64,000 nt of DNA from assembly GCA_049472315.1 (NCBI GenBank), contig JBLIRN010000003.1, forward strand, positions 7,523-71,522, given 5' to 3'. The stretch comes from a bacterium. Its GTDB lineage: Bacteria > SZUA-182 > DTGQ01 > JAFGSM01. The notes beneath the pieces were generated by a model. The model did no database searches and was not told the DNA's origin. It saw nothing but the letters and a program-made list of their open reading frames with translations. Positions 1 to 64,000 of this stretch are shown here, one piece after another; position 1 is the first letter of the stretch, and the number at the start of each line of letters is the position of its first letter. A program made the translations under genes and the position numbers.

Positions 1-743
1 ACCTTTCTGATCTCTTCCCTTTCCCGGATTTTGAGCCGGCGATAGCTGTTTTGGGCCTCCACCGAGATCATCGGCTCGATGAAGAGCGTGGCGCCGCTGC
101 CCGATTCATCGTGTATGATGCCCTGTATGCTCCCCTTTTTGCTTGCCTTTACCGGGATGACATAGCGCTCGTTTCGGATCGTGATAAAATCGCCCTGGAG
201 CGCCTTTTGATCACCTTTATGTACAATGCCCTCCAAGAGGGCAATAATCCCCTCCTTCTCCCTGCGCAACTGCTTTCGAATCCGTGCCAGGGCCGGACTG
301 GCCGCATCCTTGATCTCCCCTGAAGGATCCAGGCAGTCATCCAACCGCTGTCGGAGATGTTCCGGTGAAACAAGGCCCTCCTTGAACGGTTCGAGGGTCG
401 GCGCGCCCTCAACGGCCCGGGACAGCCACTGAGCGACCGCACGGCTTAGGTTCACAAATGCGGCGATCTCCAGCAATTCGGGAACTTCCAGGGCAGTACC
501 TGTCAGGGCCGCCTTGGACAGGTGAGGAGCGATATCCCTGAGGTCCCCCAGGGGGAGCCGGCCGAATATGGACACCGCCTCCCGTGCCTCCTGTACCTGA
601 CGGAGGTCATGTTCGATGACCCCTTTGTCCACGATGGGGATGATGTTCAGGCATCGGGCCCTGCCTGGATCAGAACAGGCAAATGAGGCCAGCCGCGCCT
701 TAACCGCCTTAAATTCAAGTACTTCTAAGGAATGATGGTCCAT
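1..743 (-). CDS. mutS2: Endonuclease MutS2, N-terminal part (continues beyond the window start)
   Basis: Manual translation from the ATG at 743 gives MDHHSLEVLEFKAVKARLASFACSDPGRARCLNIIP, a MutS2-type N-terminus. Not in the ORF track because it runs off the edge. Confidence 0.85.
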   Translation of the reverse strand, partial: MDHHSLEVLEFKAVKARLASFACSDPGRARCLNIIPIVDKGVIEHDLRQVQEAREAVSIFGRLPLGDLRDIAPHLSKAALTGTALEVPELLEIAAFVNLSRAVAQWLSRAVEGAPTLEPFKEGLVSPEHLRQRLDDCLDPSGEIKDAASPALARIRKQLRREKEGIIALLEGIVHKGDQKALQGDFITIRNERYVIPVKASKKGSIQGIIHDESGSGATLFIEPMISVEAQNSYRRLKIREREEIRK

Positions 744-762
744 GGTGCAATCGGTGGATACG

Positions 763-1728
763 TCAGTTCCTCGAATGATAAACGTAACCGGAACACGGTA
801 CGATTTCCAGGTCCCCCTGCGTGCGCACCTGATCAAACATGAGGTTCATCCCCAGGCTGTCGCTCCCGATGTGGCCAGCGATCACTACATTGAGATGGTT
901 GGCCTCTGCCTCCTTTTTGTGTTCCTCACTCATATGCATGGCAACAATCGTTCCGAACCCCTCCTGTGCCAGGCGCTGGTAGATTTCCTTCGATCCTTCG
1001 GTTCCCCCGGTCATGTCCACAAGAATTCTCCCGCATCGCCTGGTCGCACTTCCCACCAGTATCTGAGGCCCCGCGTTGATCATGGCCTGATCTTGATATT
1101 CCGGGATGTCGAGGAGTATATCGATGATATCACCCATCCAATAGGGTCTTTTATCCTCGAAAAGACGCCGAAGATAGGCATACACCGCATTGTCCGCAGG
1201 GGTATGGCAGCACAGGAACGGCATATCAAGGAGCCGGGCTGCCATGACCGCCCGGTTGTGATTCACCGGCATGATCTTCCGGGCGACCTCCTTCATCCTC
1301 TCATCGAGAAGGGCCTCGGCAACGGTAACGGAGACACCGAACTGGTTCAGCAGATCGGTCTGCAAGGTCATGACCCGGTAAAAGGCTGCAAGGGCGACTC
1401 CTTCCGGGTGGTGCGCAATGACGGCATCGATTGGTATTCCTCTTTCCTTCACTTTTTCAGCCAAGAGGATTTCACCGACCTCGATATCTATCCCGGCCAG
1501 AACAGTGCGAATATCGCTCTCGAGATCACCATGGAGTATCCGGGTATCGGCATACGGATTGTGGAGCCTGTCGCGATCGAACCGGGCCTTGTCGCGATCC
1601 TTGATCTCTTCGTATTCCTTGTGCGATGCCTCCAGGGCCTTTTGTATTCCTTCCTCGCCCCGGGGGTCGTTTTGTATGCCGATTCGTATGATACTCTCGT
1701 ATATCTGACTAAGCCGCATGAGCGTCAA
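763..1728 (-). CDS. NIF3 (NGG1p-interacting factor 3)-like dinuclear metal protein
   Basis: Motifs IAHHPEG, CCHTPADN and IAGHIGSDSLG. Confidence 0.8.
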   Translation of the reverse strand: MTLMRLSQIYESIIRIGIQNDPRGEEGIQKALEASHKEYEEIKDRDKARFDRDRLHNPYADTRILHGDLESDIRTVLAGIDIEVGEILLAEKVKERGIPIDAVIAHHPEGVALAAFYRVMTLQTDLLNQFGVSVTVAEALLDERMKEVARKIMPVNHNRAVMAARLLDMPFLCCHTPADNAVYAYLRRLFEDKRPYWMGDIIDILLDIPEYQDQAMINAGPQILVGSATRRCGRILVDMTGGTEGSKEIYQRLAQEGFGTIVAMHMSEEHKKEAEANHLNVVIAGHIGSDSLGMNLMFDQVRTQGDLEIVPCSGYVYHSRN

Positions 1729-1751
1729 TGCAGGGTAAACATGTCAAACTG

Positions 1752-1795
1752 GGTAAAAAAAAGGACTCGGGTGGTTCAGGACCCGAATCCTTACC
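1752..1795 (-). terminator. Rho-independent terminator downstream of rpsU
   Basis: Minus strand reads AAGGATTCGGG-TCCTGAACCA-CCCGAGTCCTT followed by a T run. Confidence 0.65.
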
Positions 1796-1914
1796 ATTAT
1801 GCAATGTGAAATTATCTTCTCCTGGAAAAATGGCCTCGCACCGTGCTATAAGGTAGCGTCTACAACTTCGTTTATACAACGAAAAAATGACGAACAACAC
1901 GCGCTATTCGGTAA

Positions 1915-2100
1915 TTAGTATCGCCTCCTCAGAGACTTTTTCTTCGCTGCTAATGCCTTCCTTTTCTTCCTGGTGCTTGGTTTCTCGTAGTGCTCTCTCT
2001 TCTTGTATTCCGCCAAGATTCCTGCCTTCTCACTGGTCTTCTTGAAGCGTTTAAGCAGGCTCTCAAAGGACTCGTCCTCTTTCGGCCTTATAACAGGCAA
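1915..2100 (-). CDS. rpsU: 30S ribosomal protein S21
   Basis: [12 protein letters not shown]...KREHYEKPS motif; TTG start with GGAGGGAGG SD. Confidence 0.97.
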
Positions 2101-2195
2101 TCATTATCCCTCCCTCCGCAGTGTTTTATTGTCTGGTGGACGTGGACCTTCTTAAAGAATTTAAAACTTAATTATATACGGAATTCACTTTAAAG

Positions 2196-2552
2196 TCAAG
2201 GAAAATCCGTTTCCAATGATCGATAAAAACAGGTCCTATTCCCTGTATGGCATGCCGCCCCTATCTGTTCAACCTTGAAAAGCAAGGTATCCATGTCGCA
2301 GTCGAAGAACACCTCCTTTATTCGCTGGATATGACCGGACGTCTCACCCTTGGGCCAGATGCATTGCCGCGAACGGCTCCAGAAAACCGTCCTTCCCGTC
2401 TTGAGCGTCTCGATGAGCGAGTCCCGATTCATGTATGCCATCATGAGTACCTGTCCATTTTCAGCGTCTTGAATGATCGCCGGGACAAGCCCCTTTTCAT
2501 CATATTTGATGCCCGAGACGAAACGCTCTGCATCCTGTGCCGTTCGCATCAT
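2196..2552 (-). CDS. hisI: Phosphoribosyl-AMP cyclohydrolase
   Basis: [23 protein letters not shown] and ACHTG..CF motifs. Confidence 0.96.
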
Positions 2553-2856
2553 ATAGTACCCTTCCGTTTGTCCGATTCAATTAAAAAGACAGCGTTTACC
2601 GGACACAATTACGTCGTTACTATCGAATCGCTTTGAGATAGATTTATACGAAAGAAAGGAATTGAAATGCAACAAAGAAACTGATATAAACGCCGTATAA
2701 TTTTATTAAAAGTAGTATAGAAAGCCCTACACTTCCCGCAACCTCGTTATTATTAACTAATATTATAATACCAGATATTGACAATGCTGTCAATGTGAAT
2801 ACATCAATTCCATTGCACACTTTCACTCCCTTTCCAGGACAGAGGGATACACGACA

Positions 2857-3699
2857 TTGCTTGATAGGCAACAACTCGAGGCACTATACACGCATCTGAA
2901 CCGTCGCGTATACGTACACCCTGACCCCCTCGAATTCCTTTATGCCTACCCGGATCTGCGTGACCGGGAGATCGTGGGGCTCGTAGCGTCCTCCCTGGCA
3001 TACGGAAGGGTTGCGCAGATATTAAAAAGCGTGTCCACGGTGCTCCGGCGGATGCCGCGGCCCTTCCATTTTCTCATGGATGCATCGCGGGCATCACTCC
3101 ATGCGGAATACGCAGATTTCAGGCATCGCTTCACCACCGGTGAGGATCTTGCGGCCCTGCTGTATGGCGCGAGGACAGCCATTGAGCGGTATGGATCCCT
3201 CAATGCATGTTTCCGTTCCGGGCTTCGAAATGAGCATGAAACGGTGCTTCCCGCACTTTTATCCTTTATGCGGGAACTCTCCGAACCGGGCTCGGGGAGA
3301 TGCAACACCCTCCTCCCCTCACCCGATACGGGGAGCGCATGCAAGCGTATGAACCTGTTTTTGCGCTGGATGGTACGAAGGGATGCCGTGGATCCGGGCG
3401 GATGGGAAGGGGTGCCTCCGGCCAAGCTTCTGGCCCCTCTGGATACCCACCTGTACCGGATCGGATGTGCCCTGCGGCTCACCACGCGAAGGCAGGCGGA
3501 TATGAAAACCGTCCTTGATATCACCTGCGCATTTAGAACGATCTGCCCTGAAGATCCGGTACGGTATGATTTTTCGCTCACCCGCCTGGGGATGCGAATG
3601 AGGCCCAAAGAAGATCCCCTGCAATACCTCTTTGAATGCCTTAGGCAATCAGCATCCAAATCGGACCAATCCATTCACCGGGAATTCCCTGAGCCATAG
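2857..3699 (+). CDS. TIGR02757/DUF2400 family protein
   Basis: HPDPLEF, SACKRMNLFLRWMVR, PLDTH and DPVRYDFSL motifs. Confidence 0.88.
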   Translation: MLDRQQLEALYTHLNRRVYVHPDPLEFLYAYPDLRDREIVGLVASSLAYGRVAQILKSVSTVLRRMPRPFHFLMDASRASLHAEYADFRHRFTTGEDLAALLYGARTAIERYGSLNACFRSGLRNEHETVLPALLSFMRELSEPGSGRCNTLLPSPDTGSACKRMNLFLRWMVRRDAVDPGGWEGVPPAKLLAPLDTHLYRIGCALRLTTRRQADMKTVLDITCAFRTICPEDPVRYDFSLTRLGMRMRPKEDPLQYLFECLRQSASKSDQSIHREFPEP

Positions 3700-3858
3700 C
3701 ACTGAGGCGTGATCCCTTGTCGGGATGCATAAAAAATCCCCTCCCCGTATAGTTTCTATACCTGTCTCGATGGATGTATGCCTGGCTGCAGAACCCCGAA
3801 AAGGTTCAAAATCGGGTGGTTTCCCTCCATTCAGGCAGGGCGATGCGCCTGAGCCTTT

Positions 3859-3874
3859 TGGAACGATACTTGCT
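3859..3874 (+). promoter_or_regulatory. sigma54 (-24/-12) promoter
   Basis: TGGAACGATACTTGCT is GG-N10-GC, close to the consensus TGGCACG-N4-TTGCW; it ends 60 nt upstream of the ATG at 3935. Confidence 0.75.
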
Positions 3875-3934
3875 TTTTCACGTAAGCAAACTGAATATGT
3901 ATGGTTGCAGCAGATGAGACAATGGAGGCTTACA

Positions 3935-4930
3935 ATGTTTTTCATTACCAAGGACCACTCGGCAAGGATACAATCCTGTATCTTTTTTCTTTCACTCGTC
4001 ATCATCATTGTGGTGGGCGCATGCCAGGGGGCGGAGGCCTATTACGGACTTGGGCTTTATGGCGGCGGGATTTACGGAGGGTCAAGCCTGTACGGCCTTG
4101 GCGGATCATACGGACTCTCAGGATACGGCAGCCTTTACGGGCTGGGCAGTTTGTACGGCATGGGCAGCCTGTATGGCCTCGGCGGATTGTATGGACTTTC
4201 AGGTATGGGAGGTCTCTACGGCATGGGCAGCCTGTATGGCCTCGGTGGATTGTATGGACTTTCAGGTATGACCGGTCTCTATGGTCTGGGGAGCCTATAC
4301 GGCCTCGGCGGGTTGTATGGCGGCCTTGGAGGCATCTATGGTTTGGGCGGCCTGTCCGGGCTCGGCGGCGGTCTCACTATGCTCGGCCTGGCCTACGGAC
4401 TGGGCGGGAGCTCGGGGCTTCAGAATCTCCAGGCAATGGCCGGGCTCGCCAACCCCCTGAATCCTTTTGGCAGCCTGGGGCTTTCGAATCTGGGGGTGCA
4501 GTCCCCGGCGCTGACGAATCTCTTGGGAATAACGGCTGAGCAGGCAGGAACGTGGACCGGTACCTGGTACAGCCTGGTAAAGCTGAATGCGGGTATCATG
4601 AATATGACGCTCGTCGAGGATGCGGTGAACGGAATCCTGACCGGAGAGGTGACCCTCATCCTGAACAAATTCACCAATTCGGTACCCGCCGAGGTGAGCG
4701 GACTGTATAGCGGCGGTGACACCTTTATCCTGACCGGAGGAAATAACACCATATTCTCGACCACCCTCTTGGTCACGACCGCGATTACCCTCTATGAGAT
4801 CGAGCTGAATTGTACCCTGACCGGTCCCTCAACCATGACCGGCACATACACGATCAACGATCTGACGAAGCTGCTCGGGTATGATTATGGGAACTTCAAT
4901 CTTACCCTGAGTGCGGCACCGATTATATAA
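3935..4930 (+). CDS. Secreted Gly/Leu/Tyr-repeat protein with a C-terminal beta-rich domain
   Basis: GGAGG SD before ATG 3935; signal peptide ending AEA; about 130 aa of (G/S)LYG(L/M)G repeats, then AEQAGTWTGTW... domain. Confidence 0.8.
   Translation: MFFITKDHSARIQSCIFFLSLVIIIVVGACQGAEAYYGLGLYGGGIYGGSSLYGLGGSYGLSGYGSLYGLGSLYGMGSLYGLGGLYGLSGMGGLYGMGSLYGLGGLYGLSGMTGLYGLGSLYGLGGLYGGLGGIYGLGGLSGLGGGLTMLGLAYGLGGSSGLQNLQAMAGLANPLNPFGSLGLSNLGVQSPALTNLLGITAEQAGTWTGTWYSLVKLNAGIMNMTLVEDAVNGILTGEVTLILNKFTNSVPAEVSGLYSGGDTFILTGGNNTIFSTTLLVTTAITLYEIELNCTLTGPSTMTGTYTINDLTKLLGYDYGNFNLTLSAAPII
4154..4279 (+). repeat. 63-bp (21-codon) tandem duplication within the Gly-rich gene
   Basis: TACGGCATGGGCAGCCTGTATGGCCTCGG.GGATTGTATGGACTTTCAGGTATG...GGTCTC starts at both 4154 and 4217. 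Confidence 0.9.
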
Positions 4931-5060
4931 CCCAAGGGAAATGGCAGGTGAAAATTGGGTCGCAGCATGCCCTTTAGGTGGTCGGCAGGGCTGTATACTG
5001 CTGGGCTTCGCTTTGCCTAACATGTTTGGTGAGTGTTCCGCTTCGCTCCACCTGGCAAGC

Positions 5061-6110
5061 TTAGATGATTCTTACCTCGGCCTCCATCACCCGGTGACCG
5101 GTCAGTATCTCCGCGATTTGGACCGCATTGAGGGCTGCGCCCTTGCGAAGGTTGTCGGACACGATCCACAGGTTGAGGCCATGGGCCACCGATTCATCCC
5201 TGCGGATACGGCCGACGAATACCGGGTCCTCTCCGGCGGCATCGATGGGAAGCGGATATATATTCTGGCGGGGATCATCCACCACCACGACTCCCGGGCT
5301 TTTTTTCAGGATTTCCCTGCATTCATCAGGTGAAAGTTCACGATCGAGCTCTATGTTCACCGCCTCGGAATGCCCGATGAACACAGGTACCCGCACCGTG
5401 GTTGCGGTGACCCGAATGGTGTCGTCCCCCATGATCTTCCTGGTTTCGTTTACCATCTTCATCTCCTCCTTGGTATACCCGTTGTCCAGGAATATATCTA
5501 TATGGGGGAGGCAATTGAACGCAATCTGGTGGGGATAGACCGATGGCTGGATGTCCTCTTTCTGGAAGTTCAACAGCATTCTGCTCTGGTCGAAGAGTTC
5601 GTCCATGGCCTCCTTGCCCGTGCCTGAGACCGCTTGATAGGTGGACACCACGATCCGCTTGATCCTCGCATGGTCGTGGATCGGCTTGAGCGCCACCACC
5701 ATCTGGATGGTGGAGCAGTTCGGATTGGCAATGATACCCTTGTGACGTTGGACATCATTCGGATTGACCTCGGGCACAACCAGCGGCACCTCCGGGTCCA
5801 TGCGAAAGGCACTGCTGTTATCCACGACCACGGTCCCCGCCTTGACCGCATAGGGGGCGAATTCGAGGCTCACGTCCCCCCCTGCAGAGAAGAGGGCAAG
5901 ATCGACGCCCTTAAAGGAATCCCTTTTCAGCTCCTTGACGATGAGGGAGCGATTATGAAAAGAGACCTCCGTACCCGCCGTCCGATACGAGGCCAGAGGT
6001 ACGAGTTCGCTCACCGGGAATTCCCTCTCTTCGAGGACCGCGATCATTTCCTTGCCCACAGCCCCGGTTGCACCGACAACGGCTACCCGATATCGTTCCT
6101 TTTTTTCCAT
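5061..6110 (-). CDS. asd: Aspartate-semialdehyde dehydrogenase
   Basis: VAVVGATGAVG, IIANPNCSTIQ and DNLRKGAALNAVQIAE; start at MEKKE (6110). Confidence 0.97.
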   Translation of the reverse strand: MEKKERYRVAVVGATGAVGKEMIAVLEEREFPVSELVPLASYRTAGTEVSFHNRSLIVKELKRDSFKGVDLALFSAGGDVSLEFAPYAVKAGTVVVDNSSAFRMDPEVPLVVPEVNPNDVQRHKGIIANPNCSTIQMVVALKPIHDHARIKRIVVSTYQAVSGTGKEAMDELFDQSRMLLNFQKEDIQPSVYPHQIAFNCLPHIDIFLDNGYTKEEMKMVNETRKIMGDDTIRVTATTVRVPVFIGHSEAVNIELDRELSPDECREILKKSPGVVVVDDPRQNIYPLPIDAAGEDPVFVGRIRRDESVAHGLNLWIVSDNLRKGAALNAVQIAEILTGHRVMEAEVRII

Positions 6111-6120
6111 CCGTTTTACC

Positions 6121-7194
6121 TCACTTTGCTGTGCGGGATGGCTGGCGCACAAGGTCCGCTACCATATCCCCGATCTCGTGGGTCTTGAATCCGCTTTTAG
6201 CGGACAGGTCCTTTATCTTCCCGCTCGAGAGCAGGCTGATGATGGCCTGCTCGATCAACCGGCTCCCTTCCTGTTCCTTGAGGTGCTCCAGCATCATCTG
6301 GCATGCAGAGATGGTGGCCAGGGGATTGGCTACCCCCTTTCCCGCATATTTGGGGGCGGAGCCATGGATCGGCTCAAACATGGAGACCCCATCCGGATTG
6401 ATGTTTCCGGAGGCCGCGATGCCCAGGCCTCCTTGGATCATCGCCCCGAGATCGGTGATGATATCCCCGAACATGTTGCATACCACGATCACATCGAACC
6501 ATTCGGGGTTCTTCACCATCCACATGCAGGTTGCATCCACATACGCATGATCCATCGTGATGTCGCTGTATTCCTGACCCACCTCCTTGAACACCCGCTG
6601 CCAGAGATCATGGGCATAGGTGAGCACATTGGACTTGTCGCAGAGGGTCAGCTTTTTCTCCTTGTTTCGTGTGCGGGTCAGGTCAAAGGCATATCGGACG
6701 CAGCGCTCAACGCCCTTCCGGGTGTTGATCATCTCCTGCATGGCCACCTCGTCCCTTGTCCCCTTTTTGAAGAATCCACCAATGCCCACATAGAGCCCTT
6801 CGGTATTCTCGCGCACCACCACGAAATCGATCTCATCCGGCCCCTTGTCCTTTAAGGGGGTCCATACCCCGGGATAGAGTTTGATCGGTCTCAGGTTGAT
6901 ATACTGGTCGAGCTCGAAACGGAGGCGCAGGAGCAGGCCCTTCTCCAGGATGCCGGCCTGCACGCCCGGATGACCTACTGCGCCCAGATAGATGGCATCC
7001 ATGTCCCTGAGCTCGGTCATGGCCGAGTCAGGGATGATTTCACCGGTCTTCAGGTACCGATCCCCGCCAAAATCGAAATGATGCGCCTTGAATGAAAATC
7101 CCGCCGCCTCGGACGCCGCCTGGAGCACCTTGAGCCCTTCCTGGACGATCTCCGGTCCGATCCCATCCCCGGGGATAACTGCGATGTTATACAT
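6121..7194 (-). CDS. leuB: 3-isopropylmalate dehydrogenase
   Basis: GDGIGPEI, VRENTEGLY, NMFGDIITD and EPIHGSAPKYAG; leu operon context. Confidence 0.93.
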   Translation of the reverse strand: MYNIAVIPGDGIGPEIVQEGLKVLQAASEAAGFSFKAHHFDFGGDRYLKTGEIIPDSAMTELRDMDAIYLGAVGHPGVQAGILEKGLLLRLRFELDQYINLRPIKLYPGVWTPLKDKGPDEIDFVVVRENTEGLYVGIGGFFKKGTRDEVAMQEMINTRKGVERCVRYAFDLTRTRNKEKKLTLCDKSNVLTYAHDLWQRVFKEVGQEYSDITMDHAYVDATCMWMVKNPEWFDVIVVCNMFGDIITDLGAMIQGGLGIAASGNINPDGVSMFEPIHGSAPKYAGKGVANPLATISACQMMLEHLKEQEGSRLIEQAIISLLSSGKIKDLSAKSGFKTHEIGDMVADLVRQPSRTAK

Positions 7195-7200
7195 GATCCG

Positions 7201-7632
7201 CTAATCTCCTTCGTTCGTTGTCGTTTTCCCGTGTTCTTCACAACAGTTCTTGTACTTTTTCCCGCTCCCGCACGGGCAGGGGGCGTTCCGATCGAGCATC
7301 GGCGAGCTTCCCATGACGATGATCTTGCCCTTTCTGGATTTTGTCCGGGGGCGTTTGGATTCGGTTTTGCCCCTGTTCTCCGCCCATTCCTCGTCGTCCC
7401 AGTACATGTAATCCTCTTCCATCACCCGCATCATATCCTCGATCTTCTGGTTGATCATCAGCAGGGGGAAGAGGATAAGGATGCAGCAAAAGGGGGCCAT
7501 GAGCAGCATTGCCGTCTGGAAGGGGGTAAGGGGAAGAAAGAAACTGATCAGTACACCCATCCCTACGAACGCCAATGTCACCAGGATACAGGATAGAATT
7601 GCGACGACACAGAGCACGCCGATGTTTTTCAT
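7201..7632 (-). CDS. Two-TM membrane protein with a C-terminal SEC-C zinc motif
   Basis: Two hydrophobic helices and RNAPCPCGSGKKYKNCC; ATGA overlap with leuD. Confidence 0.8.
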   Translation of the reverse strand: MKNIGVLCVVAILSCILVTLAFVGMGVLISFFLPLTPFQTAMLLMAPFCCILILFPLLMINQKIEDMMRVMEEDYMYWDDEEWAENRGKTESKRPRTKSRKGKIIVMGSSPMLDRNAPCPCGSGKKYKNCCEEHGKTTTNEGD

Positions 7633-8132
7633 GAAATGACTCCTTTGATATAATTCATCAATCCCCCACTCTCAATCAACTCCTTCATAAACGGTGGATA
7701 GGGGACGATCGCGTATTCTTCATCCCGGGTACGATTGATTATTTTTCCCTTTTCGACATGAACCTCCAGGGCATCGCCGGTGCGTATCCGCGCCGACGCC
7801 TGTTCGGACTCGATAATAGGCAGCCCGATGTTGATCGCGTTGCGGAAGAAGATCCGGGCAAAGCTTGCCGCAATGACGCACCCGACCTTGGCAGCCTTGA
7901 TGCACAGGGGTGCATGTTCCCGTGAAGAGCCGCACCCGAAGTTTGTTCCTCCCACCAGGATATCGCCGGGCTTCACCCGGGAGGCAAACCCGGAATCAAG
8001 GTCCTCCATGCAGTGCTGGGCCAGCTCGAGGGGGTCGGTGGTGTTCAGATAGCGCGCAGGGATGATTTCATCGGTGTTTACGTTATCGCCGTATCTCCAT
8101 GCCGTTCCCTTGATGATGCTGATATCAACCAT
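7629..8132 (-). CDS. leuD: 3-isopropylmalate dehydratase small subunit
   Basis: [20 protein letters not shown] and [15 protein letters not shown]. Confidence 0.96.
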
Positions 8133-9402
8133 TACTATGAATCTCCTCGGGCCCGCCTATCCTGCCGAGAATTGCGGAAGCGGCCGCCACAGCAGGATTC
8201 GCCAGGTAGACCTCGCTCTTCGGATGTCCCATCCGTCCGACAAAATTCCGGTTGGTGGTGGCGATGGCCCGTTCCCCTTCGGCCAGTACCCCCATGTGAC
8301 CTCCAAGACAGGGTCCGCATGTTGGCGGCGAGATCACTGCACCTGCATCCAGGAAAACGGCCAGGAGCCCTTCCTGCATCGCCTGCTTGTATATCGCCTG
8401 GGTTGCGGGGATGACGATGAGACGCACCCCGGGGTGGACCCGTTCCCCCTTGAGCACCCCTGCGGCGATCCTCAGGTCTTCGATCCTCCCGTTGGTACAG
8501 GAACCGATCACCGACTGGTCGATCACCACCGTTCCCACCTCGCTGATGGGCCTTGTATTCGAGGGCAGATGGGGGAATGCCACCTGGGGCTCCAGGTCAT
8601 CAACGTTCCATTCGTAGACCTCCTTGCAGGGGGCGTCCTGATCGCCGTACACGGGCTCGAAGGGGCGAACCCCCCGTTCCCTGCAATAATCGATGGCCTT
8701 CCGGTCCGGTGAGATGATGCCGTTTTTGGCCCCCGCCTCTATGGCCATGTTACACATGGTGAATCGGTTGTCCATAGAGAGCCCGTCGATGACCGGTCCG
8801 GTGAATTCCATGCTCATGTACCGGGCGCCGTCCACACCGATCCTGCCGATGGTATACAGGATGAGATCCTTGCCCCCCACCCATGCCCCGAGCTTCCCGG
8901 TATAGACAAATCTGAGGGTTTCGGGAACCTTGAACCAGATCTCCCCGGTAATCATTGCAGCCGCAAGGTCCGTGCTGCCCACGCCCGTGGCGAACGCCCC
9001 CAGCGCCCCGTAGGTACAGGTATGCGAATCCGCCCCACTGATAAGCTCACCGGGCAGGATGAGCCCCTGCTCCGGGATCAGGGCGTGTTCGATGCCCACC
9101 TCTCCCACCTCGAAATAGTACCGTATAGTGTGTTTGCGGGCAAACTCGCGGACCTGGCGTGCCAGCTGGGCGGACTTGATGTCCTTGTTCGGGGTGGAAT
9201 GATCGGGCACCAGGTAGACCCTCTCCGGGTCGAACACCCGGGTTGCCCCGATACGTTCGAACTCGTTGATCGCAAGGGGCGCGGTGATGTCGTTTCCCAG
9301 GCAGCAATCGATTCGCGGCTTGATGAATTCCCCTGGTCGGACGAATTCCCTGCCCGTATGGCGGGCGAGAATCCTTTGGCTTATGGTCATGGCGGTGGAC
9401 AT
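8125..9402 (-). CDS. leuC: 3-isopropylmalate dehydratase large subunit
   Basis: [24 protein letters not shown] and [10 protein letters not shown]. Confidence 0.96.
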
Positions 9403-9423
9403 CGTTTCGGTTCCTTGAAGGAT

Positions 9424-10968
9424 TCAGAGGGATGGGGCGTTTTTCGCGCCCTTCTTCTCGTTGCGGAAGACCGCCTTGTTGAATGCATTGAGGTAGGCCT
9501 TTGCGCTCGCTACGATGACGTCGGTGGACACCCCTCTTCCCGTGAGGACCTGATCACCGATTTGCACCGAGACATTGACCTCCCCCATGGCATCCTTCCC
9601 CCCTGCCACTGCATTGATGGAATAGGACACGAGGGTTCCCGTCATATTCGTCAGGCGGTCGATGGTCTTATACGTCGCATCCACCGGGCCGTCGCCGCAG
9701 GCGGAATCCTGGAGTGTCTCCCCGTTTCGTTTCAACTTTATGGTTGCCGTGGGGATGGTGTGGTCACCGCTGGTGATATGGATATAATCCAGGGCGAAGA
9801 TCTCCGGAACGGCATGGATCTCATCCTCCACCAGGGCCTGGAGCTCTTCATCAAACACCTCTTTCTTCTTGTCCGCCAGCTCCTTGAATCGCTGAAAGGC
9901 CTTGTTCAGCTCATCCGTGGAAAGGTCATAGCCCAGTTCGGCCAGGCGGGCGGAGAAGGCATGCCTTCCGGAATGCTTCCCCAGGACCATCCGGCTCTGC
10001 TTCAATCCGATCGACTCGGGGGTCATGATCTCGTAAGTGGTCTTTTCCTTGAGCACCCCGTCCTGGTGAATCCCGGATTCATGGGCAAAGGCGTTTTCGC
10101 CCACAATGGCCTTGTTCCTCTGCACCGCTATCCCGGTGAGGTGGCTTACCATCCTGCTGGTCTTATATATCTCCTCGGTGCGGATATCGGTATAGTTGCT
10201 GAAATGGTCCTGCCTGGTCCGGACGGCCATGACGATCTCTTCCAGGGCCGCGTTTCCTGCCCGCTCCCCCAGGCCGTTCATGGTGCATTCCACCTGACGC
10301 ACGCCGTTTTCAACAGCGGCAAGTGAATTGGCCACGGCGAGTCCCAGGTCGTTGTGGCAATGGCAGCTCAGGATCGCCTTATCAACGTTGGGCACCCTCT
10401 CGCGGATCAGCCTGATCAGCCCTCCGAATTCGGGGGGGGTGGCATATCCCACGGTATCGGGGATATTGATGGTGGAGGCCCCGGCATTGATGGCCAGTTC
10501 CACGATCCGGCACAGGAAGTCGCGGTCGGAGCGAAAGGCATCCTCCGCGGAAAACTCCACGTCAGGGCACAGGGACCGCGCATAGCTTACCGCATCCTTG
10601 GCCATGGCCAGTACCTCTTCCCTGTCCTTTTTGAGCTTGTACTTCATATGGATGTCCGAGGTTGCGATAAAGGTATGGATGCGCGGCCGTCGAGCATGCT
10701 TCACCGCCTCCCATGCCCGTTCGATATCCTCCCGGGTTGAACGGGCAAGCCCACAAATGGCAGGCCCCTCCACCTCCTGGGCAACCCGTTTGACCGCCTC
10801 GAAGTCACCCGGTGAGGCAATGGGAAAGCCCGCCTCTATGACATCCACATTCAGCTTTGCCAGTTGTCTGGCTATCTGCAGTTTTTCGGTTATATTCAGA
10901 CTCGCCCCGGGGGATTGTTCGCCGTCCCTGAGGGTCGTGTCAAAGATGATGATTCTGTCTCTGCTCAC
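9424..10968 (-). CDS. leuA: 2-isopropylmalate synthase
   Basis: [19 protein letters not shown] and GERAGNA; GTG start at 10968 after AAGGAG. Confidence 0.96.
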
Positions 10969-11722
10969 CTTTTTCTCCTTTCGGAATCCTTGATCGGTAT
11001 CGTTTCGCCACTGCATGAGGATTGAGTCCCTTCGCATGCACGAGGAGGATCTCCGCCGGCCCGGAGACGACGTAGCCAAGAAAGATGAGGAAAAACATCA
11101 CCCGGGGCTCGGCAGCCACCACGAGGAGCAGCAACATGATCATGACCAGGGCGTGAAAGGGTTTTTTCTCTTTCAGATTGATCTGTTTCAGGCTTCGATA
11201 CCGGATGGTGCTCACCATAAGGAACGCGAGCACGTAAGCAAGCCCTGCGATCACAACGGGCTTGAGGTCCAGGGGCACCGCGAGCAGCTGACTGAGTATG
11301 ATAAAGGACGCCAGTGTCCCGGCCGCAGCGGGTATGGGGAGCCCGGTGAAGCTCTTGCTTTCCGATGTGGTCACCTGGCAGTTGAACCGGGCCAGCCTCA
11401 ATGCCCCGCACACCACAAAGAGGAACGAGGCAAGCCAGCCGATCCGGCCGAATGGCCTCAGTGCCCACATATAGATCAGAACGCCCGGCGCCATGCCGAA
11501 GGAGATCAGGTCGGCAAGCGAATCGAATTCAACGCCGAACCTGGTGCAGGAATTGGTAAGCCGCGCCACTCTCCCGTCCAGGGCATCGAAGATACCGGCC
11601 ACCAGGATGGCGATCGATGCAGCTTGAAAATGGTGGTTCAGTGCAGAGATGATCGCGTAGAACCCGCAGAAGATGTTGCCCAGGGTAAAGATGCTGGGCA
11701 GTATGTAAATCCCCTTTTTCAT
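10940..11722 (-). CDS. pssA: CDP-diacylglycerol--serine O-phosphatidyltransferase
   Basis: DALDGRVAR...[10 protein letters not shown] motif and LRLARFN. Confidence 0.95.
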
Positions 11723-11896
11723 TGTCTCCTTGTCCTTAATCATTTGAAAATTTCACCATAATGGCCGGGGATCGATCGCGGCGCATGACTCCTTTATCGG
11801 TCATTCGGTGAATATGCATATAGTCGATATGCACCACCGGTTCATTATGGCATTTCATGAGAAATTATAGGGCAAAGGGAGCTAAAAAGCAAACGA

Positions 11897-12532
11897 TTAG
11901 GACCCTATCCGGGCAATGGGATGCAGCCCTGCCTTGACCTTCTGGCCCGGTGTCACCAGGATCTCTGCCGAGGAGGGGATGACGACGTCAACCCGGGAAC
12001 CGAATCTGATCAATCCGAACCGGCTTCCCTGGGTGACGGCATCCCCGCAGGTGACCCGGCAGACAATCCTCCGGGCGATGAGTCCGGCGATCTGGCGTAC
12101 ACCGACCTCCATGTCATTGCCCCGGATATGGATGGTATTCTGCTCATTCAACACCGAGGCCTTTTCCCTGAAGGCAGGCAGAAATTTCCCGGGATTGTAA
12201 AGGCATGTACTCACTGTCCCAGAAAAGGGGATTCGGTTGACATGACAGTTGAACACGGACATGAAGATACTGACTTGCTGTGAAGGGCCCGCCCCTTCCT
12301 CGGCCACCGGGATGATTTGAAGGATGCGTCCGTCCGCAGGGGCCAGGATGAGGTGGTCGTCCTGTAGCGTTGTGCGCTCCGGGTCGCGGAAAAAAGCGGC
12401 CACGCACAGGGAGACCACCGCGAAAAAAACGGCGGGGATCATGGCCCCGAACATGATGCATATAAACAAAAGGAGCAGCCCAGGGAGGATGAACGGCCAT
12501 CCCTCCCGGGCAACCGGTATCCTGACGCTCAT
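11897..12532 (-). CDS. psd: Phosphatidylserine decarboxylase proenzyme
   Basis: FFRDPER, FMSVFNCHVNR and FGSRVD self-cleavage site. Confidence 0.95.
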   Translation of the reverse strand: MSVRIPVAREGWPFILPGLLLLFICIMFGAMIPAVFFAVVSLCVAAFFRDPERTTLQDDHLILAPADGRILQIIPVAEEGAGPSQQVSIFMSVFNCHVNRIPFSGTVSTCLYNPGKFLPAFREKASVLNEQNTIHIRGNDMEVGVRQIAGLIARRIVCRVTCGDAVTQGSRFGLIRFGSRVDVVIPSSAEILVTPGQKVKAGLHPIARIGS

Positions 12533-12551
12533 TGGGATATCCCTGTTCGGC

Positions 12552-13544
12552 TTATTTCTTCAACCAGCTCATCATACCCCGCAGCTTTCTGCCGACCTGC
12601 TCGATGAGGTGCTCGGACTCCTTCTTCCGAAGGGCATTGAAAACCGGCCTTCCCGCCTTGTTTTCCAGGATCCATTCCCGTGCGAATTCCCCGCTCTGTA
12701 TCTCCTGGAGGATATACTGCATCTCCTCGCGCGTCTCCTCGGAGATAATCCTTTTTCCCCTGGTAAGGTCGCCGTATTCCGCGGTATCACTGATTGAGTA
12801 GCGCATGCCGGTGATGCCGTGCTCGTTGATCAAATCCACGATCAGCTTTACCTCGTGCAGGCACTCAAAGTAGGCGACCTCCGGTTGATACCCCGCTTCA
12901 ACCAGGGTTTCGAAGCCAGCCCGGATCAATTCGGTGAGCCCCCCGCACAGGACCACCTGCTCGCCGAAGAGATCCGTTTCCGTCTCCTCCTCAAAGGTGG
13001 TTTCCAGCACGCCCGCCCTGGTGGCGCCGATGCCCTTTGCGTGGGCGAGGGCCATATCCTTGGCCTTGCCCGTGTAATCCTGATACACGGCAATGAGGGA
13101 GGGGACGCCCTGCCCCTGCTGATATACCCTTCTGACGAGGTGCCCCGGTCCCTTGGGGGCGACCATGTATACATCCACCTCTGCCGGAGGAATGATCTGT
13201 GAGAAATGGATATTGAAACCGTGGGAAAAGACCAGGGCGTTCCCCGGCTTCAGGTGCTCCTTGATCTGTGTTTCGTAGACCTGGGGTTGAAACTGGTCGG
13301 GCACGAGGATCTGGATGATGTCCGCCTTTTTGCACGCCTCGGGCGTCTGCATGATGGTCATTTTGTCCTTTTCCGCCTGCTGCCAGTTGGTGCTGCCCGG
13401 CAGGTCGCTGACAACGACATCGAGCCCGCTATCCTTGAGATTCTGTGACTGGGCGTGCCCCTGGCTTCCATAGCCGACCACGGCAATCGTCTTATTCTTG
13501 AGGATGCCCAGATCCGCGTCCTTATCGTAGTACATCGTAGCCAT
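12552..13544 (-). CDS. ilvC: Ketol-acid reductoisomerase
   Basis: [18 protein letters not shown] and ETDLFGEQ. Confidence 0.98.
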
Positions 13545-13607
13545 AATCCAATCTCCTGAACATGGTGGTTTATCCGGTGAACATTATGTCAATATCAATT
13601 TTTTAAC

Positions 13608-13705
13608 TTGAGAATTCCCTGTAGCCTGCTACAGGGTTACCTGCAATATAAAAAGAAAAATTTTTGCCTTTGGATACCCCGCAGCTTGCTGCGGGGAGGA
13701 TTCAA
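13608..13705. repeat. Pair of related REP-like palindromes (small MITE/BIME-like element)
   Basis: CCCTGTAGC-CT-GCTACAGGG (13617-13636) and CCCCGCAGC-TT-GCTGCGGGG (13677-13696) flank an AT-rich spacer. Confidence 0.65.
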
Positions 13706-13713
13706 TGATATCC

Positions 13714-14193
13714 CTATTTCTTTCCCCTGGTCATGGCCACCTTGCCGGTGCGGGCGATTTCGATGATCCCGAATGACTTGAGGAGGCCTATGAGGGCCTC
13801 TATCTTGTCCAGCACCCCGGTTACCTCCAGGGTGAGGCTCTTTGGTGACACATCAACGATCTTTCCCCGGAAGATATCGCAGATCCTCAAAATCTCGGCC
13901 CTGTTCTGTGAATCGGCAAACACCTTCAGCAGGACCATCTCCCGCTCCACGTATTCCGCATCGGAAAGATCGCTCACCTTTATGACGTCGATCAGCCTGC
14001 GGAGCTGTTTTATCACCTGCTCGATGATCTGGTCATCACCCGAGGTGACCAGGGTCATCCTGGATATGGTGGGATCGATCGTTTCGCCGACCGAAAGGCT
14101 GTCGATATTGAATCCGCGGGCACTGAAGAGCCCGGCTATCCGGGCCAGGACCCCGAACTTGTTTTCTACCATTACCGTTATCGTATGGCGCAC
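13714..14193 (-). CDS. ilvN: Acetolactate synthase small subunit (copy 1)
   Basis: [27 protein letters not shown] domain; EIARTG. Confidence 0.95.
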
Positions 14194-14206
14194 TGTTCGA
14201 TTCTCC

Positions 14207-14689
14207 TCAGCCCAGGCTTCTCAACCCGAGAGCGATGAGTCCCGTTCTGGCCATCTCGTCGATGCCGTAGGGATTTAGCAGGTTGACAATATTGTTGATG
14301 ACCCGTTCCTCCCCTGCAATCTCGATGGTGATGGTCTCCTCCGACATATCCACCACCTTGGCGCCGAATACCTCGGCGATTTCGATGATCTCGTGGCGCG
14401 TCTGCGGTGTGGACATCACGGTGATGATGGCCAGTTCCCGGGTCACTGCGCGTCCGAACTTGAGATCCGCGACGCTGATGACATCGACCAGCTTCTGGAG
14501 TTGCTTGCTCACTTGCTCCAGCACATACTCATCGCCGCTTACCACGATGGTGATCCGTGAGATCGAGGGGTCCTCCGTCTCTCCAGCCACCAGGCTCTCA
14601 ATATTGTATGATCGCCTGGTAAACAACCCTGCAACGTGAGAGAGCACGCCTGCGTGGTTTCTCACCAGCACCGAGAGGATATGTCTCAT
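14207..14689 (-). CDS. ilvN: Acetolactate synthase small subunit (copy 2)
   Basis: [23 protein letters not shown]; EMARTG. Confidence 0.93.
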
Positions 14690-16374
14690 TTCGTATCCCC
14701 CCTGTCCAGCATTTGATTGATGGCACCCCCGGGGGGGACCATGGGATAGACATTTTCCTCGGGAGAGACATGGAAATCGATCACCACCGGCTTCTCGATT
14801 CCGATGGCCTCCTCTATGGCAGGCCGCACCTCCTCGGGTCTGGTCACCACAATACCCTCCGCCCTGTATCCCTTGGCAATGGCGGCAAAATCCGGGTTTT
14901 CATTGAGGCAGGTATGAGAATAGCGGCATCCGAAGAAGATTTCCTGCCATTGACGAACCATTCCCAGAAACCCGTTGTTGAGTATGGCGATCTTGACGTT
15001 GATCTTGTTCTGGACGGCGGTTGCAAGCTCCTGGATGTTCATCTGAAAGCTCCCGTCGCCGGCGATGTCGAATACCACCCGGTCGGGGCATCCCACCTTC
15101 GCCCCTATGGCGGCGGGAAATCCGAAGCCCATGGTGCCCAACCCTCCGGAGGAGATAAAGGAACGTGGGTGTTTGGGATGGTAGTACTGGGCAGCCCACA
15201 TCTGGTTCTGGCCCACCTCGGTGGTGACGATCGCCTCCCCGCCGGTGATGTCGCATATCTGCTCGATGACATACTGAGGCTTGATCTCGCAATCGGACCG
15301 TTCGTAGCTCAGGGGGTACTCCCTCTTCCATTCCTCGATGCGGGTGAGCCATTCGGGGTGTTCCTGGGGATCGGTCATGGTGCAGAGGTCGGCCAGGATC
15401 TCCCGTGCATTCCCTATGATGGGTATATGCACCTTCACGATCTTGCCGATCTCCGCGGGGTCGATGTCGATATGGATGATGCGGGCATGTGAAGCAAACT
15501 TCTTGACATCCCCGGTCACCCTGTCGTCAAAGCGGGCACCCACGGCGATCAACAGATCCGATTCGGTCACCGCATAGTTTGCATAGCGAGTGCCGTGCAT
15601 TCCCAGCATGCCTAGAGAGAGGGCATGCGATTCAGGGAAGGACCCCTTTCCCATGAGGGTGGTGGTGACCGGTATGGACGCCTTTTCTGCCAGTTCCCTG
15701 AGCGGTGCCTCCGCACCCGAGGAGATCGCACCTCCCCCCACATAGAAGACAGGTCGTTTCGCGTTTTTGATGGCCTCCGCAGCCAGCTTGAGATACCGTT
15801 GATTCTCTTCTCTATACCGTGACGAGGAGGGATTGGGATACGCCTCGCGGTTTACCCGTTCGTACCGCGTGGTTTCCTTCACCTGGACATCCTTGGGGAG
15901 ATCCACCAGGATCGGCCCTGGACGGTCGCTGGTGGCGAGATGGAATGCCTCATCCAGGACATCCCTCAGGTTTTCCACGTTTCTGACAAGGTAGTTGTAT
16001 TTGGTGATAGGGATGGTGATGCCGTAAATGTCGGCCTCTTGAAAGCTGTCATTACCGATCATGGAGGTGGGTACCTGTCCGGTGAAGGCCACCAGGGGCA
16101 CGGAATCCATGCATGCATTGGCAAGGCCCGTCACCAAGTTCGTTGCCCCAGGTCCGGAGGTGGCAATGCAGACGCCGACCTTGCCGGTGGCCCGCGCATA
16201 CCCGTCCGCCGCATGCACGGCCCCCTGTTCGTGCCTGGTGAGAATGTGACGGATGGGGGATTGATAGAGCTGGTCATAGATGGGAAGCACCGCTCCCCCG
16301 GGGAACCCGAAAATCGTATCCACCCCGTGTTCGATCAGCGTATCCACGAATAACTTGGCGCCACTCTTTTTCAC
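14686..16374 (-). CDS. ilvB: Acetolactate synthase large subunit (copy 2)
   Basis: [23 protein letters not shown] and the [11 protein letters not shown] motif. Confidence 0.95.
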
Positions 16375-18056
16375 GGCAGAATCATCTCCTCGATCCCGGC
16401 CCCTGCGGGGACCATGGGGAAAACGTTTTCTTCTCTGGCAACGCGCACATCAACAACCACGGGTTTATCGGTTGCGAATGCCTCTTCAAGCACCGGACGC
16501 AGCTCATCGGGTTTCTCGGCCCTGAGGCCGACGGCGCCGTATGCCTCAGCCAATTTGACGAAGTCGGGCGAGCAGTCCAGGCAGGTTCCGGAGTACCGCT
16601 TCTTCATGAACAGATCCTGCCATTGCCTGACCATGCCCAGGTACTGGTTGTTGAGGATGACCACATTCACCGGCACATTGTACTGCACCGCTGTGGCAAG
16701 TTCCTGGGAGACCATCTGGAAACTCCCATCGCCCGCCACATCGATGACCAGTGCGTCGGGCCGTGACAGTTGCGCGCCGATGGCTGCCGGGAATCCGAAT
16801 CCCATGGTCCCGAGCCCGCCCGAGGAGAGGAATGTCCTGGGTTTCGTAAAGGTGTAGTAGTGGGCGACCCACATCTGGTGCTGCCCGACCTCGGTGGCAA
16901 TGACGGTGGTGCGGTCCTTGGTGAGATCGTAGATCTCCTTCACCACGCACTGTGGTTTTATGATCGTATCCGAACACTCGAAGGTCAGGGGGAAGTCCCG
17001 TTTCCAGGTCTCGATACGCTCGAGCCATCCCGACCGGTCCACCGGATGGATCTCCTTGGTCAGTGCGGTGAGGATGGCCTTGGCATCCCCCACGATGGGG
17101 ACCTGGACCCTGATATTCTTGCTTATGGCTGTCGGGTCAATATCGATATGGATGTAGGTGGCATTGGGTGCGAACTTGTCCAGCCTACCGGTAACCCGAT
17201 CGTCAAACCGCGCACCGATTGCTATGAGCAGGTCGCACTCGGTCACGGCCATGTTGGCGTATTTGGTTCCATGCATCCCCAGCATGCCGAGAAAATGGGG
17301 GTTGAGGCCGCTGATACCCCCCAATCCCATAAGGGTTGTGGTGATCGGAAGATGACCTGTGTCTACCAGCCGGGTCAATTCCTCGGCAGCGCCCGAGGCG
17401 ATAACACCGCCCCCCGCATAGACCACCGGTCTTTTCGACTCGTTGATGAGCTTCGCAGCCATGCCGATCTGCTTCGGGTGCCCATGGAAGGTGGGCTTGT
17501 ATCCCCGCAAATCCAACTCCTTGGGATAGTGAAAGGGACAGCTATCCAGGAGCACATCCTTGGGCAGGTCCACGAGGACCGGCCCCGGACGTCCGGTGGT
17601 GGCGATGTGGAACGCTTCCTTGACCGTCCTGGCCAAGTCCTTGACATCCCTCACCAGGTAGTTGTGTTTGGTGATCGATCTGGTGATGCCGACGATATCC
17701 GCCTCCTGGAATGCATCGTTCCCGATCATGCTGGTGGGGACCTGCCCGGTGAAGGCGACCATCGGGATGGAATCCATGTAGGCGGTGGCAAGGCCGGTGA
17801 CGATATTGGTGGCACCCGGCCCGGAGGTGGTCATGCATACCCCGGCCCTTCCGCTCGCCCGGGCATATCCGTCTGCGGCATGGACTGCGCCCTGTTCGTG
17901 GCGCACCAGGATGTGCTGGATAGGGGAATCAAGGAGCAGGTCATAGATCCCCAGGACGGTCGCCCCGGGAAAACCGAATATGTGGGTAACCCCTTCCTTG
18001 CGAAGGCTTTCCAAGAATATCTGAGAGCCTGTCATGGTCATTGGTCTCACTTCCAC
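16371..18056 (-). CDS. ilvB: Acetolactate synthase large subunit (copy 1)
   Basis: [23 protein letters not shown] and GDGSFQM; the start may be 18038. Confidence 0.95.
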
Positions 18057-18190
18057 GTATTATAGGTGTCTATATGATCGGGGAATCCCGACTGGGTGCC
18101 GCACCGGAGGGGTGGCCTGCCCAGGAATACCCGATGCATACCATATGCGAGATTTACATCGTATACTGTCACAAATGTTCGTATGAAGGC

Positions 18191-19867
18191 TTACGCCTTC
18201 CGGGGATTTCTGAGGATCGCCCCGGTGCTCGCCGATGTCACCAGGCTGCTGTACCGTGCCAGGTACCCTGTCTGGATCTTGGGTGCGGGGGCCTTCCATC
18301 GTTCACCCCTTCGCTTAAGCTCCTCCTGGGAGACAAGTGCCTCCAGCCGTCTGCCGGGGATATCGATCCGTATGGGATCCCCGTCCTGGATCAGGGCGAT
18401 GGTACCTCCCTCCATGGCCTCCGGTGATACATGCCCGATGCACGGTCCCCTGGTCCCCCCTGAGAAACGCCCGTCCGTAATGAGGGCGACGGAATCGGCA
18501 AGCCCCATACCCATAATGGCTGCGGTGGGGGAGAGCATCTCCCGCATCCCCGGCCCTCCCTTGGGGCCTTCGTAACGGATGACCAGCACATCCCCCGGAT
18601 GGATAGCCCTTCCCATGATCGCCTTCATGGCGGCCTCCTCCGATTCGAAGCAGCGGGCCTTCCCCTCGAACACCATCATCTCCGGTTTCACCGCCGATTG
18701 CTTGACAATCGATCCATCGGGTGCGAGGTTCCCCTTCAGTACCGCCATACCACCCTCCTTGTGGTACGGCCGGTCCAACGGCCTGATGATATCGTCATCA
18801 CATATAACGGCCTGGTCGGCGATTTCATGGGTGGTGGAACCGGTCACCGTGGGGGTGTCATGCAGCTTGTCCTTGATTCTCTTCTGGACCCCGGGAACCC
18901 CCCCGGCTGCATCGAGGTCCTCCATGAAATGGTCCCCGCCCGGCCTGAGGTTGGTCAAATGGGGCGTATCACGGCTGATGTCGTCGAAGAGGTCCAGGGG
19001 AAGGTCCACCCCTGCATCCGCCGCGATTGCGGGCAGATGGAGGGCGGTATTGGTGGAACCCCCCAGGGTCATATCGATGCGGACCGCGTTTTCAAAGGAC
19101 TTCCGGGTGAGGAACATCCGTGCGTGCTGATCATTCCTTATCAAATCCACCACCCTTCGGCCGCTTTCGAATGCAATGCGCCTTTTTTGTGCGGAGACCG
19201 CAAGCGCGGTGGCGGAACCGGCCAGGGACATCCCCAGTGCCTCCGTCATGCAGGCCATGGTATTGGCGGTATACAGCCCCTGGCAGGAACCCGCACCGGG
19301 GCACGCCGCGATCTCGAGGTCGGACAGTTCCTCCTGTGAGATCTCCCCCTTCTGATAGCGGCCCACCGCCTCAAAGGTGTCCCTCACCAGGGAGAGACGT
19401 CGCATCTTATGCCTGCCTGCAAGCATCGGCCCGGCGGTGACCACGACGGCAGGCAGATCGAGACGAGCGGCCGCCATCAGCATGCCGGGGGTGATCTTGT
19501 CACAGTTGGTGAGAAGCACGATGCCGTCGAGGGAATGCGCCATGACGATGCTCTCGATCATGTCGGCGATGAGCTCCCGCGAGGGGAGGGAATAGTGCAT
19601 TCCGGAGTGCCCCATGGCGATGCCGTCGCAGATTCCCGGGACGCTGGTTATGAAACTATATCCCCCGCCCGAATGGATGCCCTTCTCGACGAATCGTTCC
19701 ATGTCACGCATGCCGATATGCCCGGGAATGAGATCGGTAAAGGAGGAAACGAGCCCTATCAAGGGGGTTTCGAGTGCGGAACGCGGGAATCCCGTGGCGT
19801 ACAGAAGTGCACGGTGAGGCGCCCGCTCGATACCGGCAAGGATCGTTTGACTTTTCAGGTTATTCAT
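18191..19867 (-). CDS. ilvD: Dihydroxy-acid dehydratase
   Basis: [29 protein letters not shown] and TDGRFSGG. Confidence 0.97.
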
Positions 19868-20144
19868 ATTTACTCCTTTGTCCGTCACCCCTTTGGGATG
19901 CCTTTTCATTACACCGGCCCTCCCTTGAGATGCATCCCTGGATGATTTCAGCCATTCTGTCCTTCGTCCAGAGTTTTTGTTTCTTTATCTCCCTTTCCAT
20001 CTGCTCCTGCTGAGGAGTGAGAAAGGCATGCCGTGTAAGCTCTTCGAGCCTTTTCTCATATTCCCTGTGTTTTTCTTCGAGCTTCTTGAATTCCCTATTA
20101 TGCTGACGAAGCACTTCCACGATCTTGGACTTGTCAGGGTACAT
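19860..20144 (-). CDS. DUF465/YdcH-family coiled-coil protein
   Basis: [16 protein letters not shown]...[17 protein letters not shown] pattern; GGGGAG SD; directly upstream of ilvD. Confidence 0.7.
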
Positions 20145-20215
20145 CGTTACCATCTCCCCTAAAAACGCCGGTAGGTTCAATGACATCATGCCGTGGTCCG
20201 CGCATGGGCAGTGGA

Positions 20216-21667
20216 CTACGGCCTTAGTTCAAACCCGTCCTCGAGGACCTTGTTGATCTCTTGCAGGCGAGATCGTGTCTCGGGCGTTTGAGGGGACCGT
20301 AAGAGATTACCCTTTTCGCTATTGAGCCTGATCCTGTCCGCGTGGGTGAGGATATGGATCTTGTCCGAATTGGCGAGGAGAACACCCGGCACCTTTATTG
20401 CCGTGCTCTCTGCCCCGTCACTCAATTCCTCCTGGTGCACCTTGGTGAGAAAAAGCTGGGCCAGTTTTTCCGGTTCCTGAGTATCCTTGGATCGAAAGAT
20501 TGCCAAAAGCTCATTTCTCATTTCGGATCTGACCAGAATGGAGCTCTGAACCGATTTCATATCCCCGGGGATGTATGCCCGCAAGATGGTGCTGTCCTCA
20601 GGAGGAGCGAGGGAAGGGGGAGCAGGCTCCGGTGCGGGGATGACCACAGGGGCGGGTGGTGCCACCGTGGGGGGCGCCACCGGTTCTTTTGGAACCGATG
20701 CCACCTCGATCGGTTTTTCCAGGACCCCCTTGGTGAAGGGCATTGCTTCATATTCAGCCTTTCCTTTAGGGGGAAGGGGCTTTTGAACGACAACCGGAGG
20801 TTCCGGGCTCGGCGCCGGCGCCTTTTTGGCTTCGGCCACATCCATTTTGGCCTTGGTGAGCCAGGTTTGCACCTCTCGGGCATCCGCGCTGTTCGGCTGC
20901 TCGTATTTCAGGAATCCCTCGTAATACATGATCGCCTTTTCATTGTCATTCAGTTCGAAGTCATAGGTTTTGCCGAGATTGTACAGCGCATCCGTATAAT
21001 TCGGTCTGAGATCGAGGGCCTTTTGATACTCCCTGACCGCCATTTGATGCTTTCCCTCCCTGCTGTAAAGATTCCCCCGGTTTTTATGGGCAATCGCCTT
21101 TTTGTAGCTTTCCTCATCCGGTTCCTGGGCCGCTTTTTCAGGCGGTGCCGGTTTCTCCGGCACAGGGACGGCAACGGGGGGGGCAGCCGGCAAAGGCGGT
21201 GGTGTGACCACCACGGCGGGAGGGGGTTCCGCTGGAGGCGCCGGAGGGGTGACAACCACCGCAGGGGGCTCGGCCTTTTTTTCAACCGCGAGTTGTTGCG
21301 GTTTTATGCCATGCTCCTGTTCAATGGTTGCCAGCCAGCCCTTTATTTGTTGGGCGTCAGGGGTGTTGCCTTCGAATTCCAGAAATTTTTGCAGATAATT
21401 TGCCGCCTTTTGATAGTCCTTCAGATCGCTGTAATAGGTAACCCCCAAATTGTAATACGCGTCCACATACTGGGGATAAATCCTGACTGCCTCTTCATAT
21501 TCTTTGACCGCCTTCTGGAACTCCCCATTATCACAATATTCATTTCCCAGACGGTTATGGGTCTCCGCCTCCTGAGGGACCTGGGCGAGGGATAGAGAGG
21601 GACTCAACAGTGCGAGTGAAATGATGGACACCCAGATTGCTGTTTTGAGATCGCGTACCCTGAGCAT
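20216..21667 (-). CDS. Exported TPR protein with proline-rich linkers
   Basis: Signal peptide (SLA-Q); two TPR clusters (AYYNLG, ALYNLG) separated by PA/PP-rich tracts. Confidence 0.85.
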   Translation of the reverse strand: MLRVRDLKTAIWVSIISLALLSPSLSLAQVPQEAETHNRLGNEYCDNGEFQKAVKEYEEAVRIYPQYVDAYYNLGVTYYSDLKDYQKAANYLQKFLEFEGNTPDAQQIKGWLATIEQEHGIKPQQLAVEKKAEPPAVVVTPPAPPAEPPPAVVVTPPPLPAAPPVAVPVPEKPAPPEKAAQEPDEESYKKAIAHKNRGNLYSREGKHQMAVREYQKALDLRPNYTDALYNLGKTYDFELNDNEKAIMYYEGFLKYEQPNSADAREVQTWLTKAKMDVAEAKKAPAPSPEPPVVVQKPLPPKGKAEYEAMPFTKGVLEKPIEVASVPKEPVAPPTVAPPAPVVIPAPEPAPPSLAPPEDSTILRAYIPGDMKSVQSSILVRSEMRNELLAIFRSKDTQEPEKLAQLFLTKVHQEELSDGAESTAIKVPGVLLANSDKIHILTHADRIRLNSEKGNLLRSPQTPETRSRLQEINKVLEDGFELRP

Positions 21668-22114
21668 TGCTTTGATCTCCTTTCTTTAAAACTTTCGCTC
21701 TTTAGCCGGCCACTTCCGGTGATGGCCCGGTTATTAACGCAGGACGTGCAATAAACATCACTCTATCATACCATCTTGAGCAATGTCAAGGTAGTCTACC
21801 CGCAATTTCGTAGAAAAAACAAGATACTAAACACGGTCGCAGGTGATTCGGTCGCTCCCTCGGCCCCGGTGTTTGCGATACGGAGGTGCCGCGCATAATA
21901 AAACCGGTTGACTTTTATACCGTTTTGCCATACAGTAGGGCCGTTGGGAGGCTGTCTGCGCCGCCACCCCACCCACGGGGATTATCCATGATTCCGTCAA
22001 CAAGGGCCCGCTCACGTGTTCCCTCTTGAGGGAAAAGGAATTCATGCATTAGTTTGATGCGGTCTTCATCCACTTGAGCGGAATGACTGGGTACCATTTC
22101 ATTACACAGGATTC

Positions 22115-22801
22115 ATGACGTCTCTTTCGTCCCTTTTTGGTATTATCGTAGGTTCCTCACATTTTGAGGGGGGGTTGGTCACCCTCTTTGCCCGGGATCA
22201 GGTGAGAAACGCCCTGATACAGGTGTTGCAGCCCTTTTCGTCAGGGGCCCTTCTCTCCCTGGCCATTGTACATCTGCTCCCCTTGTCTCTCAGGATGTTT
22301 CCCTGGTCTGCAGTGGTGCTCCTCGGCACTATTGCCGGGCTCATGGTGCTGTCGGAATTCAATACACCCGACAGGGTCCTGGTCCTTACCCCCCGGTGGG
22401 GCCAGGGGTTTCTCCTCATGGTGTATTCTTTGAGTCTGGGGATTGTGCTGGGCATTCCACTCCCGCTGGGATTCCGGATGGTCCTTATCGCCGCTATTGT
22501 TGGGATTCCGGTCCAGTTTGTGCAGGGGGTGAAGCGGAGTGTCAGAAAATCGGGCCAGCGGGAAAGGGGAGGTATGATGCGGCTCGTGGTGACCTCCCTG
22601 CCCATACCATTGACCGTATTTGTGCTGCAGGTACTCTCCCCGCGGCTTTCTTCCGCGCATGTCGGTTTTCTTCTTTCCTTCGCCTCCGCAGTGATCTTCT
22701 ACCAGGGCATGCTGGAATTCCGGATACCCTATCCCTTTTCACGATCCGCCTTGAAGGTCCTCTATTTCCTCACCGGGGTCTTTCTCGTGTACTGCCTGTA
22801 G
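22115..22801 (+). CDS. Divergent ZIP-family-like membrane protein
   Basis: About 7-8 hydrophobic segments; FSSGALLSLAIVHLLP resembles ZIP TM2 and GFLLSFASAVIFY resembles TM7. Confidence 0.55.
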   Translation: MTSLSSLFGIIVGSSHFEGGLVTLFARDQVRNALIQVLQPFSSGALLSLAIVHLLPLSLRMFPWSAVVLLGTIAGLMVLSEFNTPDRVLVLTPRWGQGFLLMVYSLSLGIVLGIPLPLGFRMVLIAAIVGIPVQFVQGVKRSVRKSGQRERGGMMRLVVTSLPIPLTVFVLQVLSPRLSSAHVGFLLSFASAVIFYQGMLEFRIPYPFSRSALKVLYFLTGVFLVYCL

Positions 22802-22821
22802 ACCATTAAATTTCGGAGAAC

Positions 22822-22991
22822 GGGAAGGGGGGTGCGCCTGTGTGCCTGCGGACGAGCACTACAGCCTGTCGGCGAAGCTGAGGAAAAGCACACCGCTTGT
22901 TCGAGCCCGAAGGGCGAGTTGAGGTGTGCCCGAAGCAAGCCTTACAGGCTGTGTGCAAGGGAGCCGAAACAAAAGGCGCATCCCCCTTCCC
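22822..22991. repeat. 170-nt imperfect long inverted repeat (MITE-like element or structured RNA)
   Basis: Nested arms GGGAAGGGGG.TGCGCCT/AGGCGCA.CCCCCTTCCC, ACAGCCTGT/ACAGGCTGT and GCACACC/GGTGTGC, with apical GCCC-GAA-GGGC. Confidence 0.8.
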
Positions 22992-23083
22992 ATACAATAC
23001 TGAACAATTATTTCTTTGCCAACTACGCGCCGTTATGGTATTTTAGAAGGAAATCGCTATGAATGCATACAGGAGACCCTGAT

Positions 23084-23617
23084 ATGGATGGAAATACGGA
23101 TGGATCCCAGCCCGCCAAGAGATACAGACTAACCATACTGGGATTGGGGAACCTTTTGTTCAAAGACGAGGGATTCGGGGTCCATTTTGTAAGGGCGTTT
23201 CAGGGCAAGTACCGCCTCCCCGATGATGTAGCCGTTATAGACGGCGGCACCCTCGGGTATATGCTCATGGATGACATCTGTCAGACCGAGCACCTGGTGG
23301 TTGTGGATACGGTGAGGGCCGATGACGCCCCCGGCTCAATTTACCGTTTCACTCCCGAGGCGATTCCCCTGCGGGTGCATTACAATGTAAGCGCCCATGA
23401 GGTGGAGTTCCTGGACGTACTCTCCAAGGCGGCAATGCTGGGGGAGGCCCCCGAGACCGTGATCATCGCGGTCGTGCCCGAGGACATTGTGGGCACGGGG
23501 ATTGAGCTGACCCCGTCGGTACAGGCATCTCTGCCGAAGGTGGAGGCACTGGTGAAGGAGGAATTGCATAGGATGGGGGTCGCGGTTGACGAGATGCACC
23601 CTGAGCAGGTGGGGTGA
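23084..23617 (+). CDS. Hydrogenase maturation endopeptidase (HyaD/HybD family)
   Basis: LGLGNLLFKDEGFG, IDGGT and SAHEV. Confidence 0.92.
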   Translation: MDGNTDGSQPAKRYRLTILGLGNLLFKDEGFGVHFVRAFQGKYRLPDDVAVIDGGTLGYMLMDDICQTEHLVVVDTVRADDAPGSIYRFTPEAIPLRVHYNVSAHEVEFLDVLSKAAMLGEAPETVIIAVVPEDIVGTGIELTPSVQASLPKVEALVKEELHRMGVAVDEMHPEQVG

Positions 23618-23674
23618 GACACCGGGGTTTCACTACGTAATAACCCCCAATCCGTTGAAAGAGGAACATCGATC

Positions 23675-23923
23675 ATGTGTATTGCATTTCCGGCAAAGGT
23701 ATTCAAGATCGAGGAGAACAACATGGCCCTGGTCGAGATCGAGGGGACGGTCAAGAGGGTCTCCCTTGATCTCTTGGATGGGGAGGTCTCCCTGGGCGAT
23801 TATGTCATTTCCCATGCAGGATTTGCCATCCATCTCGTGGATAAGGATGCCGCCGAGGAGAGGCTTGAGCTCCTCAGGGAATTGATCAGCATCGAATGCG
23901 GGGATGAACAGGAATCGCCATGA
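23675..23923 (+). CDS. hypC: Hydrogenase assembly chaperone HypC
   Basis: MCIAFPAKV and GDYVISHAGFAI. Confidence 0.96.
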   Translation: MCIAFPAKVFKIEENNMALVEIEGTVKRVSLDLLDGEVSLGDYVISHAGFAIHLVDKDAAEERLELLRELISIECGDEQESP

Positions 23924-25026
23924 AGTACATCGATGAATATCGTGATCGCGACATCTCCGCGGCACTGCTGAAGCGGATCACGGCCCTGAAGGGGGAGATC
24001 CCGCACCCTGTCAAGATCATGGAGATATGCGGGACCCATACCGTGTCAATCTCCAAGTCCGGCATTCGCCAACTGCTGCCGGATGATCTACAGATCATCT
24101 CAGGCCCCGGGTGTCCGGTGTGCGTTACTCCGCTCGGGGAGGTGGATGCGGCCATCGACCTGGCATCCATGGATGAGGTCATCCTCACGACGTACGGCGA
24201 CATGGTTCGGGTTCCCGGGACCGCATCGAGCCTCCAGGAATTAAAGGCCTCCGGCAGTGATATCCGGGTGGTCTATTCATCCCTGGATGCACTGGAGATC
24301 GCGGAGAAGAACCCGGAACGGCAGGTGGTGTTTCTGGCGGTGGGATTCGAAACCACCGCACCCGCATCCGCCCTGGCCATCCATCGGGCGAGGGACAGGG
24401 GGCTCGGCAACTTCAGCGTGCTCTGCCTGCACAAGGTGATTCCCCCGGCCTTGCATGCGTTATTGCCGGAGAATGCGAACCGAATCGACGGATTTATCTG
24501 CCCGGGGCATGTGAGCGTGATCATCGGTGCACAGGCGTATGAATGTCTGGCCAAGGCAGGCAAGGCCGCGGTGATTACAGGGTTTGAACCCCTGGATATC
24601 CTTGAAGGGCTATGGTTGATTATGCGGCAGATCCGTGCCTGCGAACCGAAGGTGGAGATACAGTATGCCCGGGTGGTAACCTGGGAGGGAAACAGGACCG
24701 CGCAACGGGAGATGGAAAGGGCCTTCGAGCCCTGCACCGCATCATGGAGAGGGCTCGGAGAGATACCAGAAAGCGGACTGAGGATACGGGAGGAATTTCG
24801 AGCCTGTGATGCAGCGGCGCGTTTCGGGGTAACCGTAGAACATAAGGCGGATCCCCCCGGCTGCTCCTGCGGGGATATCCTGCGGGGGATGATGTCGCCT
24901 CAGGAGTGCGCACTGTTCGGCACTGCCTGCAATCCCTCTCATCCGGTGGGGCCCTGCATGGTTTCCTCGGAAGGCGCGTGCGCTGCATACTACAAATATT
25001 CACAGCGGAAAGGCACAAGGCAATGA
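23920..25026 (+). CDS. hypD: Hydrogenase maturation factor HypD
   Basis: MEICGTHT, GPGCPVCVT, GFETT and GPCMVSSEGAC. Confidence 0.97.
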   Translation: MKYIDEYRDRDISAALLKRITALKGEIPHPVKIMEICGTHTVSISKSGIRQLLPDDLQIISGPGCPVCVTPLGEVDAAIDLASMDEVILTTYGDMVRVPGTASSLQELKASGSDIRVVYSSLDALEIAEKNPERQVVFLAVGFETTAPASALAIHRARDRGLGNFSVLCLHKVIPPALHALLPENANRIDGFICPGHVSVIIGAQAYECLAKAGKAAVITGFEPLDILEGLWLIMRQIRACEPKVEIQYARVVTWEGNRTAQREMERAFEPCTASWRGLGEIPESGLRIREEFRACDAAARFGVTVEHKADPPGCSCGDILRGMMSPQECALFGTACNPSHPVGPCMVSSEGACAAYYKYSQRKGTRQ

Positions 25027-25685
25027 AGATACCGGTGGTAACGAATATTCTCAAGGCAAATCAGCAGATCGCCAACGATAACAGGTCCCTGTTCCAACAG
25101 AAGGGGATCTATGTGATGAACCTGATGAGCTCTCCGGGGGCGGGAAAAACCACGCTTCTGGAACGTACCATAGGCACCCTCAAGGATCGGTACCGCATGG
25201 CGGTTATCGAGGGTGACATCCAGGACACCTGTGACAGTGCGCGCATCGCCGCACACGGCATCCCCGCCGTCCAAATCAACACCGGCGGCGCCTGCCACCT
25301 GGATGCACCCATGATCCATCAGGCCCTCTCTTCGCTTGATCTTGACGGTCTCGATGTCCTGGTGGTCGAGAATGTCGGGAACCTGGTGTGCCCGGCTGAA
25401 TTCGATATCGGGGAGCACGACAAGGTGATGATCCTGAGCGTTACCGAAGGGGACGACAAGCCCCAGAAGTACCCGCTCATGTTCTCCCTGTCCTCCGCCC
25501 TCCTCCTCAACAAGATCGATCTCCTCCCCCATGTGTCCTTTGATATGGATAAGGCAAAGGATGTCGCGAGAAAATTGCGTCCCGGCATAGAGATATTCGA
25601 TGTCTCGTGTACGAAGGGTTCCGGCCTGTCAGCCTGGTGTGAATGGCTTGCGCAGAGGATTGACGGAGCCAGGGCCGGCGCATGA
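25023..25685 (+). CDS. hypB: Hydrogenase nickel incorporation GTPase HypB
   Basis: SSPGAGKT, GACHLDA, ENVGNLVCPA and NKID; ATGA overlap with hypD. Confidence 0.96.
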   Translation: MKIPVVTNILKANQQIANDNRSLFQQKGIYVMNLMSSPGAGKTTLLERTIGTLKDRYRMAVIEGDIQDTCDSARIAAHGIPAVQINTGGACHLDAPMIHQALSSLDLDGLDVLVVENVGNLVCPAEFDIGEHDKVMILSVTEGDDKPQKYPLMFSLSSALLLNKIDLLPHVSFDMDKAKDVARKLRPGIEIFDVSCTKGSGLSAWCEWLAQRIDGARAGA

Positions 25686-25697
25686 CGGGAGTGTTCC

Positions 25698-28025
25698 ATG
25701 GCCCGGAGCGATGTGCATACCAGAAAAAGGATACAGGTCAGAGGGGTGGTGCAGGGGATCGGGTTTCGCCCCTATATCTACCTCCAGGCAACCAGGCGTG
25801 ACCTGAAGGGGCTGGTATTCAATACGGTGCAGGGGGTAACCATCGAGGTGGAGGGGGAGGAGGCAGCGGTCAACGAATTCGTTGACGATCTGGAGACAAG
25901 GCCGCCTCCCCTTGCCCGGATCAGCGGCTTCGATGTCGCCGCCATCCCCTTGCAGGGTGAGACCTCCTTCGTCATCAAGGAGAGCCTGGGAGGATGTGAT
26001 CCTGCGGTGGTCATTCCCCCCGATCTCGCCCTGTGCCCCGAGTGCCTGAAGGAGTTAAACGACCCGTCTGACCGCCGCTATCGGTATCCATTCATCAATT
26101 GCACCCAATGCGGCCCCCGTCTCACCATCGTCAGGAAGGTCCCCTATGACCGTGAGAATACCTCCATGGCCTCCTTCCGCATGTGTCCGGAATGCGAGGC
26201 GGAATTCCATGACCCTTCAACCAGGCGCTTTCATGCCCAGCCCAATGCCTGCAGCCGATGCGGTCCCCGCGTCTGGCTCGTGGATAATGCGGGAAGCCTT
26301 ATCCAGGCAGACGATCCCGTGCGAAGGACCGCGAAGTTGCTCAAGGAAGGGGCAATTGTGGCCATCAAGGGCCTGGGCGGGTTTCACCTGGCGGTCGATG
26401 CAACAAATGAGGAGGCGGTGCAGCGTCTCCGCTCGCGAAAATCCAGGGAGGGGAAACCGCTCGCCGTGATGTCCGGCAGCATCGACACGATACGGCTCTA
26501 TGCGGAGGTCGCCGCACAGGATGCAGCGCTGCTCGATGGCCCTCTCCATCCCATCCTGCTTTTCCCCAAAAGGGAGCCGAATCCCCTGGCGCCCTCGGTG
26601 GCGCCGTGCCAGCGCTCCTTCGGCGTGATGCTCCCCTACACCCCCGTGCACGCCATGCTCCTTGCCGAGGGGTTCATCGCCCTGGTGATGACGAGCGGAA
26701 ACCGCTCGGAGGAGCCGATAGCGATCCAAAACGCCGAGGCGATGGAATCCCTGCAGGACATTGCCGACTGTTTTCTCCTCCATGACAGGGAGATCCTGGT
26801 GCGCTGCGATGATTCGGTGGTCATGCCGGTCAACGGCACACATTATGTTATCAGACGGGCACGCGGGTATGTCCCGCTCCCTGTTCGCCTGCGCGGTTCC
26901 TTGGAGCCCGTGCTGGCCCTCGGGGCGGAGATGAAGAATACCCTGTGCGTGCTGCGGGAAGATCAGGCATTTCTGAGCCAGCATATCGGGGACCTGGACA
27001 GCCCTGGTGCGCGGCGTTTTTTCGACGAATGCCTCAGCAGGACACAGGAGATCGCCGGGGTCTTCCCGCGGATCATTGCCCACGATCGCCACCCCGACTA
27101 CCATACCACACGGCTTGCCTCCGGCATGTCCGGCATGAAGGATACGTGTTGCTATGCGGTCCAGCACCATCATGCGCACCTGGTGAGCTGTATGGCGGAC
27201 AACGAACTGAAAGGCCCTGTGGCCGGCCTGATCTTCGATGGCACGGGGTATGGAACGGACGGCACGATCTGGGGAGGGGAGGTGCTGGTGGGGGACGAGG
27301 TCCGGTTTGAACGTGCGGCCCATATTGCGCCGTTTCCCCTGCCCGGCGGAGATGCGGCGACCCTGAATCCCTGGCGCATTGCCCTTGGCCTGCTTTTGCG
27401 GATTCACGAGGGAAGCGAGGATGCCCTTTCCCATGTGATCAACACGATTCTGGACCGGGAGGGGATTTCTCCCTCCGCGTACTCATCCATTCACACCATG
27501 CTGGACAGGGGGATCAACACCCCCATCACATCGAGCATGGGGCGCCTCTTTGACGCAGTGTCAGTGCTTCTCGGATTCACCGGGAGGGTCAGCTATGAAG
27601 GGCAGGCCGCCATTGAACTCGAGTACCATGCCTCCCGGAGTGATGACCCTGGGACGTACCCGGTGGTCGTCTCCACCGAGGCATCCCCCTGGAGAATGGA
27701 GATCGCCCCGATTATCCTGGGCATCGTCGAGGACCTCGACCGCATGGTCCCTCGCGAGGTGATCGGACGCAGGTTCCACACCACCATCATCCGGATGGGC
27801 GTCGATGCCGCCCGCGCTGTGTGCGAGCGCCATGCGATCGACCGCGTGGTTGTGAGCGGGGGGTGCTTCCAGAATCGAATCCTTCTTGAAGGAATTGTCG
27901 AGGGCCTGCGCAGGCAGGGTATCCATGCATTCTTCCACCGGCACGTCCCCACCAACGACGGCGGCATTTCCCTCGGCCAGGCGGTGTGCGCCGCTGCGCT
28001 CAATGCGCGGGCAAATCCCCGGTAA
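25698..28025 (+). CDS. hypF: Carbamoyltransferase HypF
   Basis: GVVQGIGFRP acylphosphatase domain, CxxC fingers, QHHHAH and PTNDGGISLGQ. Confidence 0.97.
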   Translation: MARSDVHTRKRIQVRGVVQGIGFRPYIYLQATRRDLKGLVFNTVQGVTIEVEGEEAAVNEFVDDLETRPPPLARISGFDVAAIPLQGETSFVIKESLGGCDPAVVIPPDLALCPECLKELNDPSDRRYRYPFINCTQCGPRLTIVRKVPYDRENTSMASFRMCPECEAEFHDPSTRRFHAQPNACSRCGPRVWLVDNAGSLIQADDPVRRTAKLLKEGAIVAIKGLGGFHLAVDATNEEAVQRLRSRKSREGKPLAVMSGSIDTIRLYAEVAAQDAALLDGPLHPILLFPKREPNPLAPSVAPCQRSFGVMLPYTPVHAMLLAEGFIALVMTSGNRSEEPIAIQNAEAMESLQDIADCFLLHDREILVRCDDSVVMPVNGTHYVIRRARGYVPLPVRLRGSLEPVLALGAEMKNTLCVLREDQAFLSQHIGDLDSPGARRFFDECLSRTQEIAGVFPRIIAHDRHPDYHTTRLASGMSGMKDTCCYAVQHHHAHLVSCMADNELKGPVAGLIFDGTGYGTDGTIWGGEVLVGDEVRFERAAHIAPFPLPGGDAATLNPWRIALGLLLRIHEGSEDALSHVINTILDREGISPSAYSSIHTMLDRGINTPITSSMGRLFDAVSVLLGFTGRVSYEGQAAIELEYHASRSDDPGTYPVVVSTEASPWRMEIAPIILGIVEDLDRMVPREVIGRRFHTTIIRMGVDAARAVCERHAIDRVVVSGGCFQNRILLEGIVEGLRRQGIHAFFHRHVPTNDGGISLGQAVCAAALNARANPR

Positions 28026-28277
28026 TGCAGAGGGGATAGCCTTAAGATGAAACGATGCCGCGATATTCCCTTGTGACACCGGGGCAGGCCATTGATTCCC
28101 TTCCGGCCCGGCGTCATCTACATTGATATTTCGATAAGCTTATGATAACATTTAAATAACTACTCATTGCCACATTTGTCTTAGAACCAATTGTCGTGCA
28201 TAATTTATAATTTGAAAAGTAGTTCTTAATTGTTATGAAGTATTATTTGGTGTTATGGTTAAAATAAAGGAGAAAAC

Positions 28278-28502
28278 ATGAAAGTAATATTAACGGCAGT
28301 TTTTGAAAAATCACCCTATGGTTATATTGGATATGTTGAAGAACTACCAGGGGCTAATACACAGGGAACGACTCTTGAAGAAACGAAAAGGAATCTTGTT
28401 GAAGCAATACAATTAGTTTTGGAAGCTAACCGGCAACTTATTGAAGAAGAGATATCTGAGAGAGAAACAATAAAAGAACCATTAGGCGCTGTTTCAATAT
28501 GA
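28278..28502 (+). CDS. hicB: HicB-family antitoxin (short)
   Basis: GYVEELPGANTQGTTLEE...NLVEAI; AT-rich. Confidence 0.88.
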   Translation: MKVILTAVFEKSPYGYIGYVEELPGANTQGTTLEETKRNLVEAIQLVLEANRQLIEEEISERETIKEPLGAVSI

Positions 28503-28684
28503 AACATCAGGATCTAGTTCGCCATATCGAGAAGCATGGGTGTGAGTTCTTAAGGGAAGGTGGCAATCATACAGTCTATGTAAATCGCAAGGAAAAGAAA
28601 GCAACCACCATTCCAAGACATCGTGATATTGATGATGATTTATCCAGAAAAATCTGTAAAGACCTGGGCATCCCAAAGCCATAA
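28499..28684 (+). CDS. hicA: HicA-family mRNA interferase toxin
   Basis: GCEFLREGGNHTVY...IPRH; overlaps hicB. Confidence 0.9.
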   Translation: MKHQDLVRHIEKHGCEFLREGGNHTVYVNRKEKKATTIPRHRDIDDDLSRKICKDLGIPKP

Positions 28685-29534
28685 CAAGCTCATATACAGG
28701 CAGATGGCTTGGAGAGTGTGGCGCTCCTTGCCACGCTAATGCTTTATATAATGCGGAAGCTGTTCCGCTAAATAAATCTATAACTCTGCTTGCCGACTTG
28801 AAGGAGGTCGAAACTGAGCACCTCGGAAGTCGCAACGATTGAGGCCTTCTTTCTCAATGCCTTTGCCCTATGTGTAGTTGCCTACCAGACGAGGCTAACT
28901 CGGAAATCACTGCGAACAACCAATAGATCCTTGGTGTTGTCCATCAGGATGATGCAGGTTGAGATGTTGCTCAATGCGAACTGGATTATTAATGTGCGAT
29001 TGCATCCAGAAATGCGGATAGCTGACCTTGAGAGGGTAATTGAGGACTGCCGGATCACCTCAAAATGCGCGACGCGGATAGGATGAAGGCTATGGCACGG
29101 GCCGGCTCGAAGACTCCTCATGGACTTGTCGGAATTTCGGCACACCTGCTGAATTCATCCCAGAAAAAGTAGTCCATAAATTGAGGGAAAATCTTCTTCC
29201 TATATTCATTGACCTGTTCTTTCATAGTCATGAGAAGGAGCTGGTTATAGTATAATGAAAATCTGAAATCGATTATGGATATTTTAGCAATTAATATATC
29301 GAAATTAATAGGTTAACCCTCAATCTTATTTTAAACGGTCGAATAGTGGTGCTCGTAACCAAGAGGAAAATGGCGGCGTCTATGTTATTTTAGAGAATGA
29401 GCTATTTCAGGTGACAAATATGGTAAGACTTATTATGCAAAGGGGGTGATTCATCGTTAGAGATTAAAAGATAAGCGTGGACCCATAAGGGGTTATGAAT
29501 CTTGATGGTAAGTCCTGACAGGGATGGCAGCCAC

Positions 29535-31829
29535 ATGAAAAGAACACCTATCATAATAATGCTCACCATACATTTTCTCCTATGTTGTACCCTTGGCTTC
29601 AGTCTGGTAACTCAAGCATCGGCAGACACGGATTATTTTTCGGAGAATGCTGAACGGCTGAAGGAGGAGGGGGACTTTGAAAACTGGCCGGGCAAAAACG
29701 GACCGGTAAGGGCGGGGATAATCCTGAGCAAGGATCATTTCAGCTCGCTGCAGGAAGCGGAGGAGGATGATATACCCATCATTCGTATTATGGATGACGT
29801 TGAGGGCGTACTGGGAACCAGGTACAGTTATGGGTGGATAGTCAAGGAGAAGGGGAAGGTACGCATCAAAATTCATGTGATGCAGACCTGCCTCCAGGCG
29901 CAGAATTTTTTGATCTGGAGATTTGCTACCTGTAGCATGGCTAATATTCATTTGCCCTCCAGGGGAGAGCGATACGGTATACATGCAGGGGATATCTCTT
30001 TTGTTTCAGACAATTCGATTCTTTTTGTCAGAAATAACATCCATGTCGAGATAACCGTATATGACGAAATGGAAAACGATTTAAAGGAAATCGCCGAGGA
30101 ACTGGATCAACTCCTGTTATCAAGACCCACGGGAGAGGATGCGCTTGAGCTGATGCCTGTGATTATAGGGATCAATGCGTCAGAGAGCTCCATTAAACCT
30201 GACAATATATCTGATCTGACGCTAGACATTGAATTCCCCGCAGGCAACCCCACCAATTTAGACCCAATAGAGGGGGATATTTTTGGCAGAGTTACTGACA
30301 GTCCATTCTCAAATGAGGAGTTGATTTTCATGTGGAAGACAACGGAAGGTGATGTATATCTTGACGATGTGGATCAATATTTTTATTCCTCGGAGGAAGA
30401 GGGCCTGCACATACTGACACTCCTCCTTTCGGGCAAGGATACCGGCATCGTCACGGAGGCGCAGATTACTATTGAGGTAACGGATGATGAAGGGATCGAT
30501 GAGCGATTCTGGGATTTTCTGCTGACCGCGGATGAAGTCCCCGGCTATCGCCTTACAAAGGTGCGCCATCATATTGCCTACCGCTCCAACCCCGGTGAAA
30601 CGGAATACGTGGTTGAACAAGACTGGGCTTCAATCGATGAGGACATAGAAGTCAATCTTATGATGGAGATATTTGATTCCGAAGAGGCCGCCATACGCGG
30701 AATGGATGGTTACATGGACACTGCAGAGCCATGGGTATACGGATCCGTGTATGGGGGGATCCTCGGAGCCCATTCGTGGAGAACCGGGAATTCCAATTCC
30801 GGAGTCATTTTCACCTATGGAAATGTCGGGATTCGCCTGCTCACGCATAAATATATGGAAGAGGAATCACTGAGAATAAATCAAAAGGCAATAACCGATG
30901 TGGCACTAAGGCAGATAGAAAAAATCCATCGGAATCTTGCGCCGGAGATCAATGATTTCAGAGAATCTCTGAGGCAGACGAGGCTGTCGCCCGCCGAATA
31001 CAGCCGGTATATGACCGAGGCCGTCGACGTCAATCTCAATGGATACCAGTTGATCACCAATGAGAATTCCTTTTGGCTTTTAAGGGATGAGGGCCTCAGG
31101 ATGGGTATTCGTAAGGAATGGCAGAACAGTCAAGGTAACGTCATAGGGGTGGATATCTGTAAACTGGAATCAAACGCCATGGCAACGGATACCGCATCGG
31201 AGAGAAGGGAGATGGGGATAGGTTTCTTTGATGATGAAAAGTGGACTGGTTTCCTTGATGATCAAAACGCAAGCAGGATCTTGGTCCATGGTAGTGCCGC
31301 CATCCATGTCTATAATCTCAACCATGAATATTCTGTCACACGTAAGATAAGCCCTCCTGATTATCCGCCGCCACCCCCGACATTATCTTTAATGAACCCA
31401 ATCTATAATGAGCGATTGGGTTTGACTTTTGTCTATTACGGCAATCCATATTATGATCGCGGATCTCTGTATAACCGCTTTCCTGCAACCGCATATAGCA
31501 ATATGTCTTTGAGATATCCATACAATGGCAATGTATATCCGCCTAACGCGACCTCTTATGTACGGAATAGCGCAGCGCCTACTTATATAACCGCCGGATA
31601 TAATTACCCGGCTTACTCTCCCGGACGATATGCCTTCTCAGTTAATCCAAGGGATTCGTATGGAGGATATATTTCCCCGTACAACTATAACCGTCCTCTT
31701 TACGGTTTTGCATCCTTTAATCCTTATCCGGCTGTATCCCCAGGCATTTTTAACATGCTTGCCAGCTCCAATCTGGGCACAGCACTAAAAGGGATTGAAC
31801 TGATGCATAATCTTTGGCCTTCGTTGTAA
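29535..31829 (+). CDS. Large secreted acidic protein with a Tyr/Pro/Asn-rich C-terminal tail
   Basis: Signal peptide (QASA-D); lower GC than the flanks; PPPPP linker then a low-complexity aromatic tail. Confidence 0.75.
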   Translation: MKRTPIIIMLTIHFLLCCTLGFSLVTQASADTDYFSENAERLKEEGDFENWPGKNGPVRAGIILSKDHFSSLQEAEEDDIPIIRIMDDVEGVLGTRYSYGWIVKEKGKVRIKIHVMQTCLQAQNFLIWRFATCSMANIHLPSRGERYGIHAGDISFVSDNSILFVRNNIHVEITVYDEMENDLKEIAEELDQLLLSRPTGEDALELMPVIIGINASESSIKPDNISDLTLDIEFPAGNPTNLDPIEGDIFGRVTDSPFSNEELIFMWKTTEGDVYLDDVDQYFYSSEEEGLHILTLLLSGKDTGIVTEAQITIEVTDDEGIDERFWDFLLTADEVPGYRLTKVRHHIAYRSNPGETEYVVEQDWASIDEDIEVNLMMEIFDSEEAAIRGMDGYMDTAEPWVYGSVYGGILGAHSWRTGNSNSGVIFTYGNVGIRLLTHKYMEEESLRINQKAITDVALRQIEKIHRNLAPEINDFRESLRQTRLSPAEYSRYMTEAVDVNLNGYQLITNENSFWLLRDEGLRMGIRKEWQNSQGNVIGVDICKLESNAMATDTASERREMGIGFFDDEKWTGFLDDQNASRILVHGSAAIHVYNLNHEYSVTRKISPPDYPPPPPTLSLMNPIYNERLGLTFVYYGNPYYDRGSLYNRFPATAYSNMSLRYPYNGNVYPPNATSYVRNSAAPTYITAGYNYPAYSPGRYAFSVNPRDSYGGYISPYNYNRPLYGFASFNPYPAVSPGIFNMLASSNLGTALKGIELMHNLWPSL

Positions 31830-31938
31830 CTATGAGTATATCCATATTCATTGTATTCCGCTCTTCGGACAGGAGGGTATCCAAGGTATACGTCCTTGCG
31901 GAGAACCTTCGTTACCATTGGGTCCGGCAAGGAATCAT

Positions 31939-32946
31939 TTAACATATTCTCGGGAGGATCTCCCCTGTCGGCCGGTCGAGCATGCGGGTTCCACCGATAG
32001 CGGTACGGATGACCACCTCACCGGCCGAATCCTCAACAACCCGGCCGATGACCGCCGCTTCCCTACCCAAGGGATGGGCCCGCATGGTCTCAAGTACCCT
32101 TTGCGCATCCTCGTCGGCGACAAAAACCAGCATCTTTCCCTCATTGGCGACATATAGTGGATCGATGCCGAGGATCTCGCATGCCCCCCTTACCGAGGGT
32201 TTTACAGGGATGGCCTCCTCCTCGAGCAGGAACGTCTTGCGCGACCTTTCAGCGATTTCATTCAGCACCGATGCGACCCCTCCCCTGGTGGGGTCCCTCA
32301 TGCAGTGAATGTGTGCCGATGCGGTCAATATCTCCTTTACCAAGGTATGCAGAAAGGCGACATCCGAGTGTATCTCGCCCGAGAAGCTGAGCCCTTCCCT
32401 CATGCTCATCACCGCCATGCCGTGATCGCCGATGGTCCCGCTCAGGATGATGGTGTCCCCCGGTTGTGCATGTGTACCGGAAATGGTGCCGGAATAGCTC
32501 ACCAGCCCGATCCCCGTGGAATTGATAAAGAGCTTGTCACCCTTCCCGTGGGGAACCACCTTGGTGTCACCGGTGATGACGCTTATGCCGGCCTCCTTTG
32601 CCGTACGCGCCATGGATGCGATGACCCGGTCCAGGTCACCCAGTGAAAACCCCTCCTCGATGATCACCGCCACGCTGAGGTAGAGGGGTGCTCCGCCGCA
32701 CATGGCCACGTCATTTAAGGTGCCGCATATGGCGAGTTTCCCTATGTCACCTCCGGGGAAGAAGAGGGGGTCCACCACGTAGGTGTCGGTGGACATGCAC
32801 AGGCGCATGCCGTTGATGGCAAATAGTCCCCCATCATCAAGAGAACCTAAAATAGGATTTGAAAAGAAAGGGAGAAAGTGCTCCTCGATCAATTGCTGTG
32901 AAAGCATGCCGCCGCTTCCGTGGGCGAGCAATATTGTGTCTGCCAT
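31939..32946 (-). CDS. hypE: Hydrogenase maturation carbamoyl dehydratase HypE
   Basis: LAHGSGG, TGDTKVV, RDPTRGG and C-terminal LPRIC. Confidence 0.97.
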   Translation of the reverse strand: MADTILLAHGSGGMLSQQLIEEHFLPFFSNPILGSLDDGGLFAINGMRLCMSTDTYVVDPLFFPGGDIGKLAICGTLNDVAMCGGAPLYLSVAVIIEEGFSLGDLDRVIASMARTAKEAGISVITGDTKVVPHGKGDKLFINSTGIGLVSYSGTISGTHAQPGDTIILSGTIGDHGMAVMSMREGLSFSGEIHSDVAFLHTLVKEILTASAHIHCMRDPTRGGVASVLNEIAERSRKTFLLEEEAIPVKPSVRGACEILGIDPLYVANEGKMLVFVADEDAQRVLETMRAHPLGREAAVIGRVVEDSAGEVVIRTAIGGTRMLDRPTGEILPRIC

Positions 32947-33283
32947 GGCCTCCATCCTCAAGCTATATGATTGAGACGGTATTCCCGACAAGCTTCTGCA
33001 TCCTGCTACGGTCTTATACCATACTTTCATTAAAAATTGTAACCGATCAATACATCTATTGTTCCTTCCGACCACCCGTAAGGCCCGTCTCGAAAATGTG
33101 CAACGGTTGCCCGACCCGTGGGGCCGGTTGAGATGTGACGCAACAAGCCATATGTGCATGGGAGGGATCTCCCGGAGGATGTTGCTCGCCAGCTTAACCG
33201 GGCGAGAATACGGTTCCTTTAAACGGTTCCCATAAAAGGATAGTGGCGATGCAATGCGGTGCGATAAAGACATAATGATGAGG

Positions 33284-33313
33284 TTGACAGGGGGAGATTA
33301 TTCTTGGTATAGT
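33284..33313 (+). promoter_or_regulatory. sigma70-type promoter of the fdn operon
   Basis: TTGACA-N18-TATAGT with a TG extension. Confidence 0.55.
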
Positions 33314-33689
33314 ATAGAATCAAATTGTTCTATTCCAAGCCTTTGTTTAGGCGGCATATCGTACGATAACAGTCTTTGTTGAACAGCGTCTTTGGCCCTT
33401 GTGGATCAACGGAGGGCCGTTAGATAAGGAATCCCTGTTGATGTTGTCTCGCTTTGCAGAAGGTGTTTTTGTCCCTTTCCCTTTCAAGTGTTTTCCATGT
33501 GATAATTCACGGCCTATATGCGCCGGAATCCATAGCAGCACCATTACCCATCCATTAACTATTCAAACCCTGAAGGGGGTGATTTTTTACTCGACGCACC
33601 AGTGTATGTATGAGTCCATCTCAGTATAGCAGTATTTATAGCCAATGCCATTCATTCCAAACGTCCTCAAAAGGAGGTGTAACATTCGT

Positions 33690-36600
33690 ATGGAGGTTAA
33701 AAGGAGGGATTTTTTAAAGATCTCCGGGGCGAGCACCGTCGCCCTTGCTCTGAAAGAGCTGGGGTTTGACGTTGCATCGGTCCATGCCGAGGTCTCTCCT
33801 CTGAGGATCGACTATGCCAAGGAAACCACGACCATTTGTCCGTATTGCGCGGTCGGCTGCGGCATCATCATCCATTCCGTCCAGGGGAAGGTGGTCTATA
33901 CGGAGGGAGACCCCGATCATCCGATCAACAAGGGTTCGTTATGCAGTAAGGGAGGTTCGGTCTATCAGCTTTCGGCCAACAATCCCGCACGGTCCAAGAA
34001 ACCACTGTACCGTGCCCCGAACAGCAGCGAGTGGAAGGAGGTCTCCTGGGACTGGGCACTGGATAAGATCGCCGAGAGGATCCACGACACCCGGGAAAAG
34101 ACCTTCATGTTTAAGAACAGCAAGGGGCAGACCGTCAACCGGACGGAGGCCATCGCCTCCGTGGGCAGCGCTGCCATGGACAATGAGGAGTGCTACATCT
34201 ACCGCAAGTTTCTCACTGCCCTCGGCCTCGTCTATATCGAACACCAGGCCCGTATCTGACACTCCGCTACTGTAGCGGCTCTGGCAGAGTCGTTTGGTAG
34301 AGGGGCCATGACCAACCACTGGGCGGATCTCGCGAACTGCGACGTGGTTCTGGTCATGGGAAGCAATGCAGCGGAGAATCATCCCATTTCATTCAAGTGG
34401 GTCACCAAGGCAAAGGAACGGGGCGCAACCCTTATCAGTGTTGATCCCCGATTCACCCGGACATCGGCCAAGGCGGATATCTATGCCCCCTTAAGGTCGG
34501 GGTCGGATATCGCGTTCCTTGGCGGCATGATCAAGTACATCCTGGATAACAGGCTGTATTTTGACCAGTATGTCAAGCTGTACACCAATGCCTCGTTTCT
34601 CGTCAATCCCAATTTCAAGATGCCCGGGGAGAACGAGGGTCTCTTTTCCGGGTATGATCCCCAGGCACGCAAGTATGACAAATCCACCTGGGCGTTTCAG
34701 AAGGATTCGCAGGGCATCATCAAGAAGGACCTTACCCTTCAGGACCCGAACTGCGTGTTTCAGCTTCTCAAGAAGCACTTCTCCCGGTATGACACGGATA
34801 TCGTCTCCCAGATCACCGGGACCCCGAAGGATAGTCTGATGAAGGTCTACAAGGCATATGCCACGACCGGTAAACCAGGCAAGTCGGGAACGATCATGTA
34901 CGCAATGGGCTGGACCCAGCACACGGTGGGCACCCAGAACATCCGCACCATGTCCATCATCCAGTTGCTCCTCGGAAACATCGGCATAGCGGGGGGCGGC
35001 GTGAATGCGCTACGCGGTGAGTCCAATGTGCAGGGTTCCACCGACCAGTGCCTGCTCTTCCACATACTCCCGGGATACCTCAAGACCCCTTCGGCCTCTC
35101 TTGCCACGCTCAAGGCATACAACGAGGCATCCACCCCGACCACGAACGATCCGAAGAGCGCCAACTGGTGGGGCAACTATCCCAAGTATTCGGTGAGCCT
35201 CCTGAAGGCATTCTTCGGGGCGAATGCGACGGCCGGAAACGATTTCGGTTATGATTGGCTGCCCAAGCTGGATGACGGGGCGAACTACTCCTGGCTAATG
35301 CTCTTTGACGCGATGGACAAGGGGAACATCAAGGGATTTTTCGCATGGGGACAGAACCCTGCCTGCAGCGGCGCCAATGCCAACAAGGTCAGGAGGGCGA
35401 TGGGGAAACTTGACTGGATGGTGAACGTGAACATCTTCGATAATGAGACCTGTTCCTTCTGGAAGGGACCGGGCATGAACCCATCCCAGATCAAGACCGA
35501 GGTCTTTTTCCTCCCCTGCGCAGGATTCTTCGAAAAGGAGGGGAGCATCACCAACAGCGGCCGCTGGATGCAGTGGCGGTATAAGGCCGTGGAGCCGGTC
35601 GGCGAATCCCTGCCGGACGGCGAGATCATCAGCGAGTTGGCCCACAAGGTGAAGAAGTTGGTGGGAGAGAAGGGGAGCAAATACCCTGATCCTATCCTCA
35701 ACATGACCTGGGACTACGGCCCCAAGAATCCGGATGGCTCCCTGAAGCACTTCGACGCCCACGAGGCCGCGAAGGAGATCAACGGCTACTTCATGGAAGA
35801 CAAGGAGATCGGCGGCACACTCTACAAGAAGGGAACGCTGGTACCCAGTTTTGCCTTCCTCCAGAGTGATGGTTCAACCTCCTCGGGAAATTGGCTCTAC
35901 TGCAACAGCTACACGGAAAAGGGCAACATGGCCGCTCGTCGCAACAACAAGGACGAGAGCGGTATCGGCCTTTACTCCGAATGGGCATGGTGCTGGCCGG
36001 TCAACAGGCGGATCATTTACAATCGCGCCTCGGTTGACGAGAAAGGTCAGCCCTGGGACAAGGAGCACCCGGTCATCTGGTGGAACGGCAGCGGATGGAA
36101 GGGCGATGTGCCCGACGGAGGCTGGCCCCCGCTGGTGAACGAGGAAAAGACCAGGTATGCATTCATTATGAAGCCCGAGGGATATGCACACATCTTCGGC
36201 CCCGGTCTTGCCGAAGGCCCCTTCCCCGAGCACTACGAACCCCTTGAATGTCCGATTGAGAAGAACCTCATTCCGGGCAACCCACTCATGATCAGCCCTA
36301 CGGTGAAAATGTTCAGCACGAAGGGTGAAGGGAAAGGGCAGGATGTGTTTATGAGCTGCGATCCGCGCTATCCTCTCGTCTGCTCCACCTACCGGGTGTC
36401 CGAGCACTGGCAGACAGGGCTGATGACAAGGTGGCAGCCGTGGCTCGCCGAGCTTCAGCCGTCCATGTTCGTCGAGATGAGCAAGGAGTTGGCGAACGAT
36501 CGAGGGATCAATAACGGTGACCTGTGCACCGTCAAATCCGCCCGCGGCGAGGTGGATGCGATTGCCATCGTCACCGACCGGTTCAAGCCGTTCACCATAG

Positions 36601-36788
36601 CCGGGCAGACGGTGCACCAGGTGGGTATCCCCTGGCACTACGGATGGGTCACCACCGACTTCAACAACGGGCCCAATCTGACCTTCGGTGACAGCGCGAA
36701 TCTGCTGACTCCGACCGTCGGCGATTCCAACACCATGATCCCTGAGTCCAAGGCGTTCATGGTCAACGTGGTGCGAAAGGGGGTGTGA
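33690..36788 (+). CDS. fdnG: Formate dehydrogenase-N alpha subunit, selenocysteine-containing and Tat-exported
   Basis: KRRDFLK Tat motif and CPYCAVGC. The in-frame TGA at 34257-34259 lies in EHQARI-U-HSATV and joins the track ORFs 33645..34259 and 34308..36788. Confidence 0.96.
34260..34300 (+). promoter_or_regulatory. Bacterial SECIS element
   Basis: Hairpin GCGGCTCT-GGC-AGAGTCGT about 15 nt after the Sec UGA. Confidence 0.8.
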
Positions 36789-36792
36789 GTAA

Positions 36793-37575
36793 ATGGAAAT
36801 GGTCGAATACAAGAAGGAAAAGGCCTTCATGCTGTATCCCGCGAAGTGCACCGCGTGCCGGTCCTGCCAGATTGCCTGCAAGAACTGGAACCAGAATGCG
36901 GCAACCAAGACGATCAACCGCGGAACCTTCGAGAATCCCCCTTCCCTGGACTATTTCAACTATACGAGGATCAAGTTCAGCGAATATCCGAATGGCGAGG
37001 ATTATGGGATCAAGTGGCTTTTCACCAAGGAGCAGTGCCTCCATTGTACCGATGCCACCTGCATGATCGTATGCCCCTCCGAGGGAGCGCTCTATCGGAC
37101 CCCCGAAGGGATGGTCGCGTTCAACCCTGATCGGTGCATCGGGTGCAAGTATTGCGTTATGACCTGTCCCTTTGAGGTGCCGAAGTACAACGAGGCGACC
37201 AAGACGATCAGCAAGTGCCATCTGTGTCACGACAGGGTTGCCAACGGGTTGATCCCTGCCTGTGCAAAGGCCTGCCCCACCGGCGCCATCGCTTATGGCG
37301 ACAGGGACAAGCTTATTGCGGAGGCAAAGGCGAACGGCGCCAAGTACATCTATGGGGAGAACGAACTCAAGGGCCTCCACGCAATGTATGTGCTGGAGGA
37401 TTCACCCGACAAGTACGGCCTTCCGGTCGATCCCAAGGTACCGACCTCCGTCGTGATATGGAAGAATTTCATAAAACCGCTCGTAAAGTGGGGTATCCCG
37501 CTGACCATCGTGGGGGTGCTTCTCCACTTCTGGTTGCACGGTCCCCATGTGGTTGAGGAAGGGGGTGAGAAGTAA
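36793..37575 (+). CDS. fdnH: Formate dehydrogenase beta (Fe-S) subunit
   Basis: Four Cys clusters (CTACRSC, CLHC, CIGCKYC, CHLC) and a C-terminal TM helix. Confidence 0.93.
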   Translation: MEMVEYKKEKAFMLYPAKCTACRSCQIACKNWNQNAATKTINRGTFENPPSLDYFNYTRIKFSEYPNGEDYGIKWLFTKEQCLHCTDATCMIVCPSEGALYRTPEGMVAFNPDRCIGCKYCVMTCPFEVPKYNEATKTISKCHLCHDRVANGLIPACAKACPTGAIAYGDRDKLIAEAKANGAKYIYGENELKGLHAMYVLEDSPDKYGLPVDPKVPTSVVIWKNFIKPLVKWGIPLTIVGVLLHFWLHGPHVVEEGGEK

Positions 37576-38207
37576 TGGCCGGAAAAGTCGTTGTCAATGC
37601 CGCAAGCGCATGGGAGAAGATCGCCCATTGGACACTGGTCACCAGTTGCGTCATCTGCATGATCACCGGGTTCGGATTCATGTTCCGCTCCCTGGACATC
37701 TTCCAGAGGATCTTCGGATTTCCCCACGGCGCGAAGACGGTCCACCATTTCTTCGGGCTCCTGTTCTTCCTCTCGTTGATCCTTACCTTTTTAGTATGGG
37801 TCAAGGACTCCGGGTTTGAGCTCGAGGACGTCAAGTGGTTCAAGGTCCTCGGAGGCTACCTGATCCGGACGGATCAGCACTTCGATCTCTACAAGTTCAA
37901 TCCCGGCCAGAAGATCTTCTTCTGGTACACCATCTTCTTCGGACTGGTGGTATCCGTGACCGGGTACATCATGTGGAGTCCCTTTTCATGGAGCAGGGGG
38001 ACCGTTCAGGTCAGCTATCCCCTCCATGCACTCTCCGCATTCATGTTCGCCCTCGGGTTCATCGGACACGGGTATCTTGCATCCTGGGCAAATCCCGGCA
38101 GCTTGAGTGTCATCACCTCGGGCCGGGTCACCAGGGCGTGGTGCGAGCATCATCGGCCGCGCTGGACCCGAAAGATGGTCAAGGAAGGGAAGCTCAAGGA
38201 GGTGTAA
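37575..38207 (+). CDS. fdnI: Formate dehydrogenase gamma (cytochrome b556) subunit
   Basis: IAHW, VHH, KFNPGQK and WCEHHRPRW; four TM helices. Confidence 0.92.
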   Translation: MAGKVVVNAASAWEKIAHWTLVTSCVICMITGFGFMFRSLDIFQRIFGFPHGAKTVHHFFGLLFFLSLILTFLVWVKDSGFELEDVKWFKVLGGYLIRTDQHFDLYKFNPGQKIFFWYTIFFGLVVSVTGYIMWSPFSWSRGTVQVSYPLHALSAFMFALGFIGHGYLASWANPGSLSVITSGRVTRAWCEHHRPRWTRKMVKEGKLKEV

Positions 38208-38238
38208 AAAGCCTCCGGTATATAACCTGGCTTTTTAT

Positions 38239-38274
38239 GGGGCACCGGGCGTTCGCCCGGTGCCCCGTTTTTTT
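38239..38274 (+). terminator. Rho-independent terminator of fdnGHI
   Basis: GGGGCACCGGGC-GTTC-GCCCGGTGCCCC followed by T7. Confidence 0.9.
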
Positions 38275-38424
38275 GGTGCGCCCGGCTGGGCGCACACAGG
38301 GAAAATGCTGCCAAAATTACTGGCGATTCCATAGGGTGAGAGTCAATGCGATTGATAGCCTCAATGCGACTTGATAATTCAATGGACGGTATCGAGGAAC
38401 AGATTATGAATTTTATGCAGCTCT

Positions 38425-38856
38425 TTATTTTTTAATGGTTTCCATCCCTAATTCTCGTGCAATTCTTATCATATGTGCGTCATAGCTGCAGATCAGCAAT
38501 TTATCATGTATAAGCTTCTTGTATATATTCGCTGTCGCCAGATGAATGCTGTCCAAAGACCTCAATCGCTTCAACTTGTCATTGTTTTTGATTTCCAATA
38601 AGATATCATTGTCAACCATTTTCTTGTTTATACCGTTGAGCAGCCTGCCAAGCATGCTATCCTTCTCACGATAAAGTTCTTTATCCTTGATAGTAAGCAA
38701 GCAATATTTATAGACATTTATCCGGCATTCTATTTCTATGATTATTGAACCTAAGAGAATATCCAGAGAATTCCAGATATCGATTGACAAATCGTAGCTT
38801 TCATCCTCAAAGACTATAGAAAGCAAAAAGCTGGAATCGATATAGGCGGCTCTCAT
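38425..38856 (-). CDS. PIN-domain (VapC-like) toxin
   Basis: AYIDSS...LRSLDSIHLATA...SYD; AT-rich. Confidence 0.88.
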   Translation of the reverse strand: MRAAYIDSSFLLSIVFEDESYDLSIDIWNSLDILLGSIIIEIECRINVYKYCLLTIKDKELYREKDSMLGRLLNGINKKMVDNDILLEIKNNDKLKRLRSLDSIHLATANIYKKLIHDKLLICSYDAHMIRIARELGMETIKK

Positions 38857-39152
38857 GCCCTGTCCGCCCGTGTCTTATTGTATATTTCCTCGAGAAGCGC
38901 CCTGTTTGGCCTTCTTTCGCCTTTCACCTTCTTCAACTTGATCTTTTTCTTTGCCCTGACAATAAGGCCTGATTTTACTTGATCCGAAAGGTAATCCTCC
39001 AGAAGATTCGATTCGGATGGCCCTCCGGTAGAGGGAATTATCTCGGCAACTATCCGGTCATGTTCGGTTACCAGTATCCGCTCGCCTGTTTTTACCAGAT
39101 TGATATACTGGCTCAAGGAGTTCTTGAGATTTCTTATTCCAACGGTTTTCAT
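38853..39152 (-). CDS. Phd/YefM-family antitoxin
   Basis: VGIRNLKNSLSQYINLVKTGERILVT; overlaps the PIN gene. Confidence 0.88.
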   Translation of the reverse strand: MKTVGIRNLKNSLSQYINLVKTGERILVTEHDRIVAEIIPSTGGPSESNLLEDYLSDQVKSGLIVRAKKKIKLKKVKGERRPNRALLEEIYNKTRADRA

Positions 39153-39239
39153 GACCTTATTATAGCCACAATGGCCATTTTAGTCAAACGACATCTTGCG
39201 AAATATTTGAATCAGAATGGCGATGAGGGCGGGATACAG

Positions 39240-40640
39240 TCAATCCGAAAGGGCATGGCCTCCGACCACGATCTGCTTGATCCTGAGGGTGGGCTGGGCG
39301 TCGGATACCGGGGCCGCCTGGCCGTCCTTGCCGCAGGTGCCCACCTGGTAGCCCAGGTCGTCGCCGACCATGTCGATGTTCTGGAGGACCTTCGGCCCAT
39401 TGCCGATAAGGGTCGCCCCGCGGACAGGGCGGGTAACCCTTCCCTTTTCGATGAGGTACCCCTCGTTGATCTCGAACACGAAATCCCCGCTTACCGTATC
39501 CACCTGGCCGCCCCCCATCTTTTTCACCAGGAGGCCCTTCCGGGTTGCGGCGATGATCTCCCCGGGAGGGGTGGTGCCCGGGGCGATGAAGGTGTTGCTC
39601 ATTCGGGGAATGGGCACATGCTGGTAGGATTCCCGCCTGCCGTTTCCGGTGGAGGATGCCCCCCCCTTGAGGGCGGTGAGGCGATCGTAGAGATATCCCT
39701 TCAGCACGCCCCGTTCCACCAGCACCGTCCTCTGGGCGGGAATGCCCTCGTCATCGTAGTAATAGGACCCTCGCCTCCCCTGAAGGGTTGCATCGTCGAT
39801 AACGGTTATCAGCGACGAGGCGACCTTATCCCCAATGCGGTTCGCAAATACCGACAGGCCCTTCTGAACCAGGTCCGCTTCCAGGCCGTGCCCGATGGCC
39901 TCATGGATCATGGTGCCCCCCGCTTCAGAAGAGATCACCACCGGCATCGGCCCGCTGGGTGCATGATCGGCATCCAGCATGGTGATGGCCCTTTGTGCGG
40001 CCATTGTGGCGATCTGCTCCGGGGTATGATCATTTTCAAGGAGTTCCATCCCCATCTTCCCCCCGATGGCCTCATACCCGGTTTGTATGTCGCCCTTCTT
40101 CGCCGCCACCACCTGGACGAGAAAGATGATGCCCGGACGTGCCTCCTCGATCCTTTCCCCGTGGGAATTGATCAGGAATGTCTCTTGAATGCTGTCGGCA
40201 TAGACGACCTTCACCTGCTTGATGAGCCCCGGGTCAACGAGCCGTGCCGTCCGGTCTGCGCGGCGCACCAGATCGGACTTGAAATTCGCGCCAATCCCGT
40301 CAAAGGGCTTTTCGACCGAAAAGGGAGGGGCAATGATTGGAGAGCGCAGGTTGATGGCCACGTCATCCCCGGGAGCATCGAGTGTGCAGGTGAGGGATTC
40401 AGCCATGCGCCTGAGGGAGGGCTCGGAGACGTCGTTCGAGTAGGCATAGGAGGTCTTCAACCCGTGGATTATCCTGAGCCCGACACCGAGATCAATGCCG
40501 GTGTTGATCTTCTCGATTCGATGGTCCTCACAGCTTATCAGGGATGAGATCTTTCGCTCGAAAAAGATCTCCGCAAGATCGATCCCCCTCCTTGTAAGCA
40601 GGGGAAGGGTGGCCGAAAGATGGGATGGAACATCACGCAT
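39240..40640 (-). CDS. tldD: TldD metalloprotease
   Basis: HEAIGHGLEAD, DDEG, PRMSNT and CGKDGQ. Confidence 0.93.
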   Translation of the reverse strand: MRDVPSHLSATLPLLTRRGIDLAEIFFERKISSLISCEDHRIEKINTGIDLGVGLRIIHGLKTSYAYSNDVSEPSLRRMAESLTCTLDAPGDDVAINLRSPIIAPPFSVEKPFDGIGANFKSDLVRRADRTARLVDPGLIKQVKVVYADSIQETFLINSHGERIEEARPGIIFLVQVVAAKKGDIQTGYEAIGGKMGMELLENDHTPEQIATMAAQRAITMLDADHAPSGPMPVVISSEAGGTMIHEAIGHGLEADLVQKGLSVFANRIGDKVASSLITVIDDATLQGRRGSYYYDDEGIPAQRTVLVERGVLKGYLYDRLTALKGGASSTGNGRRESYQHVPIPRMSNTFIAPGTTPPGEIIAATRKGLLVKKMGGGQVDTVSGDFVFEINEGYLIEKGRVTRPVRGATLIGNGPKVLQNIDMVGDDLGYQVGTCGKDGQAAPVSDAQPTLRIKQIVVGGHALSD

Positions 40641-40658
40641 AACCGTCTGGGACCCCCA

Positions 40659-41504
40659 TTATTCGCGGATGGCGCGATAAGGGGCGTCGATGAGCCACAC
40701 GTACCCCCTCGCACAAAACGCGATCCTTGTGCCGTCAGGTGACCACTCGGGGTCGTATCCGTCAAGGGCAAACACGATGGAATCCCTCTTGACCAGGGAA
40801 TAGATACGAATACCGCCGTGCGAATATATCACGGAGTACCCGTCGGGCGCAAACGATCCCTTCGTTCCGGGCCCTATGGGAGTAAGCTCGCCGGTTGCAC
40901 GGTTGAGGAGTGCCAGGGTGAAGAGGACCAGTTGCGGCTCCCACAACTCCACCAGGATAGTCGCCCCGTCCGGCGAAAAGGCAAGGGGTGTCCCTTCATT
41001 GAGGAGTTTTTCCCCGGATGAGCCGTCGATGCTCATAAGCCATATCCCCTGGTTTCTGAACACCAGGGATCTGCCATCGGGGCTCCAGCAGGGGTGGGTG
41101 CCCTCAGGCGAGATGAGTGAATGGGCGTTTGATCCGCGGTCCCATATCCGGATGCCCTGGTGATCATAGGCGATTGTATTCCCATTCGGGGACCACCGCG
41201 GGTGGGACCCGGCCTGAATCACCTGGTGCGGCTCCTTCTCCTCGGGGGCCATGATCCATATGCCGCCGCCATCCTCGAACACGAGGTGTGTTCCATCCGG
41301 AGACCAATGAGGGGATGCCCCCGGGCAGATACGATCGACGGATATCCTGGCACCCTCCTGGGAATAATTGATGAGGAGCGCAGGGCGGTATCGCGCGCAC
41401 CCGGTCATGCCGATCAGGAGACCTGCAACAATACACAACATCCCCCATGCAAAGGGAGGACGCACCTGCGGGCCGGGGGAAAGGGCGTGCCTCGTGCTAT
41501 CCAT
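40659..41504 (-). CDS. PD40/TolB-like beta-propeller lipoprotein
   Basis: Repeated PxWSPDG; lipobox-like MTGC. Confidence 0.8.
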   Translation of the reverse strand: MDSTRHALSPGPQVRPPFAWGMLCIVAGLLIGMTGCARYRPALLINYSQEGARISVDRICPGASPHWSPDGTHLVFEDGGGIWIMAPEEKEPHQVIQAGSHPRWSPNGNTIAYDHQGIRIWDRGSNAHSLISPEGTHPCWSPDGRSLVFRNQGIWLMSIDGSSGEKLLNEGTPLAFSPDGATILVELWEPQLVLFTLALLNRATGELTPIGPGTKGSFAPDGYSVIYSHGGIRIYSLVKRDSIVFALDGYDPEWSPDGTRIAFCARGYVWLIDAPYRAIRE

Positions 41505-41754
41505 GCGCCCCCTGCGTTTTCCTTTCCAGGACCACCAGGCCGATCTCATCCGCCAGGTGCCTAAGCAATTCCTCGAGATCCAACGACTGTTCCACTGTGC
41601 TGAGAAGTTCAAGAACACCCTTTTCCTTGTCCACGGTCCTCACCACGGCGAGTCCGTCATACCCTTCGAAGATCCCGTTCACATACCAGATCCAGCACGC
41701 TTCGGATTGAACACGGACCGTAAGGTCGCTATTTTTCGGCGATTGTCTCGTCAA
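41497..41754 (-). CDS. DUF4911-like small protein
   Basis: IFEGYDGLAVVRTVD..KGVLEL pattern. Confidence 0.65.
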   Translation of the reverse strand: MTRQSPKNSDLTVRVQSEACWIWYVNGIFEGYDGLAVVRTVDKEKGVLELLSTVEQSLDLEELLRHLADEIGLVVLERKTQGAHG

Positions 41755-42727
41755 TCTTCATCCCGAAATGGCGGCCCGCCTTCTCGATGGACACCAGCAC
41801 CGTATCGCCGGGCTTCAACTCCACCACGGAAACGGCGGAACCCTCCGGAGTGGTAAGCCGGATGGTCTCGGCATTCTGGAGGATCGTAGAGATGGTTTTT
41901 CCCTCGTATTCCGCCTCGATCAGGAGGAGGGGCCTCTTTTCGATCTTGACCCTGCCGGTGATTCCCACGCTGGTTTCACCCTTTGCATTGACGATAAGCA
42001 CCTCATCCCCCGATTTCAGCTCGGAGAGATAGCGGGTGCGGTTGCCCACCGTTTTGATGTATGCGTGGACCGGGCCTGCATTGACCCTGAAGGGGCGGGG
42101 TTCGACATACGGATTGGGAAGGGATTCCGAATGCACCAGAAACAGCGCCGCGCTGCTGTTGCCGATGAGCATGCCCTCGCCGGGAACCATGTTCGTACAG
42201 GTATCGATGCACACGCGGTCACCCATGCCCAGCGGCTTCACCTGGGTGACCACCGCCTCCTGGAGGGGGACGTGCTCGTAGCCCCGTTTTATGCACCCGA
42301 TGATCCGTTTCACCTCCTGCCAGTCCCGTGTCGTGGTGAGCACCCCATCCACCCCCTTTTCGAGGATGGTGAGCGCGGTACGTGCCTCTTCAACGGTTGT
42401 CACCTCGACGATGAGCCCCTCGGTCTGCGCGATGAGATTCTCAAGGGGGATGATGGTCCAGTCTGTGGTCCGGACAATGACCATCTTGTCCCGGGCCTTT
42501 TTGGCAATGGCGTCCTCGTCCGCCTTGCCCTTGATCTCCCATTCGACGATATCCCGGCCGATGCCGAGGTCTCCCTCCTGCGGGGCGATGGTCTGTATCC
42601 TCCCCAGTTGCTTCACCTTCGCCACATCCGTATCCTCGACATACACCGCATCCGCACCGTTCTCCAGCGCCGTGGTTATCAGGTGCTTGTCCCAGGGGAC
42701 TGCCTTGACCCATACCTTTTTATCCAT
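41729..42727 (-). CDS. 3-dehydroquinate synthase II (archaeal-type AroB')
   Basis: [36 protein letters not shown] and GRHFG. Confidence 0.93.
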
Positions 42728-43523
42728 CGTTTCCCTCGAGGTAGTCAAGGGCCTGCTGTACCGACCAGTCATGGTGCACCATCTGGCTGATGGCCCAGAC
42801 CAGCCTTTTGGGCTCCCTGTGTTGAAATGCGTTTCTTCCGATGGAGACACCCGCACTCCCTGCCTCCAGCGAGCCCTTGACCATCTCCATCACCTGCTGA
42901 TCGGTCTCCATTTTTTCACCGCCGGCGATGACCACCGGTACGAAACATCCGTTCACCACCTCGGCGAAGGATTCCGGCGATCCCGTATAGGCTACCTTGA
43001 CGATATCAGCTCCCAGCTCCGCGCCCACCCGGGCCGCATGCTTTACCACCTTGGGATCGTATTCGTTTTTCACCTTTTTCCCCCGGGTATACATCATGGC
43101 CACCAGCGGCATGCCCCAGTCGCGGGTGGTCTTCGCCACAGAGCCGAGGTCCTTGAGCATGACCTTCTCGTCATCGGACCCGATGTTTATATGGATGGAC
43201 ACGGCGTCGGCACCCAGCCTTATGGCCTCTTCCACCGTGCACACAAGGACCTTCGAATTCGGGTCCGGGGCAAGGACCGTGCTTCCGGATAGATGTATGA
43301 TGAGGCCGACATCCGCACCCTGACCACGATGGCCGGACTCGACGATCCCCTTGTGAATGATGATGGCGTTTGCGCCGCCTGCGGCCACCTGACCGACCGT
43401 TTCCTTCATATCGATCAGCCCGGGTATGGGACCGAGGGTGATGCCGTGATCCATCGGTACGATGACCGTTCTCTTTGAATTGCGATTCATGATCCTTTCA
43501 AGGCGGATCTGTTTCCCGATCAT
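42720..43523 (-). CDS. 2-amino-3,7-dideoxy-D-threo-hept-6-ulosonate synthase (AroA', DhnA-type class I aldolase)
   Basis: [15 protein letters not shown] and IGRNAFQ; adjacent to DHQ synthase II. Confidence 0.9.
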
Positions 43524-43793
43524 CTCGCTACCTCCAAAAACGTCGCATGGACGCACATGGTGTATGTTCGGCATGCCTGCATAACAAGTATATCCGGCTC
43601 ATTTTATTCGAATGACAAGGCCCTGTCAAACAAGGGGATGCCGGGCCGACAATTCCGATTGTGATATTGCATCAGCCTAATGATTCAGAATCGGAACTGC
43701 TATTGCTATGCGCCTGGTGAGGCCTCGCAAAAAAATGCCGGCGATAGTGCCTTTGGCAGGATGGCGATCGTGCGCCGGAAACGGAAGGGGATA

Positions 43794-45299
43794 TCAATCG
43801 ATCCCGATGATTCTCCCGCTTTTCAGGTGGAGGGTTATCTCGCTATCCGGCATGGGTATGTCATTGATGAGACGGATCGCATCCTGGGGGTCGAAGAGGA
43901 AGGAACCGGCATTCCCATCGGGGGTTCTGCCCAGGCACAGGGTATGGAGATCCCCGAAACGGGCGATCCTTTCGGGAATAAAGGGAATGCGGGCGTCACC
44001 TCCGGGGGCGTAGGCCAGGGCCTCCAGGTAGTGACGATAGAAGGTCAGGTCGGTGATCGATGCGTTCCCTTCCCTGCATGCCGCCTCGGCGACCGCCAGG
44101 GAGACCTCCACCAGGAGACGGTGATCGAAGGGCTTGGGTATTATGTACTGGGGGCCGAACGAAAGGTCGGCATCGGGATACGCCGCCCTGACATGGTCCG
44201 GTGCCTCGAGCCGGGCAACGCCGGCAAGGGATTCGGCCGCCGCTCGTTTCATGGAGGGGCTGATCCGTTTTGCCTGTACGTCCAGCGCCCCCCGGAAGAT
44301 GTAGGGGAATCCCAGCACATTGTTTATCTGGTTGGGGTAGTCCGATCTGCCGGTGGCCATGATGTACGGCCTTTTTCCCATGGCCTCCCTGACCTCCTCG
44401 GGCGTTATCTCCGGATCGGGATTGGCCATGGCGAAGATGGCCGGATAATCGGCCATGGACCGGACCATGGCGGGGGTGACCAGCCGCGGGACGGATACGC
44501 CGATGAACACGTCCGCATTCTGCATGGCGTCCGCAAGGCTCCTCTTCGACGTACTCGCTGCAAAGGCCGTTTTGTAGGGATTCAGGTCGTCACGCCGGTC
44601 GTGGATGACCCCCTTGCTGTCGACCAGCAGGATGCGTCTTACCCCTTCGTTCTTGATGGTTTCGGCGATCCTGATGCCGGCGGCGCCTGCACCGTTGATA
44701 ACCACCGAGAGGTCTTCGAGTGCCTTGTGTGCAAGATACGCATAATTTTTCAAGCCGGCAAGGGTGATAATGGCGGTGCCCCACTGATCGTCATGGAATA
44801 CCGGACAATCGACCCGTTCCTGAAGCTGCTCCTCGACTGCAAAACAGGCAGGGGCGGCGATGTCCTCGAGGTTGATCCCCCCGTACATGCATGCGAGGCT
44901 CGCTGCCGTATCAACCAGCCGCTCCGTGTCCGTCGGGCCGCTGTTCCCTCCTGTTCGGCAATGCTCGAGGGGTACCGGCCAGGCATCGATACGGGCGAAG
45001 AGCTTGAACAGGACCGCCTTCCCCTCCATCACCGGTATGCTCGCCCGGGGGCCGATGTCCCCAAGTCCGAGCACCGCGGTCCCGTCGGTCACCACAGCCA
45101 CGAGATTCCCCCTGGAGGTATACCTGAATATGTCGTCGGGATGCTCCCTGATCGCCAGACATGGCCGGGCCACCCCGGGCGTGTAGGCAATACTCAGGGA
45201 TCGCTGATCGGTGAGTGCCTTGAGGGCCTCCATCCCCACCTTTCCACCGAGGTGGTAGCTGAAGATCTCCTGCTCTGGTATGCGCACTGTCTCGGACAT
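43794..45299 (-). CDS. NAD(P)-dependent malic enzyme without a PTA domain
   Basis: AYTPGVA, VMEGKAVLFK, FHDDQWGTA and GRSDYPNQINN. Confidence 0.92.
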   Translation of the reverse strand: MSETVRIPEQEIFSYHLGGKVGMEALKALTDQRSLSIAYTPGVARPCLAIREHPDDIFRYTSRGNLVAVVTDGTAVLGLGDIGPRASIPVMEGKAVLFKLFARIDAWPVPLEHCRTGGNSGPTDTERLVDTAASLACMYGGINLEDIAAPACFAVEEQLQERVDCPVFHDDQWGTAIITLAGLKNYAYLAHKALEDLSVVINGAGAAGIRIAETIKNEGVRRILLVDSKGVIHDRRDDLNPYKTAFAASTSKRSLADAMQNADVFIGVSVPRLVTPAMVRSMADYPAIFAMANPDPEITPEEVREAMGKRPYIMATGRSDYPNQINNVLGFPYIFRGALDVQAKRISPSMKRAAAESLAGVARLEAPDHVRAAYPDADLSFGPQYIIPKPFDHRLLVEVSLAVAEAACREGNASITDLTFYRHYLEALAYAPGGDARIPFIPERIARFGDLHTLCLGRTPDGNAGSFLFDPQDAIRLINDIPMPDSEITLHLKSGRIIGID

Positions 45300-45458
45300 G
45301 CTGTCAAACTTCCAATAACGGGCGTTCAGCGTATGATTGTGCAAAGGGAGGTGATATATTGGAATCCGCGCCGGAGGCCGTGGAAGGTCGATGCCCCTTT
45401 TGGGCCGGTTCCCTTCGTGACACCGAATAACGAAAGGGCATCAGGTAACATGCGCCTA

Positions 45459-45980
45459 TCACCGGGAACAACTGCAGTTGCGTGAGGGTTTCCCTTGCTG
45501 TGCGGCCTTTGTCTCGACAGGCTGTACACGTGCATCCTCAAAGAATATCGCGGCCTCGTGTTCCGCCTCTTCTTTGGTCCTGGATCGGTGGACCAGATTG
45601 TTGACCGCCCTTTCTTCGGCAATGGAGCGGGCTATGGAGTCGCTGCTCAAGCTGCGGATGGTGCCGGGTTTTGCCTTGGCAGGATCGGTGTCACCGACAA
45701 GGTCAACAAGATCCTCGACAAAATCCTTCTTGTAGGGATAGTCCTCCCTTTCCTCCAGGATAAAGACCTTGATGGGTCTGCCCCTGAAGAAATTCAGGAG
45801 CCGTTCGTAAAAGAATGCCCCCCGATGCATGGCATAGAGCCGCTCGATCCTCCCCATATCGGCAGGGTCAAAGGCTTTGGAGGCGACGATCCGGGCAAGG
45901 GGTTCCACCATGGACATGATCTTTCCCTCCATGGCCATTCCGTCCGGCTTGATCATAAAAAAGATTCTCTGTTTCGGCAT
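45459..45980 (-). CDS. Nucleoside-diphosphate kinase-like protein (paralog 1)
   Basis: MIKPDG, PGTIR and NLVHRS (catalytic His). Confidence 0.82.
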   Translation of the reverse strand: MPKQRIFFMIKPDGMAMEGKIMSMVEPLARIVASKAFDPADMGRIERLYAMHRGAFFYERLLNFFRGRPIKVFILEEREDYPYKKDFVEDLVDLVGDTDPAKAKPGTIRSLSSDSIARSIAEERAVNNLVHRSRTKEEAEHEAAIFFEDARVQPVETKAAQQGKPSRNCSCSR

Positions 45981-45993
45981 GATGTGGTATCCT

Positions 45994-46728
45994 TCAGATG
46001 GTTTTCAGCGCGTACTTGGCAATAATGCTCTTGAGCGGCTGGCTCGGGTTACGGTCGCCGTTTCGGTATTCGACAAGGTCCTGATAGTCGCTCTTCCAGA
46101 CGAGGTTCCCGGGTGCGATGATGCACTTGCTCCCCTCCACATAGGATGACGTTATCTTAATCCCCTGCTCGGCAAGGGGGTCGGGGAGGATGTAGAAGTG
46201 CTCCCGTGATTCTTGATAGGGGAAGAGGCGGTGCTGGAAGGGAAACTCCCCCGGTTCGAACCAGAGCTTTATCTCCCGTTCTGCCTCCTGTGGATTCCCC
46301 GATGCGTGAACGGCGTTATCGATGAGTTCCTCCTGGTCCACGGAATAATCCGTGTAGCTGAGCTGTGAACGCAGGGTAATGATCCCCTCGGTCTTTGCCA
46401 GTATCTTGCAGTCCCTCGGTTTCGTGGGACCGAAGTATTCCTTGATCCCCTGGACGATCCCGGGGGCCTCATAGGTGATGGCTACGACCCTCCTCTTTTC
46501 AGGCTGGGTGGGATAGTGCAGTTCTCCCATGATGTACTTGATGGTGGCTTCAAAAAAGGGCTTTCCCTGGATATTGGCGTAGTGTGCCTCTGCGAGCTCT
46601 CTGGTGACGCGGACCACCTTGGCGGCTGCAATGACCGGGTTGAGGACCGCCGATACCCGCTCGATGATGAATCCGGTCAGTGAATAGAGGAGGGCGTCGG
46701 GCTTTATCAGGACCAGTGTCTGCTGCAT
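45994..46728 (-). CDS. Nucleoside-diphosphate kinase-like protein (paralog 2, C-terminally extended)
   Basis: TLVLIKPDA, AEAHY...KPFF and NAVHASG...EREIKLWF. Confidence 0.85.
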   Translation of the reverse strand: MQQTLVLIKPDALLYSLTGFIIERVSAVLNPVIAAAKVVRVTRELAEAHYANIQGKPFFEATIKYIMGELHYPTQPEKRRVVAITYEAPGIVQGIKEYFGPTKPRDCKILAKTEGIITLRSQLSYTDYSVDQEELIDNAVHASGNPQEAEREIKLWFEPGEFPFQHRLFPYQESREHFYILPDPLAEQGIKITSSYVEGSKCIIAPGNLVWKSDYQDLVEYRNGDRNPSQPLKSIIAKYALKTI

Positions 46729-47160
46729 CTTTCGCTCTTTAAGCAAGGAAAAGCTCATGCTTCGTTACATATCATAAATGTTGTCGGGATATACTCCCAG
46801 AGTCCGGAGGGATTCCACCACTCCGCGAAAACGAAATTGCGCGTTATTATAGTGGATTGCCTGACAAAGATCAAGGTTTGCTCCCCCCTGTGTCAAAAAA
46901 GACATCTTTCATTTCCTCCTGATTATTTGTAGAATTAATGGCATATCCGGATTGTAAAAGCTGGAAGCCTAAAGGCAGTGAGCAACCGATTCCTCACGCC
47001 CTCTTGCATGGCCTTGCCCGTGATTCCAAGGCTCAAGATCACGGATAAGGGCCTCCTCCATGTGGATCGAAAAGATTACAGCATGCGGAGAATCGCTGTA
47101 CCGGCAGTCTTTGGGAGGCACCTGCCCCATAAGCCACTATTGACAAAGGCGATTAGCTTC

Positions 47161-48033
47161 ATGAGCGATGTGCTTCATATCACGAGCGGCGACTGCGCAG
47201 GGGGCAGCCTGTCAAGGTCGGGCATTTCCGGGGAGGTGTTCGTATGGCACGACATCCTCTACGACGGCCCCCGAAACCCCGGCTGGCCCGATGGGGACAC
47301 CCTCGATGCCCGTGCACGGTTCCTTGAGCAGGCAACCGGCGGCGGACTGGACCGGGAGTATGTTCTGAACACACTGAACGGCCAATACCGAAAGCTCGCG
47401 GAGGCAGCAGGCTACGACCGCATCGTCCTGTGGTTTGACGCGTGCCTGTTCGATCAGTCCATGCTCGCGCACATCCTGACATGCCTGATTCACCAGGACA
47501 TCCAGAGGGCGGAGCTTCTCTGTGTGGATGCATTTCCCGGAATCGTACCATTCAACGGGCTTGGCCAGCTACAACCCTCTCAGTTTGCATCGCTGTATGA
47601 CCGCAGACGCCCGGTCACGGATTCCCAGTTCAGGTTTGCCGTGGTCGTGGACAGGGCATTTGCCACGCAGGATTCAGCGCTGTTTTCCGAATTGGCAAAA
47701 GGGACTAATGCACCCTTGCCATGGGTCCCCTCGGCAGTTCAGCGATGGCTTCAGGAAAAGCCGGACCCGGCAACCGGACTGGGCCGGCTGGAGCATCTTG
47801 CCCTGGAGGCTATCCGTAGCGGCTGTGATACGCCGGGCGCAATCTTCTCATCCGTGGCAGCGGCTGATACGCCTCCGCAATTCTGGGCAGACATCACATT
47901 GTGGGCGAAGATCAATGCACTGGCGGACCGCACCCCCCCGCTTGTGCGGATCGAAGGTCCGGCTGAAAGGCTGCCCCAATGGGAGAGCACGGTGGAGTTG
48001 AATAGCTTCAGGATCAGGAGCCTGCCGGACTAG
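47161..48033 (+). CDS. DUF1835-like protein
   Basis: LHITSGDCAG, WHDILYDGP and IVLWFDACLFDQ. Confidence 0.7.
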   Translation: MSDVLHITSGDCAGGSLSRSGISGEVFVWHDILYDGPRNPGWPDGDTLDARARFLEQATGGGLDREYVLNTLNGQYRKLAEAAGYDRIVLWFDACLFDQSMLAHILTCLIHQDIQRAELLCVDAFPGIVPFNGLGQLQPSQFASLYDRRRPVTDSQFRFAVVVDRAFATQDSALFSELAKGTNAPLPWVPSAVQRWLQEKPDPATGLGRLEHLALEAIRSGCDTPGAIFSSVAAADTPPQFWADITLWAKINALADRTPPLVRIEGPAERLPQWESTVELNSFRIRSLPD

Positions 48034-48049
48034 CCGGAAGCGGAAGGAC

Positions 48050-49360
48050 CTATCTCAGGTAGGAAAGCTCCTTGGGCAGGGGTTGATCCTTCCCCATGGT
48101 ATCCTCGCCGTAATTGACGCTCGCCAGGATCTTCAGGTCCTCAAGCGTCCTCTTATCACCGACGAAGGTCACCTTTTGTATGTTGTCCCTGGCGAGCTTC
48201 CCCCCTGCCCAGGTGATGCTCAGGATGCTGCTTGCATCGAACCGGTCCTCGCCCACATACATGGATACCTCCGAACCGTAGTGATTGACGATCTTCGCCA
48301 CCAGGGTGGCCGGCCTGAGGTGAAAACCGAGGTTTCTGGGGATGGGTAATTCTATGGAACCCTTGGAGGTGTAATCCTCCAGGAGTTCTTCGGCCAGGTT
48401 CTTCCCGTAGGCCACGAACTTTCTGCAATAGTACAAGGCCCAGGTGACGATATAGTCAAGGATGCATTCCGTCTGCATCTCCCTGTGTATCTCCTGATGG
48501 ATCTTCGGATGACGTTCGTAAAAATGCGTCCATGCCCGGGCCGCCTCCAGGAGCAACAGCGGAATGGAGATATAATTCCGCAGATGTGACAGCCGGGGAT
48601 CCTTGTCCTCACGGGATCGGTCATTGACATAGGTGTCATAGACGGATTCGAGGTTGTGCATCTCCAATTCAAAACTCCGGATGCATTCCTCGTTGATCAC
48701 ATCCGGGACGATCTGTTTTATTTTTTTAACCTTTTGTTTATCGGTGTGACAGGCGACCGGGTCAAAGTTTTGGGCAAGGTTCTGGTAGAGGGAGCAGATC
48801 TTCGCGATATCCTTCTCTTCGTTGCCGTAAAATGTCCGCACCTTGGTAATCGGAAGGGGAAGGTGTTCCAGAGAGATATTCTCCTCAACCGGATCGAAAT
48901 TTTTTGGGGAAGGCTGGATGCCGAGCTCCCGGGCCCGCAGCAGCAGTTTCTTGAAGATATAGGTAAGGGCCTTTTCGTGGAAATGCCGGACCTGCTCCAA
49001 CCGGCGGAAGAATTCCGTAAAATCCTTCAGCTCGATGCTGTCCGGGGGATATCGTTTTTGAATGAAGACGATCAGATACCCGGTCTGTCCAAATCCCCGG
49101 GCAGTGGCCACGAGTTCCCTGAAATAGAACCAGCGCTTATTTCGCCGCGCACCATGATCATCCAAAAAATCCTCCAACATCCGTGCATTGGCGATGAGCA
49201 TGCTCAGGAATGCCCTGCTGCGGATCATACGTTCGGGATTCACCCCTTCGACGACCATGCATTGGCTCAAGAGACCGTGGGCATATTCCTCGGCGAGGGT
49301 ACGAAACCTCTTATGGGGAAAGCCAGTTTTTGGCCGGGAGGTTGTGTCGGTCGATTTCAT
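48050..49360 (-). CDS. Large protein with a C-terminal HPr phosphocarrier domain
   Basis: GFHLRPATLVAKIV and DASSILSI motifs follow a ~335-aa N-terminal region. Confidence 0.85.
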   Translation of the reverse strand: MKSTDTTSRPKTGFPHKRFRTLAEEYAHGLLSQCMVVEGVNPERMIRSRAFLSMLIANARMLEDFLDDHGARRNKRWFYFRELVATARGFGQTGYLIVFIQKRYPPDSIELKDFTEFFRRLEQVRHFHEKALTYIFKKLLLRARELGIQPSPKNFDPVEENISLEHLPLPITKVRTFYGNEEKDIAKICSLYQNLAQNFDPVACHTDKQKVKKIKQIVPDVINEECIRSFELEMHNLESVYDTYVNDRSREDKDPRLSHLRNYISIPLLLLEAARAWTHFYERHPKIHQEIHREMQTECILDYIVTWALYYCRKFVAYGKNLAEELLEDYTSKGSIELPIPRNLGFHLRPATLVAKIVNHYGSEVSMYVGEDRFDASSILSITWAGGKLARDNIQKVTFVGDKRTLEDLKILASVNYGEDTMGKDQPLPKELSYLR

Positions 49361-49744
49361 ATCCCACTACCTATGTAACGCCAAAGTTTCACTGTCGTGT
49401 CAGAGGGAGTGAACCCTTTGTAATATCCAGCAGGTGGGAGGAGAATCCATAGTATCATTCTTATTATTGTATACCATAAATGACATACAGGCAATTTTTT
49501 GACTCATGGATCGATACAAGAGGGGTTCGTATGCCGTTGATGGATTGTTCGAAATAATCCGTGGTGAAACAATGGGATAACGTATATCATGCATTATAAG
49601 GGATAGGGCATGATTGCCGCACAATGGGAAGAGGCCGTCTTCCACCGGCCCTGTCGTAAGGGGCAGCATGTTTTTTATGGTGTCAGACGGCCTCATTCCA
49701 TCCGCTGCTGTCAATGTGAAAGAACGTCTATTACATCAGAAGAG

Positions 49745-50299
49745 CTACAGCCCCCATATCTGTGCGGCCGTCAGCAGGCTTGCCAATGGGATGCCGAAGT
49801 TCGCAGTGGGATAGGTCGCGAGGAATGAGAGATTTCCCTGCCCCACGAATGGACCGAACGTAGCGAGGTCCGTGGGGGGAAGAAGCCCGAAATCCACAGG
49901 GAGAGTCAGGGGTGCAGGCAGTCCAGTGAGGGAATCGAGAAGATTCGACGGGGGCCATGGATTGAGACCGAAATAGGGATCGAAGTAGGTTATGCCGCCT
50001 CCCAGTATCCCGGGGATATTGTACAGAAGCCACGGAAATTGACGCGCAGGATTCCATACGAGGCCCGGTTGAACAGGCAGGCTGGTGCCGGCGGTCAATT
50101 GGGAAATCAGGGGGGTCGCAAGACCGGTGACCGCATCGACCGGAGAAAGTGCAGGAGACCAGAGCGGCCAGAGAAGATTATACGGGGGAAGGGCGGACCA
50201 GTACTGGGCGCGTGCCGATGGCGCGCTGATGAGCACCACAGCCATTAGGATTACAAGTGTCATTACCCCCCATTTCAAAATGTTTATTTTTCCAAACAT
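49745..50299 (-). CDS. Secreted Pro/Leu/aromatic-rich protein
   Basis: GGAGG SD; signal peptide ending ARA-Q; the mature part is almost uncharged (YWSALPPYNLLWPLWSP...). Confidence 0.75.
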   Translation of the reverse strand: MFGKINILKWGVMTLVILMAVVLISAPSARAQYWSALPPYNLLWPLWSPALSPVDAVTGLATPLISQLTAGTSLPVQPGLVWNPARQFPWLLYNIPGILGGGITYFDPYFGLNPWPPSNLLDSLTGLPAPLTLPVDFGLLPPTDLATFGPFVGQGNLSFLATYPTANFGIPLASLLTAAQIWGL

Positions 50300-50642
50300 G
50301 GCAAACCTCCTAAATGCAAAAAAAAACGTGGACACTGCAAAACGGATCTCATGTAAGGCGCAATTCAGGTGTGTTTAAACGAACTGCTTATACCTCCTTG
50401 TGGAACGAACCGACAGGTGTTAAAAGGATGCCTTATACCGGATGGTTACTTCTCACCTCCCTTCGTCTCGATTCATCCAACAGGCTTCTGGAAAGGGAGC
50501 GCCTTCTGTGTGCATGACGGTTTGAAACACCACCCCTCACGCCGACAATCGTAGGGTATGTAAGGACTGCCGAGTCCATGCGGGGAATCGGTACAATTCC
50601 CTTCATAGTCATTGCTGGGGAAAAACCTTTTATTTACTATAA

Positions 50643-50671
50643 ATTTTAACAAGGGCGGCACAAAATGTAAA
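50643..50671 (-). promoter_or_regulatory. sigma70-type promoter
   Basis: TTTACA-N17-TAAAAT with a TG extension on the minus strand. Confidence 0.55.
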
Positions 50672-50710
50672 GGGAATGGGGTGGATTCCGGGGGCATTGC
50701 CAGCAGGGGA

Positions 50711-53410
50711 TCAGTCCACTCGCACCTTGAATTTGAGATCAGCGTATGGGGCGGGCGGGGTGCTGCTCCCCTGGAAGGTGCCCTTGGGCGAAACCCTGAT
50801 ATGGGAGACATTCCCGTCAAATCCGTGGGCATCCGGGGAGGGCACATAGGTGTATGTTGCACCCCCGTCGCCGGAGAAGTCGATATCATCCGTGGTGCTC
50901 TCCAGGCTGGTAAACGTATAGGTCAGGCCGCTTGGGGCCGTCCCGTCCAGAAAAAGGAGAGGCCCCGAGCCGGGGACGTCAATATCATTCACAAACAGGG
51001 ATGCATGTTCGGGGATGGGGTCTATGATCACCATCGTGTCGTCGTCGACAGGGCATATCCCCTGATTGGTGATGGTAATCGTATAGAGCATGGTTGCGCC
51101 GGGGATCGCCTTGGGATTGACATTTTCGTTGTACGGATCCGAAAGGGTGTGGACGCTTTTCATGACCAGGAGCTCCGGAGCGCCGACAAGGAACGTGCAG
51201 ACATATTCGTCGTTCACCAGGCCTTCTGTCCCTTCCATGGCCCTGATGATCGCCTGCCAGGTCCCGGTGGGCCATGAAGGCAGTTCGTATTGATATTCAT
51301 ACACTGCGTCCGATCCCCCTGAATCGAAAACCTCCGGTATGGGGGCGTCGGCAATGACGATGAAATTCTCCGGATCGATTATGGTGACGGTGGCGCCGCT
51401 TATATCGAAGCTTCCGAAGGGATCACCCACCAGTGCCCTGATGTGCACTGGGGAGCCGGGGAGGAAACATTGCGGAGCACCCCCTCCGGGATAGGGTGCA
51501 TCATATGCCCCTGCGGTATGGATATCGATGACCGTGGCGGCATTCAGGTCAACCCGTGAGGTGGCCCCTTCATAGGAGGGATACACATATACGGAATAGT
51601 AATAGGAAGAGGATTCGTTGGTCACGGTCAAGGTGATCTGCGAGCCCGGCAGGAGGGTGACTTCGGAGGGCAGGGATACATTGAAGACGATTTCGGTGGT
51701 CCCCCACATGCTTACGGTCCGGGTGACCGGGTCCCCGATGGGACCGGATGTGGCACCGGTTGAGGCAAGCGCCACGGTGAGGGTCCGGGAGCTTCCATAG
51801 TAATTACGGCGTATCCAGAGCCTCACCGGATGAAGCCCCGCGGCGAGGGTGAGCGGGGCTGCGGTCGCCGGCGTCATCTCCCATTGAACTGACCCCCCGT
51901 TTCCTGCAATGTACACCGATCCCGGAGACCCCTGGGGTGGGGTCCTGGAAAGCTCAAGCCCCGGGCTTCCATACAGATACAGCGGCTTATTGGCGGCGTC
52001 AAGGCCGAATACCGCGGTGGGGTCGCTGCTGGTGTTGTTGCCGGCAATATTATCGAAGGTGGGGCTGGAGACCGTTGCCGCATTCGTGACCTGCGGAACA
52101 GCCGAAGATTCAACGGAAACGGTCAGTGTTATGGGAGGCAATCCCTCACCTTCGGGCAGCGGGCCGGGATGCGACCAGGTGATGACCGGCAATGCGGATG
52201 TGTCCGCCGTCCATCCGGTGCCCGAGCTTGTAACATAATCAAGACCCGCGGGCAGGGCATCGCTCACCATAATGGTGCCCTCCGCATCATGGGGACCGTT
52301 GTTGCTGACGATAATGGTATACGTGCCGTTTTCCCCCACGGTGAAACTCCCCGCATGATTCTTGGTAATCGCAAGATCCGCCACCGGGGTGTTGGTCACC
52401 GAGACGATCTCCGCGCTCAGGAGCACCATGTCCTCACCCGAGCGGTATATGGTGGTGGCCGAGGTGTCGCCTGCATGCAGATAGGCGCTGATATCGTATG
52501 TGTCGATATCCACGCCGTAGCTGTTGTCCACACCCAGGCTGTTTATCGTGGAGTTGAACTGGTTGTGGATGGGATTGAGGCCGTCCGTGAGCAGATTCCC
52601 ATTGAGGATGAGGCTCTCCGTATAGCCGTACAAGGGATTTGAATTCTCCTCGTCCCCCTCCCAGCTTATGTGTGCATGCTTCCCCTCTATGGGCAGATCC
52701 GGGATGCGGAAGTTGCCCGGGGTCAGGATGATCTGGTTGCCCCAGTAGTACTGGAATCCGTCAAACAGGTTGATGACCCGGAAGTACTCCCCGGGATGCT
52801 CAAACACGACCACCAGTGACCAGCCCGCCACAACGCCCTGACTGTTGCAATGGGGGGAGCCGGTGTTGACACTCAGGTCTCCGAAGGAATAGGTCCCGTT
52901 CCCTTTTGCGGCAACGATCGCGGTGACATCGGCAAAACCGCAGAAATAGTCATAGTTTGTCCCTGAGAAGCGGAATCTCTCGGTGAAGGTGCGATCTGCG
53001 GTCAGGCTATACGATTCAAAGGTTATGTCATAATCGGGGGTTCGCTGCGTTGATCCCCTCCGGTCGGCGAATGATCCCGCCCAGTAAAGATATGCCGCCC
53101 TGATCACCGCGCCGGAAGGTATACCGAAAAGGGGGGCAGAGCCGTGGTCTGTCACTGCGCAGGCATTGACCGGATTGGGCTGTGTCCTCAATGTCCCCCC
53201 GGTGCAGGTGAAATCTATATTCCCGGCAAAGCTTCGGTACAATGTCACCGGTGTTCCCGCATTCACCGGGCCTGTGCCCGTCAGAAAGAGGAATAAAAAA
53301 AGAAAAAGGGGGATGCTCGTGCATGCGATAAGGCCCTTCCGTATACATATTCTCCTCCGAACGATCCGGATCATTACAGGGTCATCTCCCTGTGAAGGCA
53401 TTCCCCTCAT
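50711..53410 (-). CDS. DUF11-domain surface protein, putative tip adhesin
   Basis: Hydrophobic signal; N-terminal AYLYWAG/GWSLVVV domain; a complete internal DUF11-like domain (DLAITK...VTNAATV); a truncated C-terminal one. Start at 53410 (ATGA overlap) or 53374. Confidence 0.8.
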   Translation of the reverse strand: MRGMPSQGDDPVMIRIVRRRICIRKGLIACTSIPLFLFLFLFLTGTGPVNAGTPVTLYRSFAGNIDFTCTGGTLRTQPNPVNACAVTDHGSAPLFGIPSGAVIRAAYLYWAGSFADRRGSTQRTPDYDITFESYSLTADRTFTERFRFSGTNYDYFCGFADVTAIVAAKGNGTYSFGDLSVNTGSPHCNSQGVVAGWSLVVVFEHPGEYFRVINLFDGFQYYWGNQIILTPGNFRIPDLPIEGKHAHISWEGDEENSNPLYGYTESLILNGNLLTDGLNPIHNQFNSTINSLGVDNSYGVDIDTYDISAYLHAGDTSATTIYRSGEDMVLLSAEIVSVTNTPVADLAITKNHAGSFTVGENGTYTIIVSNNGPHDAEGTIMVSDALPAGLDYVTSSGTGWTADTSALPVITWSHPGPLPEGEGLPPITLTVSVESSAVPQVTNAATVSSPTFDNIAGNNTSSDPTAVFGLDAANKPLYLYGSPGLELSRTPPQGSPGSVYIAGNGGSVQWEMTPATAAPLTLAAGLHPVRLWIRRNYYGSSRTLTVALASTGATSGPIGDPVTRTVSMWGTTEIVFNVSLPSEVTLLPGSQITLTVTNESSSYYYSVYVYPSYEGATSRVDLNAATVIDIHTAGAYDAPYPGGGAPQCFLPGSPVHIRALVGDPFGSFDISGATVTIIDPENFIVIADAPIPEVFDSGGSDAVYEYQYELPSWPTGTWQAIIRAMEGTEGLVNDEYVCTFLVGAPELLVMKSVHTLSDPYNENVNPKAIPGATMLYTITITNQGICPVDDDTMVIIDPIPEHASLFVNDIDVPGSGPLLFLDGTAPSGLTYTFTSLESTTDDIDFSGDGGATYTYVPSPDAHGFDGNVSHIRVSPKGTFQGSSTPPAPYADLKFKVRVD

Positions 53411-56400
53411 GAGAAGAGCATCCTCACCAGCCTCGTGACATCCCGGCCGCTTGTCTGGTCTATCTTGAAACGGAAGCGCAGATAGGGACCCTGCGCCGTG
53501 TAATTCGCGTGTGAAAAGTCCCTGTCGGTGAAGCCCGAGATATTGTATCCGATGCTGACCCAGAGATTTTTCGCCGCACACATGCCGATGGAAGGGCCAT
53601 AGGAGTAATCAAGCTGCCGGGCATTCCATGAGTGCAGGATATTCACCCGCACCCCCGCATCCACCCGTTTGGTAATATCATAACGCCCCTCCATGCCGAT
53701 AAGGTCGGTATATCCCCTGTACTTGTCGTCATCCATGGTCTCCAGGACATACTTTGCCCCATACTGAAGGGAGAGCTGGGTCCTTCCGCGGGTGTAATTC
53801 GCATTCAGGTGATTCACGATCCTCCAACTGTCCAGGTCCGTATCGTCATCCCTGCGGCTGTCAACGAGGAAGTCCAGACGGTCCAGGATGATCCAGTCCG
53901 TTTGCGTCGGCCGATGGGCGAGGCAGAGCCGGATATCGCCCGTGCTGTCCTCTGCACCCGTGGCATGTTCGGTATGGAATACCTGTGCGCTGAAGGACAG
54001 GCCGAGGCCATGGCGGGGCTCGCCCAGGATGCCGGTGAACACCCCCCATTTGTGGCTGGTATCTGAAATGAGCCGTTCCACTCGGTTGGTCCATGACCAC
54101 TTCTGCCTTGTATAGGTGGCGCCCAGGGAGAGGGAGGTAAAATCATCGCCCCCGCCGGATGCCGGGGATACATTGAGATTCAGGGGGGTGTTCCCAGAAT
54201 CTTCGATAGTCCTCGTCTGGTCAAGGCTTCCGTCCACCGCCCATTGCTCGGTCACCTGCCAGGTCTGGCGCAACCCGAGATTGGCAAAGGTCCTGGGACC
54301 GTTCTCATTGATATCCTGCTGCATGGAGGTCTGCACCTCCCCCCCCGACCACGGGCTGGTCTTCAGACCGATACGGGACATCTGTGTATCCTCTGCCCTT
54401 CCATCGGTTATCTCATGTGTCGCAAAGAGGGTGGTATCCGCAGCAATATGATAATCCGCGCCCAGCATGGTGCGGGTGGGGAAATCCCCGCTGTCGTTAT
54501 CCCCACCCACCGATTGGGCATGCCCCAGCGATAGACTCAAACGCTCGCCGAACGCATCATACCCGGCGCCTGCCAAGAGCTGATTGGATCTGTTCACCCT
54601 GCCGTCTCCCAGTTCATCCGCTGCACCCCTCATGCCGGCCTTGATGGAATAGGCTCCGTTCCGGTATGTTCCCTCCCCCTCCAGAACGTCGCGTACCGCC
54701 CCTGTGGCGCGGAAGGTGTACCGGTATGCCTGTCCGGAGAGGGTGATCCGTTCATTCACTATACGGGATGCCTCCGCACCCGCCTTCTGTGTTCCTGTCT
54801 CGCTCCCGTTCTGCTGGCCGAGGCCGAAGCCGTCCTGTTCCTCGCGGATATATATGGATCCGTGCCCCTGATCCGACTCATGGGTGACCTCGGCGATGTA
54901 GGCATCCCCTTCCCTCTTTGTCCCGGCAAAGTCGGAGCTGGAGTGCGCCACCTCCGCCTTGATGCTGTTCCCGTGGGAAAGGTCATAGGTCATATCCACG
55001 CCATAGAGGTTCCCCTGGCCACCGATTCCGCCCTCGTGGATATGGGTCGCTCCCAGCTCAAGCCCGCGGTCCATGAGCCTTACCGCACCCCTGCCTCCGT
55101 AATTCGCCGATCGATCCCCATTGTCATGGGATTCGTAATCCACCACGATGAAAACGGGGTTGAACTGCTGATCCTTGCTCATGACAGGCTGCTTGAAATA
55201 GAGGGAGCCGGTCTCGTAATCGATGGCATAATCGATATATCTGGTGAGCTGCTCAGCGGAGATGATCCTTTCACTGTGAAAACGGTCGCGCGTCTGGATG
55301 GCCACCTTCTCGGAGCCTTGGACGATATTGCTCCTGGAGAGGTGATAGAGGCCCGAGGTGCCGTTTCCCCGTATCTCATCCTTGATGAATGCCTGGTTGG
55401 TCTCGCTCACGAATGCGCTGAAGGTGTAATATTCCGACTGCCCTTCGGTCTTGAACCCGGTGAAGGTCCGGCTATAGCGGGAAAGCTCGGTGACCGTAAT
55501 GCCGGTATCGTAATCCCCGAACAGGGCATAGAACTGCCCCCGCTCAATCTTGAGATACAGCTTCTCCGTGCTTGCCGCCTCGTGTGCCTGGCTGGTGGAA
55601 TCCCCATACAGGCCGTAGTAGGCATCAGGGTCGATGTCCTGGTGGAGGTTTTTATCATCCCTGTGCGTATCCCTCTCACTGTCATAGGCGATGGTCATCA
55701 GCCATTTCCCCTTGATCTGTCCCTTGGCGAAGAATGCCACCCCGCCATCGGTGATCATCCCCTCCTCCATGCCGGTCTCATCCGCCCCTTCCATATGATC
55801 GCGTACGGTGGTGTATCCGATGCCCCCCTGTGCAAGCCCCACCAGTATCCATTCCCTGGCAGCGGGCCTTAGCCATGTCCTGATCTCCCGCTCGCCCCCT
55901 GCAAGATTCAGCCGGATGACGACCTCACCGGTGGAGGAGGTGGGTTGAAGCCTCAGCAGCGCAATCCCATCCCTGCCCACCGTATAGCGCGGGCGATATT
56001 TGTTCATGCCGGACAACTGAAAATTCTGGTACGCCTCCGACTCCTGCAACGCGGCATAGGGGGGATCCACGGAAAACTCGCCGATGACCCCCTGCCGTGC
56101 CGGATAGCCATATTTATCGGTGAGGCGGATGGCGATCACCGGAGGGGTCTTCCCGTCGGCACAGGGGACAGAATCCTCCTCCCGGATCTCCACATCGACA
56201 GGGATATCGGAATAATGGATGGAACGGGTAATGCGACCCGTCTCCTCTCCTTGGCTGTTCCGAAGCACCGCATCGAAGAGGTTGTCACCCTCATGCAGGT
56301 CGATCCCCCGCCACACGCTGAGCGCTGCGGTGCCTAATTTGTTCTTGATCAGGGTGTCGAAATTCAGGGGGTCCACCTCCTGCCCGTTAAGGAGCAGGCT

Positions 56401-58920
56401 GATCCGCTCGGATGAATGATGTTTTATCATTACCTTTATGCTTGGGATGGAGGGGAGATACCCCTCTGCAGGAAAGAGCCATTCAAACCCGGACGTGGCG
56501 CTCTCCAGCCATGCATCGTCAAAGGAGGTCTTTCCCTCGGTTACGTCCTGCCCGGTCTGTGCTGCCCCATTTCCCTTCCCAGGAGCAGCACCCTGTGTCC
56601 TGGCCTTCATGAGTTCGCTATTCCCGGCCTGGAAATGTGCATCTATAACTGCAACGGGTGTGCGCCGGTTGCGCTGTGCCTGCGTATCAAAAAGCATCAC
56701 CCCCCGTACCGATCCCTGTTCCCCCTTTGCCTCGGATAGGCAGGCATTCACCCTCAGGGTCTTCGCCCATTCCGCCTGCGTATCCCCGAGGCGAACGGTG
56801 AGGGCGCCATCGGCAATCTCCGGGAGAATCGGCGCTGCATCGAGGAGGGCGCTCCCTTCCTCATAGGCGACACCATCCGGAAGCATCAGCACGATACGGA
56901 CATTCTGCAGCGGTACACCCGTGCCCCCCATATGAATCAGATACCCTCTTGTTTCTCCATCGTCAAGGGGCTCAGCGTCAATCGACATGAATGCCTCGCC
57001 CTGCGGCGGCCTTTTCGGACAGACCATGAAGTCCGCCCGCCACATTGCACCTGCCTGGAGATCAATGAACTGGGAGAAGGCATTCTCGGCGAACCGGTCG
57101 TGCGCACCCTCCTTGGGCCGATATCCCTCCGGGATGCTCTCGACATCCATTTGCACCACATGTGCGCCCGGGTCAACCCCTTCAAAGTGATACATCCCGT
57201 TTTTGTCGGTGATCACCGAAGAGCCGTCTTCAAGATATATCCGCACACCGGGAAGCACGTCTGCGGCCGGAGCCTTTCCCGTGTCCTCCCTGTCAGCGTT
57301 TTCTTTTTGCATAATTCCGCCGTCCGCACATCCCTCGATGCGCACCTGCCCGAGGATGATGCAGGTCGAGCGCATGAACTCATGGCGGACCTTCACCGTA
57401 ACTGCACCTATATTGGAATTTTCGCCCCCTATCCCCGTTGCCCATGCCAGGTTCTCCACATCCCCGATCCTGGCGCCTGCAGCCACCTCAGCCACATAGC
57501 TCACACTCACCTCGGAACCGGCCGGGAGGTCCCCGAGGGCAAAGGTCATGGTGCGTCCGTCCGGGGCAATGAGGGGGGCTTCCCCATGCTTTCCGTTTAT
57601 TCTGGCTGAATCCCTTTGATAGCGAAATCCCTTGGGGAGAAGGTCCTTGACCTCCACACCCGGAACGGTGGCGGCAGCGCTCGGATTCTCCACACTCACC
57701 GTGAACTGGATGAAGTCCCCGTGCGAAACCGTGTGCTTGGAAGCGGTTTTTCTGACATAAAGGGCGGATGCGGCAGGGTCGAGGGGGATATCGATATGCA
57801 CGACAGGACCCGGATTCACCACGAATATTCCGCCGAGCGATCCTGTGTCTATGGCAAAGGGCGCACCGGGAAGCGACTGGATGATACTCGCGGATACGGT
57901 GGAGGGAAAGAAATAATCCGCAGGCGGGGTGATCTCGAACCGGTAGTTGCCGGGGGCTATGAAGGGGAACCTGAATTTGCCCGGCTCAAAGACATACGCC
58001 CTGCCGCTGCTGTCCTTGACGCTTTCCCCCGAGATGACGGTGGAAGGGAATACGCTCACCCCGTCATCCCCGAAGACCGCGGCAGGGAGGCCGGTGTCCG
58101 CATCGATACAGGTGATGGTCGCCCCGTTCACCGGAAGCCCGGTCATGCTGTCAAAGATGATCCCGTATGGATCCACCAGCGCAGCGGATGCATCCGTATC
58201 CGTCCCATCCCATTGGTCGGAGTATGTCGCTGCGACCCTGACATCCTCGGCCACAGAGAGGAGGCCGTCATACATGACAGCGGAAATACTGCTGGTCTGG
58301 ACATAGCCGACAAAAATCCCCGTGTTTTCCCCGGATTCCGTGAGGCGAAGGACCTCCTTCTCACCCAGAGAATCAATGCTGATGGTCACCAGGACCGTAT
58401 CGCGGTGGTCAGGATCGACATCCTGATCCTGATCCCTGAGCACCAGGAAGAGGGGCTCCCCCTTGTGGTATATGCCTCTTTGGGTAAGGGGAACCGGTCC
58501 GCTCATGTCAAGGGGTGTGCCGAATATGGTTGGGGCTCCCAGAGGGCGGAACTCCCCGCTGCCGCCGGAATCATATTCCGTTGCTGCGATGCTGAAGTAT
58601 TCCCCGCCGGACGCCTGGGGCGCATACTGCCGGAAGCTCAGCTCCGAGGGGGTGCGGAACTCGATCTCCATGGCCACCGTATTGGACTGGGCCATGAGCG
58701 CAGCCTCATCGCCGATCCGGTAGGATGCACTAGCCGTATTGAGGACCTTCCTGGGAAAACGGGTCGAATCAGCCCGCAGATTGGATGCAAGAAGGAGAAG
58801 GCAAAGGCAAAGGAGTATGAGGAGCATCGGAGGATTCCGAAGCCACCACACCGCTATCCGCACCCGAAAAGAACATGCCAGGGACATGCCGGAAAGCAGG
58901 GGTGAAAAATCTCTCTTCAT
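53407..58920 (-). CDS. Giant outer-membrane protein with DUF11/SdrD-like domains and a C-terminal beta-barrel
   Basis: Signal peptide; DUF11-like YVRKTAS...DLLP...VENLA; GVRIYLEDG..TDKNGMYHF; about 800 aa of amphipathic beta strands ending YLRFRFKID. Confidence 0.82.
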   Translation of the reverse strand: MKRDFSPLLSGMSLACSFRVRIAVWWLRNPPMLLILLCLCLLLLASNLRADSTRFPRKVLNTASASYRIGDEAALMAQSNTVAMEIEFRTPSELSFRQYAPQASGGEYFSIAATEYDSGGSGEFRPLGAPTIFGTPLDMSGPVPLTQRGIYHKGEPLFLVLRDQDQDVDPDHRDTVLVTISIDSLGEKEVLRLTESGENTGIFVGYVQTSSISAVMYDGLLSVAEDVRVAATYSDQWDGTDTDASAALVDPYGIIFDSMTGLPVNGATITCIDADTGLPAAVFGDDGVSVFPSTVISGESVKDSSGRAYVFEPGKFRFPFIAPGNYRFEITPPADYFFPSTVSASIIQSLPGAPFAIDTGSLGGIFVVNPGPVVHIDIPLDPAASALYVRKTASKHTVSHGDFIQFTVSVENPSAAATVPGVEVKDLLPKGFRYQRDSARINGKHGEAPLIAPDGRTMTFALGDLPAGSEVSVSYVAEVAAGARIGDVENLAWATGIGGENSNIGAVTVKVRHEFMRSTCIILGQVRIEGCADGGIMQKENADREDTGKAPAADVLPGVRIYLEDGSSVITDKNGMYHFEGVDPGAHVVQMDVESIPEGYRPKEGAHDRFAENAFSQFIDLQAGAMWRADFMVCPKRPPQGEAFMSIDAEPLDDGETRGYLIHMGGTGVPLQNVRIVLMLPDGVAYEEGSALLDAAPILPEIADGALTVRLGDTQAEWAKTLRVNACLSEAKGEQGSVRGVMLFDTQAQRNRRTPVAVIDAHFQAGNSELMKARTQGAAPGKGNGAAQTGQDVTEGKTSFDDAWLESATSGFEWLFPAEGYLPSIPSIKVMIKHHSSERISLLLNGQEVDPLNFDTLIKNKLGTAALSVWRGIDLHEGDNLFDAVLRNSQGEETGRITRSIHYSDIPVDVEIREEDSVPCADGKTPPVIAIRLTDKYGYPARQGVIGEFSVDPPYAALQESEAYQNFQLSGMNKYRPRYTVGRDGIALLRLQPTSSTGEVVIRLNLAGGEREIRTWLRPAAREWILVGLAQGGIGYTTVRDHMEGADETGMEEGMITDGGVAFFAKGQIKGKWLMTIAYDSERDTHRDDKNLHQDIDPDAYYGLYGDSTSQAHEAASTEKLYLKIERGQFYALFGDYDTGITVTELSRYSRTFTGFKTEGQSEYYTFSAFVSETNQAFIKDEIRGNGTSGLYHLSRSNIVQGSEKVAIQTRDRFHSERIISAEQLTRYIDYAIDYETGSLYFKQPVMSKDQQFNPVFIVVDYESHDNGDRSANYGGRGAVRLMDRGLELGATHIHEGGIGGQGNLYGVDMTYDLSHGNSIKAEVAHSSSDFAGTKREGDAYIAEVTHESDQGHGSIYIREEQDGFGLGQQNGSETGTQKAGAEASRIVNERITLSGQAYRYTFRATGAVRDVLEGEGTYRNGAYSIKAGMRGAADELGDGRVNRSNQLLAGAGYDAFGERLSLSLGHAQSVGGDNDSGDFPTRTMLGADYHIAADTTLFATHEITDGRAEDTQMSRIGLKTSPWSGGEVQTSMQQDINENGPRTFANLGLRQTWQVTEQWAVDGSLDQTRTIEDSGNTPLNLNVSPASGGGDDFTSLSLGATYTRQKWSWTNRVERLISDTSHKWGVFTGILGEPRHGLGLSFSAQVFHTEHATGAEDSTGDIRLCLAHRPTQTDWIILDRLDFLVDSRRDDDTDLDSWRIVNHLNANYTRGRTQLSLQYGAKYVLETMDDDKYRGYTDLIGMEGRYDITKRVDAGVRVNILHSWNARQLDYSYGPSIGMCAAKNLWVSIGYNISGFTDRDFSHANYTAQGPYLRFRFKIDQTSGRDVTRLVRMLFS

Positions 58921-59184
58921 GATACTCCAGGGAAGCTCCCATCCTGTTTAATTCTTATTTAATCGACTGTCTCACATATTCACTAATCCATAGGGCTCCT
59001 GTCCCTTTGCTTGTATGCACCGCCACTGTCTGTGCAGACATACATACATGGATATATGCCGCAGGTCTGAGTATATGCAATCAAAACCCGCATACCTTCA
59101 TCCCTTCCGCGAACAGCAATCGACATTGTCATAGGGGATTACTGCAGGCATGTTTTTCAGCGCAGGACCCAATGTGGGGGAATT

Positions 59185-60330
59185 CTACTGCACGATGACC
59201 CTGAACTTGACCGTGGCGGTTTCCCCGGCAGCCAGGTCTATCCCGGTAACAGTAACCGTATTTGCAGCGGTAACGCCAAAATCAGCCTCATCAGTATCAT
59301 CAGCGTTTGTCAGCGCTGTCTCAGTTTCCGAATAAAGGTTCGGTGCTTTCACCATTATGCCCTTGTTCGGTAATGTACCATAGCAATTGGGATCAAAGGC
59401 GATTGTCCCGGTCGTGATTTCAGAATTCAGGCTGTCCGATACCGTTATGCCGGTTGCCGTCGCTGCCCCTGCTGCATTCGAAACGGTTATGAGATATTCG
59501 ACAACAGCGCCTGGAATGCGCTTAGGATTCGATGTGCCATTAATCGGATCAGATTTCACTGTCGACTCTTTGGTAACGGTTAGCACCGATGAAACACACT
59601 TGTAATCATCCAGAGATGAGTATTGCCCGTCAGGCGATATTCCATCTATCGACCCCTGCCCATCTGCAAAAACAACTTGCACAACATCTGGGTCATCAAG
59701 GTCACCGGAAGTGTTCAATGTTACACTACCCTTGCTGCCGGGAGATCCGCCGTCATGTGTGGTTGCTGTGAGGTGATAGGATGCATATTGGCCGTTCGTG
59801 GCGCTCAATGGCGCATCCGCCACGATAAAAACGTAAATATTCACATCCGCAGCCAGTTCATCGATGAAGGTGGCGTTATCGGTTCCCGCTTCATAGATGC
59901 CGTTGCCGTTTACATCAACACGGATTTTTACCGAGGTCATGTCGAAAGCATCTTTTGTTTCATCTCCAAACGCGGTTTCACCCCCTGTATCAACCGTATT
60001 TGCATCCAGATGGTAATCCTGGACCGTATTGCCGGTATTTGTCACCAGGAAGGTCAATACGTATCCGGAGCCTCCAGGGGTTATCGACACAGGACTTAGA
60101 TCGTCGGTCGTAACGGTCAGGTCTACCTTGTTGTCTACTACGAAGGTCGCCGCTGAGCTCGTTATGGGCGTCTGAGGTATGGTATTGACCGAATAATCGA
60201 TGCTAGCGCTGTTAGAGATGATGGTTCCAGAAGCGGTCCCGGCCGCATAGACCACCTGCGTCACGCCAAGAAGAAGGGCGCCTGTCAGCACGAAAATAAT
60301 TGCCATGCACAGCAAATCCTTGGTTTTCAC
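59185..60330 (-). CDS. DUF11-type pilin-like subunit (candidate major subunit)
   Basis: GTG start with GGAGG SD; signal peptide; AGTASGTIISNSASIDY N-terminus; C-terminal VTKES...IPGAVVEY...VKFRVIVQ. Confidence 0.8.
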   Translation of the reverse strand: MKTKDLLCMAIIFVLTGALLLGVTQVVYAAGTASGTIISNSASIDYSVNTIPQTPITSSAATFVVDNKVDLTVTTDDLSPVSITPGGSGYVLTFLVTNTGNTVQDYHLDANTVDTGGETAFGDETKDAFDMTSVKIRVDVNGNGIYEAGTDNATFIDELAADVNIYVFIVADAPLSATNGQYASYHLTATTHDGGSPGSKGSVTLNTSGDLDDPDVVQVVFADGQGSIDGISPDGQYSSLDDYKCVSSVLTVTKESTVKSDPINGTSNPKRIPGAVVEYLITVSNAAGAATATGITVSDSLNSEITTGTIAFDPNCYGTLPNKGIMVKAPNLYSETETALTNADDTDEADFGVTAANTVTVTGIDLAAGETATVKFRVIVQ

Positions 60331-60433
60331 TGCAATCCTCCATTGTTTAGATACATATCAAGAATTTGTGTTGCCATGTATATTGTATGCATCATGGCAT
60401 CTCAAAGCGTCTCAAGGTATCATATCCCTTTTT

Positions 60434-60934
60434 CTATTCCAGTTGGGCGAGGTAGGACACCTGGCCTGTTTGACCCGGCTCCACGGCCTGCGTGAGCGCC
60501 CAGCGTATATGTGTATACTCGGAGGCCACCGCCACCCGCTCCTTATCCTCCTCATCCTTCACCTTGAGATTCTCGGGGGAATCGAAGACCTTGCCGCCGT
60601 CAATGGAAAAGGTGATGGACGCGCCATCTCCCAGGGCAGTTCCCCCCTTGTAGATCATGTGCTCCGGGATGGGGTTGTTGATGACGATATCGTTCACGGT
60701 CTCGTTTCCGACAACGGTGTAAAAAATCGTATAGATCACCGTGTCGCCGGGCACCACCTTGGATGCCTCCACCCGCTGTATCTCCTTTTCTCCCTTTTCA
60801 TTGACAATCTCGATCTCCCTTTCGGCAATGCACTTCAGCTCGATATGCCCTTTCTCCTGCGCGATTGCCGGGTAATTCAGGGCGAATGCAAGGAAAATTA
60901 CAGGCAGCACCATGCGGGTACATATCCTTTTCAT
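60434..60934 (-). CDS. Single-domain DUF11-like exported protein (candidate chaperone/cap)
   Basis: Signal peptide (AIA-Q); PGDTVIYTI, NNPIP and HIRW...PGQTGQVSY. Confidence 0.78.
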   Translation of the reverse strand: MKRICTRMVLPVIFLAFALNYPAIAQEKGHIELKCIAEREIEIVNEKGEKEIQRVEASKVVPGDTVIYTIFYTVVGNETVNDIVINNPIPEHMIYKGGTALGDGASITFSIDGGKVFDSPENLKVKDEEDKERVAVASEYTHIRWALTQAVEPGQTGQVSYLAQLE

Positions 60935-60962
60935 TGCTCCTCTCCCTCCATTGTATTGTTCA

Positions 60963-61955
60963 TTAATCAATAGTGACCTTAAAAGAGATGGTTTGTGTCT
61001 CAGATGCGCTGGTCAGCTCCCCCAGCTTAACCGTAACCGTGTTCGGTTTGGTTACCCCGACATCACCTGCATCTTCATCCTCTTCGTCAGAAAGTGGCGC
61101 TGTGTTCAATTTCAGTGTGCCCGCCACATATTCTGTCGCCGCTGGTATGGGATCTTCGATAATGACATTTTTGGCTGTTCCTGAACCGGTCACGGTCACG
61201 ACAATGGAATAGGTGATGGTTGCCCCCGGAACAGGCCTATCCGTTTCGAATGGGTCGAGTATCTGTGCAGATTTCACAATGCTCACGATAACACCGGACA
61301 CAAGATATGTACCGGTGGCGTTATCAGTCCCTCCGGAGAAACCGATGACCGCATCCGTCCCTCCCTGGCCATCACCCTCGAAGATTTCCCCCGCACCTGT
61401 CCCGGTCTTGGATGTGACGGTCAGCCTGCTGTCTCCTGTTTCGCCGTCATTGGGATCCAACGGGATATTGTTGAGGACGAAGACGGTGACATTGGCATCC
61501 GCCGCAATGGAAGGATCATTGGTCCCCACCTGGTACTGGGTTTCACCTGCATCGTAGACGCCGTTCTCATTATCATCAAAGAAGATATTTACCAGGGTCG
61601 GGTCGAAGTCATCGCCCGTGATGGTGCTGAGGGCGGAGAGGGTGAAGCCTTCCGGGCCGTTACCCGTATTGGTTACGAGAAAGGTGAGCACCCGGGATGT
61701 GGCGCCCGGGGTCACGACCACTGCAGACGCGTCCTCCCATGTAACATCGACATTGATAAGCTCATCAACGGTAAGGGTGTATGTATTGCTATCCTTGGTC
61801 AGCCCGGTTACCGTGCCGACGGTATAGGTGGCCGTTGCCTTGTTGCTTATCGGGGTCCCGGCCAGTGTACCGACAGCCAGGGCGGGCGGCGCTGCTGCAG
61901 AGAAAAGGAATAACGCGGTACAGGTGAGCAGTATGCAGTATGTCGTGAATCTCAT
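60963..61955 (-). CDS. DUF11-type pilin-like subunit
   Basis: Signal peptide (ALA-V); GTLAGTPISNKATATY N-terminus; C-terminal IVKSA...PGATITY...EDPIP...ISFKVTID. Confidence 0.8.
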   Translation of the reverse strand: MRFTTYCILLTCTALFLFSAAAPPALAVGTLAGTPISNKATATYTVGTVTGLTKDSNTYTLTVDELINVDVTWEDASAVVVTPGATSRVLTFLVTNTGNGPEGFTLSALSTITGDDFDPTLVNIFFDDNENGVYDAGETQYQVGTNDPSIAADANVTVFVLNNIPLDPNDGETGDSRLTVTSKTGTGAGEIFEGDGQGGTDAVIGFSGGTDNATGTYLVSGVIVSIVKSAQILDPFETDRPVPGATITYSIVVTVTGSGTAKNVIIEDPIPAATEYVAGTLKLNTAPLSDEEDEDAGDVGVTKPNTVTVKLGELTSASETQTISFKVTID

Positions 61956-62031
61956 GTCTCCCCCTTTAAAGAGATGATTCAGAAAGATCCGTAAAAATAA
62001 CCGCAGCCTCTTTAAAAAAGTACCAAAGAGA

Positions 62032-62047
62032 AGCAAAAAATATACCA
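62032..62047 (-). promoter_or_regulatory. sigma54 (-24/-12) promoter of the DUF11 operon
   Basis: Minus strand TGGTATATTTTTTGCT is GG-N10-GC, about 77 nt upstream of ATG 61955. Confidence 0.7.
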
Positions 62048-62055
62048 TACAGATT

Positions 62056-62068
62056 ATTCAATAAGTTA
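62056..62068. promoter_or_regulatory. Putative IHF site
   Basis: ATTCAATAAGTTA, one mismatch to WATCAA-N4-TTR, in an AT-rich tract just upstream of the sigma54 site. Confidence 0.45.
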
Positions 62069-62422
62069 AAAATAAATACATAAATATAAATTATTTTATA
62101 AATTCATGTCTGGACAAAGCGCAAAAAAAGGAACATATGCCTTTGATTTGTTACAAAAAAGCACATCAGCATACTGCCCTCATCCATAGGGCATTTTATA
62201 ATTTCTTGTTTTTATTTAATGTAGACTGTGCAAGGCCCCTTGTTCCATGTGCTTTTTGCCTGCTGACTGTTAAAACCCATACCGAAAGGCGTCCATTGTG
62301 GATTTCATACTATAGTGTGCCCATGATATATGATGAAAATGCGCCCGATTTGATGCCGCACCGCGAACCGGATGAGGGGATTTCTCCCTGCCGATTAGTT
62401 AATAGACAGGGGCGCACCATTC

Positions 62423-63661
62423 ATGAACGAACAGGAAAAGATAGAGCTCATTACCCAGATAAGCCTTGATATCAACAAGGTGAAGGACCTCGACATCCTC
62501 CTCGAGCGAATACTGACCAATGTCAGAAAATTCTTTAATGCGGATGCAGGCTCTATCTATCTCAAACAGGGTGACAAATTGAAATTCAGCTACACCCAGA
62601 ATGACACGCTCGCCACGCGTATGGGACCCAACAAAAAACTCCTCTATACCACCTTTTCCATACCGATCGACAATGATTCCATTGCGGGGTATGTCGCCAG
62701 GAATCAGCAGATCCTGAACATCCCTGATGTATATGTCCTGAGTGGTTCGGAGGCGTATACCTTTGATGAGAATTTCGATCGGGTATCGGATTACAGGACC
62801 ACCTCCGTCCTTGCCGTGCCCATGACCGACCAGCGTGGCGAGGTACTCGGTGTCTTGCAGATCATCAATGCAAAGGATGAGAAAGGGAGGGTAATCCCCT
62901 TTGCGCGTTCCAGCGAGGACATGATAGGGCACTTTGCCACGAGTGTTGCCCTTGCCGTGGAGCGTGCACAGGTTACACGGGACCTCATTCTTCGGATGAC
63001 AAGCATGGCCGAGTTGCGCGATCCCGATGAAACCGGCGCACATGTCAACAGGGTCGCTTCGTATGCGGTGGTCCTCTTTGAGGGCTGGGGATTGAGAAAC
63101 GGCCTTTCTCATGCCGAGATCGACGGCAGGAAGGATATGTTGAGGATGGCTGCCATGTTGCATGACGTCGGTAAGGTGGCGGTGAGTGATGTCATCCTCA
63201 AGAAACCCGGGCGCCTGACCTCAAAAGAATACGACATAATCAAGAGCCATACCTATTTGGGCGCAAGGCTTTTCACCGGCATGCGATCGGAACTCGATGA
63301 GGTGGCTGCCGAGGTGGCCCTCAACCACCATGAGCGCTGGGATGGCACGGGATATCCGGGCCATATCGACCTTCTTACCGGTAAACCCCTCCCCGGATTC
63401 TCAGGGCCGGGGAACAGGCCATTGCCCAAAAAGGAAGATGATATACCCCTCTTCGGAAGGATCGTTGCGGTTGCCGATGTCTACGACGCCCTCTCTTCAC
63501 GCAGGTCATACAAGGAGCCCTGGGGTGAGGATCGGGTGATCGAGGAGATGTTCGACAATGCAGGAAGGCAGTTCGATCCGGAATTGATCAAGGTCTTTTT
63601 TTCCTACATCGATGTTCTGAGGTTTTTTGCTAATTACTATCCTGATGTGTCAAGGGTCTGA
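62423..63661 (+). CDS. GAF + HD-GYP cyclic di-nucleotide phosphodiesterase
   Basis: GAF (SIAGYVA, YRTTSVLAVPM, GVLQIIN); HDVGK, HHERWDGTGYP and VADVYDAL..RRSYK. Confidence 0.92.
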   Translation: MNEQEKIELITQISLDINKVKDLDILLERILTNVRKFFNADAGSIYLKQGDKLKFSYTQNDTLATRMGPNKKLLYTTFSIPIDNDSIAGYVARNQQILNIPDVYVLSGSEAYTFDENFDRVSDYRTTSVLAVPMTDQRGEVLGVLQIINAKDEKGRVIPFARSSEDMIGHFATSVALAVERAQVTRDLILRMTSMAELRDPDETGAHVNRVASYAVVLFEGWGLRNGLSHAEIDGRKDMLRMAAMLHDVGKVAVSDVILKKPGRLTSKEYDIIKSHTYLGARLFTGMRSELDEVAAEVALNHHERWDGTGYPGHIDLLTGKPLPGFSGPGNRPLPKKEDDIPLFGRIVAVADVYDALSSRRSYKEPWGEDRVIEEMFDNAGRQFDPELIKVFFSYIDVLRFFANYYPDVSRV

Positions 63662-63705
63662 ACCCCTTAATGCAGTCAAGGGGATTCACCGCCCCGGGCA
63701 GGTGA

Positions 63706-64000
63706 TCAGTTCCATTCGATGTCCTTGATGGCTATCTGGTTCTGTGACCTGTTCTCCCTGGCGAGGGGCTCTTGCCGGGTGAAGGATTTCCCCATGTGGT
63801 AGGCGTGGATTGAAAGGGCGCCGTTTTCCCGAATGGTTATAATGGTGTATCCATGCTCGTATTTCTGTCTTTCCCGTGAGTAGGTCATCGTGGGTACCGA
63901 TATGATGCAGGGGGTATCAACGGGGATGTCCTCATCGAACACCAGATCGCTCCTCTTCGCACCGATGCCGGATTTAGAGGTCATTTGAAATCTATGTTCG
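63706..64000 (-). CDS. Hypothetical protein, probably the C-terminus of a gene starting beyond the window
   Basis: The frame of track ORF 63706..63984 stays open to the window edge. Confidence 0.45.
   Translation of the reverse strand, partial: EHRFQMTSKSGIGAKRSDLVFDEDIPVDTPCIISVPTMTYSRERQKYEHGYTIITIRENGALSIHAYHMGKSFTRQEPLARENRSQNQIAIKDIEWN

Follow-up and report, generated by a model that had tools for sequence, protein, structure and literature searches.

A candidate surface fiber of diderm bacteria built from split DUF11 (CLIPPER) domains

Described systems and the proposed fiber

The DUF11, or CLIPPER, domain (PF01345) has been shown experimentally to form an intramolecular isopeptide bond from a Lys-Asp-Asn triad (K715, D748, and N806 in PDB structure 9IFR; PMC12617251). 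The accessible part of that report presents the domain solely as a staple within one polypeptide, in stalks of single-chain fibrillar adhesins, and the terms "split," "strand complementation," and "SpyCatcher" do not occur there. Here we analyze a five-gene operon in a 64,000-nucleotide stretch of a bacterial contig (the window), whose products share this common family and have Lys, Asp, and Asn at corresponding intervals. The adhesin and the outer membrane (OM) protein of the operon contain complete internal copies that keep the triad in cis, whereas terminal copies are split between polypeptides. An earlier note on this DNA had proposed a donor-complemented fiber with its own secretion and anchor barrel, and our analysis, which is one of comparative sequence evidence only, supports that proposal.

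We consider it fairly probable that the operon encodes a diderm surface fiber in which a CLIPPER isopeptide domain is divided between neighboring subunits. In the adhesin, pilin A, and pilin B, the C-terminal half-domain would serve as the acceptor; it has the Lys strand and the catalytic Asp but is missing the last beta-hairpin. In pilin A, pilin B, and the giant OM protein, the ~37 residues at the mature N terminus would serve as the donor; they form the missing hairpin and bear the Asn. Insertion of the next subunit's hairpin would complete the fold and place the Asn beside the Lys and Asp, and a spontaneous Lys-Asn isopeptide bond would then lock the joint. The chain would run from the adhesin (tip, acceptor only) through the pilin or pilins (donor and acceptor, presumably homopolymerizing head to tail into a polymer of some length) to the OM protein (base, donor only). 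The latter would be an usher-like pore whose own N terminus terminates and anchors the fiber running through it.

We advance more tentatively, at a little short of even chances, the broader claim that this is an unrecognized pilus class present in at least nine diderm phyla. Such a class would combine a natural SpyTag/SpyCatcher-like split of CnaA type with one giant protein serving as OM pore, fiber terminator, and, in many species, peptidoglycan anchor. The small protein, a triad-less decoy domain, would act as a periplasmic chaperone against polymerization, and interchangeable tips (lectins, carbohydrate-binding, ice-binding, and beta-helix heads) would plug in through one universal covalent connector. 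We found no description of a pilus of this type in the literature.

Chaperone-usher pili (Fim/Pap) resemble the proposed fiber in having an acceptor-only tip adhesin, shaft subunits with an N-terminal donor and an incomplete Ig-like fold, a terminator that is donor only, Sec-dependent export of the subunits, and a base formed by a beta-barrel in the OM. The donor here, however, is a two-strand hairpin rather than a single strand, and the subunits have two domains, the acceptor being a CnaA-like CLIPPER half-domain with an isopeptide triad. In addition, the terminator seems to be fused to the barrel protein, and the sole candidate chaperone would bind donors rather than fill grooves. The genome (97.6% complete) has no match to Usher (PF00577), PapD_N (PF00345), or Sortase, while the Usher and PapD_N controls matched in E. 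coli; the earlier note had recognized no sortase, PapC, or PapD gene in the window.

Sortase-assembled Gram-positive pili resemble the proposed fiber in being covalent, with Ig-like pilins that contain CnaA/CnaB isopeptide domains and with a tip adhesin; between their subunits, a sortase joins the LPXTG threonine to a pilin lysine. In contrast, the present genome lacks a Sortase match, an outer membrane is present, and no LPXTG or hydrophobic tail follows the final beta-strand at any of the four C termini. SpyTag/SpyCatcher is an engineered split of CnaB2 that ligates spontaneously, one reactive residue being carried by a short peptide and two by the rest of the domain. It is man-made, of CnaB type, and joins Lys to Asp with a Glu catalyst, whereas the system proposed here would be a natural CnaA-type split serving polymerization.

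Two fibers, the archaeal threads (Saci_0406; PMC9715654) and BsaA of Clostridium perfringens (TasA family; PMC11580942), combine donor-strand complementation with a sortase-free intermolecular isopeptide lock, as is proposed here. According to the accessible parts of these reports, Asn57 of a thread subunit is bonded to the N-terminal Asp24 of subunit n+2 (PMC9715654), and BsaA has the triad N35-K74-E56 (PMC11580942). Both differ from the present system in reactive residues, in having single-strand donors, in having hosts without an outer membrane and so no barrel component, and apparently in fold. None of the five proteins matched the TasA/BsaA or Saci_0406 family among Pfam and NCBIfam models, and sequence searches of the PDB gave no usable relative for the pilin profile (best E value, 0.93), the profile of the C-terminal part of the OM protein, or the complete DUF11 domain of the adhesin. 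Pam pili of CPR bacteria also have two-domain pilins, in which a complete N-terminal sandwich is followed by a truncated C-terminal Ig-like domain completed by a neighbor's donor strand (PMC13278184). As described, they are set apart by membrane-anchored chaperones and the lack of an outer membrane, and the accessible portion of that paper mentions neither an isopeptide nor "DUF" (PMC13278184). Apparent "DUF11" matches in a paper on tafi were to DUF1102 and were rejected.

Split domains and triads in a conserved operon

The five genes recognized by the earlier note are co-oriented on the minus strand from 50711 to 61955, and encode secreted proteins, with the coordinates of their open reading frames (ORFs) verified by translation (Table 1). 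The start of the adhesin gene overlaps the stop codon of the OM protein gene (ATGA at 53407-53410). A few contigs from RNA libraries are identical to the window, and only at 53477-53712, 59134-59345, 60701-60968, and 61326-61551, although DNA carry-over could account for them. Scans for promoters (11 versus 9.7 +/- 2.9 in shuffles) and terminators (17 versus 10.6 +/- 3.6) did not rise clearly above shuffled sequence, and the 264-nt gap between the pilin B and OM protein genes folded no better than shuffles (z, +1.37).

Table 1. Features of the five-gene operon, in window coordinates
Feature	Position	Strand	Remarks
Pilin A	60963-61955	minus	real ATG at 61955, ORF start at 62048 rejected; Sec signal peptide; N-domain follows hairpin
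Pilin A donor hairpin	61764-61874	minus	Asn codon 61842-61844
Pilin A C-terminal acceptor half-domain	60966-61295	minus	Lys 61272-61274; Asp 61152-61154; C terminus ISFKVTID, then stop
Small protein	60434-60934	minus	166 aa, secreted; single truncated acceptor-type DUF11 domain
Pilin B	59185-60330	minus	signal peptide residues 1-29; N-domain between hairpin and acceptor
Pilin B donor hairpin	60133-60243	minus	Asn40 codon 60211-60213
Pilin B acceptor half-domain	59188-59592	minus	Lys254 59569-59571; Asp299 59434-59436; C terminus VKFRVIVQ, then stop
Giant OM protein	53407-58920	minus	1837-aa ORF; start likely M32 (58827); signal peptide
Giant OM protein hairpin, donor only	58660-58770	minus	Asn61 58738-58740
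Giant OM protein complete DUF11	57376-57783	minus	triad in cis; part of stalk of Ig-like domains
Giant OM protein C-terminal part	53410-55920	minus	conserved, 837 aa (residues 1001-1837), beta-barrel character
Tip adhesin	50711-53410	minus	start is M58 of ORF; signal peptide; further domains besides those below
Tip adhesin DUF3344 domain	52397-53239	minus	
Tip adhesin complete DUF11	52025-52378	minus	
Tip adhesin C-terminal half-domain, acceptor only	50714-51199	minus	residues 795-956; Lys808 51158-51160; Asp854 51020-51022; C terminus LKFKVRVD, then stop

Family searches placed four of the five proteins in DUF11 (PF01345) or TIGR01451; pilin B matched no Pfam or NCBIfam model. The PF01345 scores were 73.3 bits for the adhesin, 43.2 for the OM protein, and 26.6 for pilin A (cut-off, 24.6), with the small protein below the cut-off at 16.7, and TIGR01451 exceeded its own cut-off in 4/5 proteins. 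Pilin B was connected to the family by profile comparison: columns 15-100 of the 126 in the complete DUF11 domain of OM proteins align to residues 238-351 of 352 in mature pilin B (probability, 94.8%; E value, 5e-8). Pilin B stops where the complete domain has 26 further residues, which are the N-x-A hairpin. In the small protein (residues 56-177 of 178), the match stops at this boundary too, at residue 479 of the OM protein (E value, 6.8e-7), and for the adhesin C-domain it stops at residue 478 (E value, 1e-3). The four C-terminal copies are thus not complete folds; they end at column 100 of 126 and lack the Asn strand. Both the C termini as quoted in the earlier note and the truncation that it had read from them are borne out.

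The three N-terminal hairpins described in the same note are real and mutually homologous, the pilin hairpin profile matching residues 51-87 of the OM protein (probability, 96%; E value, 4.3e-9). Against the terminal hairpin of the complete domain, this profile is not significant alone (E value, 0.16), but the alignment covers precisely the columns that are missing (103-136 of 143), Asn being aligned to Asn. The assignment of donors and acceptors (OM protein donor only, pilins both, adhesin acceptor only) is conserved far beyond the window. In the locus survey, a hairpin hidden Markov model matched the N termini of 79 pilin-B-class, 55 pilin-A-class, and 37 OM-protein ORFs, together with 5 truncated OM-protein starts, and matched no adhesin or small protein. 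The acceptor domain lies at the extreme C terminus in 35/36 adhesin-class ORFs.

The gene order pilin, small protein, pilin, giant OM protein recurs at 80 loci in at least nine phyla. Where the available sequence leaves room, the OM protein gene follows pilin B at every locus (64/64), the small gene is found at 73/77, and pilin A is found at 55/74; no other gene family is conserved among the 80 loci. Pilin A is the class encoded upstream of the small gene, and pilin B, likely the shaft subunit, is the class encoded beside the OM protein gene. At a threshold of E <= 1e-30, the family comprises 1438 clusters at 50% identity. The heads joined to the common C-terminal acceptor vary and include Ice_binding, CBM96, legume lectin, Beta_helix, DUF2341, and DUF3344 domains. 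At a plasmid locus of Novosphingobium sp. THN1, pilin B and the OM protein are in pieces, which makes this a poor model strain. Among cultured bacteria, Parasphingorhabdus sp. DH2-15 and Marinobacterium profundum PAMC 27536 carry intact loci.

The split separates the isopeptide triad. In the complete DUF11 domain of the adhesin, Lys is 34 residues from Asp and 93 from Asn, compared with 33 and 91 in 9IFR, and the complete internal domain of OM proteins keeps the triad in cis (K in 31/35, D in 35/35, and N in 30/35). Lys and Asp instead reside in the acceptors (128/128 and 127/128), with both residues in every pilin A (51/51) and pilin B (52/52) acceptor and in nearly all adhesin C-domains (K in 25/25, D in 24/25). 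Asn resides in the donor hairpins (111/127 overall; 51/52 in pilin B, 39/51 in pilin A, and 21/24 in the OM protein). In the remaining 12/51 pilin A donors, its position is taken by Ser, Thr, Ala, or Gly, so not every joint would be covalent. Since the division passes through the triad, the fiber is probably covalent, with a self-made bond between subunits.

Pairing of hairpins and half-domains

We analyzed covariation by mean-field DCA of 379 pilins (Meff, 282). The N-terminal piece forms an antiparallel hairpin (coupled pairs 37-64, 41-57, 45-55, and 47-52). When 307 registers were compared, the Asn strand (40-48) paired best with the Lys strand (248-256; z, 4.6) and the Asp strand (293-301; z, 4.2), and the top partner of the Lys strand across the whole pilin is 40-48. 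The hairpin therefore contacts the C-terminal domain, in a comparison that does not distinguish pairing in cis from pairing in trans. Restricting the analysis to pilin-B-class sequences gave the same result, which fits binding of pilin B to pilin B.

A natural fusion bears on the direction of pairing. Three tandem-fused pilins (P0121, P0261, and P0262; ~70% identical) consist of two pilin units without an intervening signal peptide, and the second hairpin has its Asn as the 11th residue beyond unit 1. Counted from the cleavage site, Asn has this same position in 289/325 free pilins, and 324/340 free-pilin chains stop 3 residues past the last conserved Val; the Asn of the OM protein is likewise the 11th mature residue. 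The spacing from the C terminus of unit 1 to hairpin 2 is thus that expected for head-to-tail pairing. These fusions represent a single lineage; a search for longer pilins returned no more of them and one adhesin-type match only, and a metagenome scan for their context yielded nothing beyond ordinary two-gene loci (36-46% identity).

The operon contains three donors and three triad-bearing acceptors, which would also suit a long, modular, covalently joined fibrillar adhesin of fixed length, stitched by one joint each between OM protein and pilin B, pilin B and pilin A, and pilin A and adhesin, with no homopolymeric shaft. Consistent with this arrangement, pilins A and B form two old classes of paralogues that track gene position: in a FastTree phylogeny, one clade (support, 0.993) holds 52/56 "downstream" and 0/47 "upstream" pilins. 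DCA pairing energies also gave a weak trend for the pilin B hairpin with the pilin A acceptor of the same locus (p, 0.085). They gave no co-adaptation for the OM-protein hairpin with the same-locus pilin B acceptor (n = 20; p, 0.40) and no signal for the pilin A hairpin with pilin B (p, 0.89) or the OM-protein hairpin with pilin A (p, 0.61). However, pilin A is missing from 11/40 full-size loci, although the small gene, pilin B, and the OM protein are all there, and an adhesin-class gene lies within 10 kb in only 20/40. The covariation of hairpin and C-domain among pilin-B-class sequences alone, and a fusion whose two units belong to one class (54% identity between them), also point away from a fixed set of joints. 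We regard the stitched arrangement as unlikely.

Less likely still is circular permutation in cis, the scenario that the earlier note had named as refuting, in which the pilin hairpin would fold into the half-domain of its own chain, perhaps stapled by an isopeptide, to give monomeric surface or periplasmic proteins. The covariation does come from residues of single chains, and same-chain hairpin and C-domain pairs beat shuffled ones (percentile, 0.865), a figure confounded by lineage effects and by near-duplicates in the training set. Yet these loci have as fixed members adhesins with no hairpin and OM proteins with no open acceptor, both ends of the chain have a strictly constant length, and the fusion places hairpin 2 right after C-domain 1 at the free-pilin spacing. 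A side-by-side fold-back would moreover need a large interface between the N-domain and the C-domain, whereas covariation between these domains is incoherent, with no pair above rank 83. We therefore infer pairing in trans.

Equally improbable is a hairpin-complemented fiber with no covalent bond, in which Lys, Asp, and Asn would serve only fold or packing, as in chaperone-usher pili: the isopeptide signature is absent from some DUF11 domains (accessible part of PMC12617251), some pilin A donors lack Asn as noted above, and BsaA N35A oligomers are SDS stable without the bond (accessible part of PMC11580942), but the near-invariant Lys and Asp of acceptors occur together in only 3/70 small proteins of the same fold, and it is precisely with the Lys and Asp strands that the Asn strand covaries.

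Outer membrane protein, small protein, and meaning

The split-domain fiber that we favor would be anchored and exported by the giant OM protein. Its homologues (n = 47) have weak matches to OM beta-barrel families only (OMP_b-brl, 6; YfaZ, 3; DUF2490, 3; MtrB_PioB, 2; Porin_4, 1), and its look-alikes in the Atlas bear the name "outer membrane protein." About 38 amphipathic segments were counted in the conserved 837-aa C-terminal part, and from this periodicity and the weak family matches the part is predicted to be a barrel. An OmpA-type, peptidoglycan-binding domain precedes the barrel in 24/62 giant OM proteins, while that of the window has none, and the stretch ahead of the barrel is read as periplasmic in many homologues. 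The large barrel and the OmpA-type domain together suggest an usher-like pore fused to a terminator. No Usher match was found in the 47 C-terminal parts, and no match to autotransporter, intimin, or TpsB families was found in the OM protein or its 47 homologues. The C-terminal part is also far larger than type V barrels, which have 12 to 16 strands and their own passenger. Four Omp85 matches in the genome indicate a diderm.

The small protein of the window keeps the Lys of the acceptor-like domain and has Asn at the Asp position. The triad, kept in acceptors and lost in small proteins of the same fold, appears dispensable for folding. As a triad-less look-alike of the acceptor, the small protein is a candidate reversible hairpin-binding chaperone or cap, probably holding hairpins in the periplasm. 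Together with the donor-only barrel protein, it raises questions of assembly order and length control.

If this reading is true, the operon would represent an extra class of diderm pilus beside the chaperone-usher, type IV, type V, and curli classes, and the first with enzyme-free covalent linkage of subunits. Split isopeptide domains would already be nature's protein glue, offering orthogonal, evolved tag/catcher pairs for engineering. A large family now labeled "hypothetical" or "TIGR01451 repeat protein" would gain a function, and the fiber would explain long, highly stable stalks bearing lectin, carbohydrate-binding, or ice-binding heads in environmental bacteria.

Operon, neighbours, and host genome

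The five genes of the proposed pilus (pilin A, small protein, pilin B, giant outer membrane protein, and adhesin) are co-oriented on the minus strand at 50711-62048, with coordinates checked by translation. All five products start with a Sec-type signal peptide, as judged by eye. The overlap of the adhesin start with the giant-protein stop (53407-53410) suggests that the two are translationally coupled. In line with the DUF11 operon described in the earlier note, DUF11 (PF01345) or its NCBIfam counterpart TIGR01451 was matched in four of the five proteins; the same searches returned no family for pilin B. Further domains are a DUF3344 head on the adhesin and CarboxypepD_reg-like domains in the giant protein.

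The genome (GCA_049472315.1; 3.05 Mb, 101 contigs, 97.6% complete) carries a single copy of the cluster and four Omp85-family matches, and thus the host is a diderm. The earlier note recognized no sortase, PapC, or PapD genes in the window; this holds genome-wide, as Usher, PapD_N, and Sortase had no match in the 97.6%-complete assembly.

The divergent gene directly upstream of the operon could encode a cyclic-di-GMP-linked regulator, and it is not kept beside the system in other loci. The secreted protein encoded directly downstream of the adhesin has no family match and is outside the conserved gene set. The 775-aa secreted protein encoded in the low-GC stretch had no Pfam or PADLOC match, and the genes for HypF, the AIR-synthase-related protein, and the molybdopterin oxidoreductase form a hydrogenase-maturation and anaerobic-respiration context.

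Genes of the operon and other features of the window
Feature	Position	Strand	Description
HypF	25698-28025		
Low-GC stretch	28001-32000		GC 0.43-0.47 vs ~0.56 elsewhere
ORF in low-GC stretch	29502-31829	+	775-aa secreted protein, Tyr/Pro/Asn-rich tail
AIR-synthase-related	31939-33273		HypE/SelD-like
Molybdopterin oxidoreductase	34308-36788		
PTS-HPr protein	48050-49360	-	436 aa; sole match a C-terminal HPr-like domain; unusual architecture
Secreted protein	49745-50335	-	196 aa, Trp/Pro/Leu-rich
Adhesin	50711-53410	-	ATG overlaps giant-protein stop as ATGA
Giant protein	53407-58920	-	1837-aa ORF
Pilin B	59185-60330	-	381 aa
Small protein	60434-60934	-	166 aa
Pilin A	60963-61955	-	ATG 31 codons into ORF
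GAF/HD-GYP-type protein	62423-63661	+	GAF + HD_5/HD

Truncated domains and a divided isopeptide triad

We built a complete-DUF11 profile from the internal domain that the giant protein shares with 34 homologues. Columns 15-100 of 126 match residues 238-351 of 352 in mature pilin B (probability 94.8%, E 5e-8), which stops where the complete domain continues for 26 residues as an N-x-A hairpin. The alignment of the small protein (56-177 of 178) also stops at this boundary, at giant-protein residue 479 (E 6.8e-7), and that of the adhesin C-domain at 478 (E 1e-3), bearing out the claim that these chains stop before the terminal hairpin. The companion claim, that three chains begin with such a hairpin, agrees with the match of the pilin hairpin profile to giant-protein residues 51-87 (probability 96%, E 4.3e-9), which makes the pilin N-terminal hairpins homologous to the giant-protein N terminus. 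Compared with a complete domain, the hairpin profile falls exactly on the missing columns 103-136 of 143, Asn on Asn, a likeness not significant alone (E 0.16).

DUF11 was recently renamed CLIPPER, and the available text of that report describes a CnaA-like domain (crystal structure 9IFR) with an intramolecular Lys-Asn isopeptide and an Asp catalyst (K715, D748, and N806; PMC12617251). In the complete DUF11 of the adhesin, the spacing is 34 from K to D and 93 from K to N, compared with 33 and 91 in 9IFR. We counted these residues in homologues from 80 related loci. The acceptor, a C-terminal half-domain without its last hairpin, has Lys and Asp in pilin A (51/51 for each), pilin B (52/52 for each), and the adhesin (Lys 25/25, Asp 24/25). 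The donor, the N-terminal hairpin of the mature protein, has Asn in pilin B (51/52), pilin A (39/51), and the giant protein (21/24). Giant proteins also hold the triad within one chain, in their complete internal domain (K 31/35, D 35/35, and N 30/35). In this pattern the Lys-Asp-Asn triad is divided between acceptor half-domains and donor hairpins, a point absent from the earlier note. At the Asp position, small proteins have Asn (50/71) more often than Asp (10/71); Lys is retained in 30/71, and 3/70 have both Lys and Asp. The small protein is the same truncated fold with the triad chemistry lost, and therefore the triad is not required for folding. The triad is retained at just those sites that a donor Asn can reach.

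Mean-field direct-coupling analysis of 379 pilins (Meff 282) resolved the N-terminal piece as an antiparallel hairpin (coupled pairs 37-64, 41-57, 45-55, and 47-52). An antiparallel ladder joins this hairpin to the first C-domain strand (48-248, 46-250, and 43-252, ranking 74, 117, and 254 of 60,378); two further hairpin/C-domain pairs are 47-294 (rank 36) and 45-255 (rank 63). Across all 307 antiparallel registers, the Asn strand (40-48) pairs best with the Lys strand (248-256; z 4.6) and second best with the Asp strand (293-301; z 4.2), and the top partner of the Lys strand protein-wide is 40-48. Pilin-B-class sequences alone gave the same outcome. The hairpin contacts the C-domain, in a signal that is blind to cis versus trans.

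Probable pairing between chains and a probable outer membrane barrel

Fold-back in cis would require extensive contact of the N-domain with the C-domain, and the couplings between them are scattered, with none above rank 83, which favours trans. The giant-protein hairpin precedes a domain differing from that in pilins; the hairpin is thus a portable module, which also favours trans. Of the ORFs that a hairpin HMM matched at the N terminus, 79 are pilin-B-class, 55 are pilin-A-class, 37 are giant proteins, and another five are truncated giant-protein starts; none is an adhesin or small protein. The acceptor is at the extreme C terminus in 35/36 adhesin-class ORFs. The adhesin therefore has an acceptor groove and no hairpin of its own, and the giant protein has a hairpin and no open acceptor, a division of parts that again favours trans.

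The top match of the pilin profile search, P0121 (696 aa), contains two pilin units in a single chain, uninterrupted by a signal peptide. Its junction is retained in P0261 and P0262, orthologues of ~70% identity from different sources. In all three, the Asn of the second hairpin is the 11th residue past the end of unit 1. In free pilins, it is the 11th residue past the cleavage site in 289/325, and the chain ends exactly 3 residues past the last conserved Val in 324/340; the giant-protein Asn is likewise the 11th mature residue. This shared spacing means that the fusion joins the C terminus of subunit i to the mature N terminus of subunit i+1, a further argument for trans. These matches contain one fusion lineage only. 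A pairing-energy test of giant-protein hairpins against same-locus pilin B acceptors gave no co-adaptation (n 20, p 0.40).

The hairpin distribution, C-terminal acceptors, and tandem fusion support the polymer that the earlier note drew from its donor/acceptor bookkeeping. We consider complementation in trans highly likely and a covalent lock at the joint reasonably likely. On the same sequence evidence we lean towards a true homopolymer, for which the chief alternative is a chain of fixed length, with a single joint at each step from giant protein to pilin B to pilin A to adhesin.

The best-conserved part of the giant protein is its last 837 residues (alignment of 47 sequences), which follow an Ig-like-domain stalk and have no PDB sequence relative and no Pfam family above cut-off. 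Weak matches were all to outer membrane beta-barrel families (OMP_b-brl in 6/47, YfaZ in 3, DUF2490 in 3, MtrB_PioB in 2, and Porin_4 in 1 [5.9e-7]), with no Usher match in the 47. Atlas look-alikes are ~850-aa clusters named "outer membrane protein," and a crude periodicity count gave 38 amphipathic segments. Between stalk and barrel part, at approximately residues 750-1000, an OmpA-family peptidoglycan-binding domain occurs in 3/10 homologues by Pfam and 24/62 full-length proteins by our own HMM (loci L002, L005, L006, L054, L062, and 19 others); the window's giant protein is without it. Such a domain places the chain there in the periplasm and, together with the donor-only N terminus, suggests an usher-like arrangement. 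The fibre would exit tip first through the barrel, and the giant protein's N-terminal hairpin would cap the last pilin, anchoring the fibre in the barrel and, for many species, in the cell wall. We assign this usher role only tentatively. Overall, we read the structure as a split-CLIPPER fibre, probably covalent, with an usher-like terminator barrel.

The small protein is nearly always present, yet has neither hairpin nor triad, and so can neither fill grooves nor be locked. Most simply, though with low confidence, we read it as holding donor hairpins in the periplasm, which would block premature irreversible ligation. PapD fills the acceptor groove, whereas the small protein would hold donors, as a mirror image. 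An alternative role is a non-covalent cap.

The nearest chemical analogue of the split-CLIPPER joint is the engineered SpyTag/SpyCatcher pair. The available texts on Sulfolobus threads (Asn57 to N-terminal Asp24 of subunit n+2; PMC9715654) and Clostridium perfringens BsaA (N35-K74-E56, "exchange and lock"; PMC11580942) describe donor-strand complementation with a sortase-independent isopeptide, and that on CPR Pam pili (PMC13278184) describes pilins of two domains, the C-terminal Ig domain being truncated. As described there, all three are without an outer membrane, barrel partner, or CLIPPER fold; they are relatives in principle, not in sequence. Searches of openly readable full texts returned no description of a split DUF11 pilus. 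The first 300,000 characters of a 2026 bacterial-surface review have "intermolecular isopeptide" three times, all for sortase pili, and neither "DUF11" nor "CLIPPER."

Distribution, gene content, and tips

The pilin family comprises 567 proteins at E <= 1e-3 among 8000 scored candidates and 1438 clusters (50% identity) at E <= 1e-30, named, where at all, solely "hypothetical," "TIGR01451 family," or "DUF11 domain-containing." Of the 284 stretches that matched when one genome per species was scanned, 224 were confirmed, and 80 loci were retained. Judged by record titles, these belong to Gamma-, Alpha-, and Betaproteobacteria, Myxococcota and other "delta" groups, Campylobacterota, Nitrospirota, Spirochaetales, Eisenbacteria, Zixibacteria, and Krumholzibacteria. 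In the window's small phylum, 3/20 genomes, including its own, have the system, all in the window's own genus, and so the distribution is patchy.

The core set recurs in the kind of neighbourhood survey that the earlier note proposed. Among loci with room for the gene, the small gene is upstream of pilin B in 73/77, the giant protein downstream in 64/64, and pilin A present in 55/74. Where at least 9 kb was available on both sides, 27/40 loci have all four core genes, 11/40 lack only pilin A among the four, and 20/40 have an adhesin-class gene. All-against-all clustering of locus ORFs gave no further conserved family, and the clusters left over consist of antisense shadow ORFs. Pilins A and B are old paralogues whose class goes with gene position: one clade of the pilin tree (support 0.993) contains 52/56 of the pilins whose gene lies downstream of the small gene and 0/47 of those whose gene lies upstream.

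A Novosphingobium sp. THN1 plasmid (pTHN, NZ_CP028348.1, 8258-29267; L097) has the whole gene set on a 1.16-Mb conjugative megaplasmid, where pilin B and the giant protein are each broken up between several frames, through either decay or sequencing errors. DNA near-identical to the window occurs in estuary, marine-sediment, mangrove, and soil metagenomes, with the stretch or part of it in 20 runs from eight studies. Three metatranscriptome libraries contain, between them, four short contigs with the exact sequence of operon parts, a weak hint of transcription.

The window adhesin's DUF3344 head is listed among N-terminal domain clusters of ambiguous function in the available text of a fibrillar-adhesin survey (PMC9210967). 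Ten adhesin-class proteins share the C-terminal acceptor and differ in their heads, which include Ice_binding, CBM96, legume lectin, right-handed beta-helix (three proteins), DUF2341, and four DUF11 repeats; SdrD_B occurs as a stalk, and one protein has no known domain. With a common acceptor and differing heads, the tip proteins are modular.

Follow-up and report, generated by a model that had tools for sequence, protein, structure and literature searches.

The minus-strand operon at positions 50711-61955 of the window (the whole stretch of DNA analyzed, 64,000 nucleotides) codes for P1, P2, P3, P4, and P5, namely two pilins (P1 and P3), a small DUF11-like protein (P2), a 1,837-aa outer-membrane protein (P4), and a tip adhesin (P5). 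Here, we propose from sequence and model evidence, with a probability of roughly 65%, that the surface fiber of this operon is built by polymerization of a split CLIPPER domain with a self-forming Lys-Asn lock. Each pilin would close with a DUF11/CLIPPER (CnaA-like) domain that keeps the first-strand Lys and the catalytic Asp but is two strands short at its end, and these two strands, including the Asn strand, would be the hairpin at the mature N terminus of every pilin. The hairpin of one subunit would enter the unfinished domain of its neighbor, and the two together would form a complete CLIPPER domain spanning the joint, where Lys, Asp, and Asn would meet and form a spontaneous Lys-Asn isopeptide bond, with loss of ammonia and no sortase. 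In such a fiber, P5, with an acceptor only, would occupy the tip; the pilins, with donor and acceptor, would form the chain, whichever order P1 and P3 may take; and the donor of P4 would end the chain and tie the fiber covalently to its own barrel, which probably also passes subunits. As a nonreactive holder, P2 may bind donor hairpins either in the periplasm or where the chain has a free end. A triad divided between two chains had been put forward in an earlier note on this DNA, and the computed tests reported here (truncation, conservation, donor/acceptor polarity, and a head-to-tail dimer model) favor it.

The presence of Omp85 in the genome marks the host as a bacterium with an outer membrane. 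Sortase (PF04203) was without a match in this genome, which is 97.6% complete, and the same search was positive in three Gram-positive control genomes, in keeping with the sortase-independent assembly that the earlier note had suggested.

Pilins and the truncated domain

P1 (60963..61955, minus strand, 330 aa) runs from a signal peptide and an N-terminal donor hairpin through an Ig-like domain in the middle to an acceptor domain at the C terminus. Its start at 61955 was preferred to an upstream ATG at 62048; the L001 homologue is also 330 aa long and was aligned over residues 1 to 330. P1 matched Pfam DUF11 (PF01345) at 26.6 bits (cutoff, 24.6) and TIGR01451 at 44 bits (cutoff, 24). The donor hairpin (mature residues 1 to 42; 61752..61877, minus strand) carries its Asn codon at 61842-61844, and the acceptor domain (60966..61298, minus strand), of DUF11/CLIPPER type and ending after strand 7, carries the Lys codon at 61272-61274 and the Asp codon at 61152-61154, with the chain end directly after the strand-7 motif.

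P3 (59185..60330, minus strand, 381 aa), the universal and presumably the major subunit, gave no Pfam or NCBIfam match above cutoff. Its donor hairpin (mature residues 1 to 42; 60121..60246, minus strand) contains Asn40 of the precursor, which is Asn12 of the mature chain (codon, 60211-60213), and its acceptor domain (mature residues 220 to 353; 59188..59589, minus strand) contains Lys254 (mature residue 226; codon, 59569-59571) and Asp299 (mature residue 271; codon, 59434-59436). With VIA, the P3 acceptor matched the RrgA Jo.In complex 5mkc_B (Z, 7.0; root mean square deviation [rmsd], 3.2 Å over 103 residues). In both pilins, the donor Asn motif follows immediately after the signal-peptide cleavage site, and the chains of P1, P3, and P5 stop right after the last acceptor strand, without a sorting signal (LPXTG).

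All six Lys and Asp motifs named in the earlier note were recovered in frame on the minus strand: VTKES (59563-59577) and VSDSL (59428-59442) in P3, IVKSA (61266-61280) and IEDPIP (61143-61160) in P1, and VMKSV (51152-51166) and IIDPIP (51011-51028) in P5, the last two about 8 kb beyond the stretch to which they had been assigned. Its further claim, that every donor strand has Asn within (I/L)xNxA, holds for P1 and P3; in P4 (residue 61), the Asn is kept, but Val replaces Ile/Leu two residues before it.

On profile and model evidence, the pilin acceptor is the CnaA/Ig-like fold of the DUF11/CLIPPER family, ending early. Pilin residues 220 to 352 were aligned by hhalign to columns 4 to 98 of 136 of complete DUF11 domains (a reference of 49 domains from the related loci described below), with a probability of 94% and an E value of 1.4e-7. 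The pilin Lys fell on the Lys and the pilin Asp on the Asp of the complete domains, and the pilin ended at column 98, before the Asn strand; the complete domains continue past that column with the Asn strand and then one more strand. The isopeptide Asn is absent from the contiguous acceptor domain of pilins and tip proteins and in the pilins is found in the N-terminal hairpin, while the DUF11 domains inside P4 and P5 carry an Asn of their own. Two strands, not one, make up the donor hairpin. Direct profile comparison gave weak evidence for equating it with the absent DUF11 strand: hhalign placed residues 9 to 18 on columns 106 to 115 of canonical DUF11, Asn on Asn, but with a P value of 0.042 and a probability of 1.2%, and Pfam found no DUF11 in 50-residue hairpin fragments. 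One natural protein (P0121, 696 aa) fuses two pilin units without an intervening signal peptide: about 7 residues separate strand 7 of the first acceptor from the second hairpin, an arrangement that matches canonical domain order; the fusion is a single sequence, on two contigs, and is also compatible with self-complementation.

Donor and acceptor parts of P4 and P5

P4 (53407..58920, minus strand, 1,837 aa) consists of a signal peptide, an adjoining N-terminal hairpin of donor type (58645..58767, minus strand; Asn61 codon, 58738-58740), Ig-like domains, and a giant C-terminal β-barrel of about 32 long antiparallel strands (53467..55158, minus strand; model residues 456 to 1019). The Ig-like domains include one complete DUF11 (57433-57762, minus strand; PF01345, 43.2 bits, residues 387 to 496). 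The barrel was modeled by AF2 on 50 sequences (pLDDT, 80.6; pTM, 0.71), and its VIA matches were to generic outer-membrane barrels (BtuB, Z 14.3; SprA, Z 13.2; FimD, Z 12.3), the FimD usher (rmsd, 14.2 Å over 361 residues) being one among many such matches. Its Atlas neighbors were clusters labeled “outer membrane protein” without a Pfam family. We propose that P4 serves as both translocon and covalent anchor.

P5 (50711..53410, minus strand, ~899 aa) consists of DUF3344 (35.7 bits against Pfam), one complete DUF11 (PF01345, 73.3 bits), and a C-terminal acceptor domain (50714..51184, minus strand; Lys codon, 51158-51160; Asp codon, 51020-51022), without a donor hairpin. Its start was set by the L001 homologue and by an ATG overlapping the P4 stop codon (ATGA). 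All 23 tip-type homologues end right after strand 7, and their N termini are diverse and without the donor motif.

When the organism's own genome was searched with a hairpin profile (A5) built from pilins alone, only P3 (E value, 7.9e-18), P1 (7.7e-17), and the N terminus of P4 matched, the last of these at 58672-58746 (0.0275) although the profile contained no P4 sequence. A pilin profile matched only P3, P1, and the P5 acceptor. The tip therefore has an acceptor only, the pilins have both parts, and P4 has a donor only. As read from sequence, an acceptor-only tip and a donor-only P4 are what a polar head-to-tail chain requires.

Structure models

The ESMFold2 dimer of mature P3 was head to tail, with a score of 0.77 (best of three controls, 0.00). 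Among proteins of solved structure, 20 of 30 one-chain pairs and 1 of 23 single chains attained the mark for this score, counts that are only rough here because P3 was run with its own alignment. Runs agreed in at least 98% of contacts, with a partner pLDDT of at least 92. Sequence comparison links the pilin family to no solved structure, which makes it unlikely that the model repeats a known one. Residues 2 to 40 of copy 2 lay on residues 219 to 282 and 346 to 353 of copy 1, not the reverse. The earlier note had named triad geometry in a predicted dimer as a check, and in this model the Lys and Asp of copy 1 stand beside the Asn strand of copy 2: Lys226 and Asp271 both contact residue 14, two residues after Asn12, which is itself in the interface list, the Lys226 and Asp271 contacts being listed to residue 14 and not to Asn12.

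The AF2 monomer of P3 was confident throughout, N-terminal strands included (pLDDT, 96.5; first ten residues, 88), so the hairpin may also dock on its own chain. The pilins might then be circularly permuted CLIPPER proteins in which the hairpin folds onto its own acceptor and an intramolecular Lys-Asn bond clasps a monomeric surface protein, with a fiber that is noncovalent or does not exist. Triad conservation could fit such a within-chain bond equally well, and discontinuous CnaA-like isopeptide domains with inserts are known, GBS104 (3TXA, residues 137 to 211 plus 587 to 717) being an example given in the available part of PMC12617251. We nonetheless consider a permuted monomer unlikely. 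Tip-type proteins keep the Lys (23/23) and the Asp (22/23) without a hairpin of their own, and the Asn motif follows the signal peptide in 66 of 68 P4-type open reading frames (ORFs), as counted by a pattern search that favored Asn-bearing matches (both misses were gene fragments), yet the sole DUF11 that Pfam recognized in P4 is complete with its own Asn. Given two copies, moreover, the P3 model took the open head-to-tail joint at the score stated above.

Conservation of the triad

Split-CLIPPER polymerization also draws on the conservation of its three residues, a further check named in the earlier note. P3-type homologues had Lys in 76/76, Asp in 75/76 (the miss being a gap), and Asn in 75/76; P1-type homologues had Lys in 49/49, Asp in 49/49, and Asn in 38/49. 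ORFs of at least 480 aa (overextended or tip type) and ORFs with a BLAST match starting after query residue 60 were left out of both counts, as were, in the P1 class only, those with a match ending before query residue 280. Mean column identity in the family is 42 to 43%, and against it the near-invariant triad forms a motif pattern that is, on sequence counts, far beyond chance. In the P1-type donors without Asn, the position held Ser (5), Thr (2), Gly (1), Ala (1), Lys (1), or a gap (1), so not every joint need be covalent.

P2 (60434..60934, minus strand, ~166 aa) is a secreted DUF11-like domain (TIGR01451, 25 bits; cutoff, 24) that also ends after strand 7 and has no reactive Lys/Asp pair; Asn takes the place of the Asp (INNPIP, 60665-60682; Asn codon, 60674-60676). 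The earlier note did not mention this protein. Its family has a conserved motif of its own. Of 75 P2-type homologues, 24 carried the Lys, 10 the Asp, and 2 the pair, which indicates that the truncated fold they share does not need Lys or Asp. P2 may serve to chaperone or cap donor hairpins without reacting with them.

Fibers of chaperone-usher and TasA systems are very stable through strand complementation alone, and hairpins might likewise complement neighboring subunits here without any covalent bond, with Lys, Asp, and Asn kept for packing or hydrogen bonding. BsaA oligomers are SDS stable even without their bond, according to the available text of PMC11580942, and the P1-type donors that lack Asn point in the same direction. 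This noncovalent joint is nevertheless quite improbable in our judgment: Lys and Asp occur together in only 2 of 75 P2-type domains of the same truncated fold, and bond-less DUF11 domains exist, so that the triad is not universal to the family (PMC12617251, available part). The near-invariance seen across the pilins, the tip proteins, and the donors of P4 therefore argues for chemistry over packing.

Distribution of the operon

A set of 80 related loci was fetched by P3, which is thus present in 80/80; P2 and P4 accompany it at every locus where the contig reaches far enough, with P4 downstream of P3 at all loci long enough to show it. Many diderm phyla share the gene order P1-P2-P3-P4, flanked on one side or the other by a tip gene. 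Tip genes vary in place and kind among the 80 loci, and several loci with full flanks have no tip gene within 10 kb. If only the orphan parts reacted, the donor-only P4 pairing directly with the acceptor-only P5 so that its hairpin locks into the P5 acceptor, P1 and P3 would be self-complemented accessories, and the loci without a nearby tip gene do suggest that stoichiometry is not fixed, but such an arrangement is very hard to reconcile with the constancy of P3 beside variable tip genes, its conserved donor Asn and acceptor Lys, and its head-to-tail dimer model.

Searches for P3 homologues gave 567 at an E value of ≤1e-3 among 8,000 scored. The pilin family comprises 5,045 cluster representatives at ≤1e-3 and 1,348 at ≤1e-30, and a scan across 185,579 species, each represented by one genome, returned 283 matches to it. 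By these sequence matches, the family is large and spread over many phyla. No description of this diderm pilin family was found in the literature.

Comparison with known systems

The predicted joint resembles the CLIPPER domains (DUF11, PF01345) of fibrillar adhesins in its first-strand Lys, Asp, penultimate-strand Asn, and nine-strand CnaA-like sandwich. In CLIPPER structure 9IFR, a bond links Lys715 to Asn806 close to Asp748, and in CnaA-like folds the isopeptide links the first and the penultimate strand; the CLIPPER triad, however, lies in one contiguous domain (all from the available part of PMC12617251), whereas here the Asn hairpin is N-terminal and the predicted bond joins chains.

A closer parallel in assembly is BsaA of Clostridium perfringens (TasA family), for which “donor-strand exchange and lock” has been described, with an N-terminal donor that carries Asn, a recipient Lys with an acidic catalyst, and an autocatalytic, sortase-free cross-link; mutating any of the three triad residues abolished oligomers in that study (PMC11580942, available part). 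It differs in its TasA-like fold, Glu catalyst, Gram-positive host, single donor strand, SipW processing, and, as far as that text goes, its lack of an outer-membrane component. Pfam scans of operon proteins P1 to P6 found no TasA/BsaA (camelysin-type) family. The archaeal thread of Saci_0406 likewise combines donor-strand complementation with a proposed intersubunit isopeptide and no sortase, but its bond joins the N-terminal α-amine of subunit n+2 to Asn57 of subunit n, with no Lys-Asp-Asn triad in the account available, an unrelated fold, and a host without an outer membrane (PMC9715654). The principle of an intersubunit isopeptide is accordingly not new, having been published for BsaA (PMC11580942) and for archaeal threads (PMC9715654), as the available parts of both papers state.

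Chaperone-usher pili (type 1 and P pili) follow a matching logic and polarity: their tip adhesin has an acceptor only, an N-terminal extension completes the Ig fold of the previous subunit (as the P3 dimer model predicts here), the gene for an outer-membrane barrel lies between those for pilins and adhesin, and the operon also codes for a small Ig-like protein of the periplasm. Here, in contrast, the barrel has about 32 strands and its own donor hairpin, P2 is acceptor-like and not a strand donor, and the joints are predicted to be covalent; Pfam scans of P1 to P6 (E value, ≤0.1) found no PapD-type chaperone and no usher family. Sortase-assembled Gram-positive pili have CnaA/CnaB domains with Lys-Asn chemistry, a covalent pilin polymer, and a tip adhesin, but there a sortase joins the subunits by linking the LPXTG threonine to the pilin-motif lysine, while the present system has no sortase in the genome, no sorting signal, and an outer membrane. 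In SpyTag/SpyCatcher and Jo/In (RrgA, PDB 5mkc), a reactive piece docks into the remaining domain and ligates spontaneously; those pairs were cut in the laboratory from intramolecular domains, whereas here the cut would be natural and serve polymerization. The same principle of covalent locking has already been shown in HK97-type capsids.

Significance

More tentatively, and with odds that we put below even, the operon could represent an undescribed and widespread class of diderm pilus in which an adhesin stalk has been “cut” inside every second domain, each joint remaking and welding a CLIPPER domain. P4 would then be pore and covalent anchor or terminator, P2 a decoy acceptor chaperoning the hairpins, and the class would offer many mutually specific Tag/Catcher pairs.

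Covalent pili are, in textbook terms, Gram-positive and sortase made, and Gram-negative pili are noncovalent. If split-CLIPPER polymerization is correct, a self-welding diderm pilus would be an added class of surface fiber and an example of a fiber covalently tied to an outer-membrane barrel, and a tandem-repeat adhesin stalk would have become a polymer by a shift of domain boundary. The hairpin/acceptor pairs, for which this genome alone offers three donors and three acceptors, would be candidate natural protein-ligation tags.

Operon and gene content

The operon lies on the minus strand and extends past the region considered in an earlier note. It comprises P1, a 330-aa pilin (window 60963-61955); P2, a small secreted protein (60434-60934); P3, a 381-aa pilin (59185-60330); P4, an outer-membrane barrel protein of 1837 aa (53407-58920); P5, a tip adhesin (50711-53410); and, downstream of P5, P6, a 196-aa secreted Pro/Leu/Trp-rich protein (49745-50335; all minus strand). 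P6 had no Pfam match and was conserved in one related locus only, the closest (L001; BLAST of open reading frames [ORFs] in related loci). The P5 start codon shares bases with the P4 stop codon in the sequence ATGA (53407-53410, minus strand), which suggests translational coupling of barrel protein and adhesin. Pfam and NCBIfam assigned DUF11/TIGR01451 to P1, P2, P4, and P5, and Pfam additionally placed DUF3344 in P5; P3 had no match above cut-off in either database. A promoter and terminator scan did not rise above shuffled sequence (12 versus 9.7 ± 2.8; 16 versus 10.4 ± 2.7). Encoded divergently upstream (62423-63661, plus strand) is a GAF and HD-GYP-type protein (HD_5, 83 bits; GAF, 59 bits) that could regulate the fibre in a cyclic-di-GMP-linked manner. 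Positions given for individual codons and for features within P4 and P5 were derived by hand from translations and motif positions and are provisional.

All six sequence motifs on which the earlier note had based its observation were found in frame, four of them in P1 and P3, and the observation holds; the adhesin motifs are present as quoted, in P5 at 51011-51166, a position outside the region that the note had assigned to them.

Acceptor domain and donor hairpin

DUF11 has lately been renamed CLIPPER, and its crystal structure (9IFR) has an intramolecular Lys715-Asn806 isopeptide beside Asp748; CnaA-like folds are nine-strand sandwiches in which the bond links the first and penultimate strands (cited sections of PMC12617251). 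The pilin family profile (86 sequences) was compared by hhalign with an alignment of 49 complete DUF11 domains from P4- and P5-type proteins of related loci. Residues 220 to 352 of mature P3 aligned on columns 4 to 98 of 136 (probability, 94%; E, 1.4e-7), Lys on Lys and Asp on Asp, and the pilin stops at column 98, beyond which complete domains run on through a short linker, the Asn strand, and a final strand. The same strand-7 motif followed by an immediate end occurs in all pilins and tip proteins of the 80 related loci. The acceptor of the pilins is a CLIPPER domain cut short, in which Lys and Asp are invariant (Lys226 and Asp271 in mature P3, Lys254 and Asp299 of the precursor). Because the complete DUF11 of P5 matched no PDB sequence (phmmer, E ≤ 0.01), the 9IFR residues were taken from the table of PMC12617251 rather than mapped directly. 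Whole-model fold searches for P3 returned generic multi-Ig matches only (Foldseek TMq, ≤0.36; best VIA Z, 9.2; rmsd, 11 Å), and such searches gave no nameable specific structural relative for P3 or for the barrel. In the Campylobacterota locus L025, two further ORFs downstream of that for the barrel (8045-9445 and 9455-11377) encode proteins with an internal acceptor-like stretch, and both, like that locus's pilin, have a Cys within a few residues of the C terminus, which may mark a disulfide-bearing variant in this lineage.

Mature P1 and P3 start right at the signal-peptide cleavage site with an N-terminal donor hairpin, a conserved stretch bearing a near-invariant Asn (Asn12 in mature P3, Asn40 of the precursor, whose residues 29 to 381 make up the mature chain) and then a second short strand. 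When a profile of 57 hairpins was compared with complete DUF11 (hhalign), the single match placed hairpin residues 9 to 18 on columns 106 to 115, Asn on Asn; the register is that expected if the hairpin corresponds to DUF11 strands 8 and 9, and the match alone is nonsignificant (P, 0.042; probability, 1.2%). Direct evidence for this equivalence from profiles is weak. Fifty-residue hairpin fragments of P3, P1, and P4 had no DUF11 match in Pfam. MAFFT placed the hairpins unreliably when they were added, as fragments, to aligned complete and truncated domains, and the result was discarded.

Conservation of the triad

A pattern scan of one genome per species (185,579 species) gave 302 stretches; a relative is encoded in 283 of these, and 80 loci were retained. 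ORFs called in these loci were sorted by BLAST against the six proteins of the window, and residues were counted at the three positions, leaving out of the P1- and P3-type classes ORFs of at least 480 aa, matches starting after query residue 60, and, for P1, matches ending before query residue 280. The Lys-Asp-Asn triad invoked by the earlier note proved conserved in homologues, against a family mean column identity of 42 to 43%: P3-type proteins have Lys in 76/76, Asp in 75/76 (one gap), and Asn in 75/76, and P1-type proteins have Lys in 49/49, Asp in 49/49, and Asn in 38/49 (otherwise S, 5; T, 2; G, 1; A, 1; K, 1; gap, 1). The family itself numbers 5045 representatives at E ≤ 1e-3, 2884 at E ≤ 1e-10, and 1348 at E ≤ 1e-30.

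The 11 of 49 P1-type donors with Ser, Thr, Gly, or Ala (or a misaligned residue) at the Asn position belong to proteins whose acceptors keep Lys and Asp, so at least the joint made by P1 need not be covalent; it may be noncovalent in these lineages. They come from loci L022, L028, L032, L036, L044, L053, L063, L064, and L080, plus two misaligned rows, and most of the Asn-less donors listed have Gln at the next position.

P2-type proteins, located between the pilin genes in every locus whose contig reaches far enough (homologues in 75 loci), have a DUF11-like domain truncated just where the pilin acceptors are. They carry Lys in 24/75, Asp in 10/75 (Asn in 55/75 at that position), and both together in only 2/75, so the truncated fold does not need the reactive pair; DUF11 domains lacking an isopeptide bond are also noted in the cited part of PMC12617251. 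P2 has a conserved motif of its own near the C terminus, of His-Ile-Arg-Trp type, and may be a nonreactive chaperone or cap for donor hairpins.

Tip and base proteins

Matches of at least 450 aa numbered 34; removal of 5 internal matches and 6 over-extended pilin ORFs left 23 tip-type proteins. All 23 end after strand 7 and have diverse N termini (DUF3344 and others) without the donor motif; Lys is present in 23/23 and Asp in 22/23, the single miss being a P3-type acceptor aligned out of register. A search for longer homologues recovered five proteins, all tip-type by length and coverage, and no tandem fusions.

P4-type proteins are donor-only. The Asn motif lies right behind the signal peptide in 66 of 68 ORFs, a count from a pattern search that favoured Asn-bearing matches and in which both misses are gene fragments. 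The only DUF11 that Pfam recognised in P4 is complete, its own Asn included, and the pilin profile aligned with the N-terminal 469 residues of P4 over the DUF11 core only (hhalign P, 0.029). A hairpin profile built without P4 sequences matched exactly three places in the organism's own genome (3.05 Mb, 97.6% complete), namely, P3 (E, 7.9e-18), P1 (E, 7.7e-17), and the P4 N terminus (58672-58746; E, 0.0275), and the pilin profile matched only P3, P1, and the P5 acceptor. The genome therefore contains, within this single operon, three donors and three reactive acceptors, which together have the polarity of a tip, a shaft, and a base.

An AF2 model of P4 residues 800 to 1837 on 50 sequences (pLDDT, 80.6; pTM, 0.71) has two Ig-like domains followed by about 32 long antiparallel strands, which make up a single-chain beta-barrel in the C-terminal part (53467-55158, minus strand). 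Ushers have 24 strands and SprA has 36, so the P4 barrel exceeds the former and is nearer the latter. Fold searches yielded only generic outer-membrane barrels, not a specific relative (BtuB Z, 14.3; type IX secretion system [T9SS] translocon SprA Z, 13.2 over 411 residues; FimD Z, 12.3, rmsd 14 Å). The P4 C terminus had no sequence relative in the PDB (phmmer), the barrel had no Pfam family, and its Atlas neighbours are unnamed "outer membrane protein" clusters.

The order P1-P2-P3-P4 is conserved, preceded or followed by a tip gene, in Gammaproteobacteria, Alphaproteobacteria, Myxococcota, Desulfobacterales, Nitrospirota, Campylobacterota, Zixibacteria, Eisenbacteria, Krumholzibacteria, Lentisphaerales, Spirochaetales, and Acidobacteriota. 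Cultured bacteria that have the locus include Sphingorhabdus sp. Alg239-R122 (L041) and Marinobacterium profundum PAMC 27536 (L073). Omp85 proteins are present in the host; no sortase was found in its genome (97.6% complete), and Pfam scans matched no PapD-type chaperone or usher family in the operon.

Bond between or within chains

The earlier note had proposed that the triad is split over two chains, giving sortase-independent Lys-Asn crosslinks between subunits. The main rival places the bond inside one chain, the hairpin docking on its own acceptor. An AF2 monomer of mature P3, confident throughout (pLDDT, 96.5; pTM, 0.86; first ten residues, 88), is compatible with such docking; the 23 acceptor-only tip-type proteins and the donor-only P4-type proteins, however, favour docking on another chain, as does a head-to-tail dimer model. 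Two mature P3 copies folded with ESMFold2 on our own alignment scored 0.76, 0.77, and 0.77 (best of three controls, 0.00); the mark used for dimers was reached by 20 of 30 proteins solved as one-chain pairs and 1 of 23 solved single chains, rates that are rough because our own alignment was used. Runs agreed in at least 98% of contacts, partner pLDDT was at least 92, and the interface is one-way, with residues 2 to 40 of copy 2 against residues 219 to 282 and 346 to 353 of copy 1. Among the least-error pairs, Lys226 and Asp271 of copy 1 both contact the donor strand of copy 2 at residue 14, which lies two positions beyond Asn12 and hence on the same face; Asn12 is in the interface list, and the Lys-Asn pair itself is absent among the 25 best pairs listed. 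No solved structure resembles the pilin family by sequence, which makes recall of a known structure by the model unlikely.

A natural tandem fusion of two pilin units, P0121 (696 aa; a single sequence, found on two contigs), has no signal peptide between the units. Residue 367 is the last of strand 7 in its first acceptor, and the second Asn follows at residue 378, a linker of the length found in normal DUF11; two isopeptide-domain Pfam models align across the junction below threshold (E, 0.014 and 0.018). The fusion counts as a hint of docking on another chain and also fits self-complementation. A bond within one chain appears improbable, and we put at roughly two in three the probability that subunits are joined by the predicted intermolecular Lys-Asn bond, an interpretation that is supported as far as computation goes.

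Proposed assembly and known systems

Under intermolecular joining, each hairpin would complete the acceptor of the next subunit towards the tip, after which the Lys-Asn bond would form spontaneously. P5, having no donor, would be distal; P4, having no open acceptor, would be proximal, ending the chain and tying it to its own barrel. P2 would bind hairpins nonreactively. Subunits may be added at the tip or, by passage through the barrel like those of chaperone-usher pili, at the base.

Clostridium perfringens BsaA is a published case in which donor-strand exchange divides a triad (N35, K74, and E56) between subunits, and its mutants lose oligomers (cited part of PMC11580942); for archaeal threads, another kind of intersubunit isopeptide has been proposed (cited part of PMC9715654), and phage capsids are cited as autocatalytic precedents (PMC12617251, cited sections). 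None of these three has a CnaA/CLIPPER domain, an outer membrane, or a donor-bearing barrel protein. A 2026 review, in the part cited, still credits covalent pilus cross-linking to sortases in monoderms (PMC13721041). A full-text search of the openly available literature returned no paper on this family. The chemistry and the principle are known; the family that would use them is large and, within that scope, undescribed.
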